The notes under the pieces: generated by a model
Seen by the model: the letters and a program-made list of their open reading frames with translations, nothing else
The model's database searches: none
What the model was told of the DNA's origin: nothing
Position numbers and translations under genes: made by a program
DNA from: Podarcis erhardii
Taxonomy: Eukaryota
Length of the DNA: 64,000 bases
Assembly (NCBI GenBank): GCA_964252035.1
Contig: OZ176201.1
Direction: 5' to 3' (one strand)
Shown here: in pieces, positions 1 to 64,000 of the stretch
Position numbering within the stretch: position 1 is the first letter of the stretch
How the letters are laid out: each line of letters starts with the position of its first letter

Positions 1-1926
1 GGAGACACTTTTATAAAAGGAGTTAAAGCAATATATATAGAGAATCACAGCAAAATCGATAGTAAATAACGTACTGACTATTGTAAGATTACTGAAGCTA
101 CTAGACAAGGTTGTCTACTGTCACCTTTATTGTTTATATTAGCTTTAGAAGTTTTGGTGCAAAGAATAAGATGTAATCAATAAATTAAAGGGGAAAGGGT
201 GGGACAGAGACAATACAAATTAAAAGCATTTGCAGATGACGTGGTCATATCTGTAGAAGAACCAATAGAGTCGATTCTGAAAGCATTAGAAGAGATTTTA
301 AAAATGGAAAAATAGCAAGGCTTAAAATTAATAAAGATAAAACCAAGCTCCTGGTAAAGAACATGAATGATGAAAGTAAAAATAAATTACAAAATATATC
401 AGGTCTAAAGATCAAAAAGAAGGTTAAGTATTTAGGTGCATGGTTAACAACAAAGAAAATAAATCTATATAAAGATAATTTTTTAAAAAACCTGGGAAAA
501 TGTCAAAAGAAATTTGCAAATATGGGATAGAATTAAACATTTGTTGCTGGGTAGAATGTTGACTATAAAGATGAATGTATTACCAAGAATGCTAATTTTG
601 TTTCAATCAATACCGCCAATTGGCAAGACAGATTACCTGGCAATCTGGCTATATCTGGCAAGGGGGGAAAAACAAGAATAAAATATAAAATACTGATAGA
701 CACGAAAGAGAGAGGAGGTTTCTCCCTGCCAGATATGAGATTATATTATGAAGCATCTTGTCTGTGCTGGTTGAAGGAACAGTTGCTGTTGTAGAATCTG
801 CATTGTTTAGATTTAGAAGCTCACAATAATATTTTTGGTTGGCATGCTTCTTTGTGGTATGAAAAGGTGAAAGTACATGAAGGTTTTACAAACCATATAA
901 TTGTGAAAAAATGGTATAGCATATGGGATAAATATAAAAAAATACTGGAAACTAAAATACCACTTTAGCTTTCACCCTTGGAAGCCATAGCAATGAAAAA
1001 GAAAAATATGGTGGAAAGTTGGGCAACTTTTAGAAATTTACTAAGAGAGAAAGGTGGAGAATTTAAATTAAAAGAGTTTAAGGATTTACCAGGAATGTTA
1101 ACAACATGGTTACAATATCATCATTTGAAGGAAACATTTTAAAAGGATATGAAGTGGGGGATTGAGGAACAACTATCACAATTAGAGAGCAACCTCTTAA
1201 ATTGTAATGTTAAAGTGATGTCTAAAATGTACAAAATGTTATTGGAATGGGAGACAAAGGATGAACAAATGAAATCTTCAGTGATACATTGGGCAATAGA
1301 TATTGGTCATAACATGGGAACGATTATTGAATACAGATATAAAATTTACAGCGTGTTATGGTTTAAAAGAAAATTATATGAAAATGCTATATAGATGGTA
1401 CCTAACACAATGTATAAATCAAAGTCGAATAAGTGTTGGAAATGTAAAGAGAAAGAAGGCACCTTTTTCACATGTGGTGGTCTTGTAACAAGGTTAAAGC
1501 TTACTGGGAAATGATATATAATGAACTGAAAAAGATGTTTAAGATAACATTCGTAAAAAAACAACCCAGAAGCTTTTCTCTTGGCAATTATAGGATTAGA
1601 ACTACCCAAACAATATAGAAATTTATTCATGTATGTGACTACAACTGCAAGAATGTTATTTGCCCAAAAGTGGAAGGAAGAAGAGGAGATTGGTTGCAGA
1701 AACTAATGGAGTAGCAGAAATGGCGAAACTTACCAGAAGAGTAAGAAATCAAGATAACAAACTTTTTAGAAAGGAATGGAATGCAATTTGTAGGAAAGGA
1801 TGGAAATAAATGTAAAGAACCACAGAAAGAGGGGGAAGGAAGTTGATTGAAATTGAAAATGTTAAAACTTGGTTAGATAATTGTTGGAACGTATATAAAT
1901 GAAAATTATAAATATTTTTAAATAAA
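1..1926 (+). mobile_element. Decayed L1/Tx1-clade LINE: 3' part of ORF2 (RT and C-terminal Cys motif) plus 3' UTR; runs off the left edge
   Basis: Translations TRQGCLLSPLLF (~100-135), AFADD (226-240), KYLG (~425) and CWKCKEKEGTFFHMWWSC (~1434-1487) are L1-type ORF2 motifs. The frame is broken by stops and frameshifts; AATAAA at 1921. Confidence 0.85.
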
Positions 1927-2989
1927 TCACACTGCTTTAGTTCCCAACTTTCTTTCTGTGAAGGATTCCTATCATGAAATGTCCTCCTCTACCTTCCTGA
2001 TCATCCTGCACCCTCTGAAAAAAACTGCTTCTGGAGGTTAAAATACCTATAGGAATAATGTTAATTATGGCACAGGAACTGCAGGTTGAAGGAGGAATTA
2101 GCAGAATTGCACTTTCTTTTGTAAACAAAGGAACAGCTTGGGTCCCAAGCTATTCATTAATAATAATAATTCTGATCTACAAAAGCATCTTTCAGGTTTC
2201 CTGAATGTTCCAAAATAAGAAACTTCATTTCCTTTCTTCCCTGCAATGCAAATTATTTATAACCCTGATGTATACATTATTAAAGGCCAGTAAAATAGTT
2301 ATTTAGGCGACAATTCTATGCTTGCTTACTTACTTGGAATAAAGTCTCATTGAGCTCAGTGGGACTTATTTCTGAGTAAACCTGTGCAAGTTTTGCAATG
2401 TTAAAAATAAATCTCCTATATTGGCATAACAAACTGTTCTCCGGTAAAGCTTGTAAATGAAGACTTAAGAAATCTAAGGCAGGGCGTTGGAGGGAGGGTT
2501 AACTGTCATGAAAGAACAAATAGACTCACTGAGCTGTCAGGCAGAATCAAAGGTTAATTTACTAGGGTTTAGCATTTGTAGAGCTGCTTTTATGCCACCT
2601 ATAATTTTTCTTAATGTCAGTTACGACAGATAATGCTTAGCTAACCTTGAGCAGCTAACAGTAATGCACATTACAGTCTGTTGGGTTTCCCCCCCCCCCC
2701 AAAACACACACACACCAAGGGGAGGGGAGAGGGGGAATTGTACCACCGCAAGCTTCCCTTCCCACGGCTTATTATTATTCCATCCTCTAAACATTATTCA
2801 TTTCATCCCTGAGGGAAAAGATGTGGAGCAAGGAGGTGAGAAAACATAATTATTTGCCACCAGGAGAGCCTTTATGTGCTACTTAGTGGGATTTGTTAAA
2901 ACACACACACACACACACACAAATAGATTATATTAATACTCAACCATTTTGCCATATCTGTTTAAACGGCTTCCATTGTTTTTTTAGAA

Positions 2990-3123
2990 CAGCCTTCCTC
3001 AATCTTGTGCCCTCCAGATGTTTTTGATTACAGCTGTCATCATCTCTGCCTATGGGCCATGCTGGCTGGGACTGATGGGAGTTGTAGTTCAACATCTGGA
3101 GGGCACCCAGTTGAAGAACTCTG
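2990..3123. mobile_element. hAT-type palindromic MITE (ccctccagatg...gggagttgtagt family)
   Basis: Internal inverted arms ccctccagatg/catctggaggg; degenerate 8-bp flanks ttttagaa/ttctacaa. Confidence 0.7.
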
Positions 3124-3394
3124 TTCTACAATAAAGGCAATAGCAATCAATCTGTGAAGCATTGATTTGATTAAAGAGGGTGCTTGAATAAAAATGGTAA
3201 CATGTTCCTACTAGTATAATGTTTAAGGCAAAAGGATAGATGAAACAGGCTGAAGAGCCCACCAATAACAAGTGGTCAGTTTGGAACTTCTTCATTTAAG
3301 GGCCCTGCTTCCTTCACAAGCTGGATGGTGATAAAAGCAAGAAAATCAGTTGCAAAAACGTGTAGGCAACTGCCTTCCATGCTTCTTATTTAGA

Positions 3395-3521
3395 CTCTCA
3401 TTTATTGAAGGTTTTAAACAGAGTTTGGATGGCCATCTGCTATGGATGCTTTGAGATTCCTGTATTGCAGGGGGTTGGACTAGATGACTCTTAGCGTCCC
3501 TTCCAACTCTATGATTCTTAT
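3395..3521 (+). mobile_element. CR1 LINE 3'-end fragment
   Basis: ggttggactagatga...cccttccaactctatgattct is the CR1 3' terminus with an ATTCTATG-type tail. Confidence 0.75.
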
Positions 3522-4787
3522 GTCACATCACTGCCCTATCCCCCATGTCTCTAGTATAAGTCACGCCACCTCCTGGCCAGGTGTAAGTGTCAACATGCAG
3601 AGGGCCAGAAGGCCAATTGGCTAGCCCCAGCTGGGCCATCTCCTTCCAGCCGTCCTGCTGCGAAGACCCATTGGTCTCTGCTCCGATGTAAATCAGCGAC
3701 CCAGGCTTCAAAGCCAGGGCACACAATCAGCATATCAAACTGTGCACACAGAATAGGCGTGAGGCTTGTGAAAGCATACTACAACTACAGATTTATTAAT
3801 CGTAAATCAGGACAAAGAAACATGTCATTTCTCTCTTCATCTTCTCAGAGAGACAAGGAAAAACAAAAGCAATACACACAAAGGAAGTTTCCAGCAAGCT
3901 GTTTTGGAATGTAAACAGACATGTGACACGCAACAGTTCCACACGTCTGCTCCTTGAGGTGGAATAGAAATTCTCAACAATAAAGGGGGGAGAGAAGCAG
4001 GAGATGGGCTGAATCCCAAAGTACAGACCTCCTTTTTCCAGCTGGGACATCAGTCATGGAATCATTACAAACACTGCATTTTGCATTGCAATATTGCAGG
4101 ATTTTAACAGCCACACTACAACGGGTGCAGCTTTCAAGTTGTGTGAATTATTCTTTTGAAAGTGTTTACAACAGAACAAGCCCATCAAGATAAATCTGGA
4201 TTTAAAATGAGGCCTTTTGAAAGTTTCCATTTAAATCTAAGGCATCCCAATAGCACTGCATGTCAAGATAACAGCACTCTTGCCGACTGCTGGGGGGAGG
4301 GGATTGAGCAACACAATCACAGGCTATTTCTTTTCCATTTTGATGACTTGCCTGTCAGCAGCCAATATATGGCTGTACATATGCTTCATTCACGACAACT
4401 CAGAATGACTGGGAAACATCTGTAAAACTTATGTAAACCTCTCAACAGGTTTTAAATTCTAGCATTTAATACATTGTGAGCCCTATGTTGTTAATAAAAT
4501 ACTGCAACTCATTTGCCAGTCTAAAGAACCAATGTGATTTAGAACTGATTTGTCCCATGTGAGTAATAAAATGAAAGCTGTTAAAATCCCATTGTTAATA
4601 TTTAAGTGACTTCAGAACAGGGGAATCATGTCAGACTGGTGGAACCCTGGAAATCATTTAGCCACAGCTTTAGACTCAACTTTCCTGTTGATGTGCCCCA
4701 ATGTGCTAGTTCAAGGATCAATTATTTTTCAGTGATATATCAAACATTTCCTTTGGCAAACAAAGACTAACCTTGATCTGCATTTAG

Positions 4788-5503
4788 GCAAGAATAGCCA
4801 GATGCACAAATATAAGATGGGGCACATCTGGCTTGCCAGGAGTGCATGTGAAAAGGATCTATGGGTCTTAGTAGACCACAAACTTAACATGAGTTGCAGC
4901 AGCAAAAAAGCTAATGCTATTCTAGGTTGCATCAACAGAAGTACTGTATAAAGCTCAGAACAAGGACCATAATAGTCCTGCTATACTCTGCCTTGGTCAG
5001 ACCACACCTAGAGTACTTTGTCCAGTTCTGGGCACCACAATTTAAGAAGGATACTGACAAGCTGGAATGTGTGCAGAGGAGTGTGACAAAGATGATCAAG
5101 GGTCCGGAATTCAAGCCTTGAGGAACAGTTGGGGAAGCTGGGTATGTTTAGCATGGAAAAGAGGAGACTGAAAGGATATATGTTAGCCAATCCAGTATAT
5201 AAAGAGCTGTCACATGGGAAATGGAGCAAGTTTGCTTTCTCCTGCTTTGGAGGGTAGGACCTGAACCAATGGCTTCAAGTTACAAGAAATGAGATTGTAA
5301 CTAAACTTCAGGAAGAACTTTATGACAGTAAGAGCTGTTCAGTAGTGAAGCACACTCCCTCAAAGGTGGTGGACTCTACTTCCTTGGAGGTTTCAGAGCA
5401 GAGGTAGAAAGGCCATCCGTCATGGATGCTTTAGTTGGGATTCCTGTACTGCAGGGGTTGAGCAAAATTACCCTCAGGATTCCTCTACAATTCTATGATT
5501 CTT
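4788..5503 (+). mobile_element. 5'-truncated CR1 LINE (RT C-terminus and 3' UTR)
   Basis: [33 protein letters not shown] (ORF 4927-5121) is CR1 RT C-terminal sequence; ends in attctatgattct. Confidence 0.9.
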
Positions 5504-5562
5504 TGAAATGTTGCATGAAATGTAGGAACAATATAAGAATTCACTACCTTCATTTCAGTTGT

Positions 5563-5688
5563 CAGCCGTTCCCAACCTGGTGCCTTCCAAATGTTTTGGA
5601 CTTCAAATCCTATCAGCCACATCCAGCATGGCCAACAGTCAGGGAGTTGTAGTTCAAAACATCTAGAAGGTACCAGGATAGTCTGACT
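5563..5688. mobile_element. hAT-type MITE, degenerate
   Basis: ccttccaaatgttttggact...gggagttgtagttcaaaacatctagaagg inverted arms. Confidence 0.6.
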
Positions 5689-7578
5689 TAGATCAACATA
5701 TATGATAGTGGTGAAGAACCCTCCAACCCATAAGTTAAAGTAGACCCACCATCAGTCCCAATTGGGCATGTGAGGCCATTTTCTCCAAACCACACCCTCC
5801 TGCCTCAAGACCCACTGGGATCAGCTGTGCTACAGAACTTCTGATTGGGAACTCCATAGTGCAGCTGAATTCTATCCAAAGCAGGGCTTGCCAATCATCT
5901 GGGTGCCTTCATAAGATTTCCATGAGGATGTAACCGATAACAGCAGAGGGAGTTGGTGGGGGGACAGGATCAGAAAAGGGGAGAGGGATTGAATAGTAAG
6001 AGGCAATTGCAAGGCAAACTGCTAGAAAGGGAGAGATAGAGAAGTAAGGTGACAAGCAGCATCACAGTGATGCTTCAACATGCAAGAGGAATGGCTGAAT
6101 GCTGCCAAGAGGAAGAGAGAAATTTAGAGGCACAGAGAGAGACAAGTTGTACTGTTATACCTATCCTTTTGGGATATGTCAGATGCATACCAGAGGGAGG
6201 GAGAACTGGTTCTGCAGCATTAGGGCAGATAAATAATAATAATGGGTGAAGCTGCGATTTCCAGGCAACGGCTAGGCAATGGCCTAGCAGAATTGTGGGG
6301 TGCAGCTAAACAAAATAGGCACCCAAAGCAGGATCTGGTTGGGGGGAGTAGCTACTGGCTGGACAGTTCTCAAGAAGAGGGTGAAAGTCTGAAAGTACAG
6401 TAGGGCTTCCAGCTGAGCAATTCAGAAGAGTGGGTAATGTAGAAACTGCAACAATAACACGCAAAGGAGGAGGGAGCAAAGAAGATCCTTGAGAGCTCAG
6501 GGATCCATGACAAGTATTAGTCCTAGAAAACAAACAGCAACAGAACCCACTTGGCCAGCTTTCAAAATGCTTCATCAGACTGCATCCTTAGTTTCAGGAT
6601 ACCTTCCCAAAAAGAGTACCACATCAATAGGAAGGCCAGCCTGACCCTAGCCATTGGCCAAGAAGGAGCAGCTCAAGATAACTGGCTTCTCTGATCTTGA
6701 AAGAAAGAAATCTGTTTCCATTGTCAATTGTCTTGTTACTGCAGAAGCAAGAAAAGTGTCCCCCTGGCCCCTATAATCATTCAGAAGACCCAAACCAATT
6801 GGGAAATGCAATCCTAACAAGAACACCAAGAAAATATTATCAGTCTGGCCCCAGCTGAATGCAGATGCCTTTTAACAACTCTCCTTTTTGTTCCGACATT
6901 GTCAAAACCAGTCTTCCCCATCCACCATTTTCTATCACCTTTTGTGATAGGAGTCTCGTCCTTTTGTTTGCAAGCCTGGGGATCAGGGGCTGTGTCTGTT
7001 TGTGGCTTATGTACAGCACTGACATAATGCAGGCACTCTGGGAGGAAAAAATCACAATAATGTTATTAATATTCTTACAAACATCATTCAAAGGTTTTCA
7101 TTTCATTTTCAGCCCATCAGAGTGACACTGGTGAGCATTCAGTGGTAAATGCATGAATCCAAATGAAGTGCTCAGTATAACAGGCCAGGTCCTTTAAACA
7201 ATAGTGAGAGGGGAAGGAAATTAAAAAATGCTGGCTCCAGCAGGTTAATTGGGACAAATGAGGTGAAATAATAAAGGCAAGGACATGGAAGGACAACTCT
7301 TTAGAAATATTTGGAAACATAATTCATGTACTGCCCATAGGGTAGAAATGGATAGAATATAAATGTATAAGTCACTGTGTCAGAAACAAAACTTATTAGA
7401 GTCCTTGCATGTTTTGATTTGTACAGTAATTTTCTGTATACAACATGGAATGACCCAGAAAGCAGCCATCTCAACCCTATTCAGGAGGATCACATTCAGT
7501 GCTTCCACTATACACTCAGATTAGCAATGAGCGTAGAACCTAAATGCATATGTGAGTGAATGCATGGAGGCTCTCTAC

Positions 7579-7714
7579 TGGGATGGAGAACCTGTGGTCC
7601 TTGAGATGGACTACAACTCCCATCATCCCTGAGCATTGACCCCATACTGGGTGGGGGTTGGGCTGATGGGAGTCGCAGTCTAACCATGCCTGGAGGGCTA
7701 CAGATCTTCCATTC
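7579..7714. mobile_element. hAT-type MITE, degenerate
   Basis: Core ggactacaactcccatcatccc...gatgggagtcgcagtc. Confidence 0.6.
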
Positions 7715-7984
7715 TTACTGTATTCTGTCATTAATCTGAATATGTGTAGACTGGGAGTATGGCTTTGCAAACAAGCCTGGCCTTGTGTTTCTGTAAATCG
7801 AACAAGAGTGGTTACCAGTTGGGCCACTTCACACAGCAAAATGTCTCAGATCAGCCCTGCATCTTAACTTCTGGGCTCAGGAGTTCAGCCAATTTACAAG
7901 TCGCATTAGACTTTCCTCTGATTTTGTGTTTGTGTGTGTGTTGTTATTACATATATATCTCACCTTCCCTCCAAGGAGATCATG

Positions 7985-8146
7985 GTGGCATAAATGGTTC
8001 TCCCCCCTCTCCGTTTTATTTTCGCAACAACTCTGTGAGGTAGGTTTGGCTGAGACACTGACTGGCAGCAAGCTTCATGGCCAAGTGGGTATCTGACAAC
8101 TTTGTCTCCCAAGTCCTAGGCCAGCACTCTAACCACTACACTACGC
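7985..8146 (-). mobile_element. MIR-like (CORE-type) SINE fragment
   Basis: caacaactctgtgaggtagg...ctctaaccactacactac; the right end is the reverse complement of a tRNA-like A-box head. Confidence 0.6.
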
Positions 8147-8314
8147 TAATGATGTTGACATCCATCTGTTTCATGAGATGTAAGTGATGCAAGTTCACTG
8201 AATAATACATGGTGTTAGCTCCTATGTAGCCTACAAATAAATAGGTACCGGGGTCTACAGTCTAAGGCTTATCTAAGGCTGCAGTCTTAAACTACACAAA
8301 ATTAAATTTAAAAT

Positions 8315-8317
<3 letters not shown>

Positions 8318-8366
<49 letters not shown>
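8318..8366. repeat. (AG)n microsatellite
   Basis: Perfect AG dinucleotide run. Confidence 0.95.
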
Positions 8367-8369
<3 letters not shown>

Positions 8370-9721
8370 CCAAGTTCCAGGAGATCCCTGACTTGGATGA
8401 CTACAGATGCAAGTCTTGGCAAGGTGGTTCTTTGGTTGCTCTCAATAGAATCATTGCTGGTCCTACTCAGTCCCACTGAGGTTAATAAACACAACTAACT
8501 CAGGTCCATTACTTTAAATGGGTCTGCTTTGTGTAGAACTTAATTGGATTCAAACAACACAGCGCATTTAAGGCTAAGGTTGAATCAGCTCCTTTTTGGT
8601 CTGAAATATGGGGTTTCCTTAAAAAATTCAGAAACTTGAAAATGATCAGAAATAAATACTATAATGATTTAAACTACACTTAAGACTGAGCATTTAAGAT
8701 TAACAAAATGGAGCAATACCCAAATTCTATCCTTTCAATTTGGATTTGTAATAAAAACAGATTTGCTCAGTTACATGATTTCTCCCTTGCATATTTAAAC
8801 TCTTTCAGCCTGTTGGAGTGCACACTGCAATCATAAACATATGCAAGGAACCAAGCTCCACTCAAAGCAGTGAAATTTAATTCCATGCCAGCATGCTTAG
8901 AATTAAACTGTTAATCTTAGCTAAGGACCAGAACTCATGAAAATTCCAAACAATTTTGCTTATGTGGGAAGTTTCTATTTTTCCACTGTGATTCTTATCC
9001 AAGAAAGAGAATTTGCAGAATTAGCAAATTCTGGAGGTCATTTACTATTCTGTTTGCAAACCATTCCAGTAACAGCCTGGCAAGTCAGCTTTCTATTATT
9101 CCTCTTAAAAGCAAGATAGATCCATTATGCCACCAGTATCTGCCATCCATCATGCATTTATATTAATATATCAGAAAGGAATTGTTTGATTGAGTTGTAC
9201 AAAGACCAAAGTTCCTCCTGGTCTCTAAATTCTAAAGTAGAGCTATTCTTAAATGTTAAAGGAAGCGAGGAGCTAACTTTGTATCAGCTGAAGCAATACT
9301 GTAATCCATTTATTTAACAGAATGTGCTTTTGCCATAAGGGAGATGGCCTATTTGGGGGCATAGGAGAGATCTTTCTTTATTTTTGAATGCTTTATTATG
9401 TATTTAATGGAATTTTGTGTTGACAAGGCTTTGCAATCATCACCACTGCTGTGATTGTGTACTACATTGTCATCGTTCATCAGCAATACAACATGCAGCT
9501 TGATTTGATTCAGTGCCTTGTGTGCAATACTAAGTATAAAGTCTGTTAAAGTCTAATTTATCTACAGTGAATTATCCTGAGTAGGGTGCACTACTGAGTG
9601 ATTGTTCTAATTTTTGTTAAGAGCTATAAGTGCAGAACCAGAATAAAGCACAATGATTTTGATGAGACTGGGAACAAAAGGAATATTGCTTGCCTTTCTT
9701 TGCCAAATGACTGTCACAGAA

Positions 9722-9754
<33 letters not shown>
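9722..9754. repeat. (CT)n(CA)n compound microsatellite
   Basis: Seen directly. Confidence 0.9.
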
Positions 9755-10839
9755 GCCAAATTTGCATTTATTTTGTTCTCTATTACATTAACGAAAGATA
9801 AAATAAAAATAAAAGCCATAGCTACCAGCAGTTTGTTTTCTGGATGTGATTTCTCTGTGGCTTTGAACAGTCCCAGGGCTAGAAGACATTCATCTCCATG
9901 AGGTCCTAATGAAATCCAGCTAGTCACAATGTCTTTTGATAGCCTTGACACTCTTCCCTCTGTCAGTTGCTGTATGAATTATTTGTTGTTTCTGAGCAAG
10001 TCTTATGAGCGTCCCTCTGTGAGACACACAGCTTCCCAGAGCTGGAAATATTTTGTGGCTCTCTTTCATCATAGTGTTATTCACATCCGACTCATAAGAC
10101 GTCAGGGACGGCATTTTCTGATATCACAGAATTGTTTCGTGTTGCTTGCTCTGGAACTCTTAATGACAAACAGATTCATTCAGGGTGTGTGCACATTACT
10201 ACCTTAAGAGCAGAGTGAAGTTGTTTTTTTCAATCTGTTTCACAGCCCATCTGCCCGTCCACCCACCTCCCCCCCCCCACCATCTGGTTACATCAACATG
10301 GCTTCATTAGTGTCGGATTCATTTCTGTTTATGCACCTGCCATGGGGCATTGACAGGGTGATGATATATTTACAATGGTGTTCACACCTTGGCTAAAGAC
10401 AAATTAGGAACAGCTTACAGACTTCAGTCGGTGTGAAGCTGGTTTGAGAAACACATCAAATGGTAGAATCTTATTAAAAAGCAGAGGATACATATGCATT
10501 TTGGATAAGGTTGTGTGAACATGGATTAAAGACCCAGCATTAGAAACACAGTGAGTGCACAGTAAACAGGTCTGTGAACACATCCTCATAATCTAGAATA
10601 GTAAATTTGTGCATTTACACTTGTAGCCAGCAAAAGGTAGTTGTGCAAGTACGTATCTCCATGATTTGTAGCAGCTCCACAAGAGTTTCCACTTCCCTCT
10701 TGTTTTAACAATAGCAACAATATAATGGGTTTCTGCCACCATGACAAGCCTTTTAAATTAAATTGATAAAATTAAGCAAGTTTGGGAGAAAACCAGTAAT
10801 GGAGTTCTCTGTGAAAGAGCAGCAGGCTTAGTTCTGGTA

Positions 10840-11065
10840 CAGTGGTACCTCGGGTTAAGAACTTAATTCGTTCTGGAGGTCCGTTCTTAACCTGAAACTG
10901 TTCTTAACCTGAGATACCACTTTAGCTAATGGGGCCTCCCGCCGCCACCACACCACCGCCACACATTTTCTGTTCTCATCCTGAAGCAAAGTTCTAAACC
11001 CGAAGTACTATTTCTGGGTTAGCGGAGTCTGTAACCTGAAGCGTCTGTAACCTGAGGTACCAGTG
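10840..11065. mobile_element. Tc1/mariner (pogo/Tigger-like) MITE
   Basis: TIRs cagtggtacctc/gaggtaccagtg flanked by TA on both sides. Confidence 0.85.
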
Positions 11066-11127
11066 TACTGAGAACATATTATCTCAGAGGTGCCAGGTCC
11101 CACACTGCCCTCCAAGTCCCCATAAGT

Positions 11128-11263
11128 CAGGCATAGGCAAAATTGGCCCTCCAGATGTTTTGGGACTACAACTCCCATGATCCCCAGCTAACAGGACCAG
11201 TGGTCAGGGATGATGGGAATTGTAGTCCCAAAACATCTGGAGGGCCAAGTTTGCCTACGCCTG
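11128..11263. mobile_element. hAT MITE with perfect 8-bp TSD
   Basis: TIRs caggcataggcaaa/tttgcctacgcctg; TSD ccataagt at 11120-11127 and 11264-11271. Confidence 0.9.
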
Positions 11264-12212
11264 CCATAAGTCATAAGTTCTGGTTAGTAGACTTAAAGTT
11301 CTAGTAAAAAGGCAAATAGATCTCACATGCCTGAAGTGTGAATTTTGAAGGATAGCTGTGTTTTGGTCTGCATATTGTTTCAAGTTCAAGTTTGATGGAT
11401 TCACCTTTAAATGTGAACTGAATTAGATTTCTCCTCCATCACTAAGGTATCATTTGTGTTCTTTAACTAGTATTGGGAGCCATTGCCCACTCCTATGAAC
11501 TGCTATGTGAATGCCCATCTCCTGAGCCCTGGGCTATAACAGATTATAAACATGCAGTTTTAAAACCAACTTATTTTTTTGCTACTTGTTTGGTGTCTGC
11601 TGAGACATTAGCAGGAAGGTTTCAGAAAGTAAGTTATGGTCTGCATGCAATGCACGGCGGGAATTCCTCTCCTCTCCTGCCTCTCTTACCCGTGAAAGTT
11701 TCTGCTATTATAAATTTGATGGAGTCTTTAAGGTGTCATGGGACTCTTTATTGCTTTTGCTGAAGCAAAACAACAACCCCCCCACTCCCCGGAAACTGTA
11801 GCAATTTGTAGTTTTCCTTGAGCTTTCTCAAAGACCTTAGTCATTCCCCTAAGGAGCTGAAGACTTATCTTCACTTGCAGTTCCTCAAAGCCATTTTGAA
11901 ATGTGTCTGCGCTGCTGGGCTAATTCACTGACAATCTCTATGTGTATTTTAAAATCTCATCCTAGAGTGACAATGAGTGAGCAGCCCACAGGGCAAAATC
12001 AGCTTGTCTTTGAAATTTTCCATAGGCAAATGCAGGGGTGAGCATTCAGGCAGTAGTAGGCAGTAGCTGCAGATTGTCCATTTCTTAGCAATGAACCCTC
12101 TGAGAATTTCTTTTAGATGAATTCTCTCAATTTTCCTATCATTTTCATCACCGGGGCTGTAGTCATATGGCTCCTTAGTTTACCTAGATGTAGGCCTCAT
12201 AGAAGACAGTGG

Positions 12213-12450
12213 CATAATAGAATCATTGTGTTGGAAGGGGTCTCAAGGGTCTAGCCCCTAACAAGGCAGGAAACCCACAGATACCTGATATGTAACCAAC
12301 CTGCTTCTGATTAAAAACCTCTAACATAGGGCAGACCACCACCAATTGAGGCAGCGTGTTTCATAATCAAACACCTCATACTGTCGGGAAGTACTTCCTA
12401 AGTCTAAATCCTTTTCCTTGTAAATTGATTCAGATCCTAACCAATGGTCT
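12213..12450 (-). mobile_element. CR1 LINE 3' fragment
   Basis: Begins atagaatcat...ttggaaggg (reverse complement of the CR1 tail) and continues in CR1 3' UTR-like sequence. Confidence 0.7.
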
Positions 12451-13258
12451 GACATAGCATAAAATGCAGGATTTGTGATATGTGCTTCAGAACTCTTTTT
12501 ATTATTTTCCTGCATCTACTACATATTTTGGAAAGCTGTTTGTCCATTTAATATGCATTTGGACACCTCAGAACAGATCGTAAGCAAATTTGTTTTGTTT
12601 TTGTAAGTCACTTTGGGTTCACCTTTCTGAAAAAAGCAACTAAATAAGTAAATAAATAGAATAATAATTTTGCATTATGGTTCCTGAAATCAAGGAGCAA
12701 GAATCCATCTATGCTTGGGTGCAATTGGACTCCATTTTGAATCAAGATGGTGGATCAAACCTTTCAAAACTACACTGATCTTTACCACTGATTCCAAAAC
12801 TGCATTGATTTTTTGGTCTTAGAATTCCCAAACAACACTAGGTACAAGGCTGCTAGTGTTTTATATATGCAATTTATAATACAAACATACCCATTTACTA
12901 TTCATCTTTTTCTTGTTATCTATATTACATATCTAAGAGAAACAATAGCTCCATAAAAGTAGAAATATAGAAATCAACACTGTAATATGAATCATACATC
13001 TATTTTGTAACATGAACCAAAACAGAATCAGTTCAAATGCTGAATGGGAACTAAACTTATATTGACCTGAACATCCAAACTGCTAAACTCAAAGTGGAAC
13101 TGAGCTACAATATTTAGCAATGCTTTTCACTGGGGGGATATCCATTAGTACATTGTGCCACTTCTAATCTTTTGTGACTGCAAACAAAGGAAACAAAGTA
13201 TCCCCAAAGTTTATTACCAGAAAACTCAACCAATTCCCTAGTAACATTCTATATATAT

Positions 13259-14046
13259 TGTCACAGCCACCCAGGTGGGTCCCAGCTCACGAGAGACCTT
13301 ACTCCGTTATAGTTTACTTACAGGAAAAGTTTATTGAAGATAATTGCTTCTTTCACAGTTCAGCATTGTGGCTGTACGTCTGTCACGTTAGACCGCCGAA
13401 GTCCCCCTCTGACTCCTCCCCTCCTCCACACCAACTTAATAGCCTGGCTCTAGACCACCTCTTCCTCTCCTTTCTTTTCCGCAGGGTCTTTCTGCCCCCC
13501 TGGGTTCTCTCTTTCCGGGATTCGCCTGAGGCTGAATCCTCTGCCGCCTCCTGCCCCCTCCTTCTGGCTTTGGGGCCGGGCTCCTCCTCTGAGCTTTCCC
13601 CACTTCCGCGCGCCTCTATGTTTGAACTTGGCGCGCGTACGTTGCTTTTGACCTTTCCTTCGTCCTCTATACTGCCCCCTGTTCCACTCTCTACCCTTTC
13701 CGGCTGAACACCTTGCTCCAACCCCCTCTCTCTATTTTCTCCTGTTCCTCCTCCCTCCGAGAGGCTGACAACTCCACCCCCTTTACTCCGTTCCGGCTGA
13801 GACCCCTCTGACAGCGTCTGTGCTTCACTGGGCTTTCTCCCCTCCTTCCCTGACTTTTCACAGCTTCTCTCTTCTCCTGCTTTTCGCCTGATCATGCTAG
13901 CTCCCTTTTGGGAATCCTCTGACTCACTGCTTAGGCTCATAGATTCCCTTCGAATTCCGTCATCTTCTTCCTCGTCTCTCTCTCCCTCCTCCCACTCGCT
14001 TTCCGTCTCCTCTGCCATCTCCTCACTTCTCCCAGAAACCCTGACA
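13259..14046 (-). repeat. 3' LTR (788 bp)
   Basis: Direct repeat of 19010-19797 with no difference found by eye; AATAAA on - strand at 13335-13330. Confidence 0.97.
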
Positions 14047-14486
14047 TCCATCCCCCCCTCGAAGCCCCCCCTTCCCCCCTCCCGGTCGCTGGGTGCAGGT
14101 TGAGGGAAATGTGGTTCTTCCTGGGTCGGTTCAGGATACCGGGTGTCCACGTCAATCTTCTCCTCTGGCAGCTCCGTATACGTGTGTTCGAACTCGGGTT
14201 CCCCCCCTGAAGGCATCACAGTCTCTTCCTCCCTCACTGCTTCTCCTGGCGCTGCCTGCCAAGGACCTATCATCCACCTCTGACTCCATACCTCCCTTGG
14301 CTGATCCACCCACCAATAAGGGTTTGTCTCTCCCCCCCCCCAGGCGGGGAACCCTGGTCGGGCTTGTTTTGGGCGTAGAGCCCTCGGGCGAGGAGAAACC
14401 CCCGAACGTGCTGCCCGACAAAGTGGGCGTGAAAAGCCAATCATCAAAATACTCCTCGGGCATGGGTTTGTGCGGAAAAATTGCAT
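13383..14486 (-). CDS. Extra ORF / Pol-tail frame spanning the pol 3' end, PPT and U3: acidic low-complexity protein ending in a basic patch
   Basis: 367-codon open frame; E/D/S/G-rich; RKTLRKRKERKR near the C-terminus; TGA at 13385-13383. Expression is not demonstrated. Confidence 0.6.
   Translation of the reverse strand: MQFFRTNPCPRSILMIGFSRPLCRAARSGVSPRPRALRPKQARPGFPAWGGGETNPYWWVDQPREVWSQRWMIGPWQAAPGEAVREEETVMPSGGEPEFEHTYTELPEEKIDVDTRYPEPTQEEPHFPQPAPSDREGGRGGFEGGMDVRVSGRSEEMAEETESEWEEGERDEEEDDGIRRESMSLSSESEDSQKGASMIRRKAGEERSCEKSGKEGRKPSEAQTLSEGSQPERSKGGGVVSLSEGGGTGENRERGLEQGVQPERVESGTGGSIEDEGKVKSNVRAPSSNIEARGSGESSEEEPGPKARRRGQEAAEDSASGESRKERTQGGRKTLRKRKERKRWSRARLLSWCGGGEESEGDFGGLT
14047..14060 (-). 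other. Polypurine tract
   Basis: GAGGGGGGGATGGA on - strand directly abuts the TG of the 3' LTR. Confidence 0.85.
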
Positions 14487-17400
14487 GAAACTCCTCCTTC
14501 AACAGGGGTTCGTCCAAAGCGTAATCCGGCACCCAGCTATTTGCAGAGACTGGAGTGCCTTCCCTGGCGAGAAAATATTCAACTCCCTCCTCCCCCCATC
14601 GTGAATCCAGTATCTCTGTGACCTCATTAAGAGGTTCTGGTCTTGGCGACTCCCCTCTCTCAGGCGCCCTTCTACGTGGCTCTGGAGGTGCTCCTGACTC
14701 TTGAAACCTGTGTGGGGCTTTGTAGGGAGTGAGCACCGACCTATGAAAGACCGGGTGCACCCTGGAGCCCTCCGGAAGGGCTAGGCGAAAAGCCACCGGA
14801 TTGATCTTAGCCTCAACTTGATATGGTCCTAGCTGCCTGTGTTCTAACTTCTTTTTGGCCAACGACCTGGCCGGCATCGCGTGGGCTGCTAACCATACCC
14901 AGTCCCCAACCTGAATGTCTTCCCCCACCCTTCTGTGTTTGTCGGCTTGCACCTTATACGCCTGCTTTGCCAGCTCCAAATGTCTCCGCAGCTCCTCGTG
15001 CACCTCTTGCAACTCTGCTGCAAACTGGTCGGCATTTTGAGGTCCCCCCCCTTCAGGTGCTGTAAAGCTCGGGAAGGTTCTGGGATGACGTCCATAGTTC
15101 GCGAAGAAAGGCGTCACCCCGGTGGATGCGTGCTTCGTGTTGTTGTAGGCGAACTCAGCCATCGGCAGGTAGTCCACCCACGCCGCGGGTCGCTGGTTGG
15201 CGTAACACCGTAGGTACTGCTGCATGATCGCGTTGACCCTCTCCGCTTGACCGTTGGTCTGTGGATGCCTCGCCGACGTCAGGTTGATCTTGACGTGTAA
15301 GATACCCAGAAGCTTCCGCCAGAAAGTGGAAACAAATTGGCGCCCCCTGTCGGACAAGACGGACTGCGGTAGTCCATGCACTCTGAAGACGTGATCGATG
15401 AAGAGCTTTGCGGTCTGTTCTGCCGTCGCCACCTTGGCACAAGGAATGAAGTGCGCCATCTTGGTGAACAAGTCCACAACCACTAACACCGCCGTCTTAC
15501 CTCTGGAGCTGGGCAGGTCTGTAACAAAGTCCAACGCTACCCTCTCCCACGGTTGCTGCGGTGTCTCCAGCGGTTCTAACAATCCCGCCTGCTTCTGATG
15601 CACTGGTTTGGACCTCTGGCAGATATCGCACCTGGCTACGTAGTCCGCCACCTCTCCTCTCATCTGGGGCCACCAAAAGTCCCTTGCCACCAACTCCATC
15701 GTCTTCTCTTTGCCGAAATGGCCCGCACTCGGGGCATCGTGCAATTGTTGCAAAACCGTGGCGCGAAGCTCGTCGGTGGGCACGTAAAGGGCGCCCTTGC
15801 GAGTCAAAAGTCCATCCTGCAACTGAAACTCATTGTTGTCAGGCGACCCTCTGCGGAGCTCCTCCATCTTGGATTGTGCAAACTGATCCTCTTGCAGCGC
15901 GCGTCGCACCGCGTCCAGGTCGACTGCGATGGTAGCGCACGTCCACGCCTGCGGTGCGAAAATGTACTTTGCTGCGATTGGAGCTACTTCCTCCAGGTAT
16001 TGAGGCTTTCGGGACAGCGCGTCTGCTATAACATTGGAGTCTCCAGGGATGTATTCTATTTTGAAATCGAAATCCGCAAAGAATTCCGCCCAGCGCATGT
16101 GTCGTTGGGTTTGCAATTTAGCCGTCCGCCAATACTCCAAGTTCTTGTGATCCGTGCGGACCTGCACCGTGTGCTTGGCTCCTATCAAGAAGTGTCGCCA
16201 CGCTCTGAAAGCTGCATGAATGGCCAACAACTCCCTGTCCCATATGGTGTAGTTGCGCTCCGTCTTGCTGAGCTTGCGGGAGTAGAATGCACCCGGTCTC
16301 CAGTTGCCTTGCGAATCCTCTTGCAAGAGGACGGCCCCAACTGCTCTGTCTGATGCATCTGTCTCTACCCGCATGGGCCTGCCAGGATTCACGTGCAGCA
16401 GCTGCTCCTCGGAGGCGAAAAGGCTTTTAAGCTTCCGAAAGGATCGCTCTGCTTGTTCGGTCCAGACGAACTTCTTCTTCTTGGAACTGAGGGTGTCAGT
16501 GATTGCCGCCGTCGCGTTTGCAAAACCTTTAATAAACTTGCGATAAAAATTGGCAAAGCCGATGAACCTCTGGACCTCCTTCCGATTTCGAGGGCTCTTC
16601 CAGTCCAACAGCGCTTGGACTTTAGTCTTGTCCATGGCCAGTCCCTCGTCGGACAGCTTGTAGCCAAGGAAATCTACCTCTCTCACATCAAACTGGCACT
16701 TCTCCAACTTGGCGTACAGCCTGTGTTCCTTCAGCCTCTGCAGAACTTCCTTCACGTCCTTATCGTGATCCTCTGGCGATTCCGAGAAAATCAGGATATC
16801 GTCGAGAAAACAGACACACTTCTTGTAGAGGAGACCTGCCAGGACGTGATGCATGAATGCTTGGAAAACATGGCTGCCATTTTGTAGACCGAAGGGCATA
16901 ACCCTGTATTCGTACGTGCCCAAAGGAGTGAACATGGCCGTCTTCCACTCGTCGCCCTTCCTGATGCGGATGAGGTTGTAAGCTCCACGTAAATCCAGCT
17001 TGGTAAAAATCTTCCCCCTCCTGACTGTAGCCAAAAGGTCGTCAATTTTGGGCATGGGGAAAGCCTTGGGCTTAGTTAGTCTGTTTATGAACCGGTAGTC
17101 CACAATGAGCCTCTTCTGGGGCGTGTCTTTCTTTTTCACAAAGAAAACAGGACTGCCTCCCGCTGCTTTAGATTCCTGGATGAATCCGCGCTTGAGGTTG
17201 TGTTCTATGAACTCCCGAAGCTCTTGCAGCTCGTCTTCCGACATGGAGTACAGCTTGGCAGTTGGCAACTGCGCGCCTGGCACTAAGTCAATCGCGCAGT
17301 CGTAAGGTCTGTGAGGCGGCAATTTGTCAGCTTCCTTTTCGCAGAAAACCTCCAAGAACTCCGCGTACTTGTGAGGAACCGCTTGCACCATACTCAGATG

Positions 17401-17931
17401 CCGCTGCTGTTCGTCTTCTCCTCCTTGATCGGTTTGGATGCAATTCTGGGCGCAATACGATGAACAAAAGGTGATCTGCCTCTGGTACCAAGCAACCGCG
17501 GGACTGTGCCTGTCCAGCCAACTCATGCCCAACACGATGGGCGTGTCCGATAAGTGGGTGACATTGAAACTAATAAGCTCTCGATGGTCTCCAATTTGCA
17601 TCATCATGGGAGGGGTTTGCTGCACCACTTGCCCCCCCAGCAACTTCCTGCCGTCTACCGTGACCACGTTCAGAGGCGTCGTTGCAGGCAGGAGCGCTAT
17701 GTTATGCTGCTTGACGAACTGTAATCCCACGAAATCGGCGTTGCTTCCCGAATCGATGGTTGTTGGAACCTCGAGAAGCCGCCCATCAGGCAGCTGGAGT
17801 GTTGCTGTGAGTAAAACTGCTGGTTTGGGAGGTAAAGGGTCCATGTGCTGCAAGGATGCTGGGGACTTCTCTACAGATCCGCCTGGCTGAGCCCCAGTAG
17901 CTCTGCTTCCAGCCAGGCACTGCAGTTTCCC
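14152..17931 (-). CDS. Pol (protease-RT-RNase H-integrase-chromodomain), reached from gag by a -1 frameshift
   Basis: IDSGS protease; KLDLRGAY and FLDDILIF RT; TDASD, RELLAI and TDHKNL RNase H; HDAPSAGH...CDIC, LDFVT, SDRG, ERVN and GPY integrase; C-terminal chromodomain fold. The ORF-track start at 18048 lies upstream of the slippery site. Confidence 0.95.
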   Translation of the reverse strand, partial: GKLQCLAGSRATGAQPGGSVEKSPASLQHMDPLPPKPAVLLTATLQLPDGRLLEVPTTIDSGSNADFVGLQFVKQHNIALLPATTPLNVVTVDGRKLLGGQVVQQTPPMMMQIGDHRELISFNVTHLSDTPIVLGMSWLDRHSPAVAWYQRQITFCSSYCAQNCIQTDQGGEDEQQRHLSMVQAVPHKYAEFLEVFCEKEADKLPPHRPYDCAIDLVPGAQLPTAKLYSMSEDELQELREFIEHNLKRGFIQESKAAGGSPVFFVKKKDTPQKRLIVDYRFINRLTKPKAFPMPKIDDLLATVRRGKIFTKLDLRGAYNLIRIRKGDEWKTAMFTPLGTYEYRVMPFGLQNGSHVFQAFMHHVLAGLLYKKCVCFLDDILIFSESPEDHDKDVKEVLQRLKEHRLYAKLEKCQFDVREVDFLGYKLSDEGLAMDKTKVQALLDWKSPRNRKEVQRFIGFANFYRKFIKGFANATAAITDTLSSKKKKFVWTEQAERSFRKLKSLFASEEQLLHVNPGRPMRVETDASDRAVGAVLLQEDSQGNWRPGAFYSRKLSKTERNYTIWDRELLAIHAAFRAWRHFLIGAKHTVQVRTDHKNLEYWRTAKLQTQRHMRWAEFFADFDFKIEYIPGDSNVIADALSRKPQYLEEVAPIAAKYIFAPQAWTCATIAVDLDAVRRALQEDQFAQSKMEELRRGSPDNNEFQLQDGLLTRKGALYVPTDELRATVLQQLHDAPSAGHFGKEKTMELVARDFWWPQMRGEVADYVARCDICQRSKPVHQKQAGLLEPLETPQQPWERVALDFVTDLPSSRGKTAVLVVVDLFTKMAHFIPCAKVATAEQTAKLFIDHVFRVHGLPQSVLSDRGRQFVSTFWRKLLGILHVKINLTSARHPQTNGQAERVNAIMQQYLRCYANQRPAAWVDYLPMAEFAYNNTKHASTGVTPFFANYGRHPRTFPSFTAPEGGGPQNADQFAAELQEVHEELRRHLELAKQAYKVQADKHRRVGEDIQVGDWVWLAAHAMPARSLAKKKLEHRQLGPYQVEAKINPVAFRLALPEGSRVHPVFHRSVLTPYKAPHRFQESGAPPEPRRRAPERGESPRPEPLNEVTEILDSRWGEEGVEYFLAREGTPVSANSWVPDYALDEPLLKEEFHAIFPHKPMPEEYFDDWLFTPTLSGSTFGGFSSPEGSTPKTSPTRVPRLGGGRDKPLLVGGSAKGGMESEVDDRSLAGSARRSSEGGRDCDAFRGGTRVRTHVYGAARGED

Positions 17932-18947
17932 TGAAGCTGCTCCTCTGATTGCACCTCTGCTGTCACAGTTGCTAGTGCTGCAGTGTGCTTCTGGAGCCTC
18001 TGGGGGCACTCTTTCGCCATATGGTGTGCACTGTCGCAGATGTAACACTTCCTGGTCCCTCTAGGAGGCTTCGCTTTGGCTGCAGCAGGGATGGGGCTCT
18101 GGGATGGCTTTTGAGCCCTAGCACCACCAATCTCCATTGGCTCCTCGCCTTCCTTCCCCATTGGTGAGGGGTGCGCACGGCTGAAATCCCTGTGCACAAA
18201 AGGGAGAGCTTTTGCTTGCGCGCGCGCTTGGGGCCCCCCCTCCTCGTGCCACGGACGTCCCTCATGTCGAATTCCTATAGCCAAAGCCCGTTGCACCACG
18301 TCTTCCAGGGTCTGGGGTCTGTCCCCCCTTGCGATCTCATCCTTGACGGAGGGGCTCAATCCCTCCCAAAAAAGATCCCTGACCGGTAGACTGTCCTTCG
18401 GCCAATCTAAGGCGGTGAGCAATGCAAAAAATTTAGAATGATATTGGCGTACAGTGGCTCTCCCCTGCCTCAGCCCGTGCATCTGCCGGCGCGCAATGTC
18501 CTTATCCACAGAGGATTGAAAACAAGCATCCATTGCCTTGATAAACGCATCTGCATTGCGACGGGCTGGTCCATCTTCGCGCCACAGATTGCGTAGCCAA
18601 GCCCTGGCCTCCCCATGCAGGTGCGAAACAATAAATCCCACTCTCTCCTCCTCATCTCTAAAATCATGACGGAGTAAATGCAGTGCATACACGACATCTG
18701 CCCTGAAGTTGGGATAGTCTTGCAAGTTGCCATTAAAATGCGAAACTAGGGCACCCCCCCTCCTTCCAAGCGCAATGCCCTCCGCTCTGGAGCCCGGGGT
18801 CCCCGCCTTGTCCGCATTTTCCCACCTTGCTTGCAAATCCTGGCACGCTTTCTCCAAGTCAGCATTCTTCTTCTGCGAAGCAATGACTGCCGTTGTGAGA
18901 GTGGTAATCTGATCCCGGAGTGCAGCCAGCTGTTCCTCAGCACTCAT
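17871..18947 (-). CDS. Gag (N-terminal coiled coil, retrotransposon gag domain, CCHC zinc knuckle)
   Basis: 358-aa intact ORF starting 62 nt after the 5' LTR; CYICDSAHHMAKEC = Cx2Cx4Hx4C. Confidence 0.95.
   Translation of the reverse strand: MSAEEQLAALRDQITTLTTAVIASQKKNADLEKACQDLQARWENADKAGTPGSRAEGIALGRRGGALVSHFNGNLQDYPNFRADVVYALHLLRHDFRDEEERVGFIVSHLHGEARAWLRNLWREDGPARRNADAFIKAMDACFQSSVDKDIARRQMHGLRQGRATVRQYHSKFFALLTALDWPKDSLPVRDLFWEGLSPSVKDEIARGDRPQTLEDVVQRALAIGIRHEGRPWHEEGGPQARAQAKALPFVHRDFSRAHPSPMGKEGEEPMEIGGARAQKPSQSPIPAAAKAKPPRGTRKCYICDSAHHMAKECPQRLQKHTAALATVTAEVQSEEQLQGNCSAWLEAELLGLSQADL
17881..17931 (-). promoter_or_regulatory. -1 ribosomal frameshift signal: G GGA AAC heptamer, 6-nt spacer, 9-bp stem
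   Basis: GGGAAAC at 17931-17925 in the gag frame (CAG GGA AAC); GCCTGGCTG (17918-17910) pairs with CAGCCAGGC (17889-17881). Confidence 0.85.
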
Positions 18948-18996
18948 GGCTGCCCCGTTCGTGAGCTTCGCAAAAAAAAATTTTTGCTTTCAGAGG

Positions 18997-19007
18997 GAGG
19001 GGGACTT
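18997..19007 (-). other. Self-priming primer-binding site (not tRNA type)
   Basis: AAGTCCCCCTC, 2 nt after the LTR end, is the exact reverse complement of GAGGGGGACTT at 19160-19150; no TGG-type tRNA PBS. Confidence 0.85.
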
Positions 19008-19009
19008 TC

Positions 19010-19797
19010 TGTCACAGCCACCCAGGTGGGTCCCAGCTCACGAGAGACCTTACTCCGTTATAGTTTACTTACAGGAAAAGTTTATTGAAGATAATTGCTT
19101 CTTTCACAGTTCAGCATTGTGGCTGTACGTCTGTCACGTTAGACCGCCGAAGTCCCCCTCTGACTCCTCCCCTCCTCCACACCAACTTAATAGCCTGGCT
19201 CTAGACCACCTCTTCCTCTCCTTTCTTTTCCGCAGGGTCTTTCTGCCCCCCTGGGTTCTCTCTTTCCGGGATTCGCCTGAGGCTGAATCCTCTGCCGCCT
19301 CCTGCCCCCTCCTTCTGGCTTTGGGGCCGGGCTCCTCCTCTGAGCTTTCCCCACTTCCGCGCGCCTCTATGTTTGAACTTGGCGCGCGTACGTTGCTTTT
19401 GACCTTTCCTTCGTCCTCTATACTGCCCCCTGTTCCACTCTCTACCCTTTCCGGCTGAACACCTTGCTCCAACCCCCTCTCTCTATTTTCTCCTGTTCCT
19501 CCTCCCTCCGAGAGGCTGACAACTCCACCCCCTTTACTCCGTTCCGGCTGAGACCCCTCTGACAGCGTCTGTGCTTCACTGGGCTTTCTCCCCTCCTTCC
19601 CTGACTTTTCACAGCTTCTCTCTTCTCCTGCTTTTCGCCTGATCATGCTAGCTCCCTTTTGGGAATCCTCTGACTCACTGCTTAGGCTCATAGATTCCCT
19701 TCGAATTCCGTCATCTTCTTCCTCGTCTCTCTCTCCCTCCTCCCACTCGCTTTCCGTCTCCTCTGCCATCTCCTCACTTCTCCCAGAAACCCTGACA
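19010..19797 (-). repeat. 5' LTR (788 bp)
   Basis: Direct repeat of 13259-14046; contains TATA-like box, Inr and AATAAA (19086-19081) on - strand. Confidence 0.97.
19158..19192 (-). promoter_or_regulatory. LTR core promoter: TATTAA plus Inr, predicted TSS at A19161
   Basis: TATTAA at 19192-19187; GTCAGA fits the BBCABW Inr with A+1 31 nt downstream of the first T. Confidence 0.7.
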
Positions 19798-19946
19798 TAT
19801 ATGATACAGGCTTTCAATAAAAGCAAAATACTTTTCATCTGTCATTTTGAGTTGCTGTAAAAACCTAGTCCTGTAGTGCCACTTAGAGGATAGATCTAGT
19901 AACTGTGAACAAACCTTTTGTGATATGCTGCTATTCACTGCAACTA

Positions 19947-20188
19947 CAGTGGTACCTCGGGTTACATACACTTCAGGTTACAGACGCTTCAGGTTACAGA
20001 CTCTGCTAACCCAGAAATAGTACCTCGGCTTAAGAACTTTGCTTCAGGATGAGAACAGAAATTGTGCTCTGGCAGAGCGGCAGCAGCAGGAGGCCCCATT
20101 AGCTAAAGTGGTACCTCAGGTTAAGAACAGTTTCAGGTTAAGAACGGACCTCCGGAACGAATTAAGTACTTAACCTGAGGTACCACTG
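19947..20188. mobile_element. Tc1/mariner-type MITE (same family as 10840, opposite orientation)
   Basis: TA-cagtggtacctc...gaggtaccactg-TA. Confidence 0.88.
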
Positions 20189-21162
20189 TATTTCATTGTG
20201 TGAAACATTCAGTAAGCTAACTTGCTAGTTGTGACAGCTCATTGGATTTCATCTCAAGTTAGTGTATGTAAACAATCTTATTTTTAAGGTGTTCAGGCAA
20301 TTGCTGGGTTGAATTCTCCATGGCAAATGATTCTCATTGTAGATCCTTGTTTCTCCACTCCTGCCTTCCAACTTGATTTGGACAGCTCAGAATGAGCTGT
20401 TCCTTTGCTCTAAAGAACAAAGCCCTTCTTAAAGGTTGGTGCAGGCAAACAAGGCCTGTGGGTTTAGATTTGCTTTATTAATACTGATGTTGGGTTAGAC
20501 TTGTATGCACTCAATTACTATGTAAGAAAACATGTGTATGGTCACGTTACCATCTTTCATGGGGGGGGCATACAGAGAAGTCTCCTTGAACCTGTAGTAG
20601 CCTCTGGTTCTGACAGCCACTACAAGCAGCAGCAGTTGTAAATCCATCTCCCAGCTTTTGCCTCATCCCATGCTCCTAGAAAGGAAGGCGAACATCCCTA
20701 TCCACTCTACCTTGTAGCAACACCTCACTTTTTATTGCCAGAAAAATAAACAAGGAAATTGCTGCTGTTTCATTATATTCATTTGATGATTTGTGTCTGA
20801 GATCAAAATAAACTGTTGAACAGGTTATATACTGGCTCTTGAGATGGTTTAGAGGTACAAAGGAATAGGCCAGTAGGGAACAGCATGGTGGAGTGCAGCC
20901 ACACCTCCGGTCAGGTGTGTGGCTGCTGCTTACTGGGAGGTAACGGGGTGAGGAATCAGCGAGACTGGTGTGCAGCAACCAGTAGAGCCAGTTTGGTGCT
21001 CCAGTTAGGGTGTGTGTACCATGCCAATCTCCCCACCAACCTCCCCCTCCTGGTAAGCAGCAGCGCCACAACTCACTGTCAAGTGAGCAGTGGCCCTTCA
21101 CCATGCCATCCACTACTGGACTCAGGGTACAACATTTCATATTTAGGATGTTTAATCTAGGC

Positions 21163-21457
21163 CAGGGGTAGGCAACCTAAGGCCCGTGGGCCGGATGCAG
21201 CCCAATCGCCTTCCCAATCTGGCCTGTGGATGGTCTGGGAATCAGCGTGCTTTTTAAATGAGTAGAATGTGTCCTTTCATTTAAAATGCATCTCTGGGTT
21301 ATTTGTGGGGCCTGCCTGGTGTTTTTACATGAGTAGAATGTGTCCTTTTATTTACAGTGCATCTCTGGGTTATTTGTGGGGCACAGGAATTCGCTCATTA
21401 TTATTTTTTTCAAAATATAATCCGGACCACCACATGGTCTGAGGGACGGTGACCCTG
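21163..21457. mobile_element. hAT non-autonomous element (caggggtaggcaacc family)
   Basis: 8-bp TSD atctaggc/atctaggt; internal direct repeat of atgagtagaatgtgtcc...ttatttgtggggc. Confidence 0.8.
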
Positions 21458-21639
21458 ATCTAGGTGGCTATGAGTGGCAGGGAGATCTACTGGGCCAATT
21501 AAGATGAGGTTCACACAGGCAGCAAGGCAGCCTCAGTTAGCCCTTATTTAAACAAGGAGATGAAAGTAAGAGAATAATGGAAAAGGGGATTGCTCAGTCT
21601 ATGGCTGACAGACTCAGCATGGGTGGTTATGTCAGAGAC

Positions 21640-21795
21640 AGTATGCTTCTGAATACCAGTTGCTATGAATCACAGGTGAGGAGAATGGTGCCAGCTCTGC
21701 TTGTGGGCTTCCAATAGGCATCTGGTTGGTCACTGTGAAATCAAGATGTTGTGCCTTTGGCCTGTGCCAGAAGGGCTTGTCTTATGTTCTTAATG
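21640..21795 (+). mobile_element. L2-type LINE 3'-end fragment
   Basis: tatgcttctgaataccagttgct...ggcatctggttggtcactgtg...tcttatgttctta; similar to 37609-37780. Confidence 0.6.
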
Positions 21796-22457
21796 GAGTT
21801 TTCAGATAGTTTATTTGAATTGCCAGGGCTTATATGCATGAATCAGTCATCTTGAAGAAATGGATGTTAGCTACAATGGCCAGGGAGGCTGTAGTTCTAA
21901 AGAGATATAAATGCAAACAGCAGGCCTGCATCACAGAGTTGTTATTCAGCATCTCCTTACTCAGATACCCCTGAAAATGTGGCCTTTCACACACATATCA
22001 AAACACAGGTCTGGTAAGTGAATGTGTATATTGCCTTATGCCTTAACACTTAAAAGCAAATTCCACTGCAATCTTCAGTGTAATTCCAAGGTGCTTAGGT
22101 CAGCAGCACTGGTTTTCTGATTTACTATAAATTCGGCAGAGTTAAGCAGCATTTAAACCGAAACCTGCAAGCTCGGCACACACTTGTTTAGCTTTAACAG
22201 GGTCATCACCTTTTCAACTAGTTACAAAAGAAGAGATGAGCTTATGCAAGACTGTGACATACTCATTTTTGTCCTGATTTCCCCTCTGTCGTTTTCATCG
22301 GACTATCTCCAGGCTACTTAATGCTCTCAGCAAAGAAACCAATAATCCCAATGTTGCTAAGAAGCTATTCATTTGGTTGGCCTCAAATAGGATTGTGAAA
22401 ATCAGCTCAATAATTTCTTATGTATCCCCTGTGAACAGAAGACACTCTGATTTATTT

Positions 22458-22532
22458 TTTTAAGTGTAAAAAAGTTACAAATGACTACAATTGTAGTCAT
22501 TTGTAGTCATTTGTAACTTTTTACTCTTAAAA
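22458..22532. repeat. ~75-bp near-perfect palindrome with a central 10-bp tandem duplication
   Basis: aaaaagttacaaatgactacaa | ttgtagtcat | ttgtagtcatttgtaacttttt, with outer arms ttttaagtgta/tactcttaaaa. Confidence 0.9.
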
Positions 22533-22644
22533 GATGCCCTTGCCAGAAACAGCTTCCGGACGAAAACAGGAGCACTTCCCGACGGGAATTTAATCTGAAA
22601 ACGAGCCATGAGGAGACATCTCAAACACTGGCAACATATTTGTC

Positions 22645-22802
22645 AGCGCATAGCTCAGCTGGTTAGACGTTATCGAGCATGGCGCTGATAATGCCAAGGT
22701 TGCAGGTTTGATCCCGGTATGGCACAGCTGCATATTCCTGATTTGAAGGGGGTTGAGCTAGATGATCCTAAGGGTCCCTTCCAACTCCACAATCCCATGA
22801 TT
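22645..22802 (+). mobile_element. tRNA-head / CR1-tail SINE
   Basis: A box tagctcagctgg and B-box-like ggtttgatccc, then a CR1-like tail gatgatcctaagggtcccttccaactc. Confidence 0.75.
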
Positions 22803-23239
22803 TGCTGCTGGAAGGGTAAGTCCGCGTTAAATAGGAAAGAGAAAGCGAGCGGGGCATGTTGAGGTCCAAGCTGCCATAGAGAAGCCTGGCGATCCCCTAC
22901 CCCACTCCAAACACCGGGCAGAGTGCTGCCCTCACATGTTTTTCTAAGAAGCCGGGGGCGGGGGGGGGGCTGATTCAGCTAAAATCCCGGTCGGGGGTGG
23001 GGCTTGCGGGGTCCATTCCGCCCCTCCTCCCCACATGCTGAGCACCGCAGAGGCGGGCAACGCTTCACCTTTTGGCTCTCCCTCGCGGCGCCAGGCCCGG
23101 GTGCCTGGAGCGAGCGAAGGCAGCCCTCCGCCCCCTCGCCGCCCTTCGCCTCCTCCCCTGGCGCGCCCTCCTCTTCCTTTCCCTTCCCTCCCGAGGGGGC
23201 GGTGCGGACGCTGCTCGCCCCTCCCACCCCGGCTTGGCC

Positions 23240-23381
23240 CGCTCTGCAGCCGCCGCCGCCGCCGCCGCCGCTTGCTCGCTGCCTCCTGAATTTCTTCCGG
23301 CGGGCTTTGGCGCGCCTCTCGGACTGGAGCCGGCGCGGACGTGCGGGAGGCAGCCGTGGAGCGGGGCGCGCAGCGGGCGCC
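23240..23381 (+). other. SFXN1: Probable non-coding exon 1 of SFXN1 (start approximate)
   Basis: Donor GCC|GTGAGT at 23381/23382 inside the CpG island; no ATG in the segment; exon 2 has only 13 nt before its ATG. Confidence 0.65.
23249..23269 (+). repeat. (GCC)7 repeat
   Basis: Seen directly. Confidence 0.95.
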
Positions 23382-24099
23382 GTGAGTAACCCTGGGCAGC
23401 AACCAGAAGCACCTCTCTCTCCCCATCCCTGGCCGCTCGGGAGGTAGGCGCTCCTTCCACGGCGCTTCACCCAGCCAGCAGCCCCAAAGTGGGGGGTGAC
23501 CCTCCCCGCTCTCCATCCCCCGAAGCGGGTGCAGGGAGGGAGGCCGGCTTGGCGCCCCGCAGCTGCTGCTGCTGCGGCTCTGCAGAGGACGGAGAGCTAC
23601 GCCTCCCTTTCTCCCCGGTGCCCGTCTCTCGAGCGCGCTAGCGGCATCCTCTTCCCCCGGGGTGCATCTGCCTACAACAGTAGCCTCTCCCCCAAAATAC
23701 AATACATAGGAACCAAGGTCCCTTCGGCCTCCCAATAAAATATTTGAGTGCCCCCCCCCGCGGTTGATGGGCATTTCCACTCCAACGGTACGCGTGCGCC
23801 GTGTCTTGTGATCGATGATGCGGGGCGGGGCATACATGGGCCCCCCAATATTTTATTCAAGTTGGCACCCTTGATGCAATGTGGCATCGCAATGCCCATT
23901 TAGCTAACCCACTCCAGCATTCCTGTCCTCCTGTATACCGTGGGCCCAGTGAATAACCCAAAATGTCCCTTTCGGGTATGTGTGCGTTCCCAGTAGATGG
24001 ATCTAAAAGTATTGGTTTAGTTTTTTAAAAAAGAATAAATAAGAGAAAGAGACGTTCGTTTGGGTACTGAGCGCTTTCTCCCTTCTTCCAGCTGCCTGA

Positions 24100-24510
24100 T
24101 TTTGCGTTAAATGGACCTCATAAATACTTTGAGAATGAGGTAGACCGGGTTAAGGTGTGTGCGCTTTTACAATTAATAATTTCCCACGGCCACGTTGTTA
24201 GGAAGGGAAAAGACGCGGCCATTCTCCCCAAGAACCTCGTTTGCTGCAGTTGCATTAGGAAAGGAAAGGGTAAAGCCGTCGAGGAGGCTGTCCGGGCTCG
24301 GCTAAGAGAAATGTGTCACTGCGGAGAACAGGTTTTCGTGTGAAGTTGCTGCGCTGGCAGGGACTGCTGTGAACCGCGAACATCTGGAGGTGACTTCAGC
24401 GCGGAATGATGAAATCTCCCGCTAAGTTACACACCAAAGATGGCTGCTTTGCTGCTGTGCAGGCTGCCTCGGCAGTGGGAATTATACGGGAGCTGTAGTT
24501 TTTGTTGCTA
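24100..24510 (+). promoter_or_regulatory. Second CpG-rich promoter-like block in intron 1
   Basis: YY1-like AAGATGGC (24437-24444) and CGGCCATT; ZNF143/THAP11-like GGGAGCTGTAGT (24488-24499); CpGs retained. Confidence 0.45.
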
Positions 24511-25889
24511 GGTTACGTGGGGACTTCTCCCACCCTCCTATAAATTGCATCTTGTAATATTGATGTTGCAGACCCTCTTCCTGACTTCTGTCTTCCTTTG
24601 CTTCGTAGGCTCCTCCTAGCGCACTGTGGGGAAGTGTATATTGCAGACAAAGCGGCTGGTGCAGATAAATGCCAGGGCAAGCTGATTTTAAGTGAAAGTA
24701 ACATTGGAGGGGCGGGCTGTTTGCCTCCCTAGCTTGATGGATGTGGTGCACCACTCCTCCTTCCCAGCCATCATCTGGGCTGCTAGTTTTCTCAGACTGG
24801 AGCTGCAGGCAGGGCACAGTTTTGTCCAGTGAAGCAAATGAAGTCTGACACACGTAGCCTCGAAGTTCTGAATGGCACCTTCTTTAGAAATGCCACAAGT
24901 TGATTTTCATTAGAAGCAGGGGAGGGGAAAACTAAAATTGCTCAGAGGAGGCAGGAACCTTGGTGAATTTGTTACCTGTCCCATTGCATGATGCTTGTTG
25001 TTCTTAAGCTATTCTGCGTAACCTTCCCAGTGTACCTGAACCCTCCTGCCGTGACAAGATGGCCAGAAAAGTAGTTGGCAGAAAGGGTATGAGTGTTTGT
25101 GTTGAATTTCATCACTTTAATTTTAGACTTGCTTGTTCTGCATGGCTGTAATGCATTGCACTGATACCGTCAGGGTGGTTATTAACTCTTAGTAATTTGC
25201 TCTTTGGTTGGCATACTTGGAATAGCTTTTTACAGCAACTTGTTCAGGGGTGGGGACCCCCAGGGGGCAAAGTGCAGCCCTCCATGACTCTCTGACCACA
25301 TACAGCCCCTGAAAGATTAATCCTAAGGCAATATGGCCCTCGGCAGTAAAACGTTCTTTTACTTTTGTCCATGTGACTGTAGTTGAACTGTGGATAGGGC
25401 TAGGGAAGCGTTCTTATCAGTTATATGAGGTGGGGGACTTTACAGCTAAGTCTTGGCTGTGATTAATGTATCCTTGCACCCAAAAAAAATATGAATGAGC
25501 AAGACTTCTTGGCTGCAAGCCACAAGAGAACTCTCAGAAAAGAGATAAGCTTTTATTCTTCTTCTAAGAATCCTCCAAGACAGCTCTTAAATAACTGAGC
25601 TCATTCTGAATTGAACTAAGCAGAGTGTGCCCAGTGCTTCTTGGAATCCTGCTCCTGCAGTGAATTTGTTAGATTGCTTTATGCAAACTACTAAATCCCC
25701 ACCACTATATTTGTAAAAAAAAATTGTTGGTATTAATCTGTCTCAAAAGACAATGGCCTGCGTCTCTAGGGGCTAAGTCAAACTGCTAGAGAATCACAGC
25801 ATTTGCTGTGGCTTCAGAGGCTGGTAACTGGTAACTGCTGCTTCCCTTGTTGTTTTTGTTGCATTATGTAGGTAATCCTTACAATATTA

Positions 25890-26010
25890 TAAGGCATGGA
25901 TGGGGGGGGCTGTGGTCCTTCAGATGTTATTTGACTGCCACTTCCATCATCCCTGACCATTGGGCATGCTGGCTGAGACTGTTGGAAGTTGGAGTCCACA
26001 CGTTCTCCAC
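25890..26010. mobile_element. hAT-type MITE, degenerate
   Basis: ccttcagatgtt...ccatcatccctgaccattgggcatgctggctg core. Confidence 0.5.
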
Positions 26011-27390
26011 CCCTTCTATAAAGTACATGAAGCATTTTGAAAAACGCAATTAACTACATCAGTGTTATTGTTTGTTATAGCCAGGTACTGGGTTTTGTGG
26101 ATTATTTGGTCTTCTCGAGTCAGTGTCAGCTCTTGTGCCCTTCAGAAGCTGAATGGATATTTCATAAGCAAAATTCATTCCAGGCAAGCAATAAACATAT
26201 ATACCCAAAACACACTAATCTGATTATAATGCTCCAGTCTGAAAAATGTAGTTTAAACTAGAAGGATGTACGTAAATGTTTTCGGCTCTAATCATGCAGT
26301 ATATTGCTGTGGAAAATAATGCATTTCCATGTACCAGCTGTGTCTTGCAACCATATTATACAATAGAAAGTTTTTATTTTTAAAAGAGAACTAATTTTTG
26401 ATTGCTACTGGAATTTCATTGCAGGTACATTGTTGACCTTTAAACAAGGTCTAAAGTCTCCTTTTTTGCTGTTATATGTACTCTTTCATACTAAAAGCAT
26501 TTGGCTGAACTTTGTTCAAGACTTGCATTTCATTTTGAAACTAGATTAGATTTTACACTTGTGTTACTGTTCTCCTACATTTTTTGTTGGTAGGACCCTG
26601 TAACCTTTCAAACATTCAGGCTATTCACCAGCTCAAGTTTAACCAGCCAGTTTAACCCTGGCTACAACAAAATGCTTACACTGTTTCCCAAAGACTTTGC
26701 GGTTCTGGAACAGCCATTGAAATCCTATATGCCCTACCTTTTCCAAATGCAATACACAGGTATAGTTAATTCTGAGGTTCTCTTTCAATCTTGGAGATTG
26801 CAGCTGGAATCCAGAGAACTGCAAAGCTGCTTCCACATGTACACCAAGTCTGCCTATCAATAATCAGAAGGGTTCCCAAATATAACTGGGCTGTCTCACC
26901 ACAATTAGAAGTGTGTGAAGTAATACACATTACTATCGAAAGAGAGCTAGTTATTTACATCCAGAATCTAAACTTGCCTTGCATACTCTAGAGCAGCATT
27001 CAGTGGAGCATGAGCGGTTTCTGCTATCAGCAAAAAAATGCAATCCTTTGCACATGAGGAAGATTCCTAGGCATTCAAATTGTCTCTTTGGATCCCTACC
27101 TTGGGCAGTACATTGACCAGCTTCAGTGATTCAAAGATGGGAAATGGTAGCTCACACTGTCTGTCAGTTATGGCATAAGCAGTTGCGGTTTTAAAACAAT
27201 AAGAAAGATAAGTTGGAGCCAAGTTCAGCAATGCAATTAAACTGTGTTTTTTGGGGTTTTTTAACTGAGTGAATATTGGCCAGTGGAGATCTTGTTCTAT
27301 GATAAGGTTTCAGATTAGAAACTTCAGCAAGCCTTTCCGGTTCTAAGGAAATGTCCCCTACAACCAGGAGACAATGAAAAGGTGTGTTTG

Positions 27391-27438
27391 TGGTTTGGTT
27401 TGGTTTGGTTTGGTTTGGTTTGGTTTGGTTTGGTTTGG
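27391..27438. repeat. (TGGTT)n pentanucleotide repeat
   Basis: Nine perfect units plus TGG. Confidence 0.95.
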
Positions 27439-28383
27439 CTTGTCTATGAGAATCCAAGCTTGATTGATAATGCTGACATGGGAGTAGGCAGGACAAGCTT
27501 TTGTGTCTTTCACGAATAAAACCATCAACAACTAGCAAATTTGTAAGCCTCAAGATAAACACCTTGGTTTTTTAGTATTGGGTCGACTGGTAGGCATTGG
27601 ACTATCTCTAGTACCCACTGGCATTTTTGATGCAGCCCCCCGATGAAGGAATGAGAGCTCAGCATATTGTTGTTGCAGGTGATAGAAGAATAAATGGCAC
27701 CTGCTTTCATTTTTCATATCCATGTGCACATGTATACACACATGCACAGAAATTGTGTAGTATGCTGCTTCAGAGGTTACCTGCATCTTTAAGGCATGGG
27801 TGAGAAATAATGAGAAGTCTGTGAGATCTGTGCGTCGGATTAGTTTCTGACCCTATGGACAACATGCCCATAGTTATTTTGCTGCCTTCTGCTAACTGCA
27901 TCTTTAAGATGACTAGGGGAAAGTAAAATCCAATACAGTCATTAATGCGTATATCTCAAATAATTTTGTAAGCAGATACACACACTGTTTCATCCTCAAG
28001 TGAGCTGCAATAAACCTTTCTGCTGTTATGAATAGAAAATTAAATATGATGGGAAGCTTACAAAACAGACAAGGTCATTCAACAAAAGCTTTGTGGGACA
28101 TCTTGACCTACTTTTAGCATGATCTCATCCATGTTGCAAGAAGGGTTTTCTATTGAAAACTCTGGTCAAATATCCTGTTATTGGAGATGTAGCACAAGTG
28201 CTATTTCAGCATTTGACTGCATCACTGGGCTGAGTTTTCTCTATCTCTGATTTTCAACAAGAGTTCAGAGATCTGTGGCAGAGAACCAGAAATCTAAAGG
28301 GATCCAGATAAACGCAGGAAGCCAAGAACTGTGAAACTGAAAACTGCTTCTGTCTCTGTTTCTTATTTAGTGTTCTTGAAAAA

Positions 28384-28547
28384 ATGTCAGCCGATATACC
28401 ATTCAACATCAATATCAAAGAGCCTCGCTGGGATCAAAGTACGTTTATTGGACGAGCGAGCCATTTCTTCACTGTCACTGATCCTAGGAATATTTTGTTG
28501 TCCAATGAGCAGCTAGAAAAAGCAAGAAAAATTGTGCATGATTACAG
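28384..28547 (+). CDS. SFXN1: Sideroflexin-1 coding exon 1 (gene exon 2, exon starts 28371)
   Basis: [54 protein letters not shown]; acceptor ttatttag, donor AG|gtaaat; 164 coding nt. Confidence 0.96.
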
Positions 28548-29359
28548 GTAAATGTTTATTTTAAAAAAGCAAGGGCTCAATTTCATTGTTCTGTATGGGA
28601 CAATGACAATAAAGATATCGTATCATATCGTAGTTGAGAATACTCGAGGCATAATGTAAAAAGAGTAAAATAAAATAGCCACTTGCAGTAGAAAATGGTA
28701 CCCAGGCCCCACTCTCTTCAAAAAAAGCAACTCTTGTAGTGTCTGGTCAAGAAGAGTCCCCAGCTTGAATTTCAGGAAGTCTTAAATGAGAAGAGAATCC
28801 CACAGGCCTCCTTAAGACACCCTCTTGCAAACATAGTGTACAGATGATATCATCAAAAGGGTGTTCTATGCTGATGTTAGAGGGGGGAAATAGGTACACA
28901 GTGTAAGAATCAGCCTCTGTGATACGTGGGTGTGTGGATGTGGGTGTGTATTTATGCATTATGACCAGCCCTTCCAGACATCCCTTTTATTGTGCATTCA
29001 TTATTTTTGTGCTCATGCTATCAAGGCTGTCATATGCGATCCCACTTTCAATCCTGTTTGTGCCTGAAAACACGTTGGGGTGGTGACAGTGCTTTGTTTT
29101 CAATCAGGTCATATCCTGTCACTGCCTGCTGAAATCCCATAACTTTCTGTCCAAAAAAGTGTTCTGGTTTATTTCTGCCTTGCCTCTGTTGTGCTATAAA
29201 CCCCTCCAGAGAGCAATACGCTATTACTGTGTCAAGAATATGAGGCAGAATGCCATAAAACACCAGTCCAGAGGCATCCACCGTCATGAATTGTAACTGC
29301 TGATCAGAGCTGGCATGCACCGTGTTCCAGGTGTTAATTGGTTTTTACAGTGTGGTCAG

Positions 29360-29655
29360 ATCATAGAATCAAAGAACGATAGAGTTGGAAGGGACCCTGA
29401 GGATCATCTAGTGAGTCCCAGCCTTTCTCAACCTGTGGGTCCCCAGATGTTGTTGAACTACAACTCCCATCACCCCTAGCTAGCAAGGCCAGAGCTCAGG
29501 AATGATGTAGTCCAACAAGATCTGGGGACCCACAGGTTGAGAACCACTGAAAGTCCAACCCTCTGCAATGCAGGAATATGCAGCTGTCCCATACGGGGAT
29601 CCAACCTGCAACCTTCACATTATTAGCACCACACTCTAACCAGCTGAACTATCCA
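29360..29655 (-). mobile_element. tRNA-head / CR1-tail SINE interrupted by a hAT MITE (29419-29549)
   Basis: Same family as 22645 in reverse; the MITE cagcctttctcaacc...ggttgagaaccactg splits tctagtcc|aacc. Confidence 0.75.
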
Positions 29656-30148
29656 GGCAGCGTGCCAAGAGCTACAACAAGTGGGGTGCTCTTAAACATG
29701 GGTGCTTGAGGGGAAAAGGCCTTCTGCAATGAACATTTAGGAATGAAGAATTAAACTTTGTTGTCAGTAGTGAGGAAGAAGGGAAGATGGGGTGGAATGT
29801 AAGGGAATGATAAAATATTTTGGAGTAGAATGCCAGAAGTCAATTTCGCAAACAAGCAGTGACTATTTTCTCCTTAGGGCCTTGCCCTTTGATGCACAAT
29901 TGCATGAACAAAATTCAATGTGAGCCAGCTGCTTACATTGACCTACCTGCAGTACTCCTGTGACTATGCTGACATGAGAAAGAGCAGTTATGATGATGGA
30001 AAGGGACACAGAGGTTCTTATGCAAAGCTGCTGCACAGTTGTGTGTGCAGAGAAGATATGTGCCAATCTTTCTTGTGATTACTTAAGTTTTGGACCTTAA
30101 CGTCATATTTATAATTAAATATTCACATATATTTCCATTTGCCCCAAG

Positions 30149-30319
30149 ACAAGGAATTGCATGCCCTGGATTAACAGAAGATGAACTATGGAGGGCGAAA
30201 TATATCTACGATTCAGCCTTCCATCCAGATACTGGGGAAAAGATGGTTCTAATTGGCCGCATGTCTGCTCAGGTGCCCATGAATATGACCATTACTGGCT
30301 GCATGATGACCTTTTATAG
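30149..30319 (+). CDS. SFXN1: Sideroflexin-1 coding exon 2
   Basis: [56 protein letters not shown]; ag/gt boundaries; 171 nt. Confidence 0.97.
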
Positions 30320-30359
30320 GTAAGTAATCACTCATGATAGTACATGAGTGAAATAAATA

Positions 30360-30696
30360 CAGTGGTGCCCCGCAAGACGAACACCTCGCAAGATGGAAAA
30401 CCCGCTAGACGAAAGGGTTTTCCGTTTTGGAGGCGCTTCGCAAAACGAATTTCCCTATGGGCTTGCTTCGCAAGACGAAAATGTCTTGCGAGTTCCTGCG
30501 GGGTTTTTTTCCTCCCCCCCCCTTTTTCTAAGCCGCTAAGCAGCTTATCAGCTGATCCGCTAAGCCGATAAGCCACTAAAAGCCGCTAATAGCGCTAATC
30601 CACTAAGCCGTCAATGGGCTTGCTTCGCAAGACGAAAAAACCGCTAGACGAAGAGACTCATGGAACGGATTAATTTCGTCTTGCGAGGCACCACTG
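30360..30696. mobile_element. Young Tc1/mariner-type MITE, CpG-rich
   Basis: TA-cagtggtgccccgcaagacga...tcgtcttgcgaggcaccactg-TA (21-bp TIR, 1 mismatch). Confidence 0.9.
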
Positions 30697-31040
30697 TATG
30701 CAATTGAGAAATCCAATTTGAAGGCCATAGTCCTACTGACACTGGTTGTAACAACTTTGTGTACTCTAAAGGGTTTTAGTGCTGCTGCAGCCCAAGTGAG
30801 TGATGTTGTATACTTCGAATGTTTCAAAAAACAGTTAAAATGAACATTTTGGGTTTCTTCTGCTCCCTTATATTTTTCACATATTGGTTTCGTTATTTAC
30901 CTTCAAAAGAAAGCAAAGTAGAGAAAATTCAATCTGAGAACTCTTGAACTTCAGTATGCGAGCTATAATCAGCCCAACTGCATTTGATTGTCTTAATCTC
31001 ATCACTTTAAATAAAATTGGTGGTACTTTTTGTTTTTAAG

Positions 31041-31139
31041 AACTACTCCAGCAGTGGTCTTCTGGCAGTGGATTAACCAGTCGTTCAATGCCATCGTAAA
31101 TTACACCAACAGGAGTGGAGATGCTCCAATTACTGTCAG
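31041..31139 (+). CDS. SFXN1: Sideroflexin-1 coding exon 3
   Basis: [32 protein letters not shown]; 99 nt; ag/gtaagg. Confidence 0.97.
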
Positions 31140-31384
31140 GTAAGGTATTTAAGCCACACCAGGCAGAAAATTCCAAAACCTTGAATTACGATATCTGCTC
31201 TAGTTTAGACCTAAATTCTGTGCTATGATGTGAACGGCCTGAGAAAATGCTTTAATATTTTGCACGTGTAATCTCTCTGAGTTAAAGTTATGCTCTAATT
31301 AGTGTAATGTGATATGCAGGCAGTGTTATCTTTGATGAAAGCCAAAATAGCTCACAAGACTGATGAAGTGACCAGTCACTAAAG

Positions 31385-31898
31385 CAGGGGTGGCTAACTT
31401 GTTTTGCCCCCCCCCCCCCGGAAAAGAAGCCTCATTCACCCTTGGCCACGTGCCAGCAGTGTGTGCGCCAGTCCACATTCTCACATGCACACACACAGTC
31501 CAACACTCCCCCCTACTCGGCTTATCTGCGATCACTAGAGGGGGTGTGGTCATCTCCCTCTCTGCACTCCTAAAACGATCAGTCTGATGACTGGGGAGGA
31601 GACCGCTTGCATCTCCCTCACAGTGATGGGCGCTGCCCATCCCAGCACTGGGCTCTGCCCATCCCAGCACTGGGTCTATGTTAGTGCTTTTCCCCACTTT
31701 TAATAGCAGCCATCAAATTGATGGGGCCTTGCCCAACCAGAAAAAAATGGTTAGCTCCCCAAACCGTGGGGGCTGGTCGTCTCTGCCCTAAATCATTTTC
31801 CCTAAAGCTTGGGATGAGGGTGGTAATTGGTTGTGGAGCCGGCAATAAGGTTTAGTTTTTGAGCCGCAGCCAGGCCCTGCATATTTGAAACAGCCCTG
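31385..31898. mobile_element. Probable degenerate hAT-type element
   Basis: Starts caggggtggct and ends acagccctg; internal 22-nt tandem at 31633-31674; no convincing TSD. Confidence 0.35.
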
Positions 31899-32628
31899 TA
31901 TTCTGCCCTGTTCTGAGGAATTCATGCCCAAGGCAAGAGAGGTCCCCTGCATCTTCTGAATGGCTTCCAGCAGCTGTAATAATAATGGATCCCAGATTGC
32001 CTAGTTTGGATTATTATTAAATTTGCAATGTGGTTTTTCATAGACTGGCTTGACGTGACGACATGTAAGCACAAGGTAAACTATAATGGGGAAATCGAAG
32101 TGATGCTAATTTAATAACATTAATATGTAACATGCATATAGCGAGCATTCCAAGCACTTCACGTACACCGCCTCAGTAATATATGTGAGATATTACTAGA
32201 TGCATGGCTGCCTAGTTACTTCTGTCTGGTACTAAAAACAAGTTATTTGCATGTAGATAATCACCCAAGGTCATATCTGCATAATTTGAATGACTAAATT
32301 AGGCTACTAATGTATTCTAGACAGCTACTATGGATTGCAGCTGGTATGGGATCAGAGCATTTCAAACAGGCATGTGTGCTTCACTTCTATAGTCCATGAA
32401 GTTGTCTGGTTCTGGTGGGGTCTTTTAAATGTCTTGAGAATTATTCATCTGGTCGAGCACATCTGGGAAACATTGAGGTAGAAGACCAAAAGATGTTGCC
32501 CAAATGTGACAAGAGCAGAACGAAGATGATGTTCTTGACTGTAGGAGCAGAACTGCCAGTAGGATACAGGTGGTCACAGTACAGCCACTCAGTGTTGCTT
32601 GACATCCTAAGCTTGCACACTCAGAGGT

Positions 32629-32631
32629 TGT

Positions 32632-32716
<85 letters not shown>
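32629..32716. repeat. Compound microsatellite (TG)n(AG)n(ACAG)n
   Basis: Seen directly. Confidence 0.95.
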
Positions 32717-32718
<2 letters not shown>

Positions 32719-32719
<1 letters not shown>

Positions 32720-32814
32720 ACAAAATAAAAAAATTCCTTCCAGTAGCACCTTAAAGACCAACTAAGTTAGTTCTAGGTATGAGCTTTCGTGTGCATGCAC
32801 ACTTCTTCAGATAC
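32719..32814 (-). mobile_element. Penelope-like element terminal fragment
   Basis: ccttccagtagcaccttaaagaccaactaag...gagctttcgtgtgcatgcacacttcttcagatac; reverse complement of 38481-38575. Confidence 0.75.
32777..32814 (-). ncRNA. Minimal type I hammerhead ribozyme motif, intact core
   Basis: GUAU-CUGAAGA-A-GUGUGCAUGCACAC-GAA-AGCU-C-AUAC: stem I GUAU/AUAC, palindromic stem II, palindromic AGCU stem III. Confidence 0.7.
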
Positions 32815-32867
32815 AGACAGGCAGACAGATATACCATAATTACATGCTCGGAAGTCTTTGCATCAGA

Positions 32868-32996
32868 GCTGAGGAACCTGAAACCCTCTACATGTTGTTA
32901 GACTGTGGTTTCCTTTGTCTCTGATCCTTGGCCATGCTGGCTAGAGCTGGTGGGAGTCCAGCGATATCCGGGGGCCCTGAGGTTCCCCACCGCTGC
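32868..32996. mobile_element. hAT-type MITE, degenerate
   Basis: gaggaacctg...ccatgctggctagagctggtgggagt...ggttccccacc. Confidence 0.45.
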
Positions 32997-33834
32997 TCTT
33001 TATCCTTCCAGTTGCTTTTGGTATAACCAGTTTCTGACCGGTATCAGAGTGTAAAGGCACACAGCGAAGCAACTTTTTTGAAGCTAAGCACCTCTGGGTC
33101 TGGTCACTGCCTGGGTGGGAGAGCACTTGAGAGCCTTGTGTATGTGATGCTGAGCTGGATATAAATGTAAGAAATGAAGTGAATTACTTCCCAAGATATT
33201 CTGAGGTGATCTATCTGCCTCTGGTGAAGATGGCTCAAGGTTACTCAGTCTCCTTGCCAGCTTATGATGGCATTAGACCCGATTGGGGTGGGGGACCCTG
33301 TTTGGGGGCCGAGATGATGAACGTTGTTAGACTTTTGTTAAGGCTCCAGCCCCAAAATTAGTACCTTGAGGACCCTTTGTATCTTTTCTCCTTCATGAAA
33401 AGGACAGTCTGTCCATGCACCTAGATCCTCCTGCTCTCTGATAAATGGACTGGCATAGTTCACCGTATAGTAGAGCTGGCAGAGGAAATAGCTGCAAAAA
33501 GAAAGCCATGGCTCATTCTGCAGAGGAAGAGTCTACAAGGATATCTGAAGCTACAAGGATATCTGAAGCTTCTATCATGCTTCTTAATATAGTGAACTGT
33601 CAAACGTATGAGGCAGCTTTATATTGTTAGCCCATTAGCCTGTCTAACCTACTATCATATGGCATGACTGACAGTGGGTCTCCGAGTGAGATCTTTTAAA
33701 CGGAATGTACCAAGGACTGAGATGAGGATGTGTTGCATACAAAAACCACATGATCTCAGCCCTCAGTGTAAGCACAATGCTTCCACTGAGTCCATCATCA
33801 GAGTACAGGTGTACACCACCCAGCTGTCAGTTTG

Positions 33835-34050
33835 GTACCCAAGAATATAGAAGTCGTGCTGGATGGGGTCAGAGGCCAGCATCCTGCCATCACAGTGGCT
33901 AACCGGATGCCTATGGGAAGCCAGAAGCTGGAGCCTGAGGGCAATAGCACTCCTCACATGTGATACCCAGTGACTGGCATTCTGAGACATACCGCCTCCC
34001 AACTGTGGATATAGAACATATAGATCACTTAGGAGTCAGCCACTTAGCAT
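33835..34050 (-). mobile_element. L2-type LINE 3' fragment
   Basis: Reverse complement of the motif set at 37609-37780 (cacagtggctaaccggatgcctatgggaagcc). Confidence 0.6.
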
Positions 34051-34238
34051 CATAAGTGGGAAAGGGAAAAGTTTGTAACCCCACTAGATGCCTTGACATT
34101 ATATTCCAGTACAGTTTTGTCTTTCAGCCAAGAGAACATATTACAGTACCATGCCAGTTGTGCTTACATAATTGGAACATGTGCGATGTAACATATACGG
34201 CTATTGTGCGCACACAAACATTCTTATTTTTGTTTTAG

Positions 34239-34314
34239 CCAGCTGGGAACAGCCTATGTTTCTGCCACCACAGGTGCTGTTGCAACTGCTCTAGGACTTA
34301 ACGCACTAACAAAG
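34239..34314 (+). CDS. SFXN1: Sideroflexin-1 coding exon 4
   Basis: [25 protein letters not shown]; 76 nt. Confidence 0.96.
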
Positions 34315-35072
34315 GTATTTAATCATTTCCTCCGTTTTGCTTTGAGAAAGAGTTTTGATTGTTGTGGAAACTTTTAGTTAATGATTTCCATACGCATGAG
34401 GAGTAACAAGGGTTATTGTGGCACCTTAAAAGCCAATGCATTTATTGTGACATGACCTTGCATATTCAGGAGCCCACTTAATCTTTTCATCTGTGGGTTT
34501 ATCAGTCTCTTGTGACTGAATCCTGTTTGCTTCAGTTCAGTACTGATTCATTTTTATACCTTTGAATATGTCAGCACACAGAAATTAGATGTCAGGGAGA
34601 AGTGTTCTAGCCTTGCATTTTCCCTAGCATTTTCTGGAACTTCCAGCTTTCTTTGTACAACAGTTATGTGAGCCCAGGCTTGGATTTACCACCTTACCAA
34701 AAATATAGTCTCAGTTTCTAGGGCGAGGTCTCTTGCAACTGATATTCAGATAATGTGCTGTTTCTGATTCTTGCATGAAATCCACTTTAGATTTCTTTAT
34801 AAATAGTTTATACTGCTTGTATAATAAAAATCTAAGCAGTTTACATAGAAACAATGAAACAACATTAACTAATACAAATATAATAATAATACATTTTCCT
34901 AAAAGCTAGATAAAAGCAAAATGTGATTGTATATCACAAATAAAAACTGAGTGATGCGCAGAACAAAACAAAAATAAAGCTTTGGTATACATTTTAAAGA
35001 GGTGTTTAAAGGTCATTTTTATCTCCAACCCCAAAACATTTAACATGTGCATATCGTCACTGTCCATGTCAT

Positions 35073-35112
35073 GCATCTGATGAAGTAGGATGTTGCCTGG
35101 GAAAGCTTCTGC
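35073..35112 (+). ncRNA. Decayed Penelope-type hammerhead motif
   Basis: GCAU-CUGAUGA-A-[damaged stem II]-GAAAGCUU-CUGC. Confidence 0.45.
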
Positions 35113-35577
35113 TGCAATAAATCTTCAAGAAAACATGAGACACCCTGCTGTGTTTGCTGACATACTCTAAGATGGCTACACTTCAAAAAGCTTTCACAGA
35201 ATGACTGCAACTATTTTTCAAAGAGAAAGATAGAGGGTTTTTTAAAAAAATAATAATGATCATATAGCTTCCCTAAATGGCATTTCATCAAAAACTTAAC
35301 CTGATTTCTGGGAGTGATTATAACTCAACATTTCTGTTCTAAAATATTTTTATGTCACTGGAATACAGTTGAGAAACCACTCTCATTTTTTACAAGGTGC
35401 AGTCTATACCAGTGTTCTCAAAAGATTCTAGCTTCAGGCACATATATTCTCTGATGTATTGGCATAGATTCTTAAGATCAGCTTTTCACAAAACAATACT
35501 TAAGATGATATTTTAGAGTGGCTGAGGATTGGTGGGGTTTGTCCATCTTCAGGTAGCTCTTACTTCTTTTTTCACAG

Positions 35578-35663
35578 CATGTCTCACCTCTTATAGGACG
35601 TTTTGTTCCTTTTGCTGCTGTAGCTGCTGCTAACTGCATAAATATCCCATTAATGAGGCAAAG
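35578..35663 (+). CDS. SFXN1: Sideroflexin-1 coding exon 5
   Basis: [28 protein letters not shown]; 86 nt. Confidence 0.97.
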
Positions 35664-36442
35664 GTAAGATAAAAATCTCGCATGTGCTACAGAGCACCTC
35701 TTGGCTTAGGAGGGATGCTGCAAAATTTGTTCCAAGCCAGACTCTGAAAGGAAATTCAGAGGCTCATTAAAGCTCATTTCAAAGCTGGCACAAGCTTTAA
35801 ATAGTCCTGAATTCTTCTCCAGCTTTGACTGAAATTGGATGTGACTCCTGCAGAGTCCAGCCTGCAGAGGAAGCCACTTTCAGGAAGCCTCACCCACCCA
35901 CCCCACACCTGATGTCATGACAGCAGGTGTGGAGCAGGTAAGGGCAAGACTTCAAAGGAGCAATCGAGAGCTTAAAACTCCCAAGTTGTTCCTTGAATCC
36001 AGAAAGGTAAGTTCCTACCCACACAACAGCTGATGGGTGGATCAGAGTGTGCCTTCAACACTCACACTTTGACCAGGCAGGGGTGGGGGAGATAGAGATC
36101 TGGCCCACCAGCCAGCAAAGATTCCCCACCCTGTGTTAAACCAACCCATGGTTTAGCTTTCAGTGGCGCAGCAGGAGGAGGACTGGGAGAGGAGCACAGT
36201 GGCCACAATCCAATCTCTAGCATTTGCACAAAGCCATAGCATTGCTTGAGCATCATGTGCAAACCAGCTCTTATGAATGTAATGAAAAACAAAGCAGGGC
36301 TGTTGTTGAAGTTTACAAATGATTAACAAATGTTCTGGAACGTAACTTTAGGAACATAAACAATTTGAGCATATAGTGCCCTTAAAGAGTAACCTTTCAC
36401 AATTGTTCAGCTTTTTTCTTTTCTTTTTTTAAAACCCAACAG

Positions 36443-36570
36443 GGAACTAAAGTATGGTATTCCCATTACAGACGAAAATGGAAACCGATTGGGTGAATCA
36501 TCCAAAGCTGCCCAACAGGCCATTGTGCAGGTGGTTATCTCACGGATCCTTATGGCTGCTCCTGGCATGG
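36443..36570 (+). CDS. SFXN1: Sideroflexin-1 coding exon 6
   Basis: [42 protein letters not shown]; 128 nt. Confidence 0.97.
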
Positions 36571-37015
36571 GTTAGTTCACCTTCAGCTAAGCATAAGTAG
36601 TGATTGAAATCATGCCCTTCTAAGACCTTTGGCTTCAGTACATTAGATTTGAACAGCTAATGGCTCACACATAAAAGATATTGTAGAGAAACATGGCAGA
36701 GATTTATTTATTTTTACAATGTATCTGCAACGCACTGTTGATATTGTAGCCATTGCTCTAGCTGACCATCAAATATTATTAAAATCTTTTTTTAATTAAT
36801 TATATCTCTTGTGAAACTTCATGTGCACATTCTCCCTCATCTCTTTATAACCCTTTTTCATCTCCATACATTGCTAATTTATTTATGCATATTAATAGAG
36901 TGCCTCAGGAAAGCTATACACTACCAGTAAACTCATTGAAGCATACCTGTTATTAGAAAGTGCTCTGTATACATAGTTTGCTAAGGCTTAAGCATTTCAT
37001 TCTTTGTTTTTGTAG

Positions 37016-37065
37016 CCATTCCCCCGTTCATAATGAATTCTTTGGAAAAGAAGGCATTTTTAAAG
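37016..37065 (+). CDS. SFXN1: Sideroflexin-1 coding exon 7
   Basis: IPPFIMNSLEKKAFLK; 50 nt. Confidence 0.96.
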
Positions 37066-37608
37066 GTAAGCCTAAGCTCTTGAAGATATATTAATTTCCT
37101 TCTGACAGCCAGTACAATTAAGAGATCAGTTTTAATGAAATAGCCATTCACAGAGCAATAAAAAAAAGAGAGAAAATCTGCTGTTATTCCCTGTCCTGCT
37201 CTAGGGAACATTTTTGTTTGTGAATAAAACAAGGGGTTGGGGGAGGGGGATGTGAAAGCTCTTCATTCCATTGTGCAAATTAGATCCACACCGTTGCTTT
37301 CATAAATTGTAACAAGGAGATATATGTTGATTAAAGCGTTTATGCTAAAAGTCAGGGTTATTTTCAGATGCATGACATCTCCCACAAGGACCTAATTCGA
37401 AGCTGATGTACATGAAGTATGCTGTCACATGGAAGCTGCTTTAAGTTAAAATTGATCCGTATGGCAATGGCTGTCATGCATAAATCGAGTACTGCATGCA
37501 TGGCAGCTCCCTACATAGTCAGATGACTTTTTCCATCCTGCTGTAAATTTGCTTATTTGGGGCAGAGTGAGAGGTTTGTGGTGGCCTGGAGTCACCTGCC
37601 TGAAATAT

Positions 37609-37780
37609 AGTATGCCTCTGAATACCACTTGCTGGGAATCGAAGATGGGCAGATGCTCCGGCGCTCATGTCCTGCTTGCAGACTTCCCACAGGCATCTGG
37701 TTGGCCACTGTGAGAATAGGATGCTGGACTAGATTGGCCACAGGCCTGATTCAGCAGGGCTCTTCTTGGATTTTTGTGCA
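37609..37780 (+). mobile_element. L2-type LINE 3' fragment
   Basis: gtatgcctctgaatacc...cttcccacaggcatctggttggccactgtgagaataggatgctggactagat. Confidence 0.65.
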
Positions 37781-38420
37781 TATAAGTGGCTTGTGCATAT
37801 ATGGGAGTAATCATTAAAGTGGCCTCCATGCTTCTTATGCTCTTGCTGATGGACTAAACATCAAGAGTATTACCAGCACCACACATTGTTGCCAACCTAT
37901 GCGATTCCCCGAGAAGCTGCTCTTTTCATGTAACATTCTGTATGTCGGGGAATTCAGTGTCATTGTAAGATATTAATCTCACCTAGGGCAAGCACAGGGC
38001 TTCTGCTGACAGGGTTCATGAGTGAATCCCTCCCATAATTTTTTTCTTGCAACATTGAAGTAAGAATAATTTTCTAGGGACATAGTTCATTAAATATCAG
38101 TTATGCTATATAGGCCATCATTATCCCCACTGACAGATAGCTACTTGCCTGAGGTTACCTAGTGACTTTAGAAAGAGTTTGATCCAAGTCTCCTAGATTG
38201 ATATGAAGTCTTAGCTGAAATAGGTTATGTATGTGGAATTCACTGCATCATGTTCGAAGAGTCAGTCAGTCAGTTAAATTGATTTGCTAAAATCCACTGG
38301 ACTTCACAAATGTCTATATTCTAGCACACGTAGCCCCCAGCACACTGGGCGCTGTGTTGCACAATGAAATGTTGTCTAATCCTCTGGGCCGCTAAAGCAA
38401 ACATGGAAACATAATTCTAG

Positions 38421-38575
38421 TTACAGGTAGGTAGCCGTGTTGGTCTGCAGCAGTCGAAACAAAATTTTAAAAAATCCTTGGATCTGAAGGAGTGTGCATG
38501 CACATGAAAGCTCATACCAATAACAAACTTAGTTAGTCTCTAAAGTGCTACTGGAAGGATTTTTTTTTTATTTTG
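38421..38575 (+). mobile_element. Penelope-like fragment with a mutated hammerhead core (38481-38517)
   Basis: gtagccgtgttggtctgc...ctgaagGagtgtgcatgcacaTgaaagctcatac...gtgctactggaagga. Confidence 0.75.
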
Positions 38576-39360
38576 ATGGAAACATAATGTGTAAGTGTAT
38601 TTATCCCCATCCATCAGCAAATAAGAAATATTCTCTGTAGAATTCCAGTGGGGGACTTGAATATGTTGGAAGAAGCAGGGATGTTTGCTTAAGCATATTA
38701 CACATTTTGGAGTTAACATTGTTTGCATTTGACTGTGACAAGTTACGTGATGAGCATTTCTGTTGGTTCAGTGATATTTCTTGCAATGGCTAATGAAAAG
38801 AGAATGCCATATGTCAAGCAAAGTCTCCATTGGCGTGTATGTAGTTTAATCAACATGAAGATGTTGTAATTTTTTCAGATCAGCACATCTGAAAGAGCCC
38901 TTCAGTGACTGTTCAGTGTTCTTTGACACCATCATGACTCCCTTTATGTTTTCCTGCTCCTCCCTGCCCCCTCTCTGCCTCATGGACTGTGAGCTCAGGT
39001 GAATCATTGCTCTGCAGCTAGTTAATTATAAGACTTGCTATTGATCAGCCCTGGATCCATTGAGCAATGAACTGCACTTCTTTTTTAAATAAAATAAGCA
39101 GCTTCGGCATGTCAGCTTAAAGTTCATTACTTGCACTACTCTGACGCCATCTACAACCTGCTTTATTAATGCATACAGGCTTTAGCATTTTCCCACCATT
39201 CCAGATAATAGCTCTTGTTCACTCGGCCTAAGAAAAAAAATCTTTACTTTAAAGGTTCAGACAAAGAGAAGGAAAAGAGGGATTCTGTGAAGGTCTTCAT
39301 TTCTTTGAATCCTGCTGCAGAAACATTGCCTTCCTTTCTAAGAATAATAGTAGTAATTTT

Positions 39361-39742
39361 TTATTTATACCCCATCCATCTGGCTGAATTTCCCCAGCCA
39401 CTCTGGTCAGCTCCCAAGAGAATATTGATGTTTTCTAAAAGTTAGATAGTTGTTTATTTCCTTGACATCTGATGGGAGGGCGTTCCACAGGGCAGGTGCC
39501 ACTACCAAGAAGGCCCTCTGCCTGGTTCCCTGCAACCTCACTTCTCGGAGTGAGGGAACTGCCAAAAGGCCCTTGGAGCTGGACCTCAGGGTCCAGGTTG
39601 GACGATGGGGGTGGAGATGCTCCTTCAAATATACTGGGCCGAGGCCATTTAGGGCTTTAAAGGTCAGCACCAAGCCTTTGAATTGTGCTTGGAAATGTAC
39701 TAGGAGCCAGTGTAGGTCTTTCAAGACCGGTGTTATATGTTT
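39361..39742 (-). mobile_element. L2-clade LINE 3' end
   Basis: ORF 39407-39724 (DLHWLLVHFQAQFKGLVLTFKALNGLGPVYL...AFLVVAPALWNALP) is L2-type RT C-terminal sequence. Confidence 0.85.
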
Positions 39743-40105
39743 CTAGCTCCAGGTTGCTGTCCTTCTATAACTGTAGTAAATATAATTGTAGTGAATCTTG
39801 CTGAGTCATGGAAATGGCTGAAGCTTTCCAAATGTGACTCCCCAAATAAAAGCAGACAGTTCCCCTGAGAGCAGTGGTGAATATGGAGCACGAGGAGTTG
39901 GCTGCAGCATAGTAGAAAGAAATGACAGCAGCCCCAAACATGCCAGGCATTTTAATCACTGGGAGTTTGAGAAAAATACGTGATTTTAATTTGAGCAGCA
40001 GCCTGGCAGCACTTGCTTTTGTCCTCAGCCGAGGAACAGAGGAAGGAACAAGCAGAAAAGCCATTTCATGCTGACTTTATCTCATTAAAGGTAGTAATAG
40101 GAGGT

Positions 40106-40271
40106 GGGCCATAGTTCAGCGGCAGAGTGTCTGTTTTCATGAAGAATGTCCCAGATTCAATCTCCAGTAAACTGGCACTGAAAGAGACTACTGTCTGGAG
40201 TCCATGAAAGTCACTACCAATCAGCATAGGCAATATGATCCAACTTGCTAAAAGGCAGGTGCCAATGTTCC
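40106..40271 (+). mobile_element. tRNA-derived squamate SINE (Squam3-like), old
   Basis: gggccatagttcagcggcagag...gtcccagattcaatctcc head and body shared with 55821 and 59884. Confidence 0.6.
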
Positions 40272-42557
40272 TGGTTAGACCTGAGTCTTAAGACAGAGTA
40301 ATTTTGGCCCCATTTACCGCACCCACGCAGATGCTCCTGTTCTCACAGTTGTGGGAAGCTAAGTGCTACAAGCTCACCAAACTTGAGTAAAGGTTTCCGG
40401 CTAGTATGAGCCGGCCCCATGCATCTGAGAAATACATTTAAACATCCATGTGTCTGTTGAGCATCAGTGGCTCCTCTTGTTCCCACATATAGGAATGTTT
40501 TTGTGCGCCTGCTCTATCTGAAAATGGTAGCTGACTTGAATGGTGCTATGAGCCCCAATGCAAATGCTTAGAAAAAGAGACTGCCTGCTGTTGTTTCTCA
40601 TGATTCTGTGCAACAACAAACTTAAAACAAACTTTAGATTGCCCTTGTGTCCAAGAGGCAACCCTACACAAAACTGTTCATCGTACAAAAAATGAAACAT
40701 TTCCGAACAACAGCTTTGAGAAATACAGTGTCATCTTGCATTCGGTGTTAGAACATCTCCAGTGCAGAGTTCTATCCTCTGCCCTTTTGTTATGATTCCA
40801 TTGGGTGGCATCTACTGGTGTCTGGTTGATCATAAACTGTGGTGCAATAAGAAGTAAATAGGAGTCCTTTGGCTGGCTGGAGTTCTGCCATCTGCTCAGT
40901 TTCCAGAGAGATGTAAGTGCTGCATCATTACATGCCGCACCATCCTTGAAGTTTAAAGCTGCCATTTGTTCCTTGACTACCTGATTCACAGGCAGCAGCT
41001 TTGTGGCTTTGGATTCCTGCAGCGCAGAGAGAGCCTCAGTAACCTTAGCTGTCCACACCTGTGGATGTGATACATTTAGGCATTGTTAAAGATCCCTTGT
41101 ATATGTCTAATCTGGGAACTGATGAGCAGTTCAATATAGTCACTCCGATCCTAAAGGCTTGTTCATCTACATTAATTCCCTAGGAGTAAACCCCAGTGAA
41201 CATAGTGGGTCTTACTTCTGAGTAAATATGCACAGAATATTTTCCCTGCCTCTTTCCCTCATATCTAAAGCACAAAATCTATAGTTCCACATTTGCTGCT
41301 TATTTCCAACTATTTAACACTTCATTCTGATCCTTAATACAATAACAGTTTATGGAATGCTTTTTACTTGAAAATCATAATTGCACACATCCATTGTAAT
41401 TCTAACCAATTAACTATTTTACTTTTAATCTTCATCCTGTTTATGATACCATATATGAAAGGGAATGATTGTTTTTAGTAACAGAAGCAAATTCAATATA
41501 GAAGAGGCTTGCTGTGGTTTGGTTTCATTAGCATTTACTTTCTGGTAGAAGTCTTAACACAGCATCTTTATAATATCCCTTAAATGATTAATTGTTGCAA
41601 GATTAGTTTTGCTTGATGATGTGACAATAAACTGTGCATAGGATTTGTATGCTGTGAAACAATGCATTGGTTTTTTTTAAAATGTTATAATAATTCCCAA
41701 GAATAGCTGTTCCTTACTGACACAGGAACAACAGTTGATAATGGGAAAAGGGGAGGCTTGTCTATCAGTTTTTATGAAGTTTTTAAAAGTTTTTTTCCCA
41801 AAGTGAGGGTAGGGGTAGGATTATATTACTCTTGCTTATAGAGAAATACCACAGAATGCAACCCCTGCCCCAGTTTCTCTTTAAGTGGCACTTGCAATTC
41901 TTTAAAAAAGAAATTCGGTGCAACTTTAAAATATACATTGGAATTAATCCTTTTGCATTATTTAACAAATGCAATATGGGATCACATGTTATAGAAAGTC
42001 CTAACATTGCTCACATTGCCTGAGTGATTCCTCAGTACTTCCTGATGTGTGTATTTTTACTACAACTATATAACAACCTCTAAAGCACCCGTCCCAGGGT
42101 TTTAATGGATAACAGCAATGAACATTTTCAAAACCTGAAGGCCCAAGCCTTTCCCCCTATAGCAATGGCAGTGCTTTCAGTGGAATTTTACAAAAGTAAT
42201 TCATCTAATTGCAGGAAAGGACTGCTTTCATCCCTTAAACACTCTGTGTGTCTGATATTATAATGCTGCCCTACTTTTAGAAATCCGTCCTGCTGCTAAG
42301 AACACATGGATTAATCAGCAAAGTCGGGGTGTGTGGGTGCCTATTGACCTTGGAGGCTATAACATCTGACTCTAAGGCTGGGAATGTTTGCAGAACCCAT
42401 AGTAGTTAGGTGTGTGTTCAAGCATGCCTTCTCCATTTTGCATAAATTTTCAGAGTCCATGTGCTTTGAAAAGGTCTGGACCCAAGAACGTGAATAGTAC
42501 ATATGTGGTGAGAGGAAATATCTCATTTCATCATGTCACATTTCTTTTAAAACGCAG

Positions 42558-42607
42558 AGGTTTCCATGGATGAGTGCCCCCATTCAAGTGGGTTTAGTTG
42601 GCTTCTG
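42558..42607 (+). CDS. SFXN1: Sideroflexin-1 coding exon 8
   Basis: RFPWMSAPIQVGLVGF; 50 nt; cag/gtgagt. Confidence 0.96.
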
Positions 42608-42899
42608 GTGAGTAAAAAAATAAATAAAAATGAATTCATGGGGATATGGTTGTGGTTATCATAACAATGTTTCCTTCTGTGAAAGATGTTGATTTTGATC
42701 CCTAAATGGGGAATTGCACATTGAGCTTCATGTGTGCAGTGTGGCTGTGTATCTTGTGTTTTCTTTAGTTCCAGCAATGGTGGGAGGGGCAATTGCTATT
42801 GAGATCACAACATGTGGAAAGAATAGGATTGTCCTTTCTCTCTTCCCCTATGACTCCATCCAAAAACAACCCACCAGGTTCAGCTGTAATCAATTAAAG

Positions 42900-43005
42900 A
42901 AAAGCTAGTGGCTTCACAGAGGCATCTGATTGGTGTCTGTGAGGACCAAATGCTAGACTAGATGGGCCTTTGATCTGGTTCAGCAGAGACAATACCTGCA
43001 TGTTA
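42900..43005 (+). mobile_element. L2-type tail fragment
   Basis: aggcatctgattgg...atgctagactagatgggcctttgatctggttcagcag. Confidence 0.5.
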
Positions 43006-43731
43006 CACATTAAGCATAATGTGTAGTTTTGACTTTGGCACAATGAGGCCATCAAAGCCTCTCTTTAAGACTAAGGCAAATAACTTGGAGAAAGTGCTAT
43101 GATAACCTTTTCCCAAAGCAGCTACTGGGCGAGCAATGCAAAAAAAAGCAGACCTTGAGCTTCTGGAATAGGCTGACTTCGTCTTGGTTGGGGAAGATAC
43201 AGAGCAAACCAAAGGGGAGGAACGGGGGGCCATATAAGCCCAGAGGGGGAAACGGCATGTCATAGTACGGAGTCAAGGAACTTCTAGTCCACAGGCCAAT
43301 CCTGGCCCACCAAGGGGTCGTCAGCTGATAGGCAGGAGGACAGGGTTTCATCAGCTGTGTGGGGATTACTGGCCTGTGCAAAAGCACCCATGGAAACAGC
43401 TTGCACACAGAAGCTACTTCAACGAGGTTTAAGACATCGTCTTCTCCAGAGGCTCAAATGAGAGCATAGGGCTGCCTCCTGCCTTTCCTTTAAAGTCCCC
43501 AATATGGTGGGACTTGGAAAAGGCTTTGTGAGGTTTATCCTGCTCCCAATTTAAACCTCCAAGTTTTGGAACTCAAACTGGGCAAGGAGGAGTCTCACAG
43601 AACCCTTTACAAGCCTCCCATATCAGAACCGTGTTCATTACTATCAGCTCTGTTGAATACTAAATAAATTGAATGTAGCACATAAAGAAAGTGATGCAAG
43701 AGCAAAGGAAACAAACAAGGGGGAGTTCCAT

Positions 43732-43771
43732 GCATCTGATGAAGTGGACTTTAGCCCATGAAACCTTTTGC
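43732..43771 (+). ncRNA. Decayed Penelope-type hammerhead motif
   Basis: GCAU-CUGAUGA-A-GUGGACU-UU-AGCCCAU-GAA-ACCU-U-UUGC; stems I and III damaged. Confidence 0.5.
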
Positions 43772-43914
43772 TGCAATATCTATGCTTTTAATATTGATGT
43801 CCAGAGTTAGGATTTTAAGGTGCTTTGAAACTATCTGCACATTTGAAAGAGGCCAGTTCGTACTTTGAGGACAGTTACCCCCAAATAACCTAACTTAATG
43901 CTTGTCTTTTCCAG

Positions 43915-43962
43915 TTTGGTGTTTGCAACACCTCTGTGCTGTGCATTATTTCCACAAAAAAG
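43915..43962 (+). CDS. SFXN1: Sideroflexin-1 coding exon 9
   Basis: LVFATPLCCALFPQK; 48 nt. Confidence 0.96.
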
Positions 43963-43965
43963 GTA

Positions 43966-43966
<1 letters not shown>

Positions 43967-44008
<42 letters not shown>
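43967..44008. repeat. (TG)n microsatellite directly after the exon donor
   Basis: gtaa followed by a TG run. Confidence 0.95.
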
Positions 44009-44012
<4 letters not shown>

Positions 44013-45958
44013 AAAAAATACTTTGGGCTATGGTAAGGTTATGCTGAGCACATTGCAAAAAATTTAGAAAACAAAGAGTCATCATCATTTCTATGGCTAT
44101 GAGCAGAGAGACATTCCAGAAGTCAGAACATAACCCCCCCCCTTTTTTTTTAAGAATGGAAGTAAGAAATTTTCAAAATGGCCTTATTATTAGGATAGGT
44201 TCCCAGCCCAAAGTCTGCTCTTGCCTAGCTCTGAGGAAGCAGGTTGGGTAGCACTTCTGTTCTAATCCTGCCTGGCATAGTAAGATCAGATCTTTCTCAC
44301 GTTCATTTTCCTCGCCTTCACCCCATTCACTTGTAGTTACTATACTAACAGTGCCATTTTTCTAGAAAAAGCGGTGCCAGAACTCTTATAATGACAATGG
44401 CGCCCACCTGGAACTGAGTTCCGGCTGGGGGGGGGGGGGGGAGAGCCCTGATTCTGTCTTGAAACACATTCTCATTCATGACTATGTGAGGAAGGTGATG
44501 CTGCTGTTTCCCAGCCAATGAGAAACCACTCTGATGCCTCTTCAACTCCTTTTACTTAGGAGTGGGACTTTCAGCAGCGGGTTACCTTGTTCCTATGCAG
44601 ATTGGTGGTCCCAAACTCTCCCCTTGTTACTGCCATATCAGCTTAGAATAAATTACTGTCAGTTAAATCAACAGCACAGACCTCCAACACAGGTCTGTTA
44701 GAGAAACAGATCCAAGACAATGCAACAACAGACAATACATAAAACCTTAACTAAGGACTACGTGCATGGAACACCACCACCTAGTGGTTGGTGGTGTTGC
44801 TTATATAATAATCACTCCTTCTTCACCACCCAGAGGAAGCCCAGGAGAAGAAGCACAGCAGTCTTCCTGCCTTCTTTCTCATCACCACAGGCATTTTCTT
44901 GGTTGTTTTCTGTAGCTACCCACTGGGGTTATGCTCTACAGTCATTCAGCCAGATTACTAATGGGCTGCTGTGGGGAAGGATGCCATAGATTCCCTAAGA
45001 GCTTCTTCACACTGAAGTGCTTTATCCTGCAAGCCAGTATAGGATCATGGGGGGAAACCTTACAGAGGCACCTGGAACGTCTTTCTGTTGAAGATGAACA
45101 GCTTTGGTGTTCCCTGTTGCAACACTGTGGTCCTTTGTGCCACTTTGTATAAGGGATATGTTTGCTTCTGCATTGAGCTCTGAAGGAAGCTACATAAACA
45201 AAGTTTGACTCCCATTTGCTGGGATCAATAAATATAAATTTCACTTCATGGATTGATCAAGGTTCTTTCGTGGAACCAGAAATCCCCCTGCTGCTTCTCT
45301 TCTGGCACATGAATGCCGATTTAACTCAAAGCAGTTTGATTGTTAACATTATTTCCCCTCTTGGCTTCGAAAAAGCCTATGAGTTGCATATAGCCAAAGC
45401 AGTTCCAGGCTTAGCTTGAGAGGGATCAGAATTTATCACGCTTAGGTGGGTATTCTCTGGTGTTGACATGTTAAAGAGTTCTGTGACACAGTTTTTGATT
45501 TTAACTGCATGCCTTTGTTTTCACACATGCTAAACTGTTTTTTATTATTAAGAGTGAATGCAATTAAAATGTTAGCAATCAGTTTTAAAGACCTGTTGGT
45601 GATACACGAACTGTTAGGCCAAGTTTAATTTATAAGTGAAAGCTTAATGGTTCATGTAAAGCGCATTTTCCTGGCTGACACATTAACATACCTCACCAGT
45701 TAACTTTAGCCAAGCAAAACAGCCAAGCAAAAACTTGAAAATCTTCTTCTATGGCTCATAATGTTGAACAAGGACTATTTGATGTGCAAGTAAATACTTT
45801 TAGAATTGATAAAGAAGTACCCTTAGTACAAAATCATATTTGATATAAATTCCAACTTTTTAAAAAAATAAATCATCATCATAAAGCTTCACCACTTGCA
45901 TGTATGAAATTTGATCATGGGTTGTATGTGACGTCTCTTCTATTTTTCTTTTGCTCAG

Positions 45959-46055
45959 TTCCATGTCTGTAACTCGTCTGGAGCCAGAATTACAAGCCAA
46001 GATCCAAAAGAGCAACCCTGAATTGGAGCGTGTGTATTTTAACAAAGGGTTATAA
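45959..46055 (+). CDS. SFXN1: Sideroflexin-1 last coding exon
   Basis: SMSVTRLEPELQAKIQKSNPELERVYFNKGL-TAA. The ten exons sum to 969 nt (322 aa plus stop) with consistent phases; HVSPLIGRF and RFPWMSAPIQ match SFXN1 rather than its paralogues. Confidence 0.97.
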
Positions 46056-46411
46056 TTTGTAGAAGACAAAATATCCCTCAATGACAATTAGGTGAACTTA
46101 TTTTAAATTGTGAGAAAACTTTGTTGAAGACAACTCGGTCCTAGTGTATTATTTCAATTTTACACTTTTCTTTTTTTAGCACTGAGGTTATTTAAGCATT
46201 GCAATATAATTTTCCTAATTGTGGCCTCAAATTGCTGTCGATGCCATTACTTCACTGTCCACTTTGTTTTTCTGCTGCCAATATTTAAAACAGTTCCCAT
46301 TAACTACTCTCAAGAAGCTAAAGATGAGATTCCTTTGGAAAATGTTGCAGACAGAAGGAGATCACAGGATGCTATTTTAGATTTGCTGCCTTTCTCAATT
46401 TTGCCCTGCGG

Positions 46412-46607
46412 TAGGGTTGCCATACGTCTGGGAATTCCAGGACATGTCCTCTTTTGGTGGGGGGATTTTACATTTTTAAAAAAATGTCCTGGATTTTGGT
46501 TTTTTTATTTTTTAAAAAAATAAGGCTGCAGACTCTGGCTTCAATCCTAAAAAAGCTCAACAACTTTTTGTGTCCGAATTTTTACCTCTTGAAATATGGC
46601 AACCCTA
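46412..46607. mobile_element. MITE with tagggttgccata TIRs in the 3' UTR
   Basis: 13-bp perfect TIR; decayed 8-bp flanks ccctgcgg/ccctacag. Confidence 0.75.
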
Positions 46608-47594
46608 CCCTACAGGAAAGCAAAGAGCAAGTGCATCTTTGCTATTATATTTATACCTACAGTTCAGGTGGTAATTCTCCATCAGATTCCTTTCCTCAAA
46701 GGCCCAGAGTGTGAATGTGTGGTTTGCATTTGATACTGGGTTCATAAGTTGCCTTATCTCAGTTATGTAACAAGTATTTGGGGATGGGTGGGAGAAGAGT
46801 GATGGGTGGGGGAACTTGAATGATGTAGAGCAAAGGAAAGCTATCTTCCCCCATCACTTCTGAAATCACTTAACTAATACAGTGAAAGGAAACTGCTAAT
46901 CACAGAAAACATAGCCTCTTATAGTGTGCAAAGTTCCCACAGATGGAGCAAACTCACCAAATTGCTCCAAATTGCCTCTGAGCCTATCCAAGTGTTGCGC
47001 AGGGTACATGGTACAGTCCTCTCATTAGGGGTTGCATTTTAAATGTGTCCCATGTTAAAATGTGTGCATATAAAGTTAGTTAGTATACTATGCTAACTCT
47101 CTGGTTGCAGAAAAAAACCACCCTGTTCAACGTGTGAATTCATCTTAGTCATGGTGCCTGGCATACTGCAGCGTCGGGCAGGATCCTAATGGCTGCCAAA
47201 CTTAATTTGTGCTGCTTAATTAGTGGCAGTTGCCAAATTCTTGGGGAAATCAAGGGGGGGGAATCAAAAGACTGGGTTTCTGCATTACATTCATAAGTTT
47301 CATTTGCCTTAACTGACATGTTTCCCCCAGAGATGGGGGTGTATTAGTTCTCTATTTCCTAGCCTTATTTTTTCATATCTGACAATCACATTCTTGATAC
47401 AATATTTTAAGTCCAGTCACATGAAAACACTGTGCTGCTAAAAACAATGGCAAGTGCCCTATTTTCCACCCCAAATGAGTTGTGTCACTTTATAATATTG
47501 GTGGTTGTTGGTCAACTGTTTTAAGAAGCACAGACATTGTTTATAGTACTTTTAATCCACTGCTTATTGATTATGTTTTGCAATCCTTATTTAT

Positions 47595-47735
47595 AGTGTG
47601 ACCCTGTGAGGGGTAGGCTGCTATTATTTCTGAAAACCAGGGCAGACCAAACCTTTCTGCCCACCCCCCAAAAGCCACCTGGGAAGACTATGTCTGAGTT
47701 AAGATTTGAACCCCGGTTCTAATACTCTGTTCACC
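47595..47735 (-). mobile_element. MIR-like SINE remnant
   Basis: accctgtgaggggtagg...agatttgaaccccggttct; resembles 7985-8146. Confidence 0.45.
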
Positions 47736-48415
47736 AATCATCAACATTTCACTGTAATTTCAGTATGCCTGACATACCTACTTCATTGCTACTACTTATC
47801 TTTTCATGTATGGTAAACCAATTTTAATGTCACAGTGAAGACCCATTTGTACTGGTATCAATAGATCTACCTCTGTACTCAACAAAATTGTTAGCCAGCA
47901 TAGACCCTGGCCTTTGTCCATGTTCAAAATAATACACAATCAGTGAGTGTTGTCCTACCAATGTGGTAGTAACTTTATATGATAACTATTGTCTAGATGT
48001 GTTAGACACAACATAGAATTGAAACATGCCATACAGCCGAGTCTTGTTTAGCTGCAGGTGATGTTCATCTTCGAACTGAAAGGAGGAGATCTAATGCTTG
48101 ATCTGAACGTTTTGCTTTGAAAGACCCACCAACAGTGGGATTTGCAGAGTAAAGTCTGTGGTTTTCAAGCTGTTTTCTGGGAAGGCCTGGGGTTGCTTAG
48201 AAGCTTATCATGACTTTCTCAGTGAAAGGATCAATAAGAGGAGACAAGCTTTCCTGAAAGGCAGCTTAGCAAGCACTACCAGTCTTCCCTACAGCAAGAA
48301 TGAAAGCATCTGGTATATTGTAAATTTCACTCTCAGCTCATATGGGACATTAATGAGAAGGTCAACAGGCCTGGCTGAAGCCCCAGATGAACTAAGCTGA
48401 CTGTGTACTCTATAC

Positions 48416-48691
48416 CAGTGTTTCCCCAGCTTGGGTCTCCAGCCGGTTTGGGGCTACAACTCCCATTATCCCTTGCTAGCAAGACCAGTAGTCAGGGATG
48501 ATGGGAATTGTGGTCCAAAAGCAGCTGGAGACCCAAGTTGGGGAACTACTGCTCTAGAACAAGGGTGGCTAATGCTTGGTTCGCCAGATGTTGCTGGACT
48601 ACAGTTACCATCATCCTTGACCATTGTTGCTGCTGGCTGGAGCTGCTGGGAGTTGGATATCAGCAACACATGCAGACGTTACTCACCCATG
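48416..48691. mobile_element. Two hAT MITEs in tandem (48416-48551 and 48560-48691)
   Basis: Separated only by the 8-mer ctctagaa; the left flank is ctctatac. Confidence 0.75.
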
Positions 48692-49269
48692 CTCCCAATT
48701 TTTTGAAATTATATTGGGAAATTCCTTCAGCACAGCTATTTCATGTGGAAATGAGCACCTGAATACAGAGAGATTGGAAACACTGGGGAAAGTGTGATTT
48801 AGGTATTGTTTTTAAACAACCTTTTTGCCTCTATTTCGTTCAGTATTGCCAAATACCTCGTGCTGCTTTCTTAGACTTTGCACTTTCCCCATTGTTGACA
48901 TGCATCAGGACTAGTTTGAAAAATGATAGTGTGACAAATCATTTGCCTTTAAACAGGAGTGATGTGATAGGCGACAGACTGCTCCTGTGACCAGGTGGCC
49001 ACAGTGAACTGCATTTGCACCCATTTCAAAGCAGTTAGGGACAAGGGGCAATTCTGTACGATCAAAGGATAGTACAGGCTGGTTGCAACTCTGACTTGTG
49101 AAATTGTGCTACTCTAGATGCAATCTTTTTAAAATGATCTAGCAGCCTGGTTGTATCACATCTACTTAGAAGTAAGTCCCACTGAGTTAACTAGGGATTT
49201 GCCATCCAGTAAAGAGGCTTCGGACTTTGACTTAGGTTGCACTGACCTGGTTTTCCTGGTGAATTCTAA

Positions 49270-49293
49270 AATAAAAATAAAAATGGCAATAAA
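49270..49293 (+). terminator. SFXN1: Candidate proximal poly(A) signals of SFXN1
   Basis: Three AATAAA at 49270, 49276 and 49288. Confidence 0.35.
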
Positions 49294-49948
49294 TAATTCT
49301 ATGGGAGAAGAAATGTGCACTTCAGTTAAACAGCCAAGAAATCACAGAAAATAACAATTTGGTCCCTCTTTTAAAGTGCTTGAATTTTAAAACAAAAATC
49401 TGAAACTTTCCAGTAGCTCTTCTCTTTAGTTGTTTGATCCGTTTTGTGTAGCTTCCATGTTTTTGGGAAAACTGGGTATTCATGAGTGGTGTACATGGAA
49501 TAACATTCTGCAGCACAGAGTTGTATCCAGTTAAATCACTGCATGTGAGGAACACGCTTTGTGAGTGCAGCAGAATCTTCCCTCCCTGTTTTCTCATATG
49601 CACACCCTAAATCTCCAGACTACATTGGGGGTGCAGGAGACACCTGGGGGAGGAGGAGGGGAGTTCTGTTGTGCCAACAGAAGTCATTCTGTGCACATAA
49701 TGATTTAGTTGGATACAAACCAAATAGTTTTATTGATAGATTTAACCAGGATAAAGGAGGATTCTTTTGCCCCATGGAAGTACATGCATATTCACACAAA
49801 CGTATTATGCAGTGTAATTTTTTTTTTAATTAAACAGGTTTAATAATTGTGGCATGTTTCTTGGTGGTATTAAGCAGAACAAAATAGTATTAAGATCAGC
49901 CAATTTACACTGATCTTGTAAAAATAGATTTTTTAAAAAAATAATTCC

Positions 49949-49964
49949 AATAAAGTGCAATAAA
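49949..49964 (+). terminator. SFXN1: Candidate distal poly(A) signals of SFXN1
   Basis: Tandem AATAAA at 49949 and 49959 after a U-rich, repeat-free stretch. Confidence 0.5.
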
Positions 49965-51343
49965 GTCGTATGCCTAGGAAAACTGCCAAATTATATTTCT
50001 ACATTTGGAAAATGATTCTGGATTACATTGTGACCGAAGAACATTTTTGATGTTAGTATTAACACAATGTCTTGCCAGTGTTGATGGAATTTATTGTGGT
50101 ATTTTAAAAGTATGCTGGATGAAATATTAAAAGCAGTGACTGGCATGAATGGTGGTGGTCTCTGTTTGAAACAAACTTTAGGAGGGCAATGTTTATGCTC
50201 ACAGGGATATTCTTGTGTATGGGTAAGCTACTTTACATTAGATGGTTTCTTCCAACCAGATACAAACTAAGTGTAAACAAAAAAAAAGTGTATTGCATGC
50301 CTGAGAATGAATTGTAGTTTCCCCCTTAATGGTTTCAGCAGAAAAATTATCAAATCTCTGCTTGTGTAAAAGTTTTAAGTGGACAAGAGGCAATTTATAT
50401 AACACGCAAGTACAATAACATCCATTTTTCCATCTGTACTCCTTAATTGGAGGTGGGGATTCATTTTGATTCCAGACTCCTGGCCCAGTTCAAAATTCCA
50501 ATCTCTTCTATAGGAGCTTCAAAAGTGGAGTGTTCTCTCTCTGCATTTCCAGAACGTTGTTGCTTTTAGGTGGGATTCAATCACATACCAGCAAATTCGA
50601 GTGGTGCAGTTCCAGTTGACTGGCAGGCCTTGCACAAGAAGCCCGCTTCCCCAAAGGACTGGGCTTTTTTCCAATAAGAAAAGTAATAGGAAGATGCACT
50701 GTGAAATATGGGATAGCATTTCCTTGACACAACTTCATCTAGCCTCCCCACAAACAAATCAGGATGAATGCTCCATAAACAAGTCATCTGGGCATGTGTA
50801 TCTCTCCCACCCCAGCACACTCCCCTGAATGCCAGAAACACATTATTTTACCTAAAACAAAGCAAATGAAGATAATGGGTCAGGGTGCAACTCATCTGTT
50901 TGCCAACATCAGCTTAGAGCAGAGGAATCGCTAGCCTTGACAATCACTTTCTCTCCGCTGTGGGAGAAGGAGGACTACAAAACAAAGCCCCCTGCACTTT
51001 TTACTTATTAAACCTACTTTCAAATCCATTTTTCCTCCCATTGAGGGGTGAGGGGGGGAAATCAATTTCTTCTGCTCACAAGTCACAGTGGGAATGAATG
51101 CAGTCTCTGGGAAGAGAAGGAACTAGGGCAGGAAGAAAAGTGTCATGGTGTGATATTTCATGAATATAGTGCAGCACTTCTGTGTTCCTGCAGGCAAGCT
51201 ATGGGAGGTGGAGAAGCAGGGGAGGGGATAAAGAGACAAGAGGGGTCACTTTTCCTGCTTATTTTTTATTTGTGCAGACCCATTGTAAGTCACAAATCTT
51301 TGGTGAAACTTACTATTTCAGGCTTGTTATGTGGAATACAGTA

Positions 51344-51558
51344 CAGTGGTACCTCGGGTTAAGTACCAATTTGTTTCGGAGGTCCTTTCTTAACCTGAAA
51401 CTGTTCTTAACCTGAAGCACCACTTTAGCTAATGGGGCCTCCTGCTGCTGCCATGCCGCCGGAGCATGATTTCTGTTCTCATCCTGAAGCAAAGTTCTTA
51501 ACCTGAGATACTATTTCTGGCTTAGCGGAGTCTGTAACCTGAAGCAATGTAACCTGAG
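51344..51558. mobile_element. Tc1/mariner-type MITE with its right TIR cut off by BovB
   Basis: TA-cagtggtacctc...gtaacctgaggt, then BovB tail. Confidence 0.85.
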
Positions 51559-51947
51559 GTTTTGTTTGTTTAGTTGTTCAATCGTGTCCGACTCTTCGTG
51601 ACCCCATGGACCAGAGCACGCCAGGCACTCCTGTCTTCCACTGCCTCCCGCAGTTTGGTCAAACTCGTGCTGGTAGCTTCAAGAACACTGTCCAACCATC
51701 TCATCCTCTGTCGTCCCCTTCTCCTTGTGCCCTCCATCTTTCCCAACATCAGGGTCTTTTCCAGGGAGTCTTCTCTTCTAATGAGATGGCCAAAGTACTG
51801 GAGCCTCAGCTTCAGGATCTGTCCTTCCAGTGAGCACTCAGGGCTGATTTCCTTAAGAATGGATAGGTTTGATCTTCTTGCAGTCCATGGGACTCTCAAG
51901 AGTCTCCTCCAGCACCATAAATCAAAAGCATCAATTCTTCGGCGATC
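51559..51947 (-). mobile_element. BovB (RTE clade) LINE 3' end
   Basis: RRIDAFDLWCWRRLLRVPWTARRSN...RWLDSV...AWRALVHGVTKSRTRLNN* is the BovB RT C-terminus; (AAAC)n-type tail. Confidence 0.92.
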
Positions 51948-51959
51948 TTCTTCAGTAAG

Positions 51960-51976
51960 GGCACTAGGTGGCAGCA
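51960..51976 (+). promoter_or_regulatory. Candidate CTCF site
   Basis: GGCACTAGGTGGCAGCA resembles the CTCF core; motif match only. Confidence 0.4.
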
Positions 51977-52670
51977 CCTCCCCTTTCCGGTTTTCTGTTA
52001 TAAGGAAATAACACTCCAAGTGTTCATCACTGCTCTCTTTGGAGGACCAAATCTCATGCTCACCCAATATGTGAATCCAAGAAGCTTCGTGGAAAAATGG
52101 GTACTGCAGACCCACCCCCACGAGGTAGTATGAAACTTACATATGGATGCAAGCTTAATTCATTTAATTTTATCCCCTGCATTTTGAGAGGATGGAATTG
52201 TGCGAAATAGTCCTCTGCATGTACTGATGTATATGTGTGGTAACTGCACCACATTCCTTCCTTCCTTCATATTTAGTTCACTTTTCCACACACAAAAACC
52301 ATGCTGAAGTGGCATACAATGAAGAAAGCAGTAATACATTTTAAACGATAAAACATAAAAACTCTTGCATAACAATATAGCGAAACAATAACATGGTAAC
52401 AATTTCCTACTAATATTGCAAAACAAATACAATAACATACAAACAACCACAATTCAATACTGTAACGTTAACTAGATCACTTAAGCAACATGCAGCAACC
52501 CATAGCAAAAACAACAAAGGCGCTTCACCGTTTCAGGTTAGTCCTGGAAACGGGGGAGGGGGGTAGCTTTTTTCATCCTTGAAAATTACATACAGCTGAA
52601 AGGAAGTTGAGAGATTAATACATGTCCCACTTATTCTTTCAGCTTTTCAAGACTTAGTTTAATTCTACTA

Positions 52671-52896
52671 CAGTGGTACCTCGGGTCAAGTACTTAATTC
52701 GTTCCAGAGATCCGTACTTAACCTGAAACTGTTCTAAACCTGAAGCACCACTTTAGATAATGGGGCCTCCTGCTGCTGCCGCACCGCTGGAGCATGATTT
52801 CTGTTCTCATCCTGAAGCAAAGTTCTTAACCTGAAGCACTATTTCTGGGTTAGTGGAGTCTGTAACCTGAAGCGTATGTAACCCAAGGTACCACTG
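52671..52896. mobile_element. Tc1/mariner-type MITE
   Basis: TA-cagtggtacctcgg...ccaaggtaccactg-TA. Confidence 0.88.
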
Positions 52897-54048
52897 TAGA
52901 TCTTAACATCTATGCAGCTTCCTTAGAAAACTCAGCTATAGGTGTGAAACTTTCTGTCTTTTGGGGGGTGGCTGACCTAGGGGAGGCAGACAGCAGTGAC
53001 CAAAGAAGAGGGTGCCCACAGAACCTGCTCAAAAATCAAAATGTGCTCACATACCTGAAAAGGTTGACAAGCCTTTTTCTGTACCATACATGGAAGGCTG
53101 AGGAAGCAGGGAGCCTGGAAAATCATTTTCTTCTGAAGGAAAAAAATATTTGATGAAGAGGAAGATTTAGAGCCCACTTTACTGTACCTTAAGGAAACCT
53201 CAGTTCAGCAAAAACAGGCATGTATGTACTACAGGCTCATGCTGTTTAGCCCCTTTGAACAATACTAAACCTGAGTCTGAAGACATTTTTCAGCATCATC
53301 TGGTCTTCTGTGAGAACAGAATTATATAAAATGCAGATGATCATTGGGGGATAGATTAGATTCTCATGCAAAGCTTCTCATCATGCTCAGGGCTCCCAAA
53401 ACCAGATCTTACCTTCAACTGTTGCCATGCAAGCAACTGCCCTTCCTGTGTGCCAGGCCTGAAGCGGGCATACAGAGAAAGGCTCATCCTATATGGCATA
53501 GAAACTTCATAACAAAGACAATAACTGACTTGGGTCATTACCATTTTAAACTGTGCATACTGACCAAAAAATTAGAAGCTTTCCCCCTGAGAGTCATTTT
53601 CAGTTTTCTCTCCCATTAGTTTGATTTTCTATTTCTTTATCGTTTCCAAAATTACAATAGCCATTTCCTCAAAGGGCAAATGATTTAATTTAATAGCATT
53701 ACAGAAACATCTCTGACACTGCATTAACAAGCACAGTGATTCACAAGGCTGTGTTTGATGTTCACCAGATGGAGAAATGACCTGCTTGACAACGTACGCA
53801 ATCCAGCCAATCTGCATTTGCATGACTTTATTGAGGTGATATTCTGACTAATAAGAATAAGAAATAATGGTGACACCTATGAGAAATATGTTCCTCTAGG
53901 GGCGGCTCAAACTGTTTGCATTGCCCACAAATGCAGCCTACCAGCCACTACCAAATGCTTTGCCAACCCCCCCCCCCACATCTGGCCAAGCTCTCTCCCT
54001 TCACACCTTGCCCCACCAAAAAACCCCTTCCTTTACACTACCCCAACC

Positions 54049-54585
54049 CAGGGCCAGATTTAGGTTTGATGAGGCCCTAAGCTACTGAAGATGATGAGGC
54101 CTTTTATATGTCCAGCTGTCCTTTGTCAACAACAAATTGTCACTGTTTTTTGTGTTGAATATATGCTATATGGTAATTTATGGACCTAACAGGTATCTAA
54201 AGCCATTTGCTATATGTAGTTTTATTTTATTTGTTTTTTATCTTATATTTTGGAAATGTACACCCTGGTTTTTTTCCTTTAAATTTTTTTGGGGCCCCCA
54301 AGAGATTGGGGCCCTAAACTATAGCTTGCTTAGCTTATGCAGTGGTACCTCAGTTTATGAACAGCCCTGTTTAGGAACTATTCAGTTTACGAACTCCGCA
54401 AAACTGGAAGCAGTGTTCTGGTTTGCGAACTTTACCTCAGTCTACGAATGGAAGCCAAACGGTAGAAGGGCACCAGCGGCGGGAGGCCTCATTAGCATAG
54501 CTGTCAACATTTCCCCCTTTTTAAGGGAAATTCCCTTATTCCGAATAGGATTCCTTGCAAGAAAAGGGAAAAGTTGACAGCTATG
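54049..54585. mobile_element. Composite of three non-autonomous DNA elements (54049-54339, 54340-54495, 54496-54585)
   Basis: cagggccagatt...; cagtggtacctc...; catagctgtcaac/gttgacagctatg 13-bp TIRs. Confidence 0.7.
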
Positions 54586-55820
54586 CTCAAAGTGTAAGGA
54601 AAATAAAATACCTTCCTGATGATTTTGTGCTTCTAAAACACAAGGAAGTAAGGAGACCACATCTATAAAGTCTGGTTAGGGTGTATTAGTAGGTAAGTTA
54701 AATGAACTCCCATAATGAAAAAAGCAGAACAGCTTAGAGGATCAATAATAATTTAAAAAACCCATAACTGATATTTATCACTATAATAGCTTCAATGAAA
54801 GGGAATACATAAACCTAAATGATTACGTGTAGCATCATTTTTATTAGCCTATTTTGTTTAATAAAATGCCTTTTAAAGCTGTGTTGGCTGTTTTGGTAGC
54901 CTGAAAGTCACATGACCCTGAAGTTTCCTTTATCATTGATTCTTTATGTGCCCAGCAAAAGCTCAGGCTCGTAAAAGCATATGGGTTTATATTTAAGGGC
55001 TAAGTCACTTTGCTTGCAAACCTGGGGAGTGGGTTATTTGTTTTATCCTGCCCTAGAGACAAAAAATGTCATTGATAAGGCAGCCCCAGCCCTTAGGCTT
55101 AAAATTTAAGAGACATGACACAAAAGGGGAAAGGGATTGGGACAGAAAGAGGGGGGGGGAGCAAATTCAGACATGATTCCTTAGTTACAGAGTTCTTGCA
55201 ATGACCAGCTCGAATGGAAAATAAAGGGGGAGCACAAGGAGGCTGGGATACTTTGGTGTTGATGGAAGATGCTTGTAAAGGCTTCGTTTTCAATAATGTT
55301 TTACATCTGAGTGCTTAAAATACCCTTCGTTGTTAAATTCAGGGCAGGGAAAGGATCTGTCGTATTCCAAATGGGAGATAGTGCTGAAGTTCATTCAATT
55401 AGCTGAAGGTACCTAATTATGTGTTCTTTTATTTCCACGCTATTTTAAAATGTAAGAGTTAATGTTAGTTCTACATATTCCAAATATTTAGTAGGCAGGC
55501 AATTGAGAATATGGGAAGCTGATTTCCTCCGAGTCAAATGCTACACTGAAGCATTGAAACAGCAGCAGTTTAAAATAAAAAGAGGGCCACAGTTACTAAT
55601 TAAAAGTTTCTTAAAATAAGGTATCCAAGGTCTGTTCAAAAGGCAGCAAAGTAGGTCTATATGTGCCCCATAGAGAGGGAATTCCTCAAATATGGGGCCA
55701 CAGCTAAAAAGACCCAACAGTCTAATATATATATTGAGGGCAAGTGTCACTTCTTTGCATGAACCAGCCCTGAAAAAATATCCGGACCTAAGAAATAGCA
55801 CTTGCTAGATGAGACAAGAT

Positions 55821-56130
55821 GGGGAAAATCCATAGCTAAATGGTAGAGCTTCTGTCTTAAAAGTAGAAGACCCCACGTTCAAGCTCTAGTGCAGGCATAG
55901 GCAAACTCGGCCCTCCAGATGTTTAAGGACTACAATTCCCATCACCCCTGACCACTGGTCCTGTTAGCTAGGGATCATGGGAGTTGTAGTCCCTAAATAT
56001 ATGGAGGGCTGGGTTTGCCTATGCCTGCTCTAGTATCTCCAGATAGGGCCACGGGAGACTGCTGTCTGAAACCCTGGAGAGCAGCTGTCAGTCAGAGTAG
56101 ACAAATCCCAGACCAATGGTTTGATTTGCT
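55821..56130 (+). mobile_element. Squam3-like SINE interrupted by a hAT MITE (55892-56027)
   Basis: MITE TIRs caggcataggcaaac/gtttgcctatgcctg; TSD ctctagtg/ctctagta. Confidence 0.8.
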
Positions 56131-56930
56131 ACAAAGCAGTTTCCAGTGTTCTGACATTCCATTGTTGCTCTCCTCTGGGCAGCACTTCACTGCTCTTGCC
56201 GATTTTGCTGGCTCCTTCTTGACACTGCAATTAGATACACAGTGGGACAATAGTATTATGAAAAGCCTTCCTGTTGTCCCCTTGCTGCCAGTGCAGGCTG
56301 TGTGCCATTATTACTGGTTTTGGCTTTGCCTTGAAAGTTGGGGCAGGGGGCTTCAGAAGAAGAATTTTGAGGGCAAGTTTTAATTTGGTCATTTTGGTCT
56401 TCAAATTCCTTACCAACACCAAGCAGCACCAAGGGCATTCTGATGCAGCGGGCGGTCAAGGCTACAGCGGTGGCAGCATAGGAAAGCACATGAGAGAGAG
56501 AGAAAGAAATTAATTAGGCACCTCTAACCAGCCACTTTTCCAGCTTTCCAAAGCCTCTGAGCTCTTGAATTATTCATTGCAAGTGTACACTTCAGATAAA
56601 AACAATTTGGCTTTGCACTTCTTTTACAGTGCTTTCCTGCCCATCTTATAATTTCATGCAGGGAAATATTTTGTGGCGAACGAAGTCGTCCAAGAGATAC
56701 CAAAATAAAACTGAGGCATACAACATACAACTTGCCCAGAACCAAAATAAATAATTTAAAGGGCCGTCCCATTAAAGGCTGGTATACTATTAGGAATGTG
56801 TGTTGTTTTCTCCTTCAAGTAGCTGAGAGAAACCAGTAGACCTTTCAGACGTCACATTGTTTTCCTGTGTAGGAAGCATGTGTTTCATTTCAGCGACAGC
56901 GTCCAATTTTTCGAAAGGCACAGAAATCTT

Positions 56931-57447
56931 CAGACGCAGTTGATGGACTATATGGAGCTAGCTGAAATGACCGGCAGAATCTGAGACTTGGGAGAAGAAA
57001 CAATGGAAGAGGATTGGAAAAAAATTAAGGACTATTTGCAAAAACACTATAAGCTGTATGAATGTTAAGGAAATGCACGATTTAGGAAATCTTAGCTTCC
57101 GCAACTTTAAATAGGTGAATGGAAATCAAGACACAAGAATTTAGGAGGTGGAATTATGAAATAATTTTATTATGTTTAAATTTAAATTTACAAGAATTGG
57201 GACATAACATTTTGATCCTAGAAACATGATAAATTGAAAGATACAATAAGTTATGAAACAAGGTAACAAATTGCTGAAGTTTGTATTACAAAGAATGCAG
57301 GGTTTGAAGGTTGTGGGGAAGTCCAATTGGTTTGTTAAAAAAAAATCATGGAAAGTTGAAGTTTCTGTATTTTCTCTTTTTTCTGTTTTCTCTCTTTTTC
57401 TTTCTGTATTTTGTAAACCTAATAAAAAAATAATTAAAAAAAAAAAA
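56931..57447 (+). mobile_element. Young 5'-truncated L1-like insertion with 27-bp TSD
   Basis: ORF2 end (LMDYMELAEMTGRI...WKKIKDYLQKH), 3' UTR, AATAAA at 57421, A-rich tail; caatttttcgaaaggcacagaaatctt at 56904-56930 and 57448-57474. Confidence 0.9.
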
Positions 57448-58364
57448 CAATTTTTCGAAAGGCACAGAAATCTTGTACCATTGTGGTGAGTTTCCTTGAT
57501 CTTAGGAACAGACAAGGAAGGGGAGGTGGCAAGCATATTTTCCCAGGACTTGGTTTTACTAAAATTACAAATAAGATGACATGAGAATTATAGAAGTCTA
57601 AAATGGAAGTCACTAGTAAGCTAGATCAAAAGCTTAGAAGTCATTCAACTATAATTAGAAACAGAAACACACGCACACACACACACTTATGCTTTGGTTT
57701 TTGTTATAATATGGTTGTAGAAAATGAATGCATTAAACCTGACCTCTTGGTGTTGGATTATTTGGTGACTCAGTCATAAAACATACATTTCACTTTCATT
57801 GAATAAATCAGTGACAGGTTTCACAGAAGTTTTAACAGTGCCAGTTTTCTTTTCCCCAACAATTATGCATTGTATTAACACAAAACCACAAATTCCAAGT
57901 GAACTTCTAGGAGCTTGGAAATAAAGCAGGTCACAAAACGATGCATAAGTTTTCTCCAGAATTTTTCTTTAGGCTACATGGTAAACAAATTGGGTGGAGG
58001 GTGGGCGGAATAGAAAGAAAAAAGTTCATTAGAGCCTCCATCTCATAAGCGACTTGTGGGAGGAAGTACCAGACATTCAAATGAGGCTTTGTAGATGCTG
58101 GGCAGGTTTCAGGTTGCACTTTCCCTGGGAAGGAAAAAACATATAATGGCTGATATGCCCCAATCCATCTGTACACGTATAACAAACAGCTGTTACCCAG
58201 GTCTGCCTCCTTCCTTAGGTGAAAAACACAGGTTCCTTGGTATGCATTAAAGAGGAATAAAGATATTGCCCACTGGAGGGACACTATTGCACTGCAACAC
58301 AACAAATGTAGGACACACATACAAAAAACCACAACCACCAAGTGTGGAACATATTGTATTTTAA

Positions 58365-58468
58365 TGTTTTGCTGGAAGCCAGAGTGGCTGGAGTGCCTGG
58401 AGAAACCCAGCCAGATGGGCGGGGTATAAATAATAAATTGTTGCTGTTGTTGTTGTTACTATTATTAT
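58365..58468 (+). mobile_element. L2-type 3' tail with (TTA/TTG)n
   Basis: agagtggctgg...cccagccagatgggcggggtataaataataa; reverse complement of the 39361 end. Confidence 0.65.
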
Positions 58469-59883
58469 TTGTACAGAAAATTTAGTAGGAAACTATGGCC
58501 TGTGCACAGATTGCAAATGAAGCACCATCACAGCCGCAAAAACTACCTAAAAGGCTTTCACACACACCCCAGCCTATTGTATTCCTTCCTTGGATGATGT
58601 GGCATCCAGCCAGGTGAGGTAGGAAAAGGCCAATTCTGTCCTCCTGGAAGCACCATCACTGAGTTGTCACTATGGCAACATGGCTCATTCTTTAAGATGC
58701 TGATGAATGGCCAGCTATGGTCATTATTTTACAAAGAGACAGGTTTACTTGTTTAGCAGATTATTCTGCTAGGTTTACAGGACTGGAAGGCTTCGCCAGA
58801 TATCCTCCAGCTCAACCCCCCAATACTATAGCATTATAAATCCACCATAAACACACTATTATTGCATCAAGGACATGTTGCAGAAAACTCCCGCAAGAAA
58901 ACACCAGCATGAAGCAGCCCGAAGACATCGTGAAGCATGCATACAACATGTTTCTAAGCGTGTACCATAGATGCACTAGATTTACTCCTGCATAATATGT
59001 CAAGTGGCTTTGGCACAATTGTTTCTGTGTTGGTTGAAAACTTCCTACCTTTTTCTGCAAGAAAATGCAAGAGCTGCATTCTTAGAACACAATCATGCTC
59101 TGTAACAAAGCAGCAATTGGCACTATTGTCTGTCGTCTGGTGAACAAGTAAACATTCAGATAAATGGCAAAGGCTATTTACATAGATCACATAGATGTGA
59201 CCAGGCTGTGACTCTGAGGAACACTCTCTATTAGGATAGCCACTGGGCCATAAATGCTTGGCCAGCTGTTTCTGTCATTTTAAGAAACAACAAGCCATGC
59301 AGACTCCATGCTTTATTTCAATCCAATAGCAGAAAGTAATGCTCACATACCTTTGTTCTTTTGTGTGAGCAGAGGCAGTATCTTCTAAGTCATGGCTGGG
59401 GAATCTGCAGCTCTCCAGATGTTGTTGGGCTCCAACTCGCCTCATCAGCCTCAGTCAACATGACTGATGGTCAGGTGTGGTCAGCTCCAGTCAGCAATAG
59501 AGTGCCCGTCCTTAAAGCCGCCCTCTTTCACCACTCCTAGATAGCTTGAAATGAACTCTTGTGCAAGCTTCGTTGACAGGCCCCTACTTGCTTGCACAAC
59601 TGGTTGCTTACACACACCTGCCTTAGCTGTAAGGAGTGTAGGAGGAGCACAGCAGGTTGGTATGACGAGTTCTGCAAATGAATGGTTGAAAAATTGAAAT
59701 ATTCCCCAGGGGTCACTGCAGAAGCACCCCGGACATAGTGACAAAGCACATGATGGGACTAGATGATGGAATTGTTAAGATCAGAGACAGGGGAGCTAAT
59801 GGGTCATCCTACCTCTGCTGGTAACTTCTTTCACTGAGAGTGTATTGACAGAAAAGGTGTGTGTACTGTTACCTCATGACTAT

Positions 59884-60075
59884 GGACCATAGCTCAGTGG
59901 CTGAGCACCTGCTTTGCATACAGAATGCCTCAGGTTCACTTCCTGTTTACTTCCTTCAGTTAAAAGGACCATGTAGCAAGTGATGGAAAGTAACCCTCTC
60001 TGCCTGAAACCCTGAAGAGGCTCTGCCAGTCAAAAGAAACAATACAGGCCTATCTGACCAGTAGTTTGATCAGTG
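59884..60075 (+). mobile_element. Squam3-like tRNA-derived SINE
   Basis: ggaccatagctcagtggctgagcacctgctttgcatacagaa...tgcctgaaaccctgaagag. Confidence 0.65.
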
Positions 60076-60094
60076 TTTCACATTTCGACAGCAC

Positions 60095-60395
60095 AAATTT
60101 GCAAAGCATTTGAGGGCAAAGTTGCTCACATTTGCTCTGACCTTGATGCTAGAAGTTGGACGGGGGGGGGGGGGGGCTACCCTAGAAAGTTAACAGGGAG
60201 CTAGGTCTGTTAGAGTGTTAATCCTGTGAGCCATTCCCTCCTGTGCTCAGGTTGTATATATGAGTAAATAAAACTGTATATGCTAAAGATATCACAGCCT
60301 CTGTTCACCTTTATTCCAAGAGAATCAAACCCTGGGAAAGTGCAGGAACCCCTGGAGTCTCTTGCTGCTCAGAGATTGGGGTGAATGCAATAATG
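60095..60395 (+). mobile_element. Probable solo-LTR remnant, unrelated to the chromovirus
   Basis: tatatatgagtaAATAAAactg followed by a U5-like ccctgggaaagtgcaggaacccctgg...gcaataa; left boundary unclear. Confidence 0.4.
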
Positions 60396-61248
60396 CTATA
60401 CCACCCACACACCATTCTGCTTTATTAGTTCTGAAATGCTTCACTAATGTTACTGCGTTTATTGCCAACTGAAGGGGTACTATAGTGCTGCAATACAACA
60501 AATGTAGGACAAAAGAACACAACCAAGGGTGGAACATTTGTTGCATGAAAAGGTACAGAAAATGTCATAGGAAACTGTGGCCCATGAACTGATTGTGAAT
60601 GAAGCATCGTAACAGCCTCAGGTAGAAATGGTATTGCAGGTGGAAATGGTATTGAAAGTGTGACTGTGTATAACTGACTTGATGGCACATGTTGAGCACA
60701 AAACATGAATGTTCAATGAAAGGACATACTGTAAGGTGGATACACACCTTAGCTGTACACCTAAAATTATAAAATGTGAAGTTACCCTGACAGCATCCTG
60801 GAAACAAAGCATCTCAATTATTATACCTATATTGAACTAGCGCAACCTTTGGCAATTTGACCTCTACCAGATGTTTTGTACGACAACTCCCATCAGCCCT
60901 AGACAACTTGACTTTATTAGGGTACTTAAGATGTTCTGTAACTTTATAGACTAAGAGGGTGCAAACAACTTGTATTTATTTAAGAACTATTCTTGAAACA
61001 AACCTCAAACTCATCTCCACATAAATGAAAGACAGTGTGAGCTGGAGACAGGCCCTTGTTGCATTTTTTTAGCAACAGCTGATGTTAGGTAAATTATACA
61101 TTTGAAAAGAAGTAACTCACCATGTGATCACGATAGCTGGCCAGTGATATTGTTATTCCTAGAGGAGATCTGGTCACAAAGCTGAATGAACATAGAAACA
61201 CACACACACACACAAACATTTTTAACCTTTTGGTAAGATGACTTAGAG

Positions 61249-61521
61249 CAGGGGTAGGCAACCTAAGGCCCATGGGCCACAAGCGGCCCATGGGGGTCGT
61301 TTAACCGGCCCCCGAACCGCCCCCGAACCAAACCGCTCATGAGGCAAGTCCCTGTGCACTGCACTAAACCAGCGCTTCTGAGGCGCTGGAAATCGCATCT
61401 GCACAGACGCAGATACTGGAAATCACGGGCACATGCGCTCACACGCACGCACAATCCAGCCCACAGAGGGATCTCTGCTGGAGTGAACTGGCCCAGGTGA
61501 GGTAAACCTTGCCAGACTCTG
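61249..61521. mobile_element. hAT non-autonomous element (caggggtaggcaacc family)
   Basis: TSD acttagag/atttagag; same left end as 21163. Confidence 0.8.
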
Positions 61522-62833
61522 ATTTAGAGCATCGTCTTACCATGCAGTCAGTTCTGGTGTTTCTTCAATACCATATGATAGTCTGTAATGTGTAATTGGA
61601 CGAACCAGCACATCTATGTGAGGGTGGAAATATTCCCGATGTGATATGTATAACAGCACTTTTCCCAGTCACCACAATGGTGGAAATCAATCAAACATGT
61701 GCCCACATTCCCACATGGAGGCTCTAGTTGAAATGATCCCAGCCAGGTCACAAGTCCAACAGGGTCCTTTGGGTTCCTCTGGACAATCACATCAGGGTCA
61801 TGTCATTGTATCCTTAGTGAGGAAAGTGCCCACAGTTTGCATCTAAAAATGGTCACATTTAGTACAGAATGCCATGTTTAACAAATCCTTAATATCCAAT
61901 AATAACTCTTTTCCTGACATATTAGCCTTCCATGGGCAGAGAGACTGCCACACACCAGCATCCTGGAATGGCAAAGTCTGAAAAGCATGCATATTTTTTC
62001 CTCCTCTCTTTTTTCTCAATGAGCAAATTAGCCTTCAAGGGATCTGGGTTAAAATTCCAATTTGGTCAGGGATGCAGCTGGTTATTAATGCTTCACCACT
62101 ATAATATCAAATGAAGCAGCACACCAGCCCATGGTAGCCTTTCTGTCCCTGACCCATAGGACTGAAAGCAAATTAACTCATGGGAAATATTAGACAATTT
62201 CATTTCTGCCATCAGCAAGAGTTGAAGTGCCTCCCAATGACATGCTAACACTGACCTTTGCAATGAGGTGGTACAATGCCTGCCTCTTGAATGGGAATTT
62301 CTACAGGCATACTCTGTGCGAAGTCGTTCAAGTGGCAGAATGCAACCACCCGTGGAATTCTTCCTTGTCGTTTTAATGAGACATGCAGCGATCCCGAGCT
62401 TTCAGGTACTGGGGTCTCTCAGGTCAATACTTCTTCCTAGAGAGTATGACCTTCTCAACAATACTGGCCTACAGGGAAGATCAGTACATCATTGCCAAAC
62501 TCTTGTGGGAAAGTGGCAAATCAAGATGTGACTTAAATAAATGAGTGCAGTATTTCATTACCGTCTTCCCAGGAGAAGAGTGATGAACTTCAGTCCGTAA
62601 AACAGAGTGACACAACTGATAACGTGTTGCCAAGTGGTGTGCTACTGTTGAAGATACCAACCACTCAGTTCCATTTCCTCCACTCTCTAGTTCTCCATTC
62701 TTCCCACCCCAACAGCCAAGACTGTCAGCATTCTGTAGTCAATGAGCACACGCAGTCCTCATCAGATTGCTTTGCTAAATAACCCAGCAGTCCCTGATTA
62801 CTGCAAACTTTACCAATACACATCCCTCTAAAG

Positions 62834-63081
62834 CAGTGTTTCCCAAACTTGGGTCTCCATCTGTATTCAAACTACAATTCCCATCATTCCTGACCACTGG
62901 TTTTGCCAGCTATGGATGATGGGAGTTGTAGTCCAAAAAACAGCTGGAGACTCAAGTTTGAAGAACACTGCTCTAAAGCAAGTCTGGAGAATGTATGGCC
63001 TTCAATCTCCTATCAACCACACCCAGCATGGCCAATGGTCTGGGATGATGGGTGCTATAGTCCAATGGCACCCCTACCCTG
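62834..63081. mobile_element. Two hAT MITEs in tandem (62834-62970 and 62979-63081)
   Basis: ctctaaag-MITE-ctctaaag-MITE-ctctaagg. Confidence 0.8.
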
Positions 63082-64000
63082 CTCTAAGGACAACTTCAAA
63101 CAAGTTTGTTCTTGCCATTTTCAGCAATTGTACCCAAGATACATATCTTGTGAAATCATATATTAGTGGGAGTATGTTTGCGCGAACACACACAAACACA
63201 CACATGATGGCTTTAAAAGAGAGAAGTAGACAAATTCATGAAGGATAAGGTTGTCAATGCCTACTAGCTACAATGGTTATGTTTTACCTCGACTGTTGGA
63301 ACTGAGGCTGCCACAGAAAAGCTCTCTCTTGGGCTGCCATTCCCCCCACACCTGAGGCTCTACAATATTAAGGTCCACACTGTGGGGGTGTGCATAGGCT
63401 GTGCTAGCAGCCCCATGGCCATAATGTGTTATAAAGTTGTTTGCTTTCGGGGTTGTTGTTGTTTTTTTAAAAAGTTAGATATAGTTACTGTATAAGTAAT
63501 GTGGACTCTTAACAATGCATTGGTAATTTAGACTCTGAAAACTACTCCAAATATTTTAGCAATTAATGCATCATTAATTGGGTATATGGTTAGTTATCTT
63601 GATGCCATTTGTTTTTACTGTTGTTACCTGCCTTGGGCACTGTGTGGAAAAACAGAATGGAATGCTAAAGCATAAATGAAAGAGGCCACAGAAAGGACAC
63701 CCGTGCTATAACTGCTGTGCTATCCAGACCAGAGCTGAATATATATTTCAGATTTATCGTCTGCATCGAGGGAGGGCAGTTTGTAGTCTTAAGGTACCAG
63801 CAATAAGCTCAGCAATTTCACAGTCAGCCTTTTTCTCACACCCACATTTACATATTGTTTATCTCACATTTAAAGCAGCAAGCAGAGTCAGGCTGGGTTG
63901 CCATCTCTTAACAAGTCCTTAAAGATCCATAATTATTATGTCCTTCAGTTTGACTTTCCCAGAGTAGAATTTAACCCCTATTTATCATTGAGATGGTGGG

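Follow-up and report, generated by a model that had tools for sequence, protein, structure and literature searches.

A minus-strand open reading frame at 13383–14486, reported to read through the polypurine tract (PPT) and the whole U3 region of a long terminal repeat (LTR), was noted in a 64,000-nt stretch of Podarcis erhardii DNA (GenBank assembly GCA_964252035.1, contig OZ176201.1; the whole stretch is hereafter called the window). The locus raises the question of whether such a frame is a gene of its own, the end of a longer protein, or a by-product of promoter composition, and what a product encoded within a promoter might do. The choice of insertion sites by vertebrate Ty3/gypsy elements is largely an open matter, to which this lizard family contributes a short candidate motif and a named candidate host partner.

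Architecture of the Element

The frame was found to lie in a complete Ty3/gypsy LTR retrotransposon with gag and pol genes (window 13259–19797, minus strand), which is bounded by two identical LTRs and flanked by a 5-bp target-site duplication (Table 1). The primer binding site (PBS) changes along with the primer in the LTR across lineages (GAGGGGGACTT, AGATGGAGCTT, AGACGGAGCTT, ACTGACGGATT, and GCGGGAGCAA; an 11-nt match, with the start site predicted), and this covariation is the mark of Tf1/sushi self-priming (PMC6317226). The self-primer named in the initial annotation is real in this sense. In the 5′ LTR, U3 is located upstream of the predicted start site; genomic RNA would not be expected to contain it. 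The GGGAAAC heptamer in the gag-pol overlap is taken by us to be a frameshift signal, by its likeness to the PEG10 signal, and −1 frameshifting at this site is inferred to yield Gag-Pol. The chromodomain of the window copy scores under the Pfam cut-off; 13 of 24 relatives match the Pfam family (best E-value, 1.4e-11), and a chromodomain fold is predicted.

Table 1. Features of the element in the window and of its integrase tail.
Feature	Position	Strand	Remarks
5′ LTR	19010..19797	-	788 bp, identical to 3′ LTR
PBS	18997..19007	-	complementary to an 11-nt stretch of the element's own LTR; Tf1/sushi-type self-priming
gag	17871..18947	-	Ty3 capsid, zinc knuckle
predicted -1 frameshift site, GGGAAAC + stem (-26 kcal/mol)	17925..17931	-	at gag-pol overlap; kept across related lineages
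pol	14152..18060	-	PR, RT, RNase H, integrase, SH3, chromodomain; premature end in the window copy from a frame break
chromodomain	14473..14628	-	all three aromatic-cage positions lost; Pfam score under cut-off
predicted helix + 8-residue S/T linker + FxGF (EEYFDDWLF-TPTLSGST-FGGF)	14395..14457	-	Pol frame; TIM/IBM-like; PMC9987994
G run with the frame break of the window copy	14332..14341	-	unbroken in most copies
remaining integrase tail	13383..14331	-	true part of the initially annotated ORF: W-rich segment, PPT, 220 codons of U3 and first R bases
polypurine tract	14047..14060	-	translated GGFEGGMD
3′ LTR	13259..14046	-	coding U3 ~13410-14046
MSLSSESEDSQKGA block	13899..13940	-	synonymous sites saturated, pN ~0.12 vs other lineages
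basic patch RKTLRKRKERKRW	13455..13493	-	NLS-like; conserved in kind across all lineages of the clade
predicted short helix RARLLSWC	13430..13450	-	motif [LIV]L[CSN]W; overlaps TATA position (TATTAA 13436-13441)
self-primer in 3′ LTR	13399..13409	-	11 nt, translated EGDF
AATAAA poly(A) signal	13330..13335	-	48 nt past stop codon
target-site duplication, 5 bp	13254..13258	.	partner 19798-19802; empty site in three other runs

Elsewhere in the window, a CpG-island-like GC-rich stretch (22900–23900; GC 0.66), situated about 3 kb from the 5′ LTR, is probably a host promoter. MITE-like dispersed short repeats with terminal inverted repeats, together with SINE/LINE remnants, were also seen (10828–11067, 19944–20190, 51331–51570, 52659–52898, and several families of 40–120 nt).

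Assignment of the Frame to Pol

The minus-strand frame is open from 13383 to 14498 and comprises 371 codons from stop to stop, or the 367 reported when counted from the ATG at 14486. Within the 788-bp LTR, 220 codons were counted where about 221 had been given; the other two minus frames, described as closed, contain nine and eight stops in U3. The stop falls 24–26 nt past the predicted start-site equivalent, when measured from the start of the self-primer, and ahead of the poly(A) signal, as described, and the coordinates that place TATTAA within RLLS also hold. Purine richness had been considered insufficient to account for the frame, and shuffling at fixed dinucleotide composition had been suggested as a check. 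The T content is only 11%, and shuffled sequences reached the observed length in 1 of 5000 trials for the LTR, 7 of 5000 for the U3 part, and 0 of 5000 for the whole region.

In most copies of the family the frame belongs to an uninterrupted Pol of 1558 codons, which crosses the PPT, the entire U3 with the TATA position, and then the self-primer. By hand count, the 150 matches of the U3 peptide in the genome included 57 in the 1558-aa frame, five in the 371-aa frame, and three in other long frames, so that 57 of 65 long frames were of the 1558-aa form; the remaining 85 were in frames of 221–327 aa, which were taken as 5′ or solo LTRs. Nineteen of 20 fetched full copies showed a continuous Pol through U3. 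The window copy is interrupted in the G run at 14332–14341, and such a break was common among its ten best DNA matches (eight broken, the window included), a set biased to the window's form. Three different haplotype backgrounds carry the break (9 of 37 copies, from the same biased set), which speaks against a single broken lineage and makes recurrent slippage or an assembly error the likelier origin. Short-read contigs of one other sample carried the unbroken form at nearly full depth.

As a result of the frame break, the first 49 codons of the initially annotated ORF are off-frame, whereas its portion at 13383..14331 is the real integrase tail. The true frame of the DNA under those 49 codons encodes the FxGF motif; the most informative motif of the tail was thus missed, although it lies inside the annotated coordinates. 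The natural integrase tail past the chromodomain is 357 residues long, of which the last 220 are LTR-encoded. The U3 frame is almost certainly the C-terminal end of Pol, and not an ORF of its own comparable to nef or sag, as the initial annotation suggested; no start codon is universal among natural copies. Annotation of LTRs that treats U3 as non-coding truncates such integrases. Podarcis gene models were also seen to absorb pieces of these elements; in one case, a lineage D integrase is joined to a model named “vomeronasal type-2 receptor 26-like”. Such fusions are likely annotation artefacts.

Copy Number and Recent Activity

A motif search gave 509 matches; among those listed, nearly all were the LTR of the window's family, which corresponds to about 250 elements. 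The U5 signature of the clade is carried by 4317 LTRs. Other samples lack the insertion present in the window, and an empty site was seen in three runs. The family is large, young, and recently active, so its choice of sites shapes a living lizard genome.

Of the 150 best matches to the lineage D integrase tail, about 75 fell on one contig (C19; 30 Mb, 2% of the genome; hand count), with several identical segmental copies at 26–27 Mb; this contig may be a W chromosome or another non-recombining region. In the older families B and C, many full-length copies sit no more than about 1 Mb from contig ends, whereas those of the window's family seem, by eye, to be spread along the chromosomes.

Selection on the U3-Encoded Peptide

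The initial annotation had proposed that U3 is protein-coding and that copies of the family be examined for retention of the ORF, frame-preserving indels, and dN/dS. The window's family alone cannot show selection, because it is nearly invariant, and a wider sample was therefore drawn by the U5/R pattern, so that LTRs were not chosen by an open frame. From the first 100 of the 4317 matches, six window-family LTRs were replaced by the window LTR, and five without an LTR start and two that were mis-called were dropped, which left 88. The frame was open to the end of U3 in 71 of these, with lengths of 207–232 codons. Seven of nine U3 indels common to at least three loci were triplets, the exceptions falling in a G homopolymer and at a single base of the last codons; triplets made up 5 of 20 private U3 indels and none of four shared R/U5 indels. 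A codon model fitted to 60 distinct open copies gave ω of 0.41 for U3 (2ΔlnL of 175.5 versus ω = 1).

Changes on internal branches numbered 134, 173, and 310 at codon positions 1, 2, and 3, and those on terminal branches (80/94/145) showed a similar third-position excess (p = 0.17). Under parsimony, no such excess was seen on the long branch to the window's family (36/37/36). Values close to neutrality were obtained for the middle of the U3 peptide (pN 0.54–0.60 versus pS 0.66–0.74). Within the window's lineage (30 copies), ω was 0.18 for the chromodomain, 0.46 for the pre-LTR tail, and 0.41 for U3; the corresponding values in lineage D (17 copies) were 0.14, 0.30, and 0.37, with 2ΔlnL of 63 for U3. 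In the blocks SLSSESEDSQ, EPGPK, RWxxxxxLxWC, and FxGF, residues are kept with synonymous swaps, including changes between the codon families of Ser and Arg.

These data reveal purifying selection across family copies and lineages, as expected of a coding U3, and the comparisons make a selected protein function for the U3-encoded part very probable. Antisense coding was rejected as the source of the third-position bias, since the antisense frame that shares third positions has stops in 49 of the 60 copies. Avoidance of nonsense-mediated decay as the cause of the read-through was set aside by reasoning: it would give no cause for residues to be conserved, and the 3′-UTR that follows the gag stop is far longer. 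The 10-mer repeat noted at 13698 and 13791 is present, but the QPER duplication is private to the window's family and has no standing as a conserved unit.

Breadth among Relatives

Continuous Pol frames were also found in young family E (1541–1547 aa, into U3), in family B (1529 aa), and in Podarcis muralis database proteins. Lineage D, whose integrase is 56% identical and whose LTRs measure about 405–437 bp, has a Pol that reads through U3 and the primer; the basic patch and LLCW that close its tail lie as far from the primer as in the window's lineage. The two lineages and one ENA protein form a clade with support of 100/100 in the integrase tree, where the window's element groups with squamate elements (87/91) beside frog and fish clades; sushi-ichi and Amn are absent from this tree. 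A sister squamate clade (99/96) contains family F, with a Pol of 1620–1632 aa in a single long gag-pol frame. Its U3-encoded part measures about 108 codons and halts just short of the TATA box, with RRSARL as the terminal residues. This ending resembles the nucleosome acidic-patch motif of HMGN proteins. Family F is a second young, abundant self-priming chromovirus, and its chromodomain cage is intact. Anolis proteins, available as protein sequence only, have a 115-residue tail that ends in RRSARI.

In most fish, frog, and fungal relatives, the tail ends within about 25 residues of the chromodomain; tails of at most 26 residues were counted in 72 of 119 rows, a few of which have a mis-placed chromodomain end. 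Many fish and frog relatives pass the PPT by a few to tens of codons without common motifs. Across lineages, the number of LTR-encoded codons ranges from about 100 to 232. Two chromovirus-like Pol proteins were noted to carry a dUTPase domain after the chromodomain.

Structure and Motifs of the Tail

In the structure model, whose confidence is low in the tail, the chromodomain is folded and directly followed by a helix; a second helix is W-rich, the U3 part is disordered, and RARLLSWC forms a short helix. Searches of Pfam and the ESM Atlas returned no family for the tail. The aromatic cage of a chromodomain consists of Y-W-Y (PMC3605345); all three positions are lost in the window's lineage and two in lineage D. 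The cage is lost in all seven aligned members of the FxGF clade, whereas the aromatics are kept in seven of eight rows outside it, the exception being one fish row with a non-canonical first position (four rows, including both from Anolis, were left out of the alignment).

The motif helix is predicted, at low confidence, at tail residues 58–64 of the model, and contains two invariant Phe residues. At the first site, FxGF is kept in 45 of the 49 unbroken tails, its codons varying synonymously; one such motif arises in 2–4% of shuffled tails. The linker is 8–9 residues long in all rows; that of the window's family (TPTLSGST) is S/T-rich without acidic residues, whereas lineage D has two FxGF motifs with acidic linkers. 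The U3-encoded part comprises a serine-acidic block, a variable spacer, the basic patch, and the LLxW helix, such that strongly acidic blocks are followed by strongly basic ones. The basic NLS-like patch reported at the terminus proved to be conserved. TATTAA is not conserved letter for letter among copies; the second Leu of LLxW is encoded by TTA in 47 of 49 copies, which implies that promoter and protein both constrain this motif. In 2 of 18 lineage D copies the AT-rich core has been lost, and LL is kept with CTG or CTT.

Likeness to Host TIM Motifs

As characterized in PMC9987994, a TND-interacting motif (TIM) consists of a helix, an acidic or phosphorylated linker of 8–16 residues, and FxGF, the last being essential for binding to LEDGF/HRP2; such IBD-binding motifs are further treated in bioRxiv 10.1101/624023 and PMC10854676. 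The TIM proteins JPO2 (CDCA7L), KMT2A, IWS1, and JIL-1 share with the element a predicted helix with a conserved Phe, an 8–9-residue linker, FxGF, and a disordered setting; JPO2 carries a tandem motif pair, and lineage D likewise has two. The element's motif differs in that it resides in a retrotransposon integrase and, in the window's family, has an S/T-rich rather than a D/E-rich linker; it is a candidate TIM.

Lizard zf-4CXXC genes, inferred to be CDCA7L-like and CDCA7-like, were found to carry LADIF-NTPSDDED-FLGF, LREIF-REDTESENEA-FEGF, and IAKIF-YEDSDDES-FCGF. A profile of the element's motif ranked these 1st, 6th, and 4th, respectively, of 3065 six-frame segments, none significantly. The top hit, an exon of the CDCA7L-like gene (E = 0.18), has the same F-x8-F-x-G-F spacing as the element. 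The likeness between element and host motifs is a lead. PDB searches by motif and by profile returned no TIM complex and nothing relevant. Complex prediction for the window's FxGF peptide and the IBD of lizard PSIP1 scored 0.01, from a run without alignments by a method unproven on peptides, and was given no weight for or against binding. The CDCA7-like gene (contig C1, 118.87 Mb) also has a helix-acidic-FxGF arrangement; a review of such motifs, as far as consulted, names only JPO2/CDCA7L.

Proposed Function and Alternatives

The tail is probably a module for nuclear import and chromatin tethering. Genomic RNA, which has U3 at its 3′ end, would yield Pol through −1 frameshifting, and integrase would retain the tail after proteolysis. 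Mostly disordered, the tail would stand in for the chromodomain, which lacks the methyl-lysine cage. Its basic patch may serve as an NLS or nucleic-acid binder, and the helix-linker-FxGF segment, located just before the LTR-encoded part, would bind the TND/IBD of PSIP1 (LEDGF) or HDGFL2, perhaps with phosphorylation of the S/T linker as the switch. Such a tether would bias insertion toward transcribed chromatin that bears H3K36me marks. Two further protein-binding motifs may be the LLxW helix and the serine-acidic block. The identity of LEDGF/HRP2 as the partner is a serious candidate assignment, which on the motif evidence falls just short of being probable. A broader and more tentative scenario is that this lizard lineage swapped methyl-lysine reading by a chromodomain for a JPO2-like FxGF tether to LEDGF/HRP2, with the U3 promoter serving as the gene of the tail, and that the sister squamate lineage uses another LTR-encoded tail (RRSAR[LI]).

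An unlikely, though by no means negligible, explanation is that the tail is translated as the end of Pol but is only a harmless disordered spacer with an NLS. On this view, the element has no stop ahead of the LTR, selection maintains an open frame and a soluble peptide, and structure or the promoter, instead of host binding, accounts for FxGF and LLxW. The modest ω of 0.4, the near-neutral middle third of the U3 peptide, and the variable number of LTR codons would suit a spacer, as would the TTA fixed at the TATA position and the motif-free passage of the PPT in many fish and frog relatives. A spacer would, however, not lead one to expect residues conserved through synonymous swaps in the four blocks, an FxGF doubled with host-like spacing in lineage D, or an LL retained through CTG/CTT where the AT-rich core is gone.

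A distinctly improbable role is one within the particle, where the tail might act in integrase multimerization, packaging, cDNA/RNA binding, or integrase shielding, or be cut off by protease as an accessory peptide. The succession of acidic and basic blocks could bind Gag, RNA, or the integrase core, and a chromodomain without a cage can work by other contacts, as described for Ty3 (bioRxiv 10.1101/2021.07.27.453949); the resemblance of the first motif to host TIMs, and the parallel with CRM, in which an LTR-encoded domain accompanies centromere targeting, point instead to chromatin.

It is very improbable that U3 holds a separate gene of the nef/sag kind, whose translation would start at an ATG of its own on a spliced or read-through RNA. 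An ATG in strong context does occur at LTR codon 10 in the window's family, a Met is present within the first 20 LTR codons of 44 of the 60 open copies, and the frame is kept in solo LTRs. But the early Met is missing in the other 16, the frame is in phase with Pol in every lineage, the U3 of the 5′ LTR precedes the predicted start site, and it is only the off-frame reading that supplies the ATG at 14486. That the open frame is a mere by-product of young, purine-rich promoter DNA is hardly credible, since the near invariance of the window's family and its low T content, which would fit, are overridden by the shuffles, triplet indels, ω, and codon-position bias across diverged lineages.

Comparison with Known Systems

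The integrases of Ty1, Ty5, and MLV have disordered C-terminal tails with an NLS and a short targeting motif, none of them known to be LTR-encoded, and in HIV nef and MMTV sag coding sequence overlaps U3 in the form of separate genes on spliced RNAs. The lizard tail is like the former in kind but is LTR-encoded, and is unlike the latter in being Pol's own end; of the comparisons made in the initial annotation, that with integrase tails serving import or targeting is the apt one. With the lentiviral integrase-LEDGF system (PMC9987994), the element would share the proposed end result, an integrase tethered to a reader of H3K36me2/3; HIV integrase binds LEDGF via a folded surface and not an FxGF motif (PMC10854676). 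If mimicry of the LEDGF/HRP2 ligands is true, the cofactor of HIV was reached by an independent route. Our literature search found no FxGF motif in a retrotransposon integrase.

With Tf1/sushi elements (V-clade; as outlined in PMC6317226 and PMC3601003), the lizard element shares the PR-RT-RH-IN-SH3-chromodomain order, a self-complementary PBS, and a TG..CA LTR with a late AATAAA; in the integrase tree, from which sushi-ichi and Amn are absent, it groups with vertebrate chromoviruses. It differs in its long coding U3 and in its cage-less chromodomain, a condition that is known in Ty3 (bioRxiv 10.1101/2021.07.27.453949). The literature search found no vertebrate Pol that reads through U3, though Tf1/sushi surveys in subscription journals or Repbase entries may mention such an overlap.

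The initial annotation knew of no close precedent, but one exists in the plant CRM chromoviruses, which place an integrase targeting domain in the 3′ LTR (PMC3059260); the polyprotein runs into the LTR, and the LTR-encoded domain replaces the chromodomain (PMC3059260, PMC3605345, and PMC6317226). CRM group A (CR motif/CHDCR; Beetle, CRR, and CRM) and the lizard element are both Ty3/gypsy chromoviruses with a polyprotein that crosses the PPT into the 3′ LTR. CRM elements are primed by tRNA-Met, form a plant clade, and have a CR motif instead of a chromodomain, having lost the normal one, whereas the lizard element is self-primed, belongs to a squamate clade, and keeps a degenerate chromodomain upstream of the PPT. 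All of U3 lies within the frame of the lizard element, as do the TATA position and the primer, and its tail has no likeness in Pfam or the Atlas. The relation to CRM is thus one of working alike, and not of clade membership. What appears to be new is a vertebrate case of the known Pol-into-3′-LTR architecture, in which a whole promoter evolves under coding constraint, in parallel to the centromeric chromoviruses of plants.

What the first reader, a model, noticed from the sequence alone, without database searches (positions are those of the whole stretch)
14332..14341. A G10 run decides whether Pol fuses to the U3 ORF
Seen: Pol reads CTG GGG GGG GGG AGA (LGGG-R) and ends 60 codons later; the U3 ORF is in the +1 frame. 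With G9, Pol continues LGGG-ETNPYWWVDQ... to 13383, giving integrase a tail of about 360 aa beyond the chromodomain. Upstream of the run the Pol frame looks like real protein (PEEYFDDWLF...STFGGF) and the other frame looks like a shadow (R/P-rich); downstream the pattern reverses. Inference: a homopolymer assembly error, a slippage mutation in this copy, or a second recoding/slippage switch producing short- and long-tailed integrase.
Basis: partly seen in the sequence, partly recalled or inferred. Interest (0 to 1): 0.7.

Follow-up and report, generated by a model that had tools for sequence, protein, structure and literature searches.

The report
Frame break in lizard retrotransposon integrase tail
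A run of ten G's in a very young lizard-type retrotransposon puts its polymerase gene one base out of step with a long, conserved tail that relatives encode in one piece, which looks like an ordinary slippage lesion or sequencing slip, not a designed switch.

Summary
A G10 run lies at 14341-14332 on the minus strand. It sits inside an intact-looking 6.5-kb Ty3/gypsy chromovirus (13259-19797) with 100% identical 788-bp LTRs and a 5-bp target duplication. Upstream of the run, homology supports the Pol frame. Downstream, it supports the +1 frame, which stays open for 315 codons through the polypurine tract and all of U3, ending 24 nt into R.

This tail is real coding sequence. No stop-free frame appeared in 3000 shuffles. 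Omega is 0.30-0.45 in that frame and 0.6-1.4 in the other two. About 30 Podarcis relatives, including two uninterrupted ORFs at DNA level, read chromodomain and tail as one ORF. Their spacing between two anchor motifs is always 42 codons. None has a G run there (at most G5), and only the window copy is out of register.

The fused long-tailed integrase is therefore the family norm. The break is most likely a copy-specific homopolymer slippage mutation, or else a consensus error. A programmed second recoding site is unlikely (about 0.07). No sibling copies could be found, so it is not excluded.

The more interesting by-product is a disordered integrase tail encoded by U3. It is known only from this lizard family and parallels plant CRM elements.

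The parts
19010..19797 (-). 5' LTR, 788 bp, TGTCA...TGACA ends
   Evidence: Position-by-position comparison at an offset of 5751 shows 100% identity to the 3' LTR.
13259..14046 (-). 3' LTR, 788 bp. U3 is about 14046-13410, R begins about 13409, and U5 runs to 13259.
19798..19802 (-). Target-site duplication ATATA. The second copy is at 13254-13258.
17871..18947 (-). gag ORF, 358 aa (Ty3 capsid, Retrotrans_gag, weak zf-CCHC)
   Evidence: Relatives' gag proteins are also 358 aa.
17925..17931 (-). G_GGA_AAC heptamer, in register with the gag frame, in the gag/pol overlap. It is the likely -1 frameshift site for gag-pol (inferred).
   Evidence: with frame arithmetic
14152..18048 (-). Pol frame as it reads in this copy: PR, RT, RNase H, IN zinc finger, IN core, SH3 and a divergent chromodomain, then 59 out-of-frame codons after the run
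14485..14625 (-). Divergent chromodomain at the integrase C-terminus
   Evidence: Pfam Chromo matches at E 0.0023 and 18.3 bits, below the 25.1 cut-off, over the whole profile. The same position in relative P0007 is significant.
14332..14341 (-). G10 homopolymer, the finding itself
14331..14352 (-). Interval in which the register changes. It lies between the last codon supported by homology in the Pol frame and the first supported in the tail frame.
13383..14330 (-). Integrase tail, 315 codons plus TGA, in the +1 frame. About 95 codons lie before the LTR and about 220 inside the 3' LTR.
14047..14060 (-). Polypurine tract abutting the 3' LTR. It lies inside the tail ORF and encodes part of the conserved EGG.GGFEGGMDVR block.
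18997..19007 (-). Primer-binding site of the self-priming type, 2 nt after the 5' LTR
   Evidence: It is exactly complementary over 11 nt to 13409-13399 and 19160-19150. The pairing is kept with different letters in L002 and L001.
13399..13409 (-). Predicted first 11 nt of the transcript (start of R), 32 nt after TATTAA at 13441-13436. AATAAA is at 13335-13330.

Best explanation
The element is a very recently inserted Tf1/sushi-type chromovirus (Ty3/gypsy). Its closest relatives are in lacertid lizards of the genus Podarcis. In this family Pol does not stop after the chromodomain. It runs on for about 311 residues after a conserved YWW motif, through the polypurine tract and the whole of U3 of the 3' LTR, and ends a few codons into R. 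The tail is mostly disordered. It carries short conserved motifs: a YWWD.QPEE.WRRKW helix, an acidic SLSSESEDSQKGA serine cluster, a basic RK-rich patch, and a terminal L.WC helix. It is probably a targeting, tethering or nuclear-import appendage of integrase; that function is inferred. In the window copy the Pol frame and the tail frame are one base out of register, and the change lies in a 22-nt interval dominated by a lineage-specific G10 run. The most likely cause is a real, copy-specific length change of that hypermutable run. It could have arisen during the reverse transcription that made this copy, or by replication slippage afterwards. This copy would then encode an integrase that keeps its chromodomain, loses the tail, and ends in 59 meaningless residues. 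Shown here: the anatomy, the coding status of the tail, the continuous ORF in relatives, and the position of the break. Inferred: that the break is a mutation and not an artefact, and what the tail does.
For: The element is intact and young. The 788-bp LTRs are 100% identical and the ATATA duplication is present. gag and pol align to relatives in single frames without other breaks.

The tail is coding. It has 0 stops against 12 and 11 in the other frames, and 0 of 3000 shuffles were stop-free. On frame-blind nucleotide alignments, omega is 0.30-0.45 in the tail frame and 0.68-1.36 in the others. This holds separately for the pre-LTR and U3 parts, where the other frames range 0.63-1.43.

Relatives are continuous. 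About 30 Podarcis muralis and P. lilfordi proteins read DDWLF...YWW in one frame, with 42 residues from one motif to the other. At least 16 proteins (15 of them Podarcis models) carry the full tail of 305-318 aa (353 aa in P0004, which has an internal duplication), ending in the same motif. Uninterrupted ORFs exist at DNA level in L001 8990-10159 and L003 21-1268, so the continuity is not an artefact of gene models.

Anchor-to-anchor spacing is 126 nt in four DNA relatives and is not a multiple of three in the window. The relatives have at most a G5 run in that stretch, and only G3-G4 at the aligned position of the run.

The run is the longest homopolymer in the element. G runs break this family elsewhere too: P0001, P0124 and P0130 change frame at the polypurine-tract G runs.
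Against: No reads were available, so a consensus error at the homopolymer cannot be separated from a true mutation. My preference for a mutation rests on rough prior rates from general knowledge, not on data from this assembly. No copy more than 88% identical in Pol, 74% in gag or 61% in the tail was found in any collection. The state of the run in the source lineage is therefore unknown. If all siblings share it, this explanation fails.
Confidence: 0.55

Rival explanations
1. Assembly or consensus error. The true genomic run length puts Pol and tail in one frame, and the copy is fully intact.
For: The only defect in an otherwise perfect element with identical LTRs lies in its longest homopolymer, within a G/A-rich stretch. 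Homopolymer length is the commonest residual error of long-read assemblies (general knowledge). The spacing is otherwise invariant in every relative.
Against: Nothing in the window tells which sequencing technology was used. Other G7-G8 runs in the element are in frame. For a polished high-accuracy assembly, the per-run error rate is lower than the chance of a real change in a G10 tract over the element's possible age (my estimate, not measured).
Confidence: 0.28
2. Programmed recoding. The G10 run would be a second slippage site, acting by ribosomal +1/-2 frameshifting or by polymerase stuttering on the run. This lineage would then make a short-tailed integrase by default and a long-tailed one at low frequency.
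For: A homopolymer of ten allows re-pairing in any register. The element already appears to use one frameshift site for gag-pol. The run is lineage-specific, so it could be a recent innovation. Polymerase slippage at homopolymers is used by some RNA viruses (general knowledge).
Against: No relative needs it; all have one continuous ORF and at most a G5 run in that stretch (G3-G4 at the aligned position). The 132 nt downstream fold no better than shuffles (z 0.10). A canonical -1 slip would reach stops about 20 codons later, so the tail needs the rarer +1/-2 direction. The 59-codon zero-frame extension shows no meaningful similarity to any relative.
Confidence: 0.07
3. The downstream ORF is an independent accessory gene, translated from its own start (ATG at 14486) or from a spliced RNA, and the run is irrelevant.
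For: In this copy an ATG-initiated 367-codon ORF exists. Some retroviruses carry accessory genes overlapping U3 (general knowledge).
Against: Upstream of the run the +1 frame has no homology support, whereas the Pol frame does. In relatives the tail is in frame with Pol, at a fixed 42-codon spacing from the chromodomain region. Stand-alone proteins found by the exhaustive search are only ORF fragments from short contigs.
Confidence: 0.03

Closest known systems
Plant centromeric (CRM clade, group A) chromoviruses
   Same: [quoted passage not shown]
   Different: In CRM elements the LTR-encoded CR motif takes the place of the chromodomain. Here a divergent chromodomain lies upstream of the polypurine tract. 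The extra tail is about 311 aa, mostly disordered, fills the whole of U3, and shows no detectable similarity to anything outside this lizard family.
Tf1/sushi group of chromoviruses (fungal Tf1, vertebrate sushi-ichi)
   Same: It has the Ty3/gypsy domain order and an integrase chromodomain. [quoted passage not shown] The principle is from general knowledge. The complementarity and its covariation are shown.
   Different: To my knowledge, those elements end Pol at or soon after the chromodomain. The U3-encoded tail is an addition.
Retroviral genes overlapping U3 (MMTV sag, lentiviral nef)
   Same: Protein-coding sequence shares DNA with the U3 promoter region of the 3' LTR (general knowledge).
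   Different: Those are separate accessory genes expressed from their own mRNAs. Here the U3-encoded sequence is a C-terminal extension of integrase.
Polymerase-slippage or frameshift sites at homopolymers (potyvirus P3N-PIPO, paramyxovirus P/V, filovirus GP)
   Same: A homopolymer separates two reading frames that both matter (general knowledge).
   Different: Those runs are conserved across the virus group, and the second frame is reachable only by slippage. Here the run is absent from all relatives, which use one frame.

Membership tests
Ty3/gypsy LTR retrotransposon (Metaviridae), chromovirus branch | Paired LTRs with TG...CA ends and a target-site duplication | tested here: met
   The 788-bp LTRs are 100% identical with TGTCA...TGACA ends, and the duplication is ATATA.
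Ty3/gypsy LTR retrotransposon (Metaviridae), chromovirus branch | gag followed by pol in the order PR-RT-RNase H-IN | tested here: met
   Pfam gives Ty3_capsid and Retrotrans_gag (plus a weak, sub-threshold zf-CCHC match) in gag, and RVP_2, RVT_1, RT_RNaseH, Integrase_H2C2, rve and SH3_Tf2-1 in pol, in that order.
Ty3/gypsy LTR retrotransposon (Metaviridae), chromovirus branch | Chromodomain at the integrase C-terminus | tested here: inconclusive
   Pfam Chromo scores 18.3 bits (E 0.0023), below the 25.1 cut-off, but covers positions 2-51 of 53. The homologous segment of the more distant relative P0007 passes at 36.9 bits.
Tf1/sushi self-priming group | [quoted passage not shown] | tested here: met
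   An 11-nt exact complement lies 2 nt after the 5' LTR and 32 nt after a TATTAA. Relatives keep the pairing with other letters. This is in silico only; the transcription start was not mapped.
Chromoviruses whose pol ORF extends into the 3' LTR (CRM group A architecture) | ORF continues through the polypurine tract into the 3' LTR | tested here: met
   The LTR start TGTCAGGG lies inside uninterrupted ORFs in L003 and L001. In the window this holds only in the shifted frame.
Chromoviruses whose pol ORF extends into the 3' LTR (CRM group A architecture) | LTR-encoded CR motif | tested here: not met
   A profile of the tail found only four proteins among 1.84 billion representatives. All four are ORF fragments whose sequences align to this family's tail, three of them sharing its C-terminal motifs; none resembles a plant CRM integrase. 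Two come from Logan contigs, and the origin of the other two was not looked up. There was no Pfam or PDB match. No direct alignment to CR motifs was made.
Programmed frameshift or polymerase-slippage site | Slippery run conserved among relatives that need the second frame | tested here: not met
   Relatives have at most a G5 run in the stretch (G3-G4 at the aligned position) and need no shift.
Programmed frameshift or polymerase-slippage site | Stimulatory RNA structure downstream | tested here: not met
   The minimum free energy of 132 nt downstream is -35.1 kcal/mol against a shuffle mean of -35.4 (z 0.10). Pseudoknots were not modelled.
Programmed frameshift or polymerase-slippage site | Two products, or run-length heterogeneity in RNA | not testable with these tools
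   This needs cDNA sequencing, reporter assays or proteomics.

The most novel reading that the evidence does not exclude
The G10 run could be a recent innovation of an actively transposing sublineage. It would work as a slippage switch, by polymerase stuttering or +1/-2 ribosomal shifting, that sets the ratio of short-tailed to long-tailed integrase. That would add a second recoding event to an LTR retrotransposon which already frameshifts at gag-pol. It would also make the U3-encoded targeting tail conditional.
Probability: 0.07. Interest if true: 0.75.

Novelty: new variant of a known kind. Interest (0 to 1): 0.3.

Why it matters
The G run itself is most likely an ordinary lesion or error. 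It matters mainly for annotation: this copy should be recorded as carrying a frame break in Pol, not as a Pol gene plus a separate U3 gene.

What the run revealed is more useful. A vertebrate chromovirus family has an integrase with a tail of about 311 residues under purifying selection, about 220 of them encoded by the whole of U3. The same DNA therefore has to serve as promoter, polypurine tract, LTR end and protein.

This is the animal counterpart of the plant CRM arrangement, where the LTR-encoded integrase end is thought to direct insertion. It offers a tractable case for asking how integrase tails choose chromatin, and how dual coding and regulatory constraint shapes LTR evolution.

Tried and rejected
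- **Composition artefact:** I tested whether the open +1 frame follows from purine richness. It does not; shuffles and the stop counts of the other two frames reject this.
- **Conservation from DNA-level constraint only:** This is rejected by frame-specific omega on nucleotide alignments, in both the pre-LTR and U3 parts. The polypurine-tract and TATA-overlapping blocks may still carry both kinds of constraint.
- **Continuity in relatives as a gene-model artefact:** Tiny introns could in principle hide breaks. This is rejected by uninterrupted ORFs in raw DNA (L001, L003).
- **Search for sibling copies to tabulate run length, all without result:**
  - Exact look-ups of the window's gag and tail ORF found nothing.
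  - A look-up of P0001 found nothing.
  - Word searches gave best hits of 87% with the Pol C-terminus, 61% with the tail and 74% with gag.
  - The exhaustive profile search gave four fragments.
  - A run-length-tolerant DNA pattern scan of metagenome contigs gave 0 hits.
  - Self-BLAST showed no other copy in the window.
- **Function of the tail:** There was no Pfam hit. The only PDB hit was a weak match to ribosomal protein eS17 at E 0.021, which I take as compositional. AlphaFold mean pLDDT was 46.5, so no fold search was run.
- **Other scans:** The Rfam scan of the window found nothing.
- **Steps not taken, by rule:** I built no read-through, consensus or mended version of Pol. The two pieces were searched apart.
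- **Checks on the window:** It contains no N, and nothing in it was taken for human.

Full report
**What is at the coordinates.** On the minus strand the window reads CTG, ten G (14341-14332), then AGA. This is the longest homopolymer in the element that contains it.
- The element lies on the minus strand from 19797 to 13259.
- Its two 788-bp LTRs (19797-19010 and 14046-13259) are identical at every position. They begin TGTCA and end TGACA, and are flanked by a five-base duplication, ATATA.
- The gag ORF (17871-18947) has Ty3 capsid and retrotransposon gag domains and a weak zinc-knuckle match.
- The pol ORF (14152-18048) has protease, reverse transcriptase, RNase H, integrase zinc finger, integrase core and the Tf2-type SH3 domain.
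- After the SH3 domain comes a divergent chromodomain. Pfam Chromo scores 18.3 bits, below its cut-off, but the match spans the whole profile. The same position passes in a more distant relative.
- The surrounding DNA is AT-rich (GC 0.30-0.34 next to the element), whereas the element itself has GC 0.48-0.61.

- Pol reads ...PRLGGGR... and stops 59 codons after the run.
- The +1 frame is open from 14501 to a TGA at 13385-13383 and reads ...GGGETNPYWWVDQ....
- Over the 945 nt after the run, the other two frames carry 12 and 11 stops.
- Shuffles of the same composition give 10-13 stops per frame, and not one of 3000 shuffles had a stop-free frame. The open frame is therefore not a side effect of the purine richness seen.

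**Relatives.** The closest proteins in the 5.8-billion-protein collection are Podarcis muralis models named 'Gypsy retrotransposon integrase-like protein 1'. They are 76-87% identical over the last 400 residues of Pol.
- In tblastn against the window, six of them align in the Pol frame up to 14347-14356. Five of those continue in the +1 frame from 14339-14306. The two with complete tails reach 13404, seven codons before the stop.
- With their 90% clusters included, about 30 proteins from P. muralis and P. lilfordi cross the junction. Every one reads from DDWLF to YWW in a single frame with exactly 42 residues from one motif to the other.
- At least 16 proteins (15 Podarcis models plus the Logan ORF P0162) carry a complete tail of 305-318 residues after YWW; P0004 has 353 because of an internal duplication. 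All of these end in the same motif...RKRW....L.WC.GG..S.G. The window's tail has 311 residues.
- The continuity is not an artefact of gene models. A P. muralis locus (L001) has an uninterrupted 389-codon ORF across the junction. A Logan contig (L003, run ERR12828829) is one 415-codon ORF from chromodomain to the end of the tail, 61% identical to the window's tail.

**Where the break is.**
- In a DNA alignment with four relatives, the window is out of register by one base between invariant blocks. The relatives have only three or four G where the window has ten.
- Measured without alignment, the distance between the DDWLF and YWW anchors is 126 nt in all four relatives, and the frame then stays open. 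In the window the distance is not a multiple of three.
- Homology supports the Pol frame through the codon at 14355-14353, and the tail frame from the codon at 14330-14328. The change of register therefore lies in 14352-14331, a 22-nt interval of which the run is 10 nt.
- No other break was seen. P0005 aligns to Pol over 1172 residues in one frame, and gag has the family's usual 358 residues.

**The tail is coding, including the part inside U3.**
- On nucleotide alignments made without regard to frame, Nei-Gojobori omega in the tail frame is 0.31 (window versus L003), 0.30 (L003 versus L001) and 0.46 (window versus L001). The other two frames give 0.68-1.36 and contain 9-19 stop codons.
- Split at the LTR boundary, the tail-frame omega is 0.29-0.53 for the 90 pre-LTR codons and 0.32-0.43 for the roughly 220 LTR codons. 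The other two frames give 0.63-1.43.
- For comparison, the chromodomain and linker just upstream give 0.10.
- The LTR start TGTCAGGG lies inside the ORF in L003 and L001 as well.

**Where U3 ends.**
- An 11-nt stretch of the LTR (13409-13399) lies 32 nt after a TATTAA. It is exactly complementary to 19007-18997, two bases after the 5' LTR.
- Two relatives keep this pairing with different letters. This is the signature of the self-priming used by the Tf1/sushi group (the principle is from general knowledge).
- The pairing places the start of R near 13409. U3 (14046 to about 13410) is therefore coding throughout, the stop lies 24 nt into R, and AATAAA follows at 13335-13330.
- Only the 3' copy of U3 is present in genomic RNA, so the tail can be made only from the 3' end of the transcript. 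In relatives that means as part of Pol (inference).

**What the tail is.**
- There is no Pfam family. The only PDB hit is a weak, probably compositional one.
- AlphaFold with the nine-sequence alignment gives a mean pLDDT of 46.5, with two short helices at residues 8-16 and 290-297.
- An exhaustive profile search of 1.84 billion representative proteins found four hits. All four are ORF fragments whose sequences align to this family's tail, three of them sharing its C-terminal motifs. Two of them are from Logan contigs, and the origin of the other two was not looked up.
- Conserved blocks are YWWD.QPEE.WRRKW, FEH, the block over the polypurine tract and LTR start, an acidic SLSSESEDSQKGA cluster, RAPSSN, EPGPKARR, a basic RK-rich patch, and L.WC.
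- I infer a disordered integrase appendage with short linear motifs for nuclear import or chromatin tethering. This rests on analogy with the LTR-encoded CR motif of plant CRM elements (PMC3059260, PMC3605345). That function is not shown.

**Why the break is probably not programmed.**
- All relatives need no shift and lack the run.
- The 132 nt downstream fold no better than shuffles (z 0.10).
- A -1 slip would meet stops after about 20 codons, so the tail would require +1 or -2.
- The 59 zero-frame codons resemble nothing in relatives.
- G runs also break the tail elsewhere in the family. Three P. muralis models change frame at the polypurine-tract G runs.
- I could find no copy close enough to be a sibling. 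I therefore cannot say whether the run, or its out-of-register length, is shared by the source lineage.

**Mutation or artefact.** This cannot be settled without reads.
- From general knowledge, a G10 tract mutates orders of magnitude faster than single bases. Its rate may be comparable to the combined substitution rate of both LTRs.
- Given that, a length change in an element with still-identical LTRs is not improbable. A consensus error at one given run in a polished assembly is rarer.
- I therefore put a real copy-specific mutation at 0.55, an assembly error at 0.28, programmed recoding at 0.07 and an independently expressed ORF at 0.03. The remaining 0.07 is left unassigned.

**Rules observed.** The two pieces of the broken gene were searched apart. 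I do not state a repairing change. The window has no N, and no contig was taken for human.

Noticed in passing
window 19007-18997, 13409-13399 and 19160-19150; L002 and L001: This is a self-priming signature of the Tf1/sushi type. Eleven bases of the LTR, 32 nt after a TATTAA, are exactly complementary to the site 2 nt after the 5' LTR. Two relatives keep the pairing with different letters (AGATGGAGCTT and AGACGGAGC). This is covariation, and it fixes the U3/R border.
   Followed up: partly
window 17931-17925 (minus strand): A canonical-type -1 slippery heptamer, G_GGA_AAC, lies in register with the gag frame. It is 54 nt before the gag stop, inside the 178-nt gag/pol overlap. Pol is in the -1 frame relative to gag.
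   Followed up: partly
proteins P0001, P0124, P0130 (Podarcis muralis), aligned to window 14092-14018: Three annotated relatives change frame at the G runs of the polypurine tract and end about 20 residues later. They lose the U3-encoded part of the tail. I cannot tell whether this is a shared lesion of a sublineage, a recurrent slippage or an error in that assembly.
   Followed up: no
protein P0004 residues 461-540: An internal duplication of about 40 residues repeats the YWWDDRPEEQWRRKW motif at the start of the tail.
   Followed up: no
L001 (P. muralis OZ076972.1, 21 kb): The locus is a nest of at least four copies or fragments of this family in both orientations, next to tandem repeats of about 396 bp (10187-11279 and 17826-18500). 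This may point to clustered insertion.
   Followed up: no
window 22900-23900: A GC-rich island (GC 0.55 against about 0.40 around it) has stacked ORFs on both strands and a 24-bp C-rich repeat. There is no Pfam match. It may be a CpG island or the first exon of a host gene.
   Followed up: no
protein P0009 (NCBI model 'vomeronasal type-2 receptor 26-like', P. muralis): This gene model combines receptor domains with RNase H, integrase core and SH3 of this retrotransposon family. It is probably a chimeric prediction.
   Followed up: no
window 13254-13258, 19798-19802 and flanks: The element inserted into an AT-rich, (TA)n-like stretch (target ATATA; flanks GC 0.30-0.34).
   Followed up: no

What the first reader, a model, noticed from the sequence alone, without database searches (positions are those of the whole stretch)
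18997..19192. Complete tRNA-independent self-priming architecture readable from sequence
Seen: no TGG PBS. TATTAA and an Inr place +1 at A19161; nucleotides +2 to +12 (GAGGGGGACUU) are exactly complementary to the 11 nt starting 2 nt after the LTR (AAGUCCCCCUC). An 8-bp helix (19126-19119 with 19021-19014) and a small ACGU hairpin (19127-19139) would bring the 5' end next to the PBS; an A/U hairpin follows at ~18970-18987. Established: fission-yeast Tf1 primes with the first 11 nt of its own RNA after RNase H cleavage, and this was proposed for the vertebrate Tf1/sushi group. Three independent signals agree here.
Basis: partly seen in the sequence, partly recalled or inferred. Interest (0 to 1): 0.7.

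Follow-up and report, generated by a model that had tools for sequence, protein, structure and literature searches.

The report
Self-priming signature in a sushi-type retrotransposon
An intact, freshly inserted sushi/PEG10-type LTR retrotransposon has, in place of a tRNA-binding site, an 11-base site that pairs exactly with the predicted first bases of its own RNA; this Tf1-style self-priming layout is real, but the mechanism is already known for this group.

Summary
The element lies on the minus strand at 13259-19797. It has identical 788-bp LTRs, a TATAT target duplication, and gag, a -1 frameshift and pol.

GAGGGGGACTT (19160-19150) is the exact complement of AAGTCCCCCTC (19007-18997), which starts 2 nt after the LTR. 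No TGG follows the LTR. The only TATA-like box in the LTR sits 32 nt upstream of the primer, and the only AATAAA sits 75 nt downstream of its start.

The complement alone is weaker evidence than it looks. The LTR is G/A-rich and the leader C/T-rich, so P is about 0.03 in shuffles.

The decisive support is comparative. Pol relatives fetched from metagenomes carry the same layout: TATA at -32 to -34, a 10-12-nt primer, a 1-2-nt spacer and a PBS. Their sequences differ, and some pairs show compensatory changes.

No RNA data could be obtained, so the transcription start and RNase H cleavage remain inferred.

Self-priming is established for Tf1 and was proposed for vertebrate Tf1/sushi elements, so this is a new member of a known kind. 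First readers noted the same signature on several other pieces of this genome; those notes are unchecked.

The parts
13259..19797 (-). Complete Ty3/gypsy (sushi/PEG10-type) LTR retrotransposon, 6539 bp, flanked by the 5-bp target duplication TATAT (13254-13258 and 19798-19802)
19010..19797 (-). 5' LTR, 788 bp, TGTCA...TGACA. Predicted U3 is 19797-19162, R about 19161-19060, U5 about 19060-19010
   Evidence: the U3/R/U5 limits are inferred from the TATA box, the primer and AATAAA
13259..14046 (-). 3' LTR, 100% identical to the 5' LTR. It carries the second copy of the primer sequence at 13409-13399
19187..19192 (-). TATTAA, the only TATA-like box in the LTR; its first T lies 32 nt upstream of the first paired base of the primer
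19150..19161 (-). Predicted transcript start (A19161 or G19160) followed by the 11-nt self-primer GAGGGGGACTT (19160-19150)
   Evidence: the TSS itself is inferred
19127..19139 (-). Small hairpin (ACGU stem, 5-nt loop) between the primer and the inner helix
19119..19126 (-). 5' arm (ACAGCCAC) of the 8-bp inner helix
19081..19086 (-). AATAAA, the only poly(A) signal in the LTR; it places the end of R roughly 15-25 nt further on
19014..19021 (-). 3' arm (GTGGCTGT) of the inner helix; it ends 6 nt before the PBS, in a position like the retroviral U5-IR stem
19008..19009 (-). 2-nt spacer GA between the LTR end and the PBS
   Evidence: the same GA spacer occurs in relative L003
18997..19007 (-). 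Primer-binding site AAGTCCCCCTC, the exact complement of 19160-19150; no TGG
18969..18986 (-). A/U hairpin in the leader; role unknown
17871..18947 (-). gag (358 aa). Pfam: Ty3_capsid and Retrotrans_gag. The closest solved chain is PEG10
17925..17931 (-). GGGAAAC slippery heptamer in the gag/pol -1 overlap; the same heptamer as in PEG10
   Evidence: PMC2800197
14152..18048 (-). pol frame (1298 aa): protease, RT, RNase H, integrase, Tf2-type SH3 domain and a weak chromodomain-like tail
14047..14060 (-). Polypurine tract GAGGGGGGGATGGA abutting the 3' LTR

Best explanation
The element primes its own minus-strand DNA synthesis in the way Tf1 does.

1. Pol II starts about 31 nt after TATTAA, at A19161 or G19160.
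2. The first 11-12 nt of the RNA fold back over R-U5 and pair with the 11-nt PBS, which lies 2 nt beyond the LTR. An inner 8-bp U5 helix helps bring the two ends together.
3. The element's RNase H cuts the RNA just after the paired stretch.
4. The freed 3' OH primes synthesis of minus-strand strong-stop DNA through U5 and R.
5. The strong-stop DNA transfers to the 3' R, which ends after AATAAA.
6. Plus-strand synthesis starts at the G-rich PPT.

Shown here: the anatomy, the fold, and conservation of the layout with covariation in relatives. Inferred: the TSS, the cleavage, and the priming itself.
For: Anatomy of the window element:
- The 11-bp complement is exact, and no TGG follows the LTR.
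- The primer begins 32 nt after the only TATA-like box and 75 nt before the only AATAAA.
- The primer:PBS helix is in the MFE and centroid structures, with pair probability 0.95.
- The inner 8-bp helix has P of about 0.011.
- The element is of the right kind. Pfam finds PR-RT-RH-IN and SH3_Tf2-1. The gag is closest to PEG10. It has the GGGAAAC -1 frameshift site.

Relatives found through pol:
- L003: TATA at -32, an 11-nt primer, LTR end GTGACA, spacer GA, then the PBS.
- L005: TATA at -33, 12 bp, GTGACA plus GT.
- L006: TATA at -32; the 3' LTR copy is a perfect 11-nt complement of the PBS.
- Family B (L032, L028, L053, L074): 10-11 bp with TATA at -33/-34. One pair reads C-G, U:G and U-A in three copies, and another shows a T-A to A-T swap.
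- Family A (19 loci): 13 bp with a bulge. L010 has three pairs changed on both sides; 6 of 500 shuffles reached this and none of the slid controls did.
- In L003 and L032 only the PBS, out of 1520 and 5227 internal 11-mers, has a complement in its own LTR.

Literature: the Tf1 mechanism is described in PMC7175516. Self-priming has been implicated in elements from fungi to vertebrates (PMC4600332; PMC6317226).
Against: - No RNA evidence for the TSS.
- Composition inflates the chance of a complement (P = 0.029).
- The whole-leader fold energy is ordinary (z = -1.7).
- TATTAA is a weak TATA variant.
- If +1 is A19161, the primer is +2 to +12, not +1 to +11 as in Tf1.
- The PBS was not compared with host tRNAs. 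There are none in the window and no tRNA library was available.
- The relatives are distant (34-50% pol identity) and probably not vertebrate.
- The tree has no outgroup and carries a long-branch warning.
Confidence: 0.8

Rival explanations
1. Chance complement with no function. A G/A-rich LTR and a C/T-rich leader would match by composition alone, and the true primer would be something not recognised here.
For: 2.9% of composition-preserving shuffles give a complement of 11 nt or more. Several 8-nt G-rich complements to the leader occur elsewhere in U3. The fold z-score is only -1.7.
Against: The match sits at the TATA-predicted start, giving a joint chance of about 3e-4. The same layout, with unrelated sequences, recurs in every assessable relative. 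No tRNA-type PBS exists to take over the role.
Confidence: 0.05
2. Priming by a host RNA, such as an internal tRNA fragment or half-tRNA whose sequence happens to equal the R 5' end.
For: Half-tRNA PBSs exist in some LTR elements (PMC6317226). The PBS was not compared with host tRNAs here.
Against: There is no TGG. A tRNA-dictated PBS should be shared among families. Instead each relative has its own PBS, matched by its own LTR, and the two change together. Rfam finds nothing tRNA-like in the leader.
Confidence: 0.06
3. The 5'-end:PBS helix is real and selected, but serves another purpose, such as packaging, dimerisation, or closing the leader for translation control. Priming would then occur otherwise.
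For: Long-range leader helices have such roles in retroviruses; this is general knowledge and was not tested here. Nothing here shows cleavage or extension.
Against: The paired site sits exactly where a PBS must be, 1-2 nt after the LTR. Its length is held at 10-12 bp across lineages (13 bp with a bulge in family A), as in Tf1. No other candidate PBS exists.
Confidence: 0.08

Closest known systems
Tf1 / Tf2 of Schizosaccharomyces pombe (self-primed reverse transcription; Levin 1995, 1996; Lin & Levin 1997, 1998, as summarised in PMC7175516)
   Same: No tRNA PBS. An 11-nt complement between the start of the RNA and the PBS. A helix in U5 next to the PBS. Ty3/gypsy gene order, with a Tf2-type SH3 domain in the integrase.
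   Different: R-U5 is longer, with 152 nt from the predicted +1 to the PBS. A 2-nt spacer precedes the PBS. The primer may be +2 to +12. Cleavage and priming have not been shown.
Vertebrate Tf1/sushi group (sushi-ichi and relatives; Butler et al. 2001, J Mol Evol 52:260, cited in PMC4600332 and PMC6317226)
   Same: A vertebrate chromovirus-type element for which self-priming was proposed from the sequence. The gag is closest to PEG10, which derives from sushi-ichi-like elements (PMC4340606).
   Different: The Butler paper is not held in the library, so its primer/PBS sequences could not be compared. No reference sushi-ichi protein was available for a tree. This copy is intact with identical LTRs.
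Tj1 of Schizosaccharomyces japonicus (PMC4600332)
   Same: Self-priming was inferred from a 5' LTR sequence complementary to the PBS, the same kind of evidence as here.
   Different: Tj1 was shown to transpose when its self-primer was fused to a promoter. [quoted passage not shown]
PEG10 (domesticated sushi-type gene of mammals)
   Same: gag similarity and the GGGAAAC -1 frameshift heptamer (PMC2800197).
   Different: PEG10 has no LTRs, PBS, RT or integrase and does not reverse-transcribe.
Ty3 (tRNA-iMet-primed Ty3/gypsy element)
   Same: The best solved match for pol (7q5b, E = 5e-141). Same gene order and a 5-bp TSD.
   Different: Ty3 uses a tRNA primer with a TGG-type PBS; this element has none.

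Membership tests
Ty3/gypsy (Metaviridae) LTR retrotransposon | LTRs with TG..CA ends, a short TSD, and gag followed by PR-RT-RH-IN in that order | tested here: met
   788-bp identical LTRs with TGTCA..TGACA ends and TSD TATAT. Pfam finds RVP_2, RVT_1, RT_RNaseH, Integrase_H2C2 and rve in order. Ty3 Gag-Pol matches at E = 5e-141.
Tf1/sushi group (chromoviruses) | Phylogenetic placement of RT/IN with Tf1, Tf2 and sushi-ichi | not testable with these tools
   No reference Tf1 or sushi-ichi sequences could be brought in. Proxies only: Pfam SH3_Tf2-1 at 59.5 bits, gag closest to PEG10, and the GGGAAAC frameshift site.
Tf1/sushi group (chromoviruses) | Chromodomain at the integrase C-terminus | tested here: inconclusive
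   Pfam Chromo scores E = 0.0057, 17 bits, below the 25.1-bit cut-off. The tail contains a chromodomain-like stretch (EILDSR ... SWVP) with degenerate aromatic positions.
Tf1-type self-priming elements | No PBS complementary to a tRNA 3' end (no TGG just after the LTR) | tested here: met
   The 30 nt after the LTR contain no TGG. No comparison with internal tRNA segments was possible.
Tf1-type self-priming elements | About 11 nt within the LTR, upstream of U5, complementary to the PBS | tested here: met
   19160-19150 versus 19007-18997, 11/11 Watson-Crick pairs. P = 0.029 for the complement alone.
Tf1-type self-priming elements | The complementary stretch is the very 5' end of the transcript | not testable with these tools
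   Prediction only: TATTAA lies at -32 from the first paired base. That spacing equals the -32 to -34 seen in L003, L005, L006 and family B.
Tf1-type self-priming elements | A leader RNA structure that holds primer and PBS together, including a U5-IR-like stem | tested here: met
   The MFE and centroid structures contain the outer helix, with bpp 0.95. The 8-bp inner helix ends 6 nt before the PBS (P = 0.011). Relatives have an analogous stem in L003 and in family A, where it shows one compensatory change. Family B has no long-range stem.
Tf1-type self-priming elements | Primer and PBS covary among related elements | tested here: met
   Tested in pol relatives, not in copies of this same family. 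Family B has C-G, U:G and U-A at one pair and a T-A to A-T swap at another. Family A has three double changes. L003, L005 and L006 have different primers, each matched by its own PBS.
Tf1-type self-priming elements | RNase H cleavage of the RNA duplex after nt 11, followed by extension of the freed 3' end | not testable with these tools
   Requires biochemistry.

The most novel reading that the evidence does not exclude
This is a currently mobile self-priming element in a vertebrate-type genome. The common layout found here is: TATA at about -32, a 10-12-bp primer:PBS duplex (13 bp with a bulge in the most distant family), a 1-2-nt spacer after the LTR, and often a U5 stem beside the PBS. It is held across lineages whose pol proteins are only 34-50% identical. 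That would suggest the RT/RNase H measures the duplex like a ruler from the capped 5' end. It would be an RNA:RNA cleavage rule conserved between these distant lineages (and, if the metagenomic relatives are fungal, from fungi to vertebrates) that has been demonstrated only in fission yeast.
Probability: 0.35. Interest if true: 0.5.

Novelty: new member of a known kind. Interest (0 to 1): 0.3.

Why it matters
Self-primed reverse transcription has been shown experimentally only for Tf1, and functionally supported for Tj1, both in fission yeast. For vertebrate Tf1/sushi elements it rests on sequence inference alone.

This copy is intact, has identical LTRs, and has a clean readable architecture. 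It is therefore a good natural substrate for checking the start site, the cleavage and the strong-stop DNA in a vertebrate.

The comparison with relatives gives a simple, testable rule for annotating PBS-less chromoviruses: TATA at -32, an 11-bp duplex and a 2-nt spacer. It does not change what is known about the mechanism.

Tried and rejected
- Scans with the gag alignment of viral contigs and metagenome contigs found no relative.
- No other copy or solo LTR of this family lies in the window.
- The window contains no tRNA gene.
- Rfam finds nothing at gathering score in the window. In the leader it gives only a chance-level snoRNA hit at E = 0.07.
- The original Tf1 papers and the Esnault & Levin review are not held. 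The Tf1 facts are therefore taken from PMC7175516, PMC4600332 and PMC11042837.
- A ubiquitin-like match of pol residues 35-93 appears against poly-ubiquitin chains in the PDB. Pfam does not support it, and I treat it as a summed weak score.
- I considered using protein-database ORFs that run across the primer and PBS as a proxy for relatives' DNA. I dropped this because the best gag hit is only 74% identical, so LTRs would be too diverged to find.
- L062 and its group were not counted as self-priming. Their LTR boundary is not confirmed by a TSD, and a TGG lies 1 nt after the LTR.
- No pol search for named relatives and no large representative search were run. The family scans had already identified the protein.

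Full report
WHAT IS THERE

The finding lies in the 5' LTR and leader of a complete LTR retrotransposon on the minus strand, at 13259-19797 (6539 bp). The two LTRs are 788 bp long, 100% identical, and begin TGTCA and end TGACA. The element is flanked by a 5-bp duplication, TATAT.

Inside are gag (18947->17871, 358 aa; Pfam Ty3_capsid and Retrotrans_gag) and a pol frame (18048->14152, 1298 aa). Pol carries protease, RT, RNase H, integrase zinc and core domains, and the Tf2-type SH3 domain.

- Pol lies in the -1 frame relative to gag. The overlap holds the slippery heptamer GGGAAAC at 17931-17925. This is the same heptamer that PEG10 uses (PMC2800197).
- The closest solved chain for gag is PEG10. 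The closest for pol is Ty3 Gag-Pol.
- A chromodomain-like tail is present but scores below Pfam's cut-off.
- A G-rich polypurine tract abuts the 3' LTR.

This agrees with an earlier first-reader note on the same window (s1-232495).

CHECK OF THE OBSERVATION

All stated features are at the stated places.

- After the LTR come GA and then AAGTCCCCCTC (19007-18997). Its exact reverse complement GAGGGGGACTT lies at 19160-19150. The neighbours on both sides mismatch, so the duplex is exactly 11 bp.
- No TGG follows the LTR.
- TATTAA (19192-19187) is the only TATA-like hexamer in the LTR. Its first T lies 32 nt before the first paired base.
- AATAAA (19086-19081) is the only poly(A) signal.

Together these give U3 of about 636 nt, R of about 100 nt and U5 of about 50 nt.

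The 8-bp helix ACAGCCAC/GTGGCTGT (19126-19119 with 19021-19014) is the only 8-mer complement pair inside R-U5; 215 of 20000 shuffles did as well. Folding RNA from 19161 gives an MFE and a centroid structure that both contain the primer:PBS helix and the 8-bp helix. The MFE also contains the small ACGU hairpin and the A/U hairpin after the PBS. The pair probability of the outer helix is 0.95.

HOW MUCH IS CHANCE

Chance accounts for more than a naive count suggests. The LTR is 38% G and 32% A, and the leader is C/T-rich. As a result, 2.9% of dinucleotide-preserving shuffles of the LTR contain a complement of 11 nt or more to the first bases after the LTR. The fold energy of the leader as a whole is ordinary (z = -1.7).

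On the other side, only 2 of 4953 internal 11-mers have a complement in the LTR, and one of them is the PBS. The position of the match, at the TATA-predicted start, lowers the joint chance to about 3e-4 (my estimate).

COMPARATIVE EVIDENCE

The window holds no second copy. The closest gag relatives (59-74% identity) exist only as proteins from Logan contigs.

A scan of metagenome contigs with pol gave 79 loci at 34-46% identity; over the RT-IN core the best reaches 50%. Many of them are full elements. I defined LTRs by self-alignment, TG..CA ends and TSDs, without using the complement. None of the 17 loci with TSD-confirmed boundaries has a TGG-type PBS. Sixteen of the 17 have an exact LTR complement to the bases starting 1-2 nt after the LTR, with per-locus shuffle P of 0.077 or less. 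The 17th is L006, resolved below.

Lineage by lineage:

- L003. The LTR is TGTCA...GTGACA. TATAAAAA lies at -32. The primer is AAGGAGATCAA, the spacer GA, and the PBS TTGATCTCCTT, giving 11 Watson-Crick pairs. AATAAA lies downstream of the primer.
- L005. TATATAAG lies at -33. The primer is ATTCCGGTTCAA. The LTR ends GTGACA, followed by GT and the PBS, giving 12 pairs. L002 carries the same PBS.
- L006. This is an old copy with LTRs 91% identical. TATAAATA lies at -32. The 5' LTR primer carries two transitions, but the 3' LTR copy ACTCTCGTCAA is a perfect 11-nt complement of the PBS.
- Family B (L032, L028, L053, L074). The duplex is 10-11 pairs and starts 1-2 nt after the LTR, with TATAAG at -33/-34. 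One pair reads C-G in L032, U:G in L053 and U-A in L028. Another changes from T-A to A-T in L074.
- L025. Nine exact pairs, with no shuffle of 300 reaching this.
- Family A (19 loci). The duplex is 13 pairs with one bulged U. L010 differs from the others by three pairs changed on both sides. Only 6 of 500 column shuffles reach this, and none of the slid controls does.

RNAalifold on family A also finds a short stem made by the last bases of the LTR next to the PBS, with one compensatory change.

In L003 and L032 the PBS is the only internal 11-mer with a complement in its own LTR.

In a FastTree of the RT-IN core, the window element groups with family B and next to the L001-L006 clade. That tree has no outgroup and carries a long-branch warning, so I use it only to say that these are the nearest available relatives.

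MECHANISM

The best-supported reading is Tf1-type self-priming, with my confidence about 0.8.

1. Transcription starts at 19161 or 19160.
2. The first 11-12 nt fold back and pair with the PBS, helped by the U5 helix.
3. The element's RNase H cuts after the paired stretch.
4. The new 3' end primes strong-stop DNA through U5 and R.
5. The strong-stop DNA transfers to the 3' R.
6. The PPT primes the plus strand.

By analogy with retroviral replication, the plus-strand copy of the PBS would be templated by the primer itself. That would keep primer and PBS matched in new copies, and it fits the perfect match in this just-inserted element. This step is inference.

Steps shown here: the anatomy, the fold, and the conservation with covariation in relatives. 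Steps inferred: the TSS, the cleavage and the priming.

The Tf1 mechanism is described in PMC7175516: the first 11 bases pair with the PBS, and RNase H cleaves between bases 11 and 12. Retention of the PBS on Tf1 cDNA is described in PMC11042837.

RIVALS

- Chance, about 0.05.
- A host RNA or half-tRNA primer, about 0.06. This was not tested against host tRNAs, but it is contradicted by PBSs that differ from family to family and track their own LTRs.
- A selected helix with a non-priming role, about 0.08.

COMPARISON WITH WHAT IS KNOWN

Self-priming was demonstrated for Tf1. It has been inferred for Tj1, for fungal and plant Tcn1-like elements, and for vertebrate Tf1/sushi elements. The vertebrate case is Butler et al. 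2001, cited in PMC4600332 and PMC6317226.

The present element works like these and passes every membership feature that could be tested. Placement with reference Tf1 and sushi-ichi sequences, the TSS, and the cleavage could not be tested. It is therefore a new member of a known kind, not a new mechanism.

First readers of this scan noted the same kind of signature on at least six other pieces of this genome. Those notes are unchecked and are not used as support.

LIMITS AND RULES FOLLOWED

Copies were compared one by one. A cell-based mobilisation assay is named only under referred steps.

Noticed in passing
window 13383-14486 (-) and 19134-19838 (-): Long ORFs (367 and 234 aa) run through all of U3, the TATA box and the primer. 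U3 is 70% purine, which by itself removes stop codons. The 234-aa ORF has no Pfam match. This is the subject of another first-reader note (s1-232446).
   Followed up: partly
window 17925-17931 (-): GGGAAAC slippery heptamer in the gag/pol -1 overlap, identical to the PEG10 frameshift heptamer (PMC2800197).
   Followed up: partly
window 17770-17946 (-), pol residues 35-93: phmmer matches poly-ubiquitin chains of the PDB at E of about 1e-13, but no single stretch passes on its own, and Pfam finds no ubiquitin domain. This is probably a summed weak score. A UBL domain before the protease would be DDI1-like if it were real.
   Followed up: partly
window 19156-19163 with 18990-18997 (-): An alternative register exists: TCAGAGGG, which spans the predicted +1, is complementary to CCCTCTGA, which starts at the last base of the PBS and runs just beyond it. 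In the RNA this would be a 6-bp competitor to the 11-bp duplex.
   Followed up: no
window 14047-14060 and 19150-19160 (-): The PPT (GAGGGGGGGATGGA) and the self-primer (GAGGGGGACTT) share the core GAGGGGG. L003 also has a PPT and primer that both begin AAGG, but L006 does not. This may be composition only.
   Followed up: partly
L003:3504-3525, L005:4304-4327, L006:1090-1115 (approximate): In three related lineages the primers differ, but all end in TCAA and are followed by the same CACCAGT. This may be a conserved context for the RNase H cut. The window element does not share it.
   Followed up: no
L003 (whole contig): The contig is circularly permuted: rest of pol, one LTR, gag, then the start of pol. 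The same about 100 nt occur at both ends. It is probably a collapsed assembly of a multi-copy or tandem element.
   Followed up: partly
L062 and sisters (L058, L071): A TGG lies 1 nt after the putative LTR end, and the best LTR complement lies 414 nt upstream. This lineage may use a tRNA primer, but its LTR boundary is not confirmed by a TSD.
   Followed up: no
window 10828-11067, 19970-20190, 51331-51570, 52659-52898; also 11120-11264, 48408-48552, 55884-56028, 62826-62939: Two families of short interspersed repeats (about 115-240 nt, 62-91% alike, in both orientations). One copy lies about 170 nt from the retrotransposon's upstream end.
   Followed up: no
window 22944-23837 (-) and 51570-52121 (-): Further ORFs of 297 and 183 aa outside the element were not examined.
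   Followed up: no
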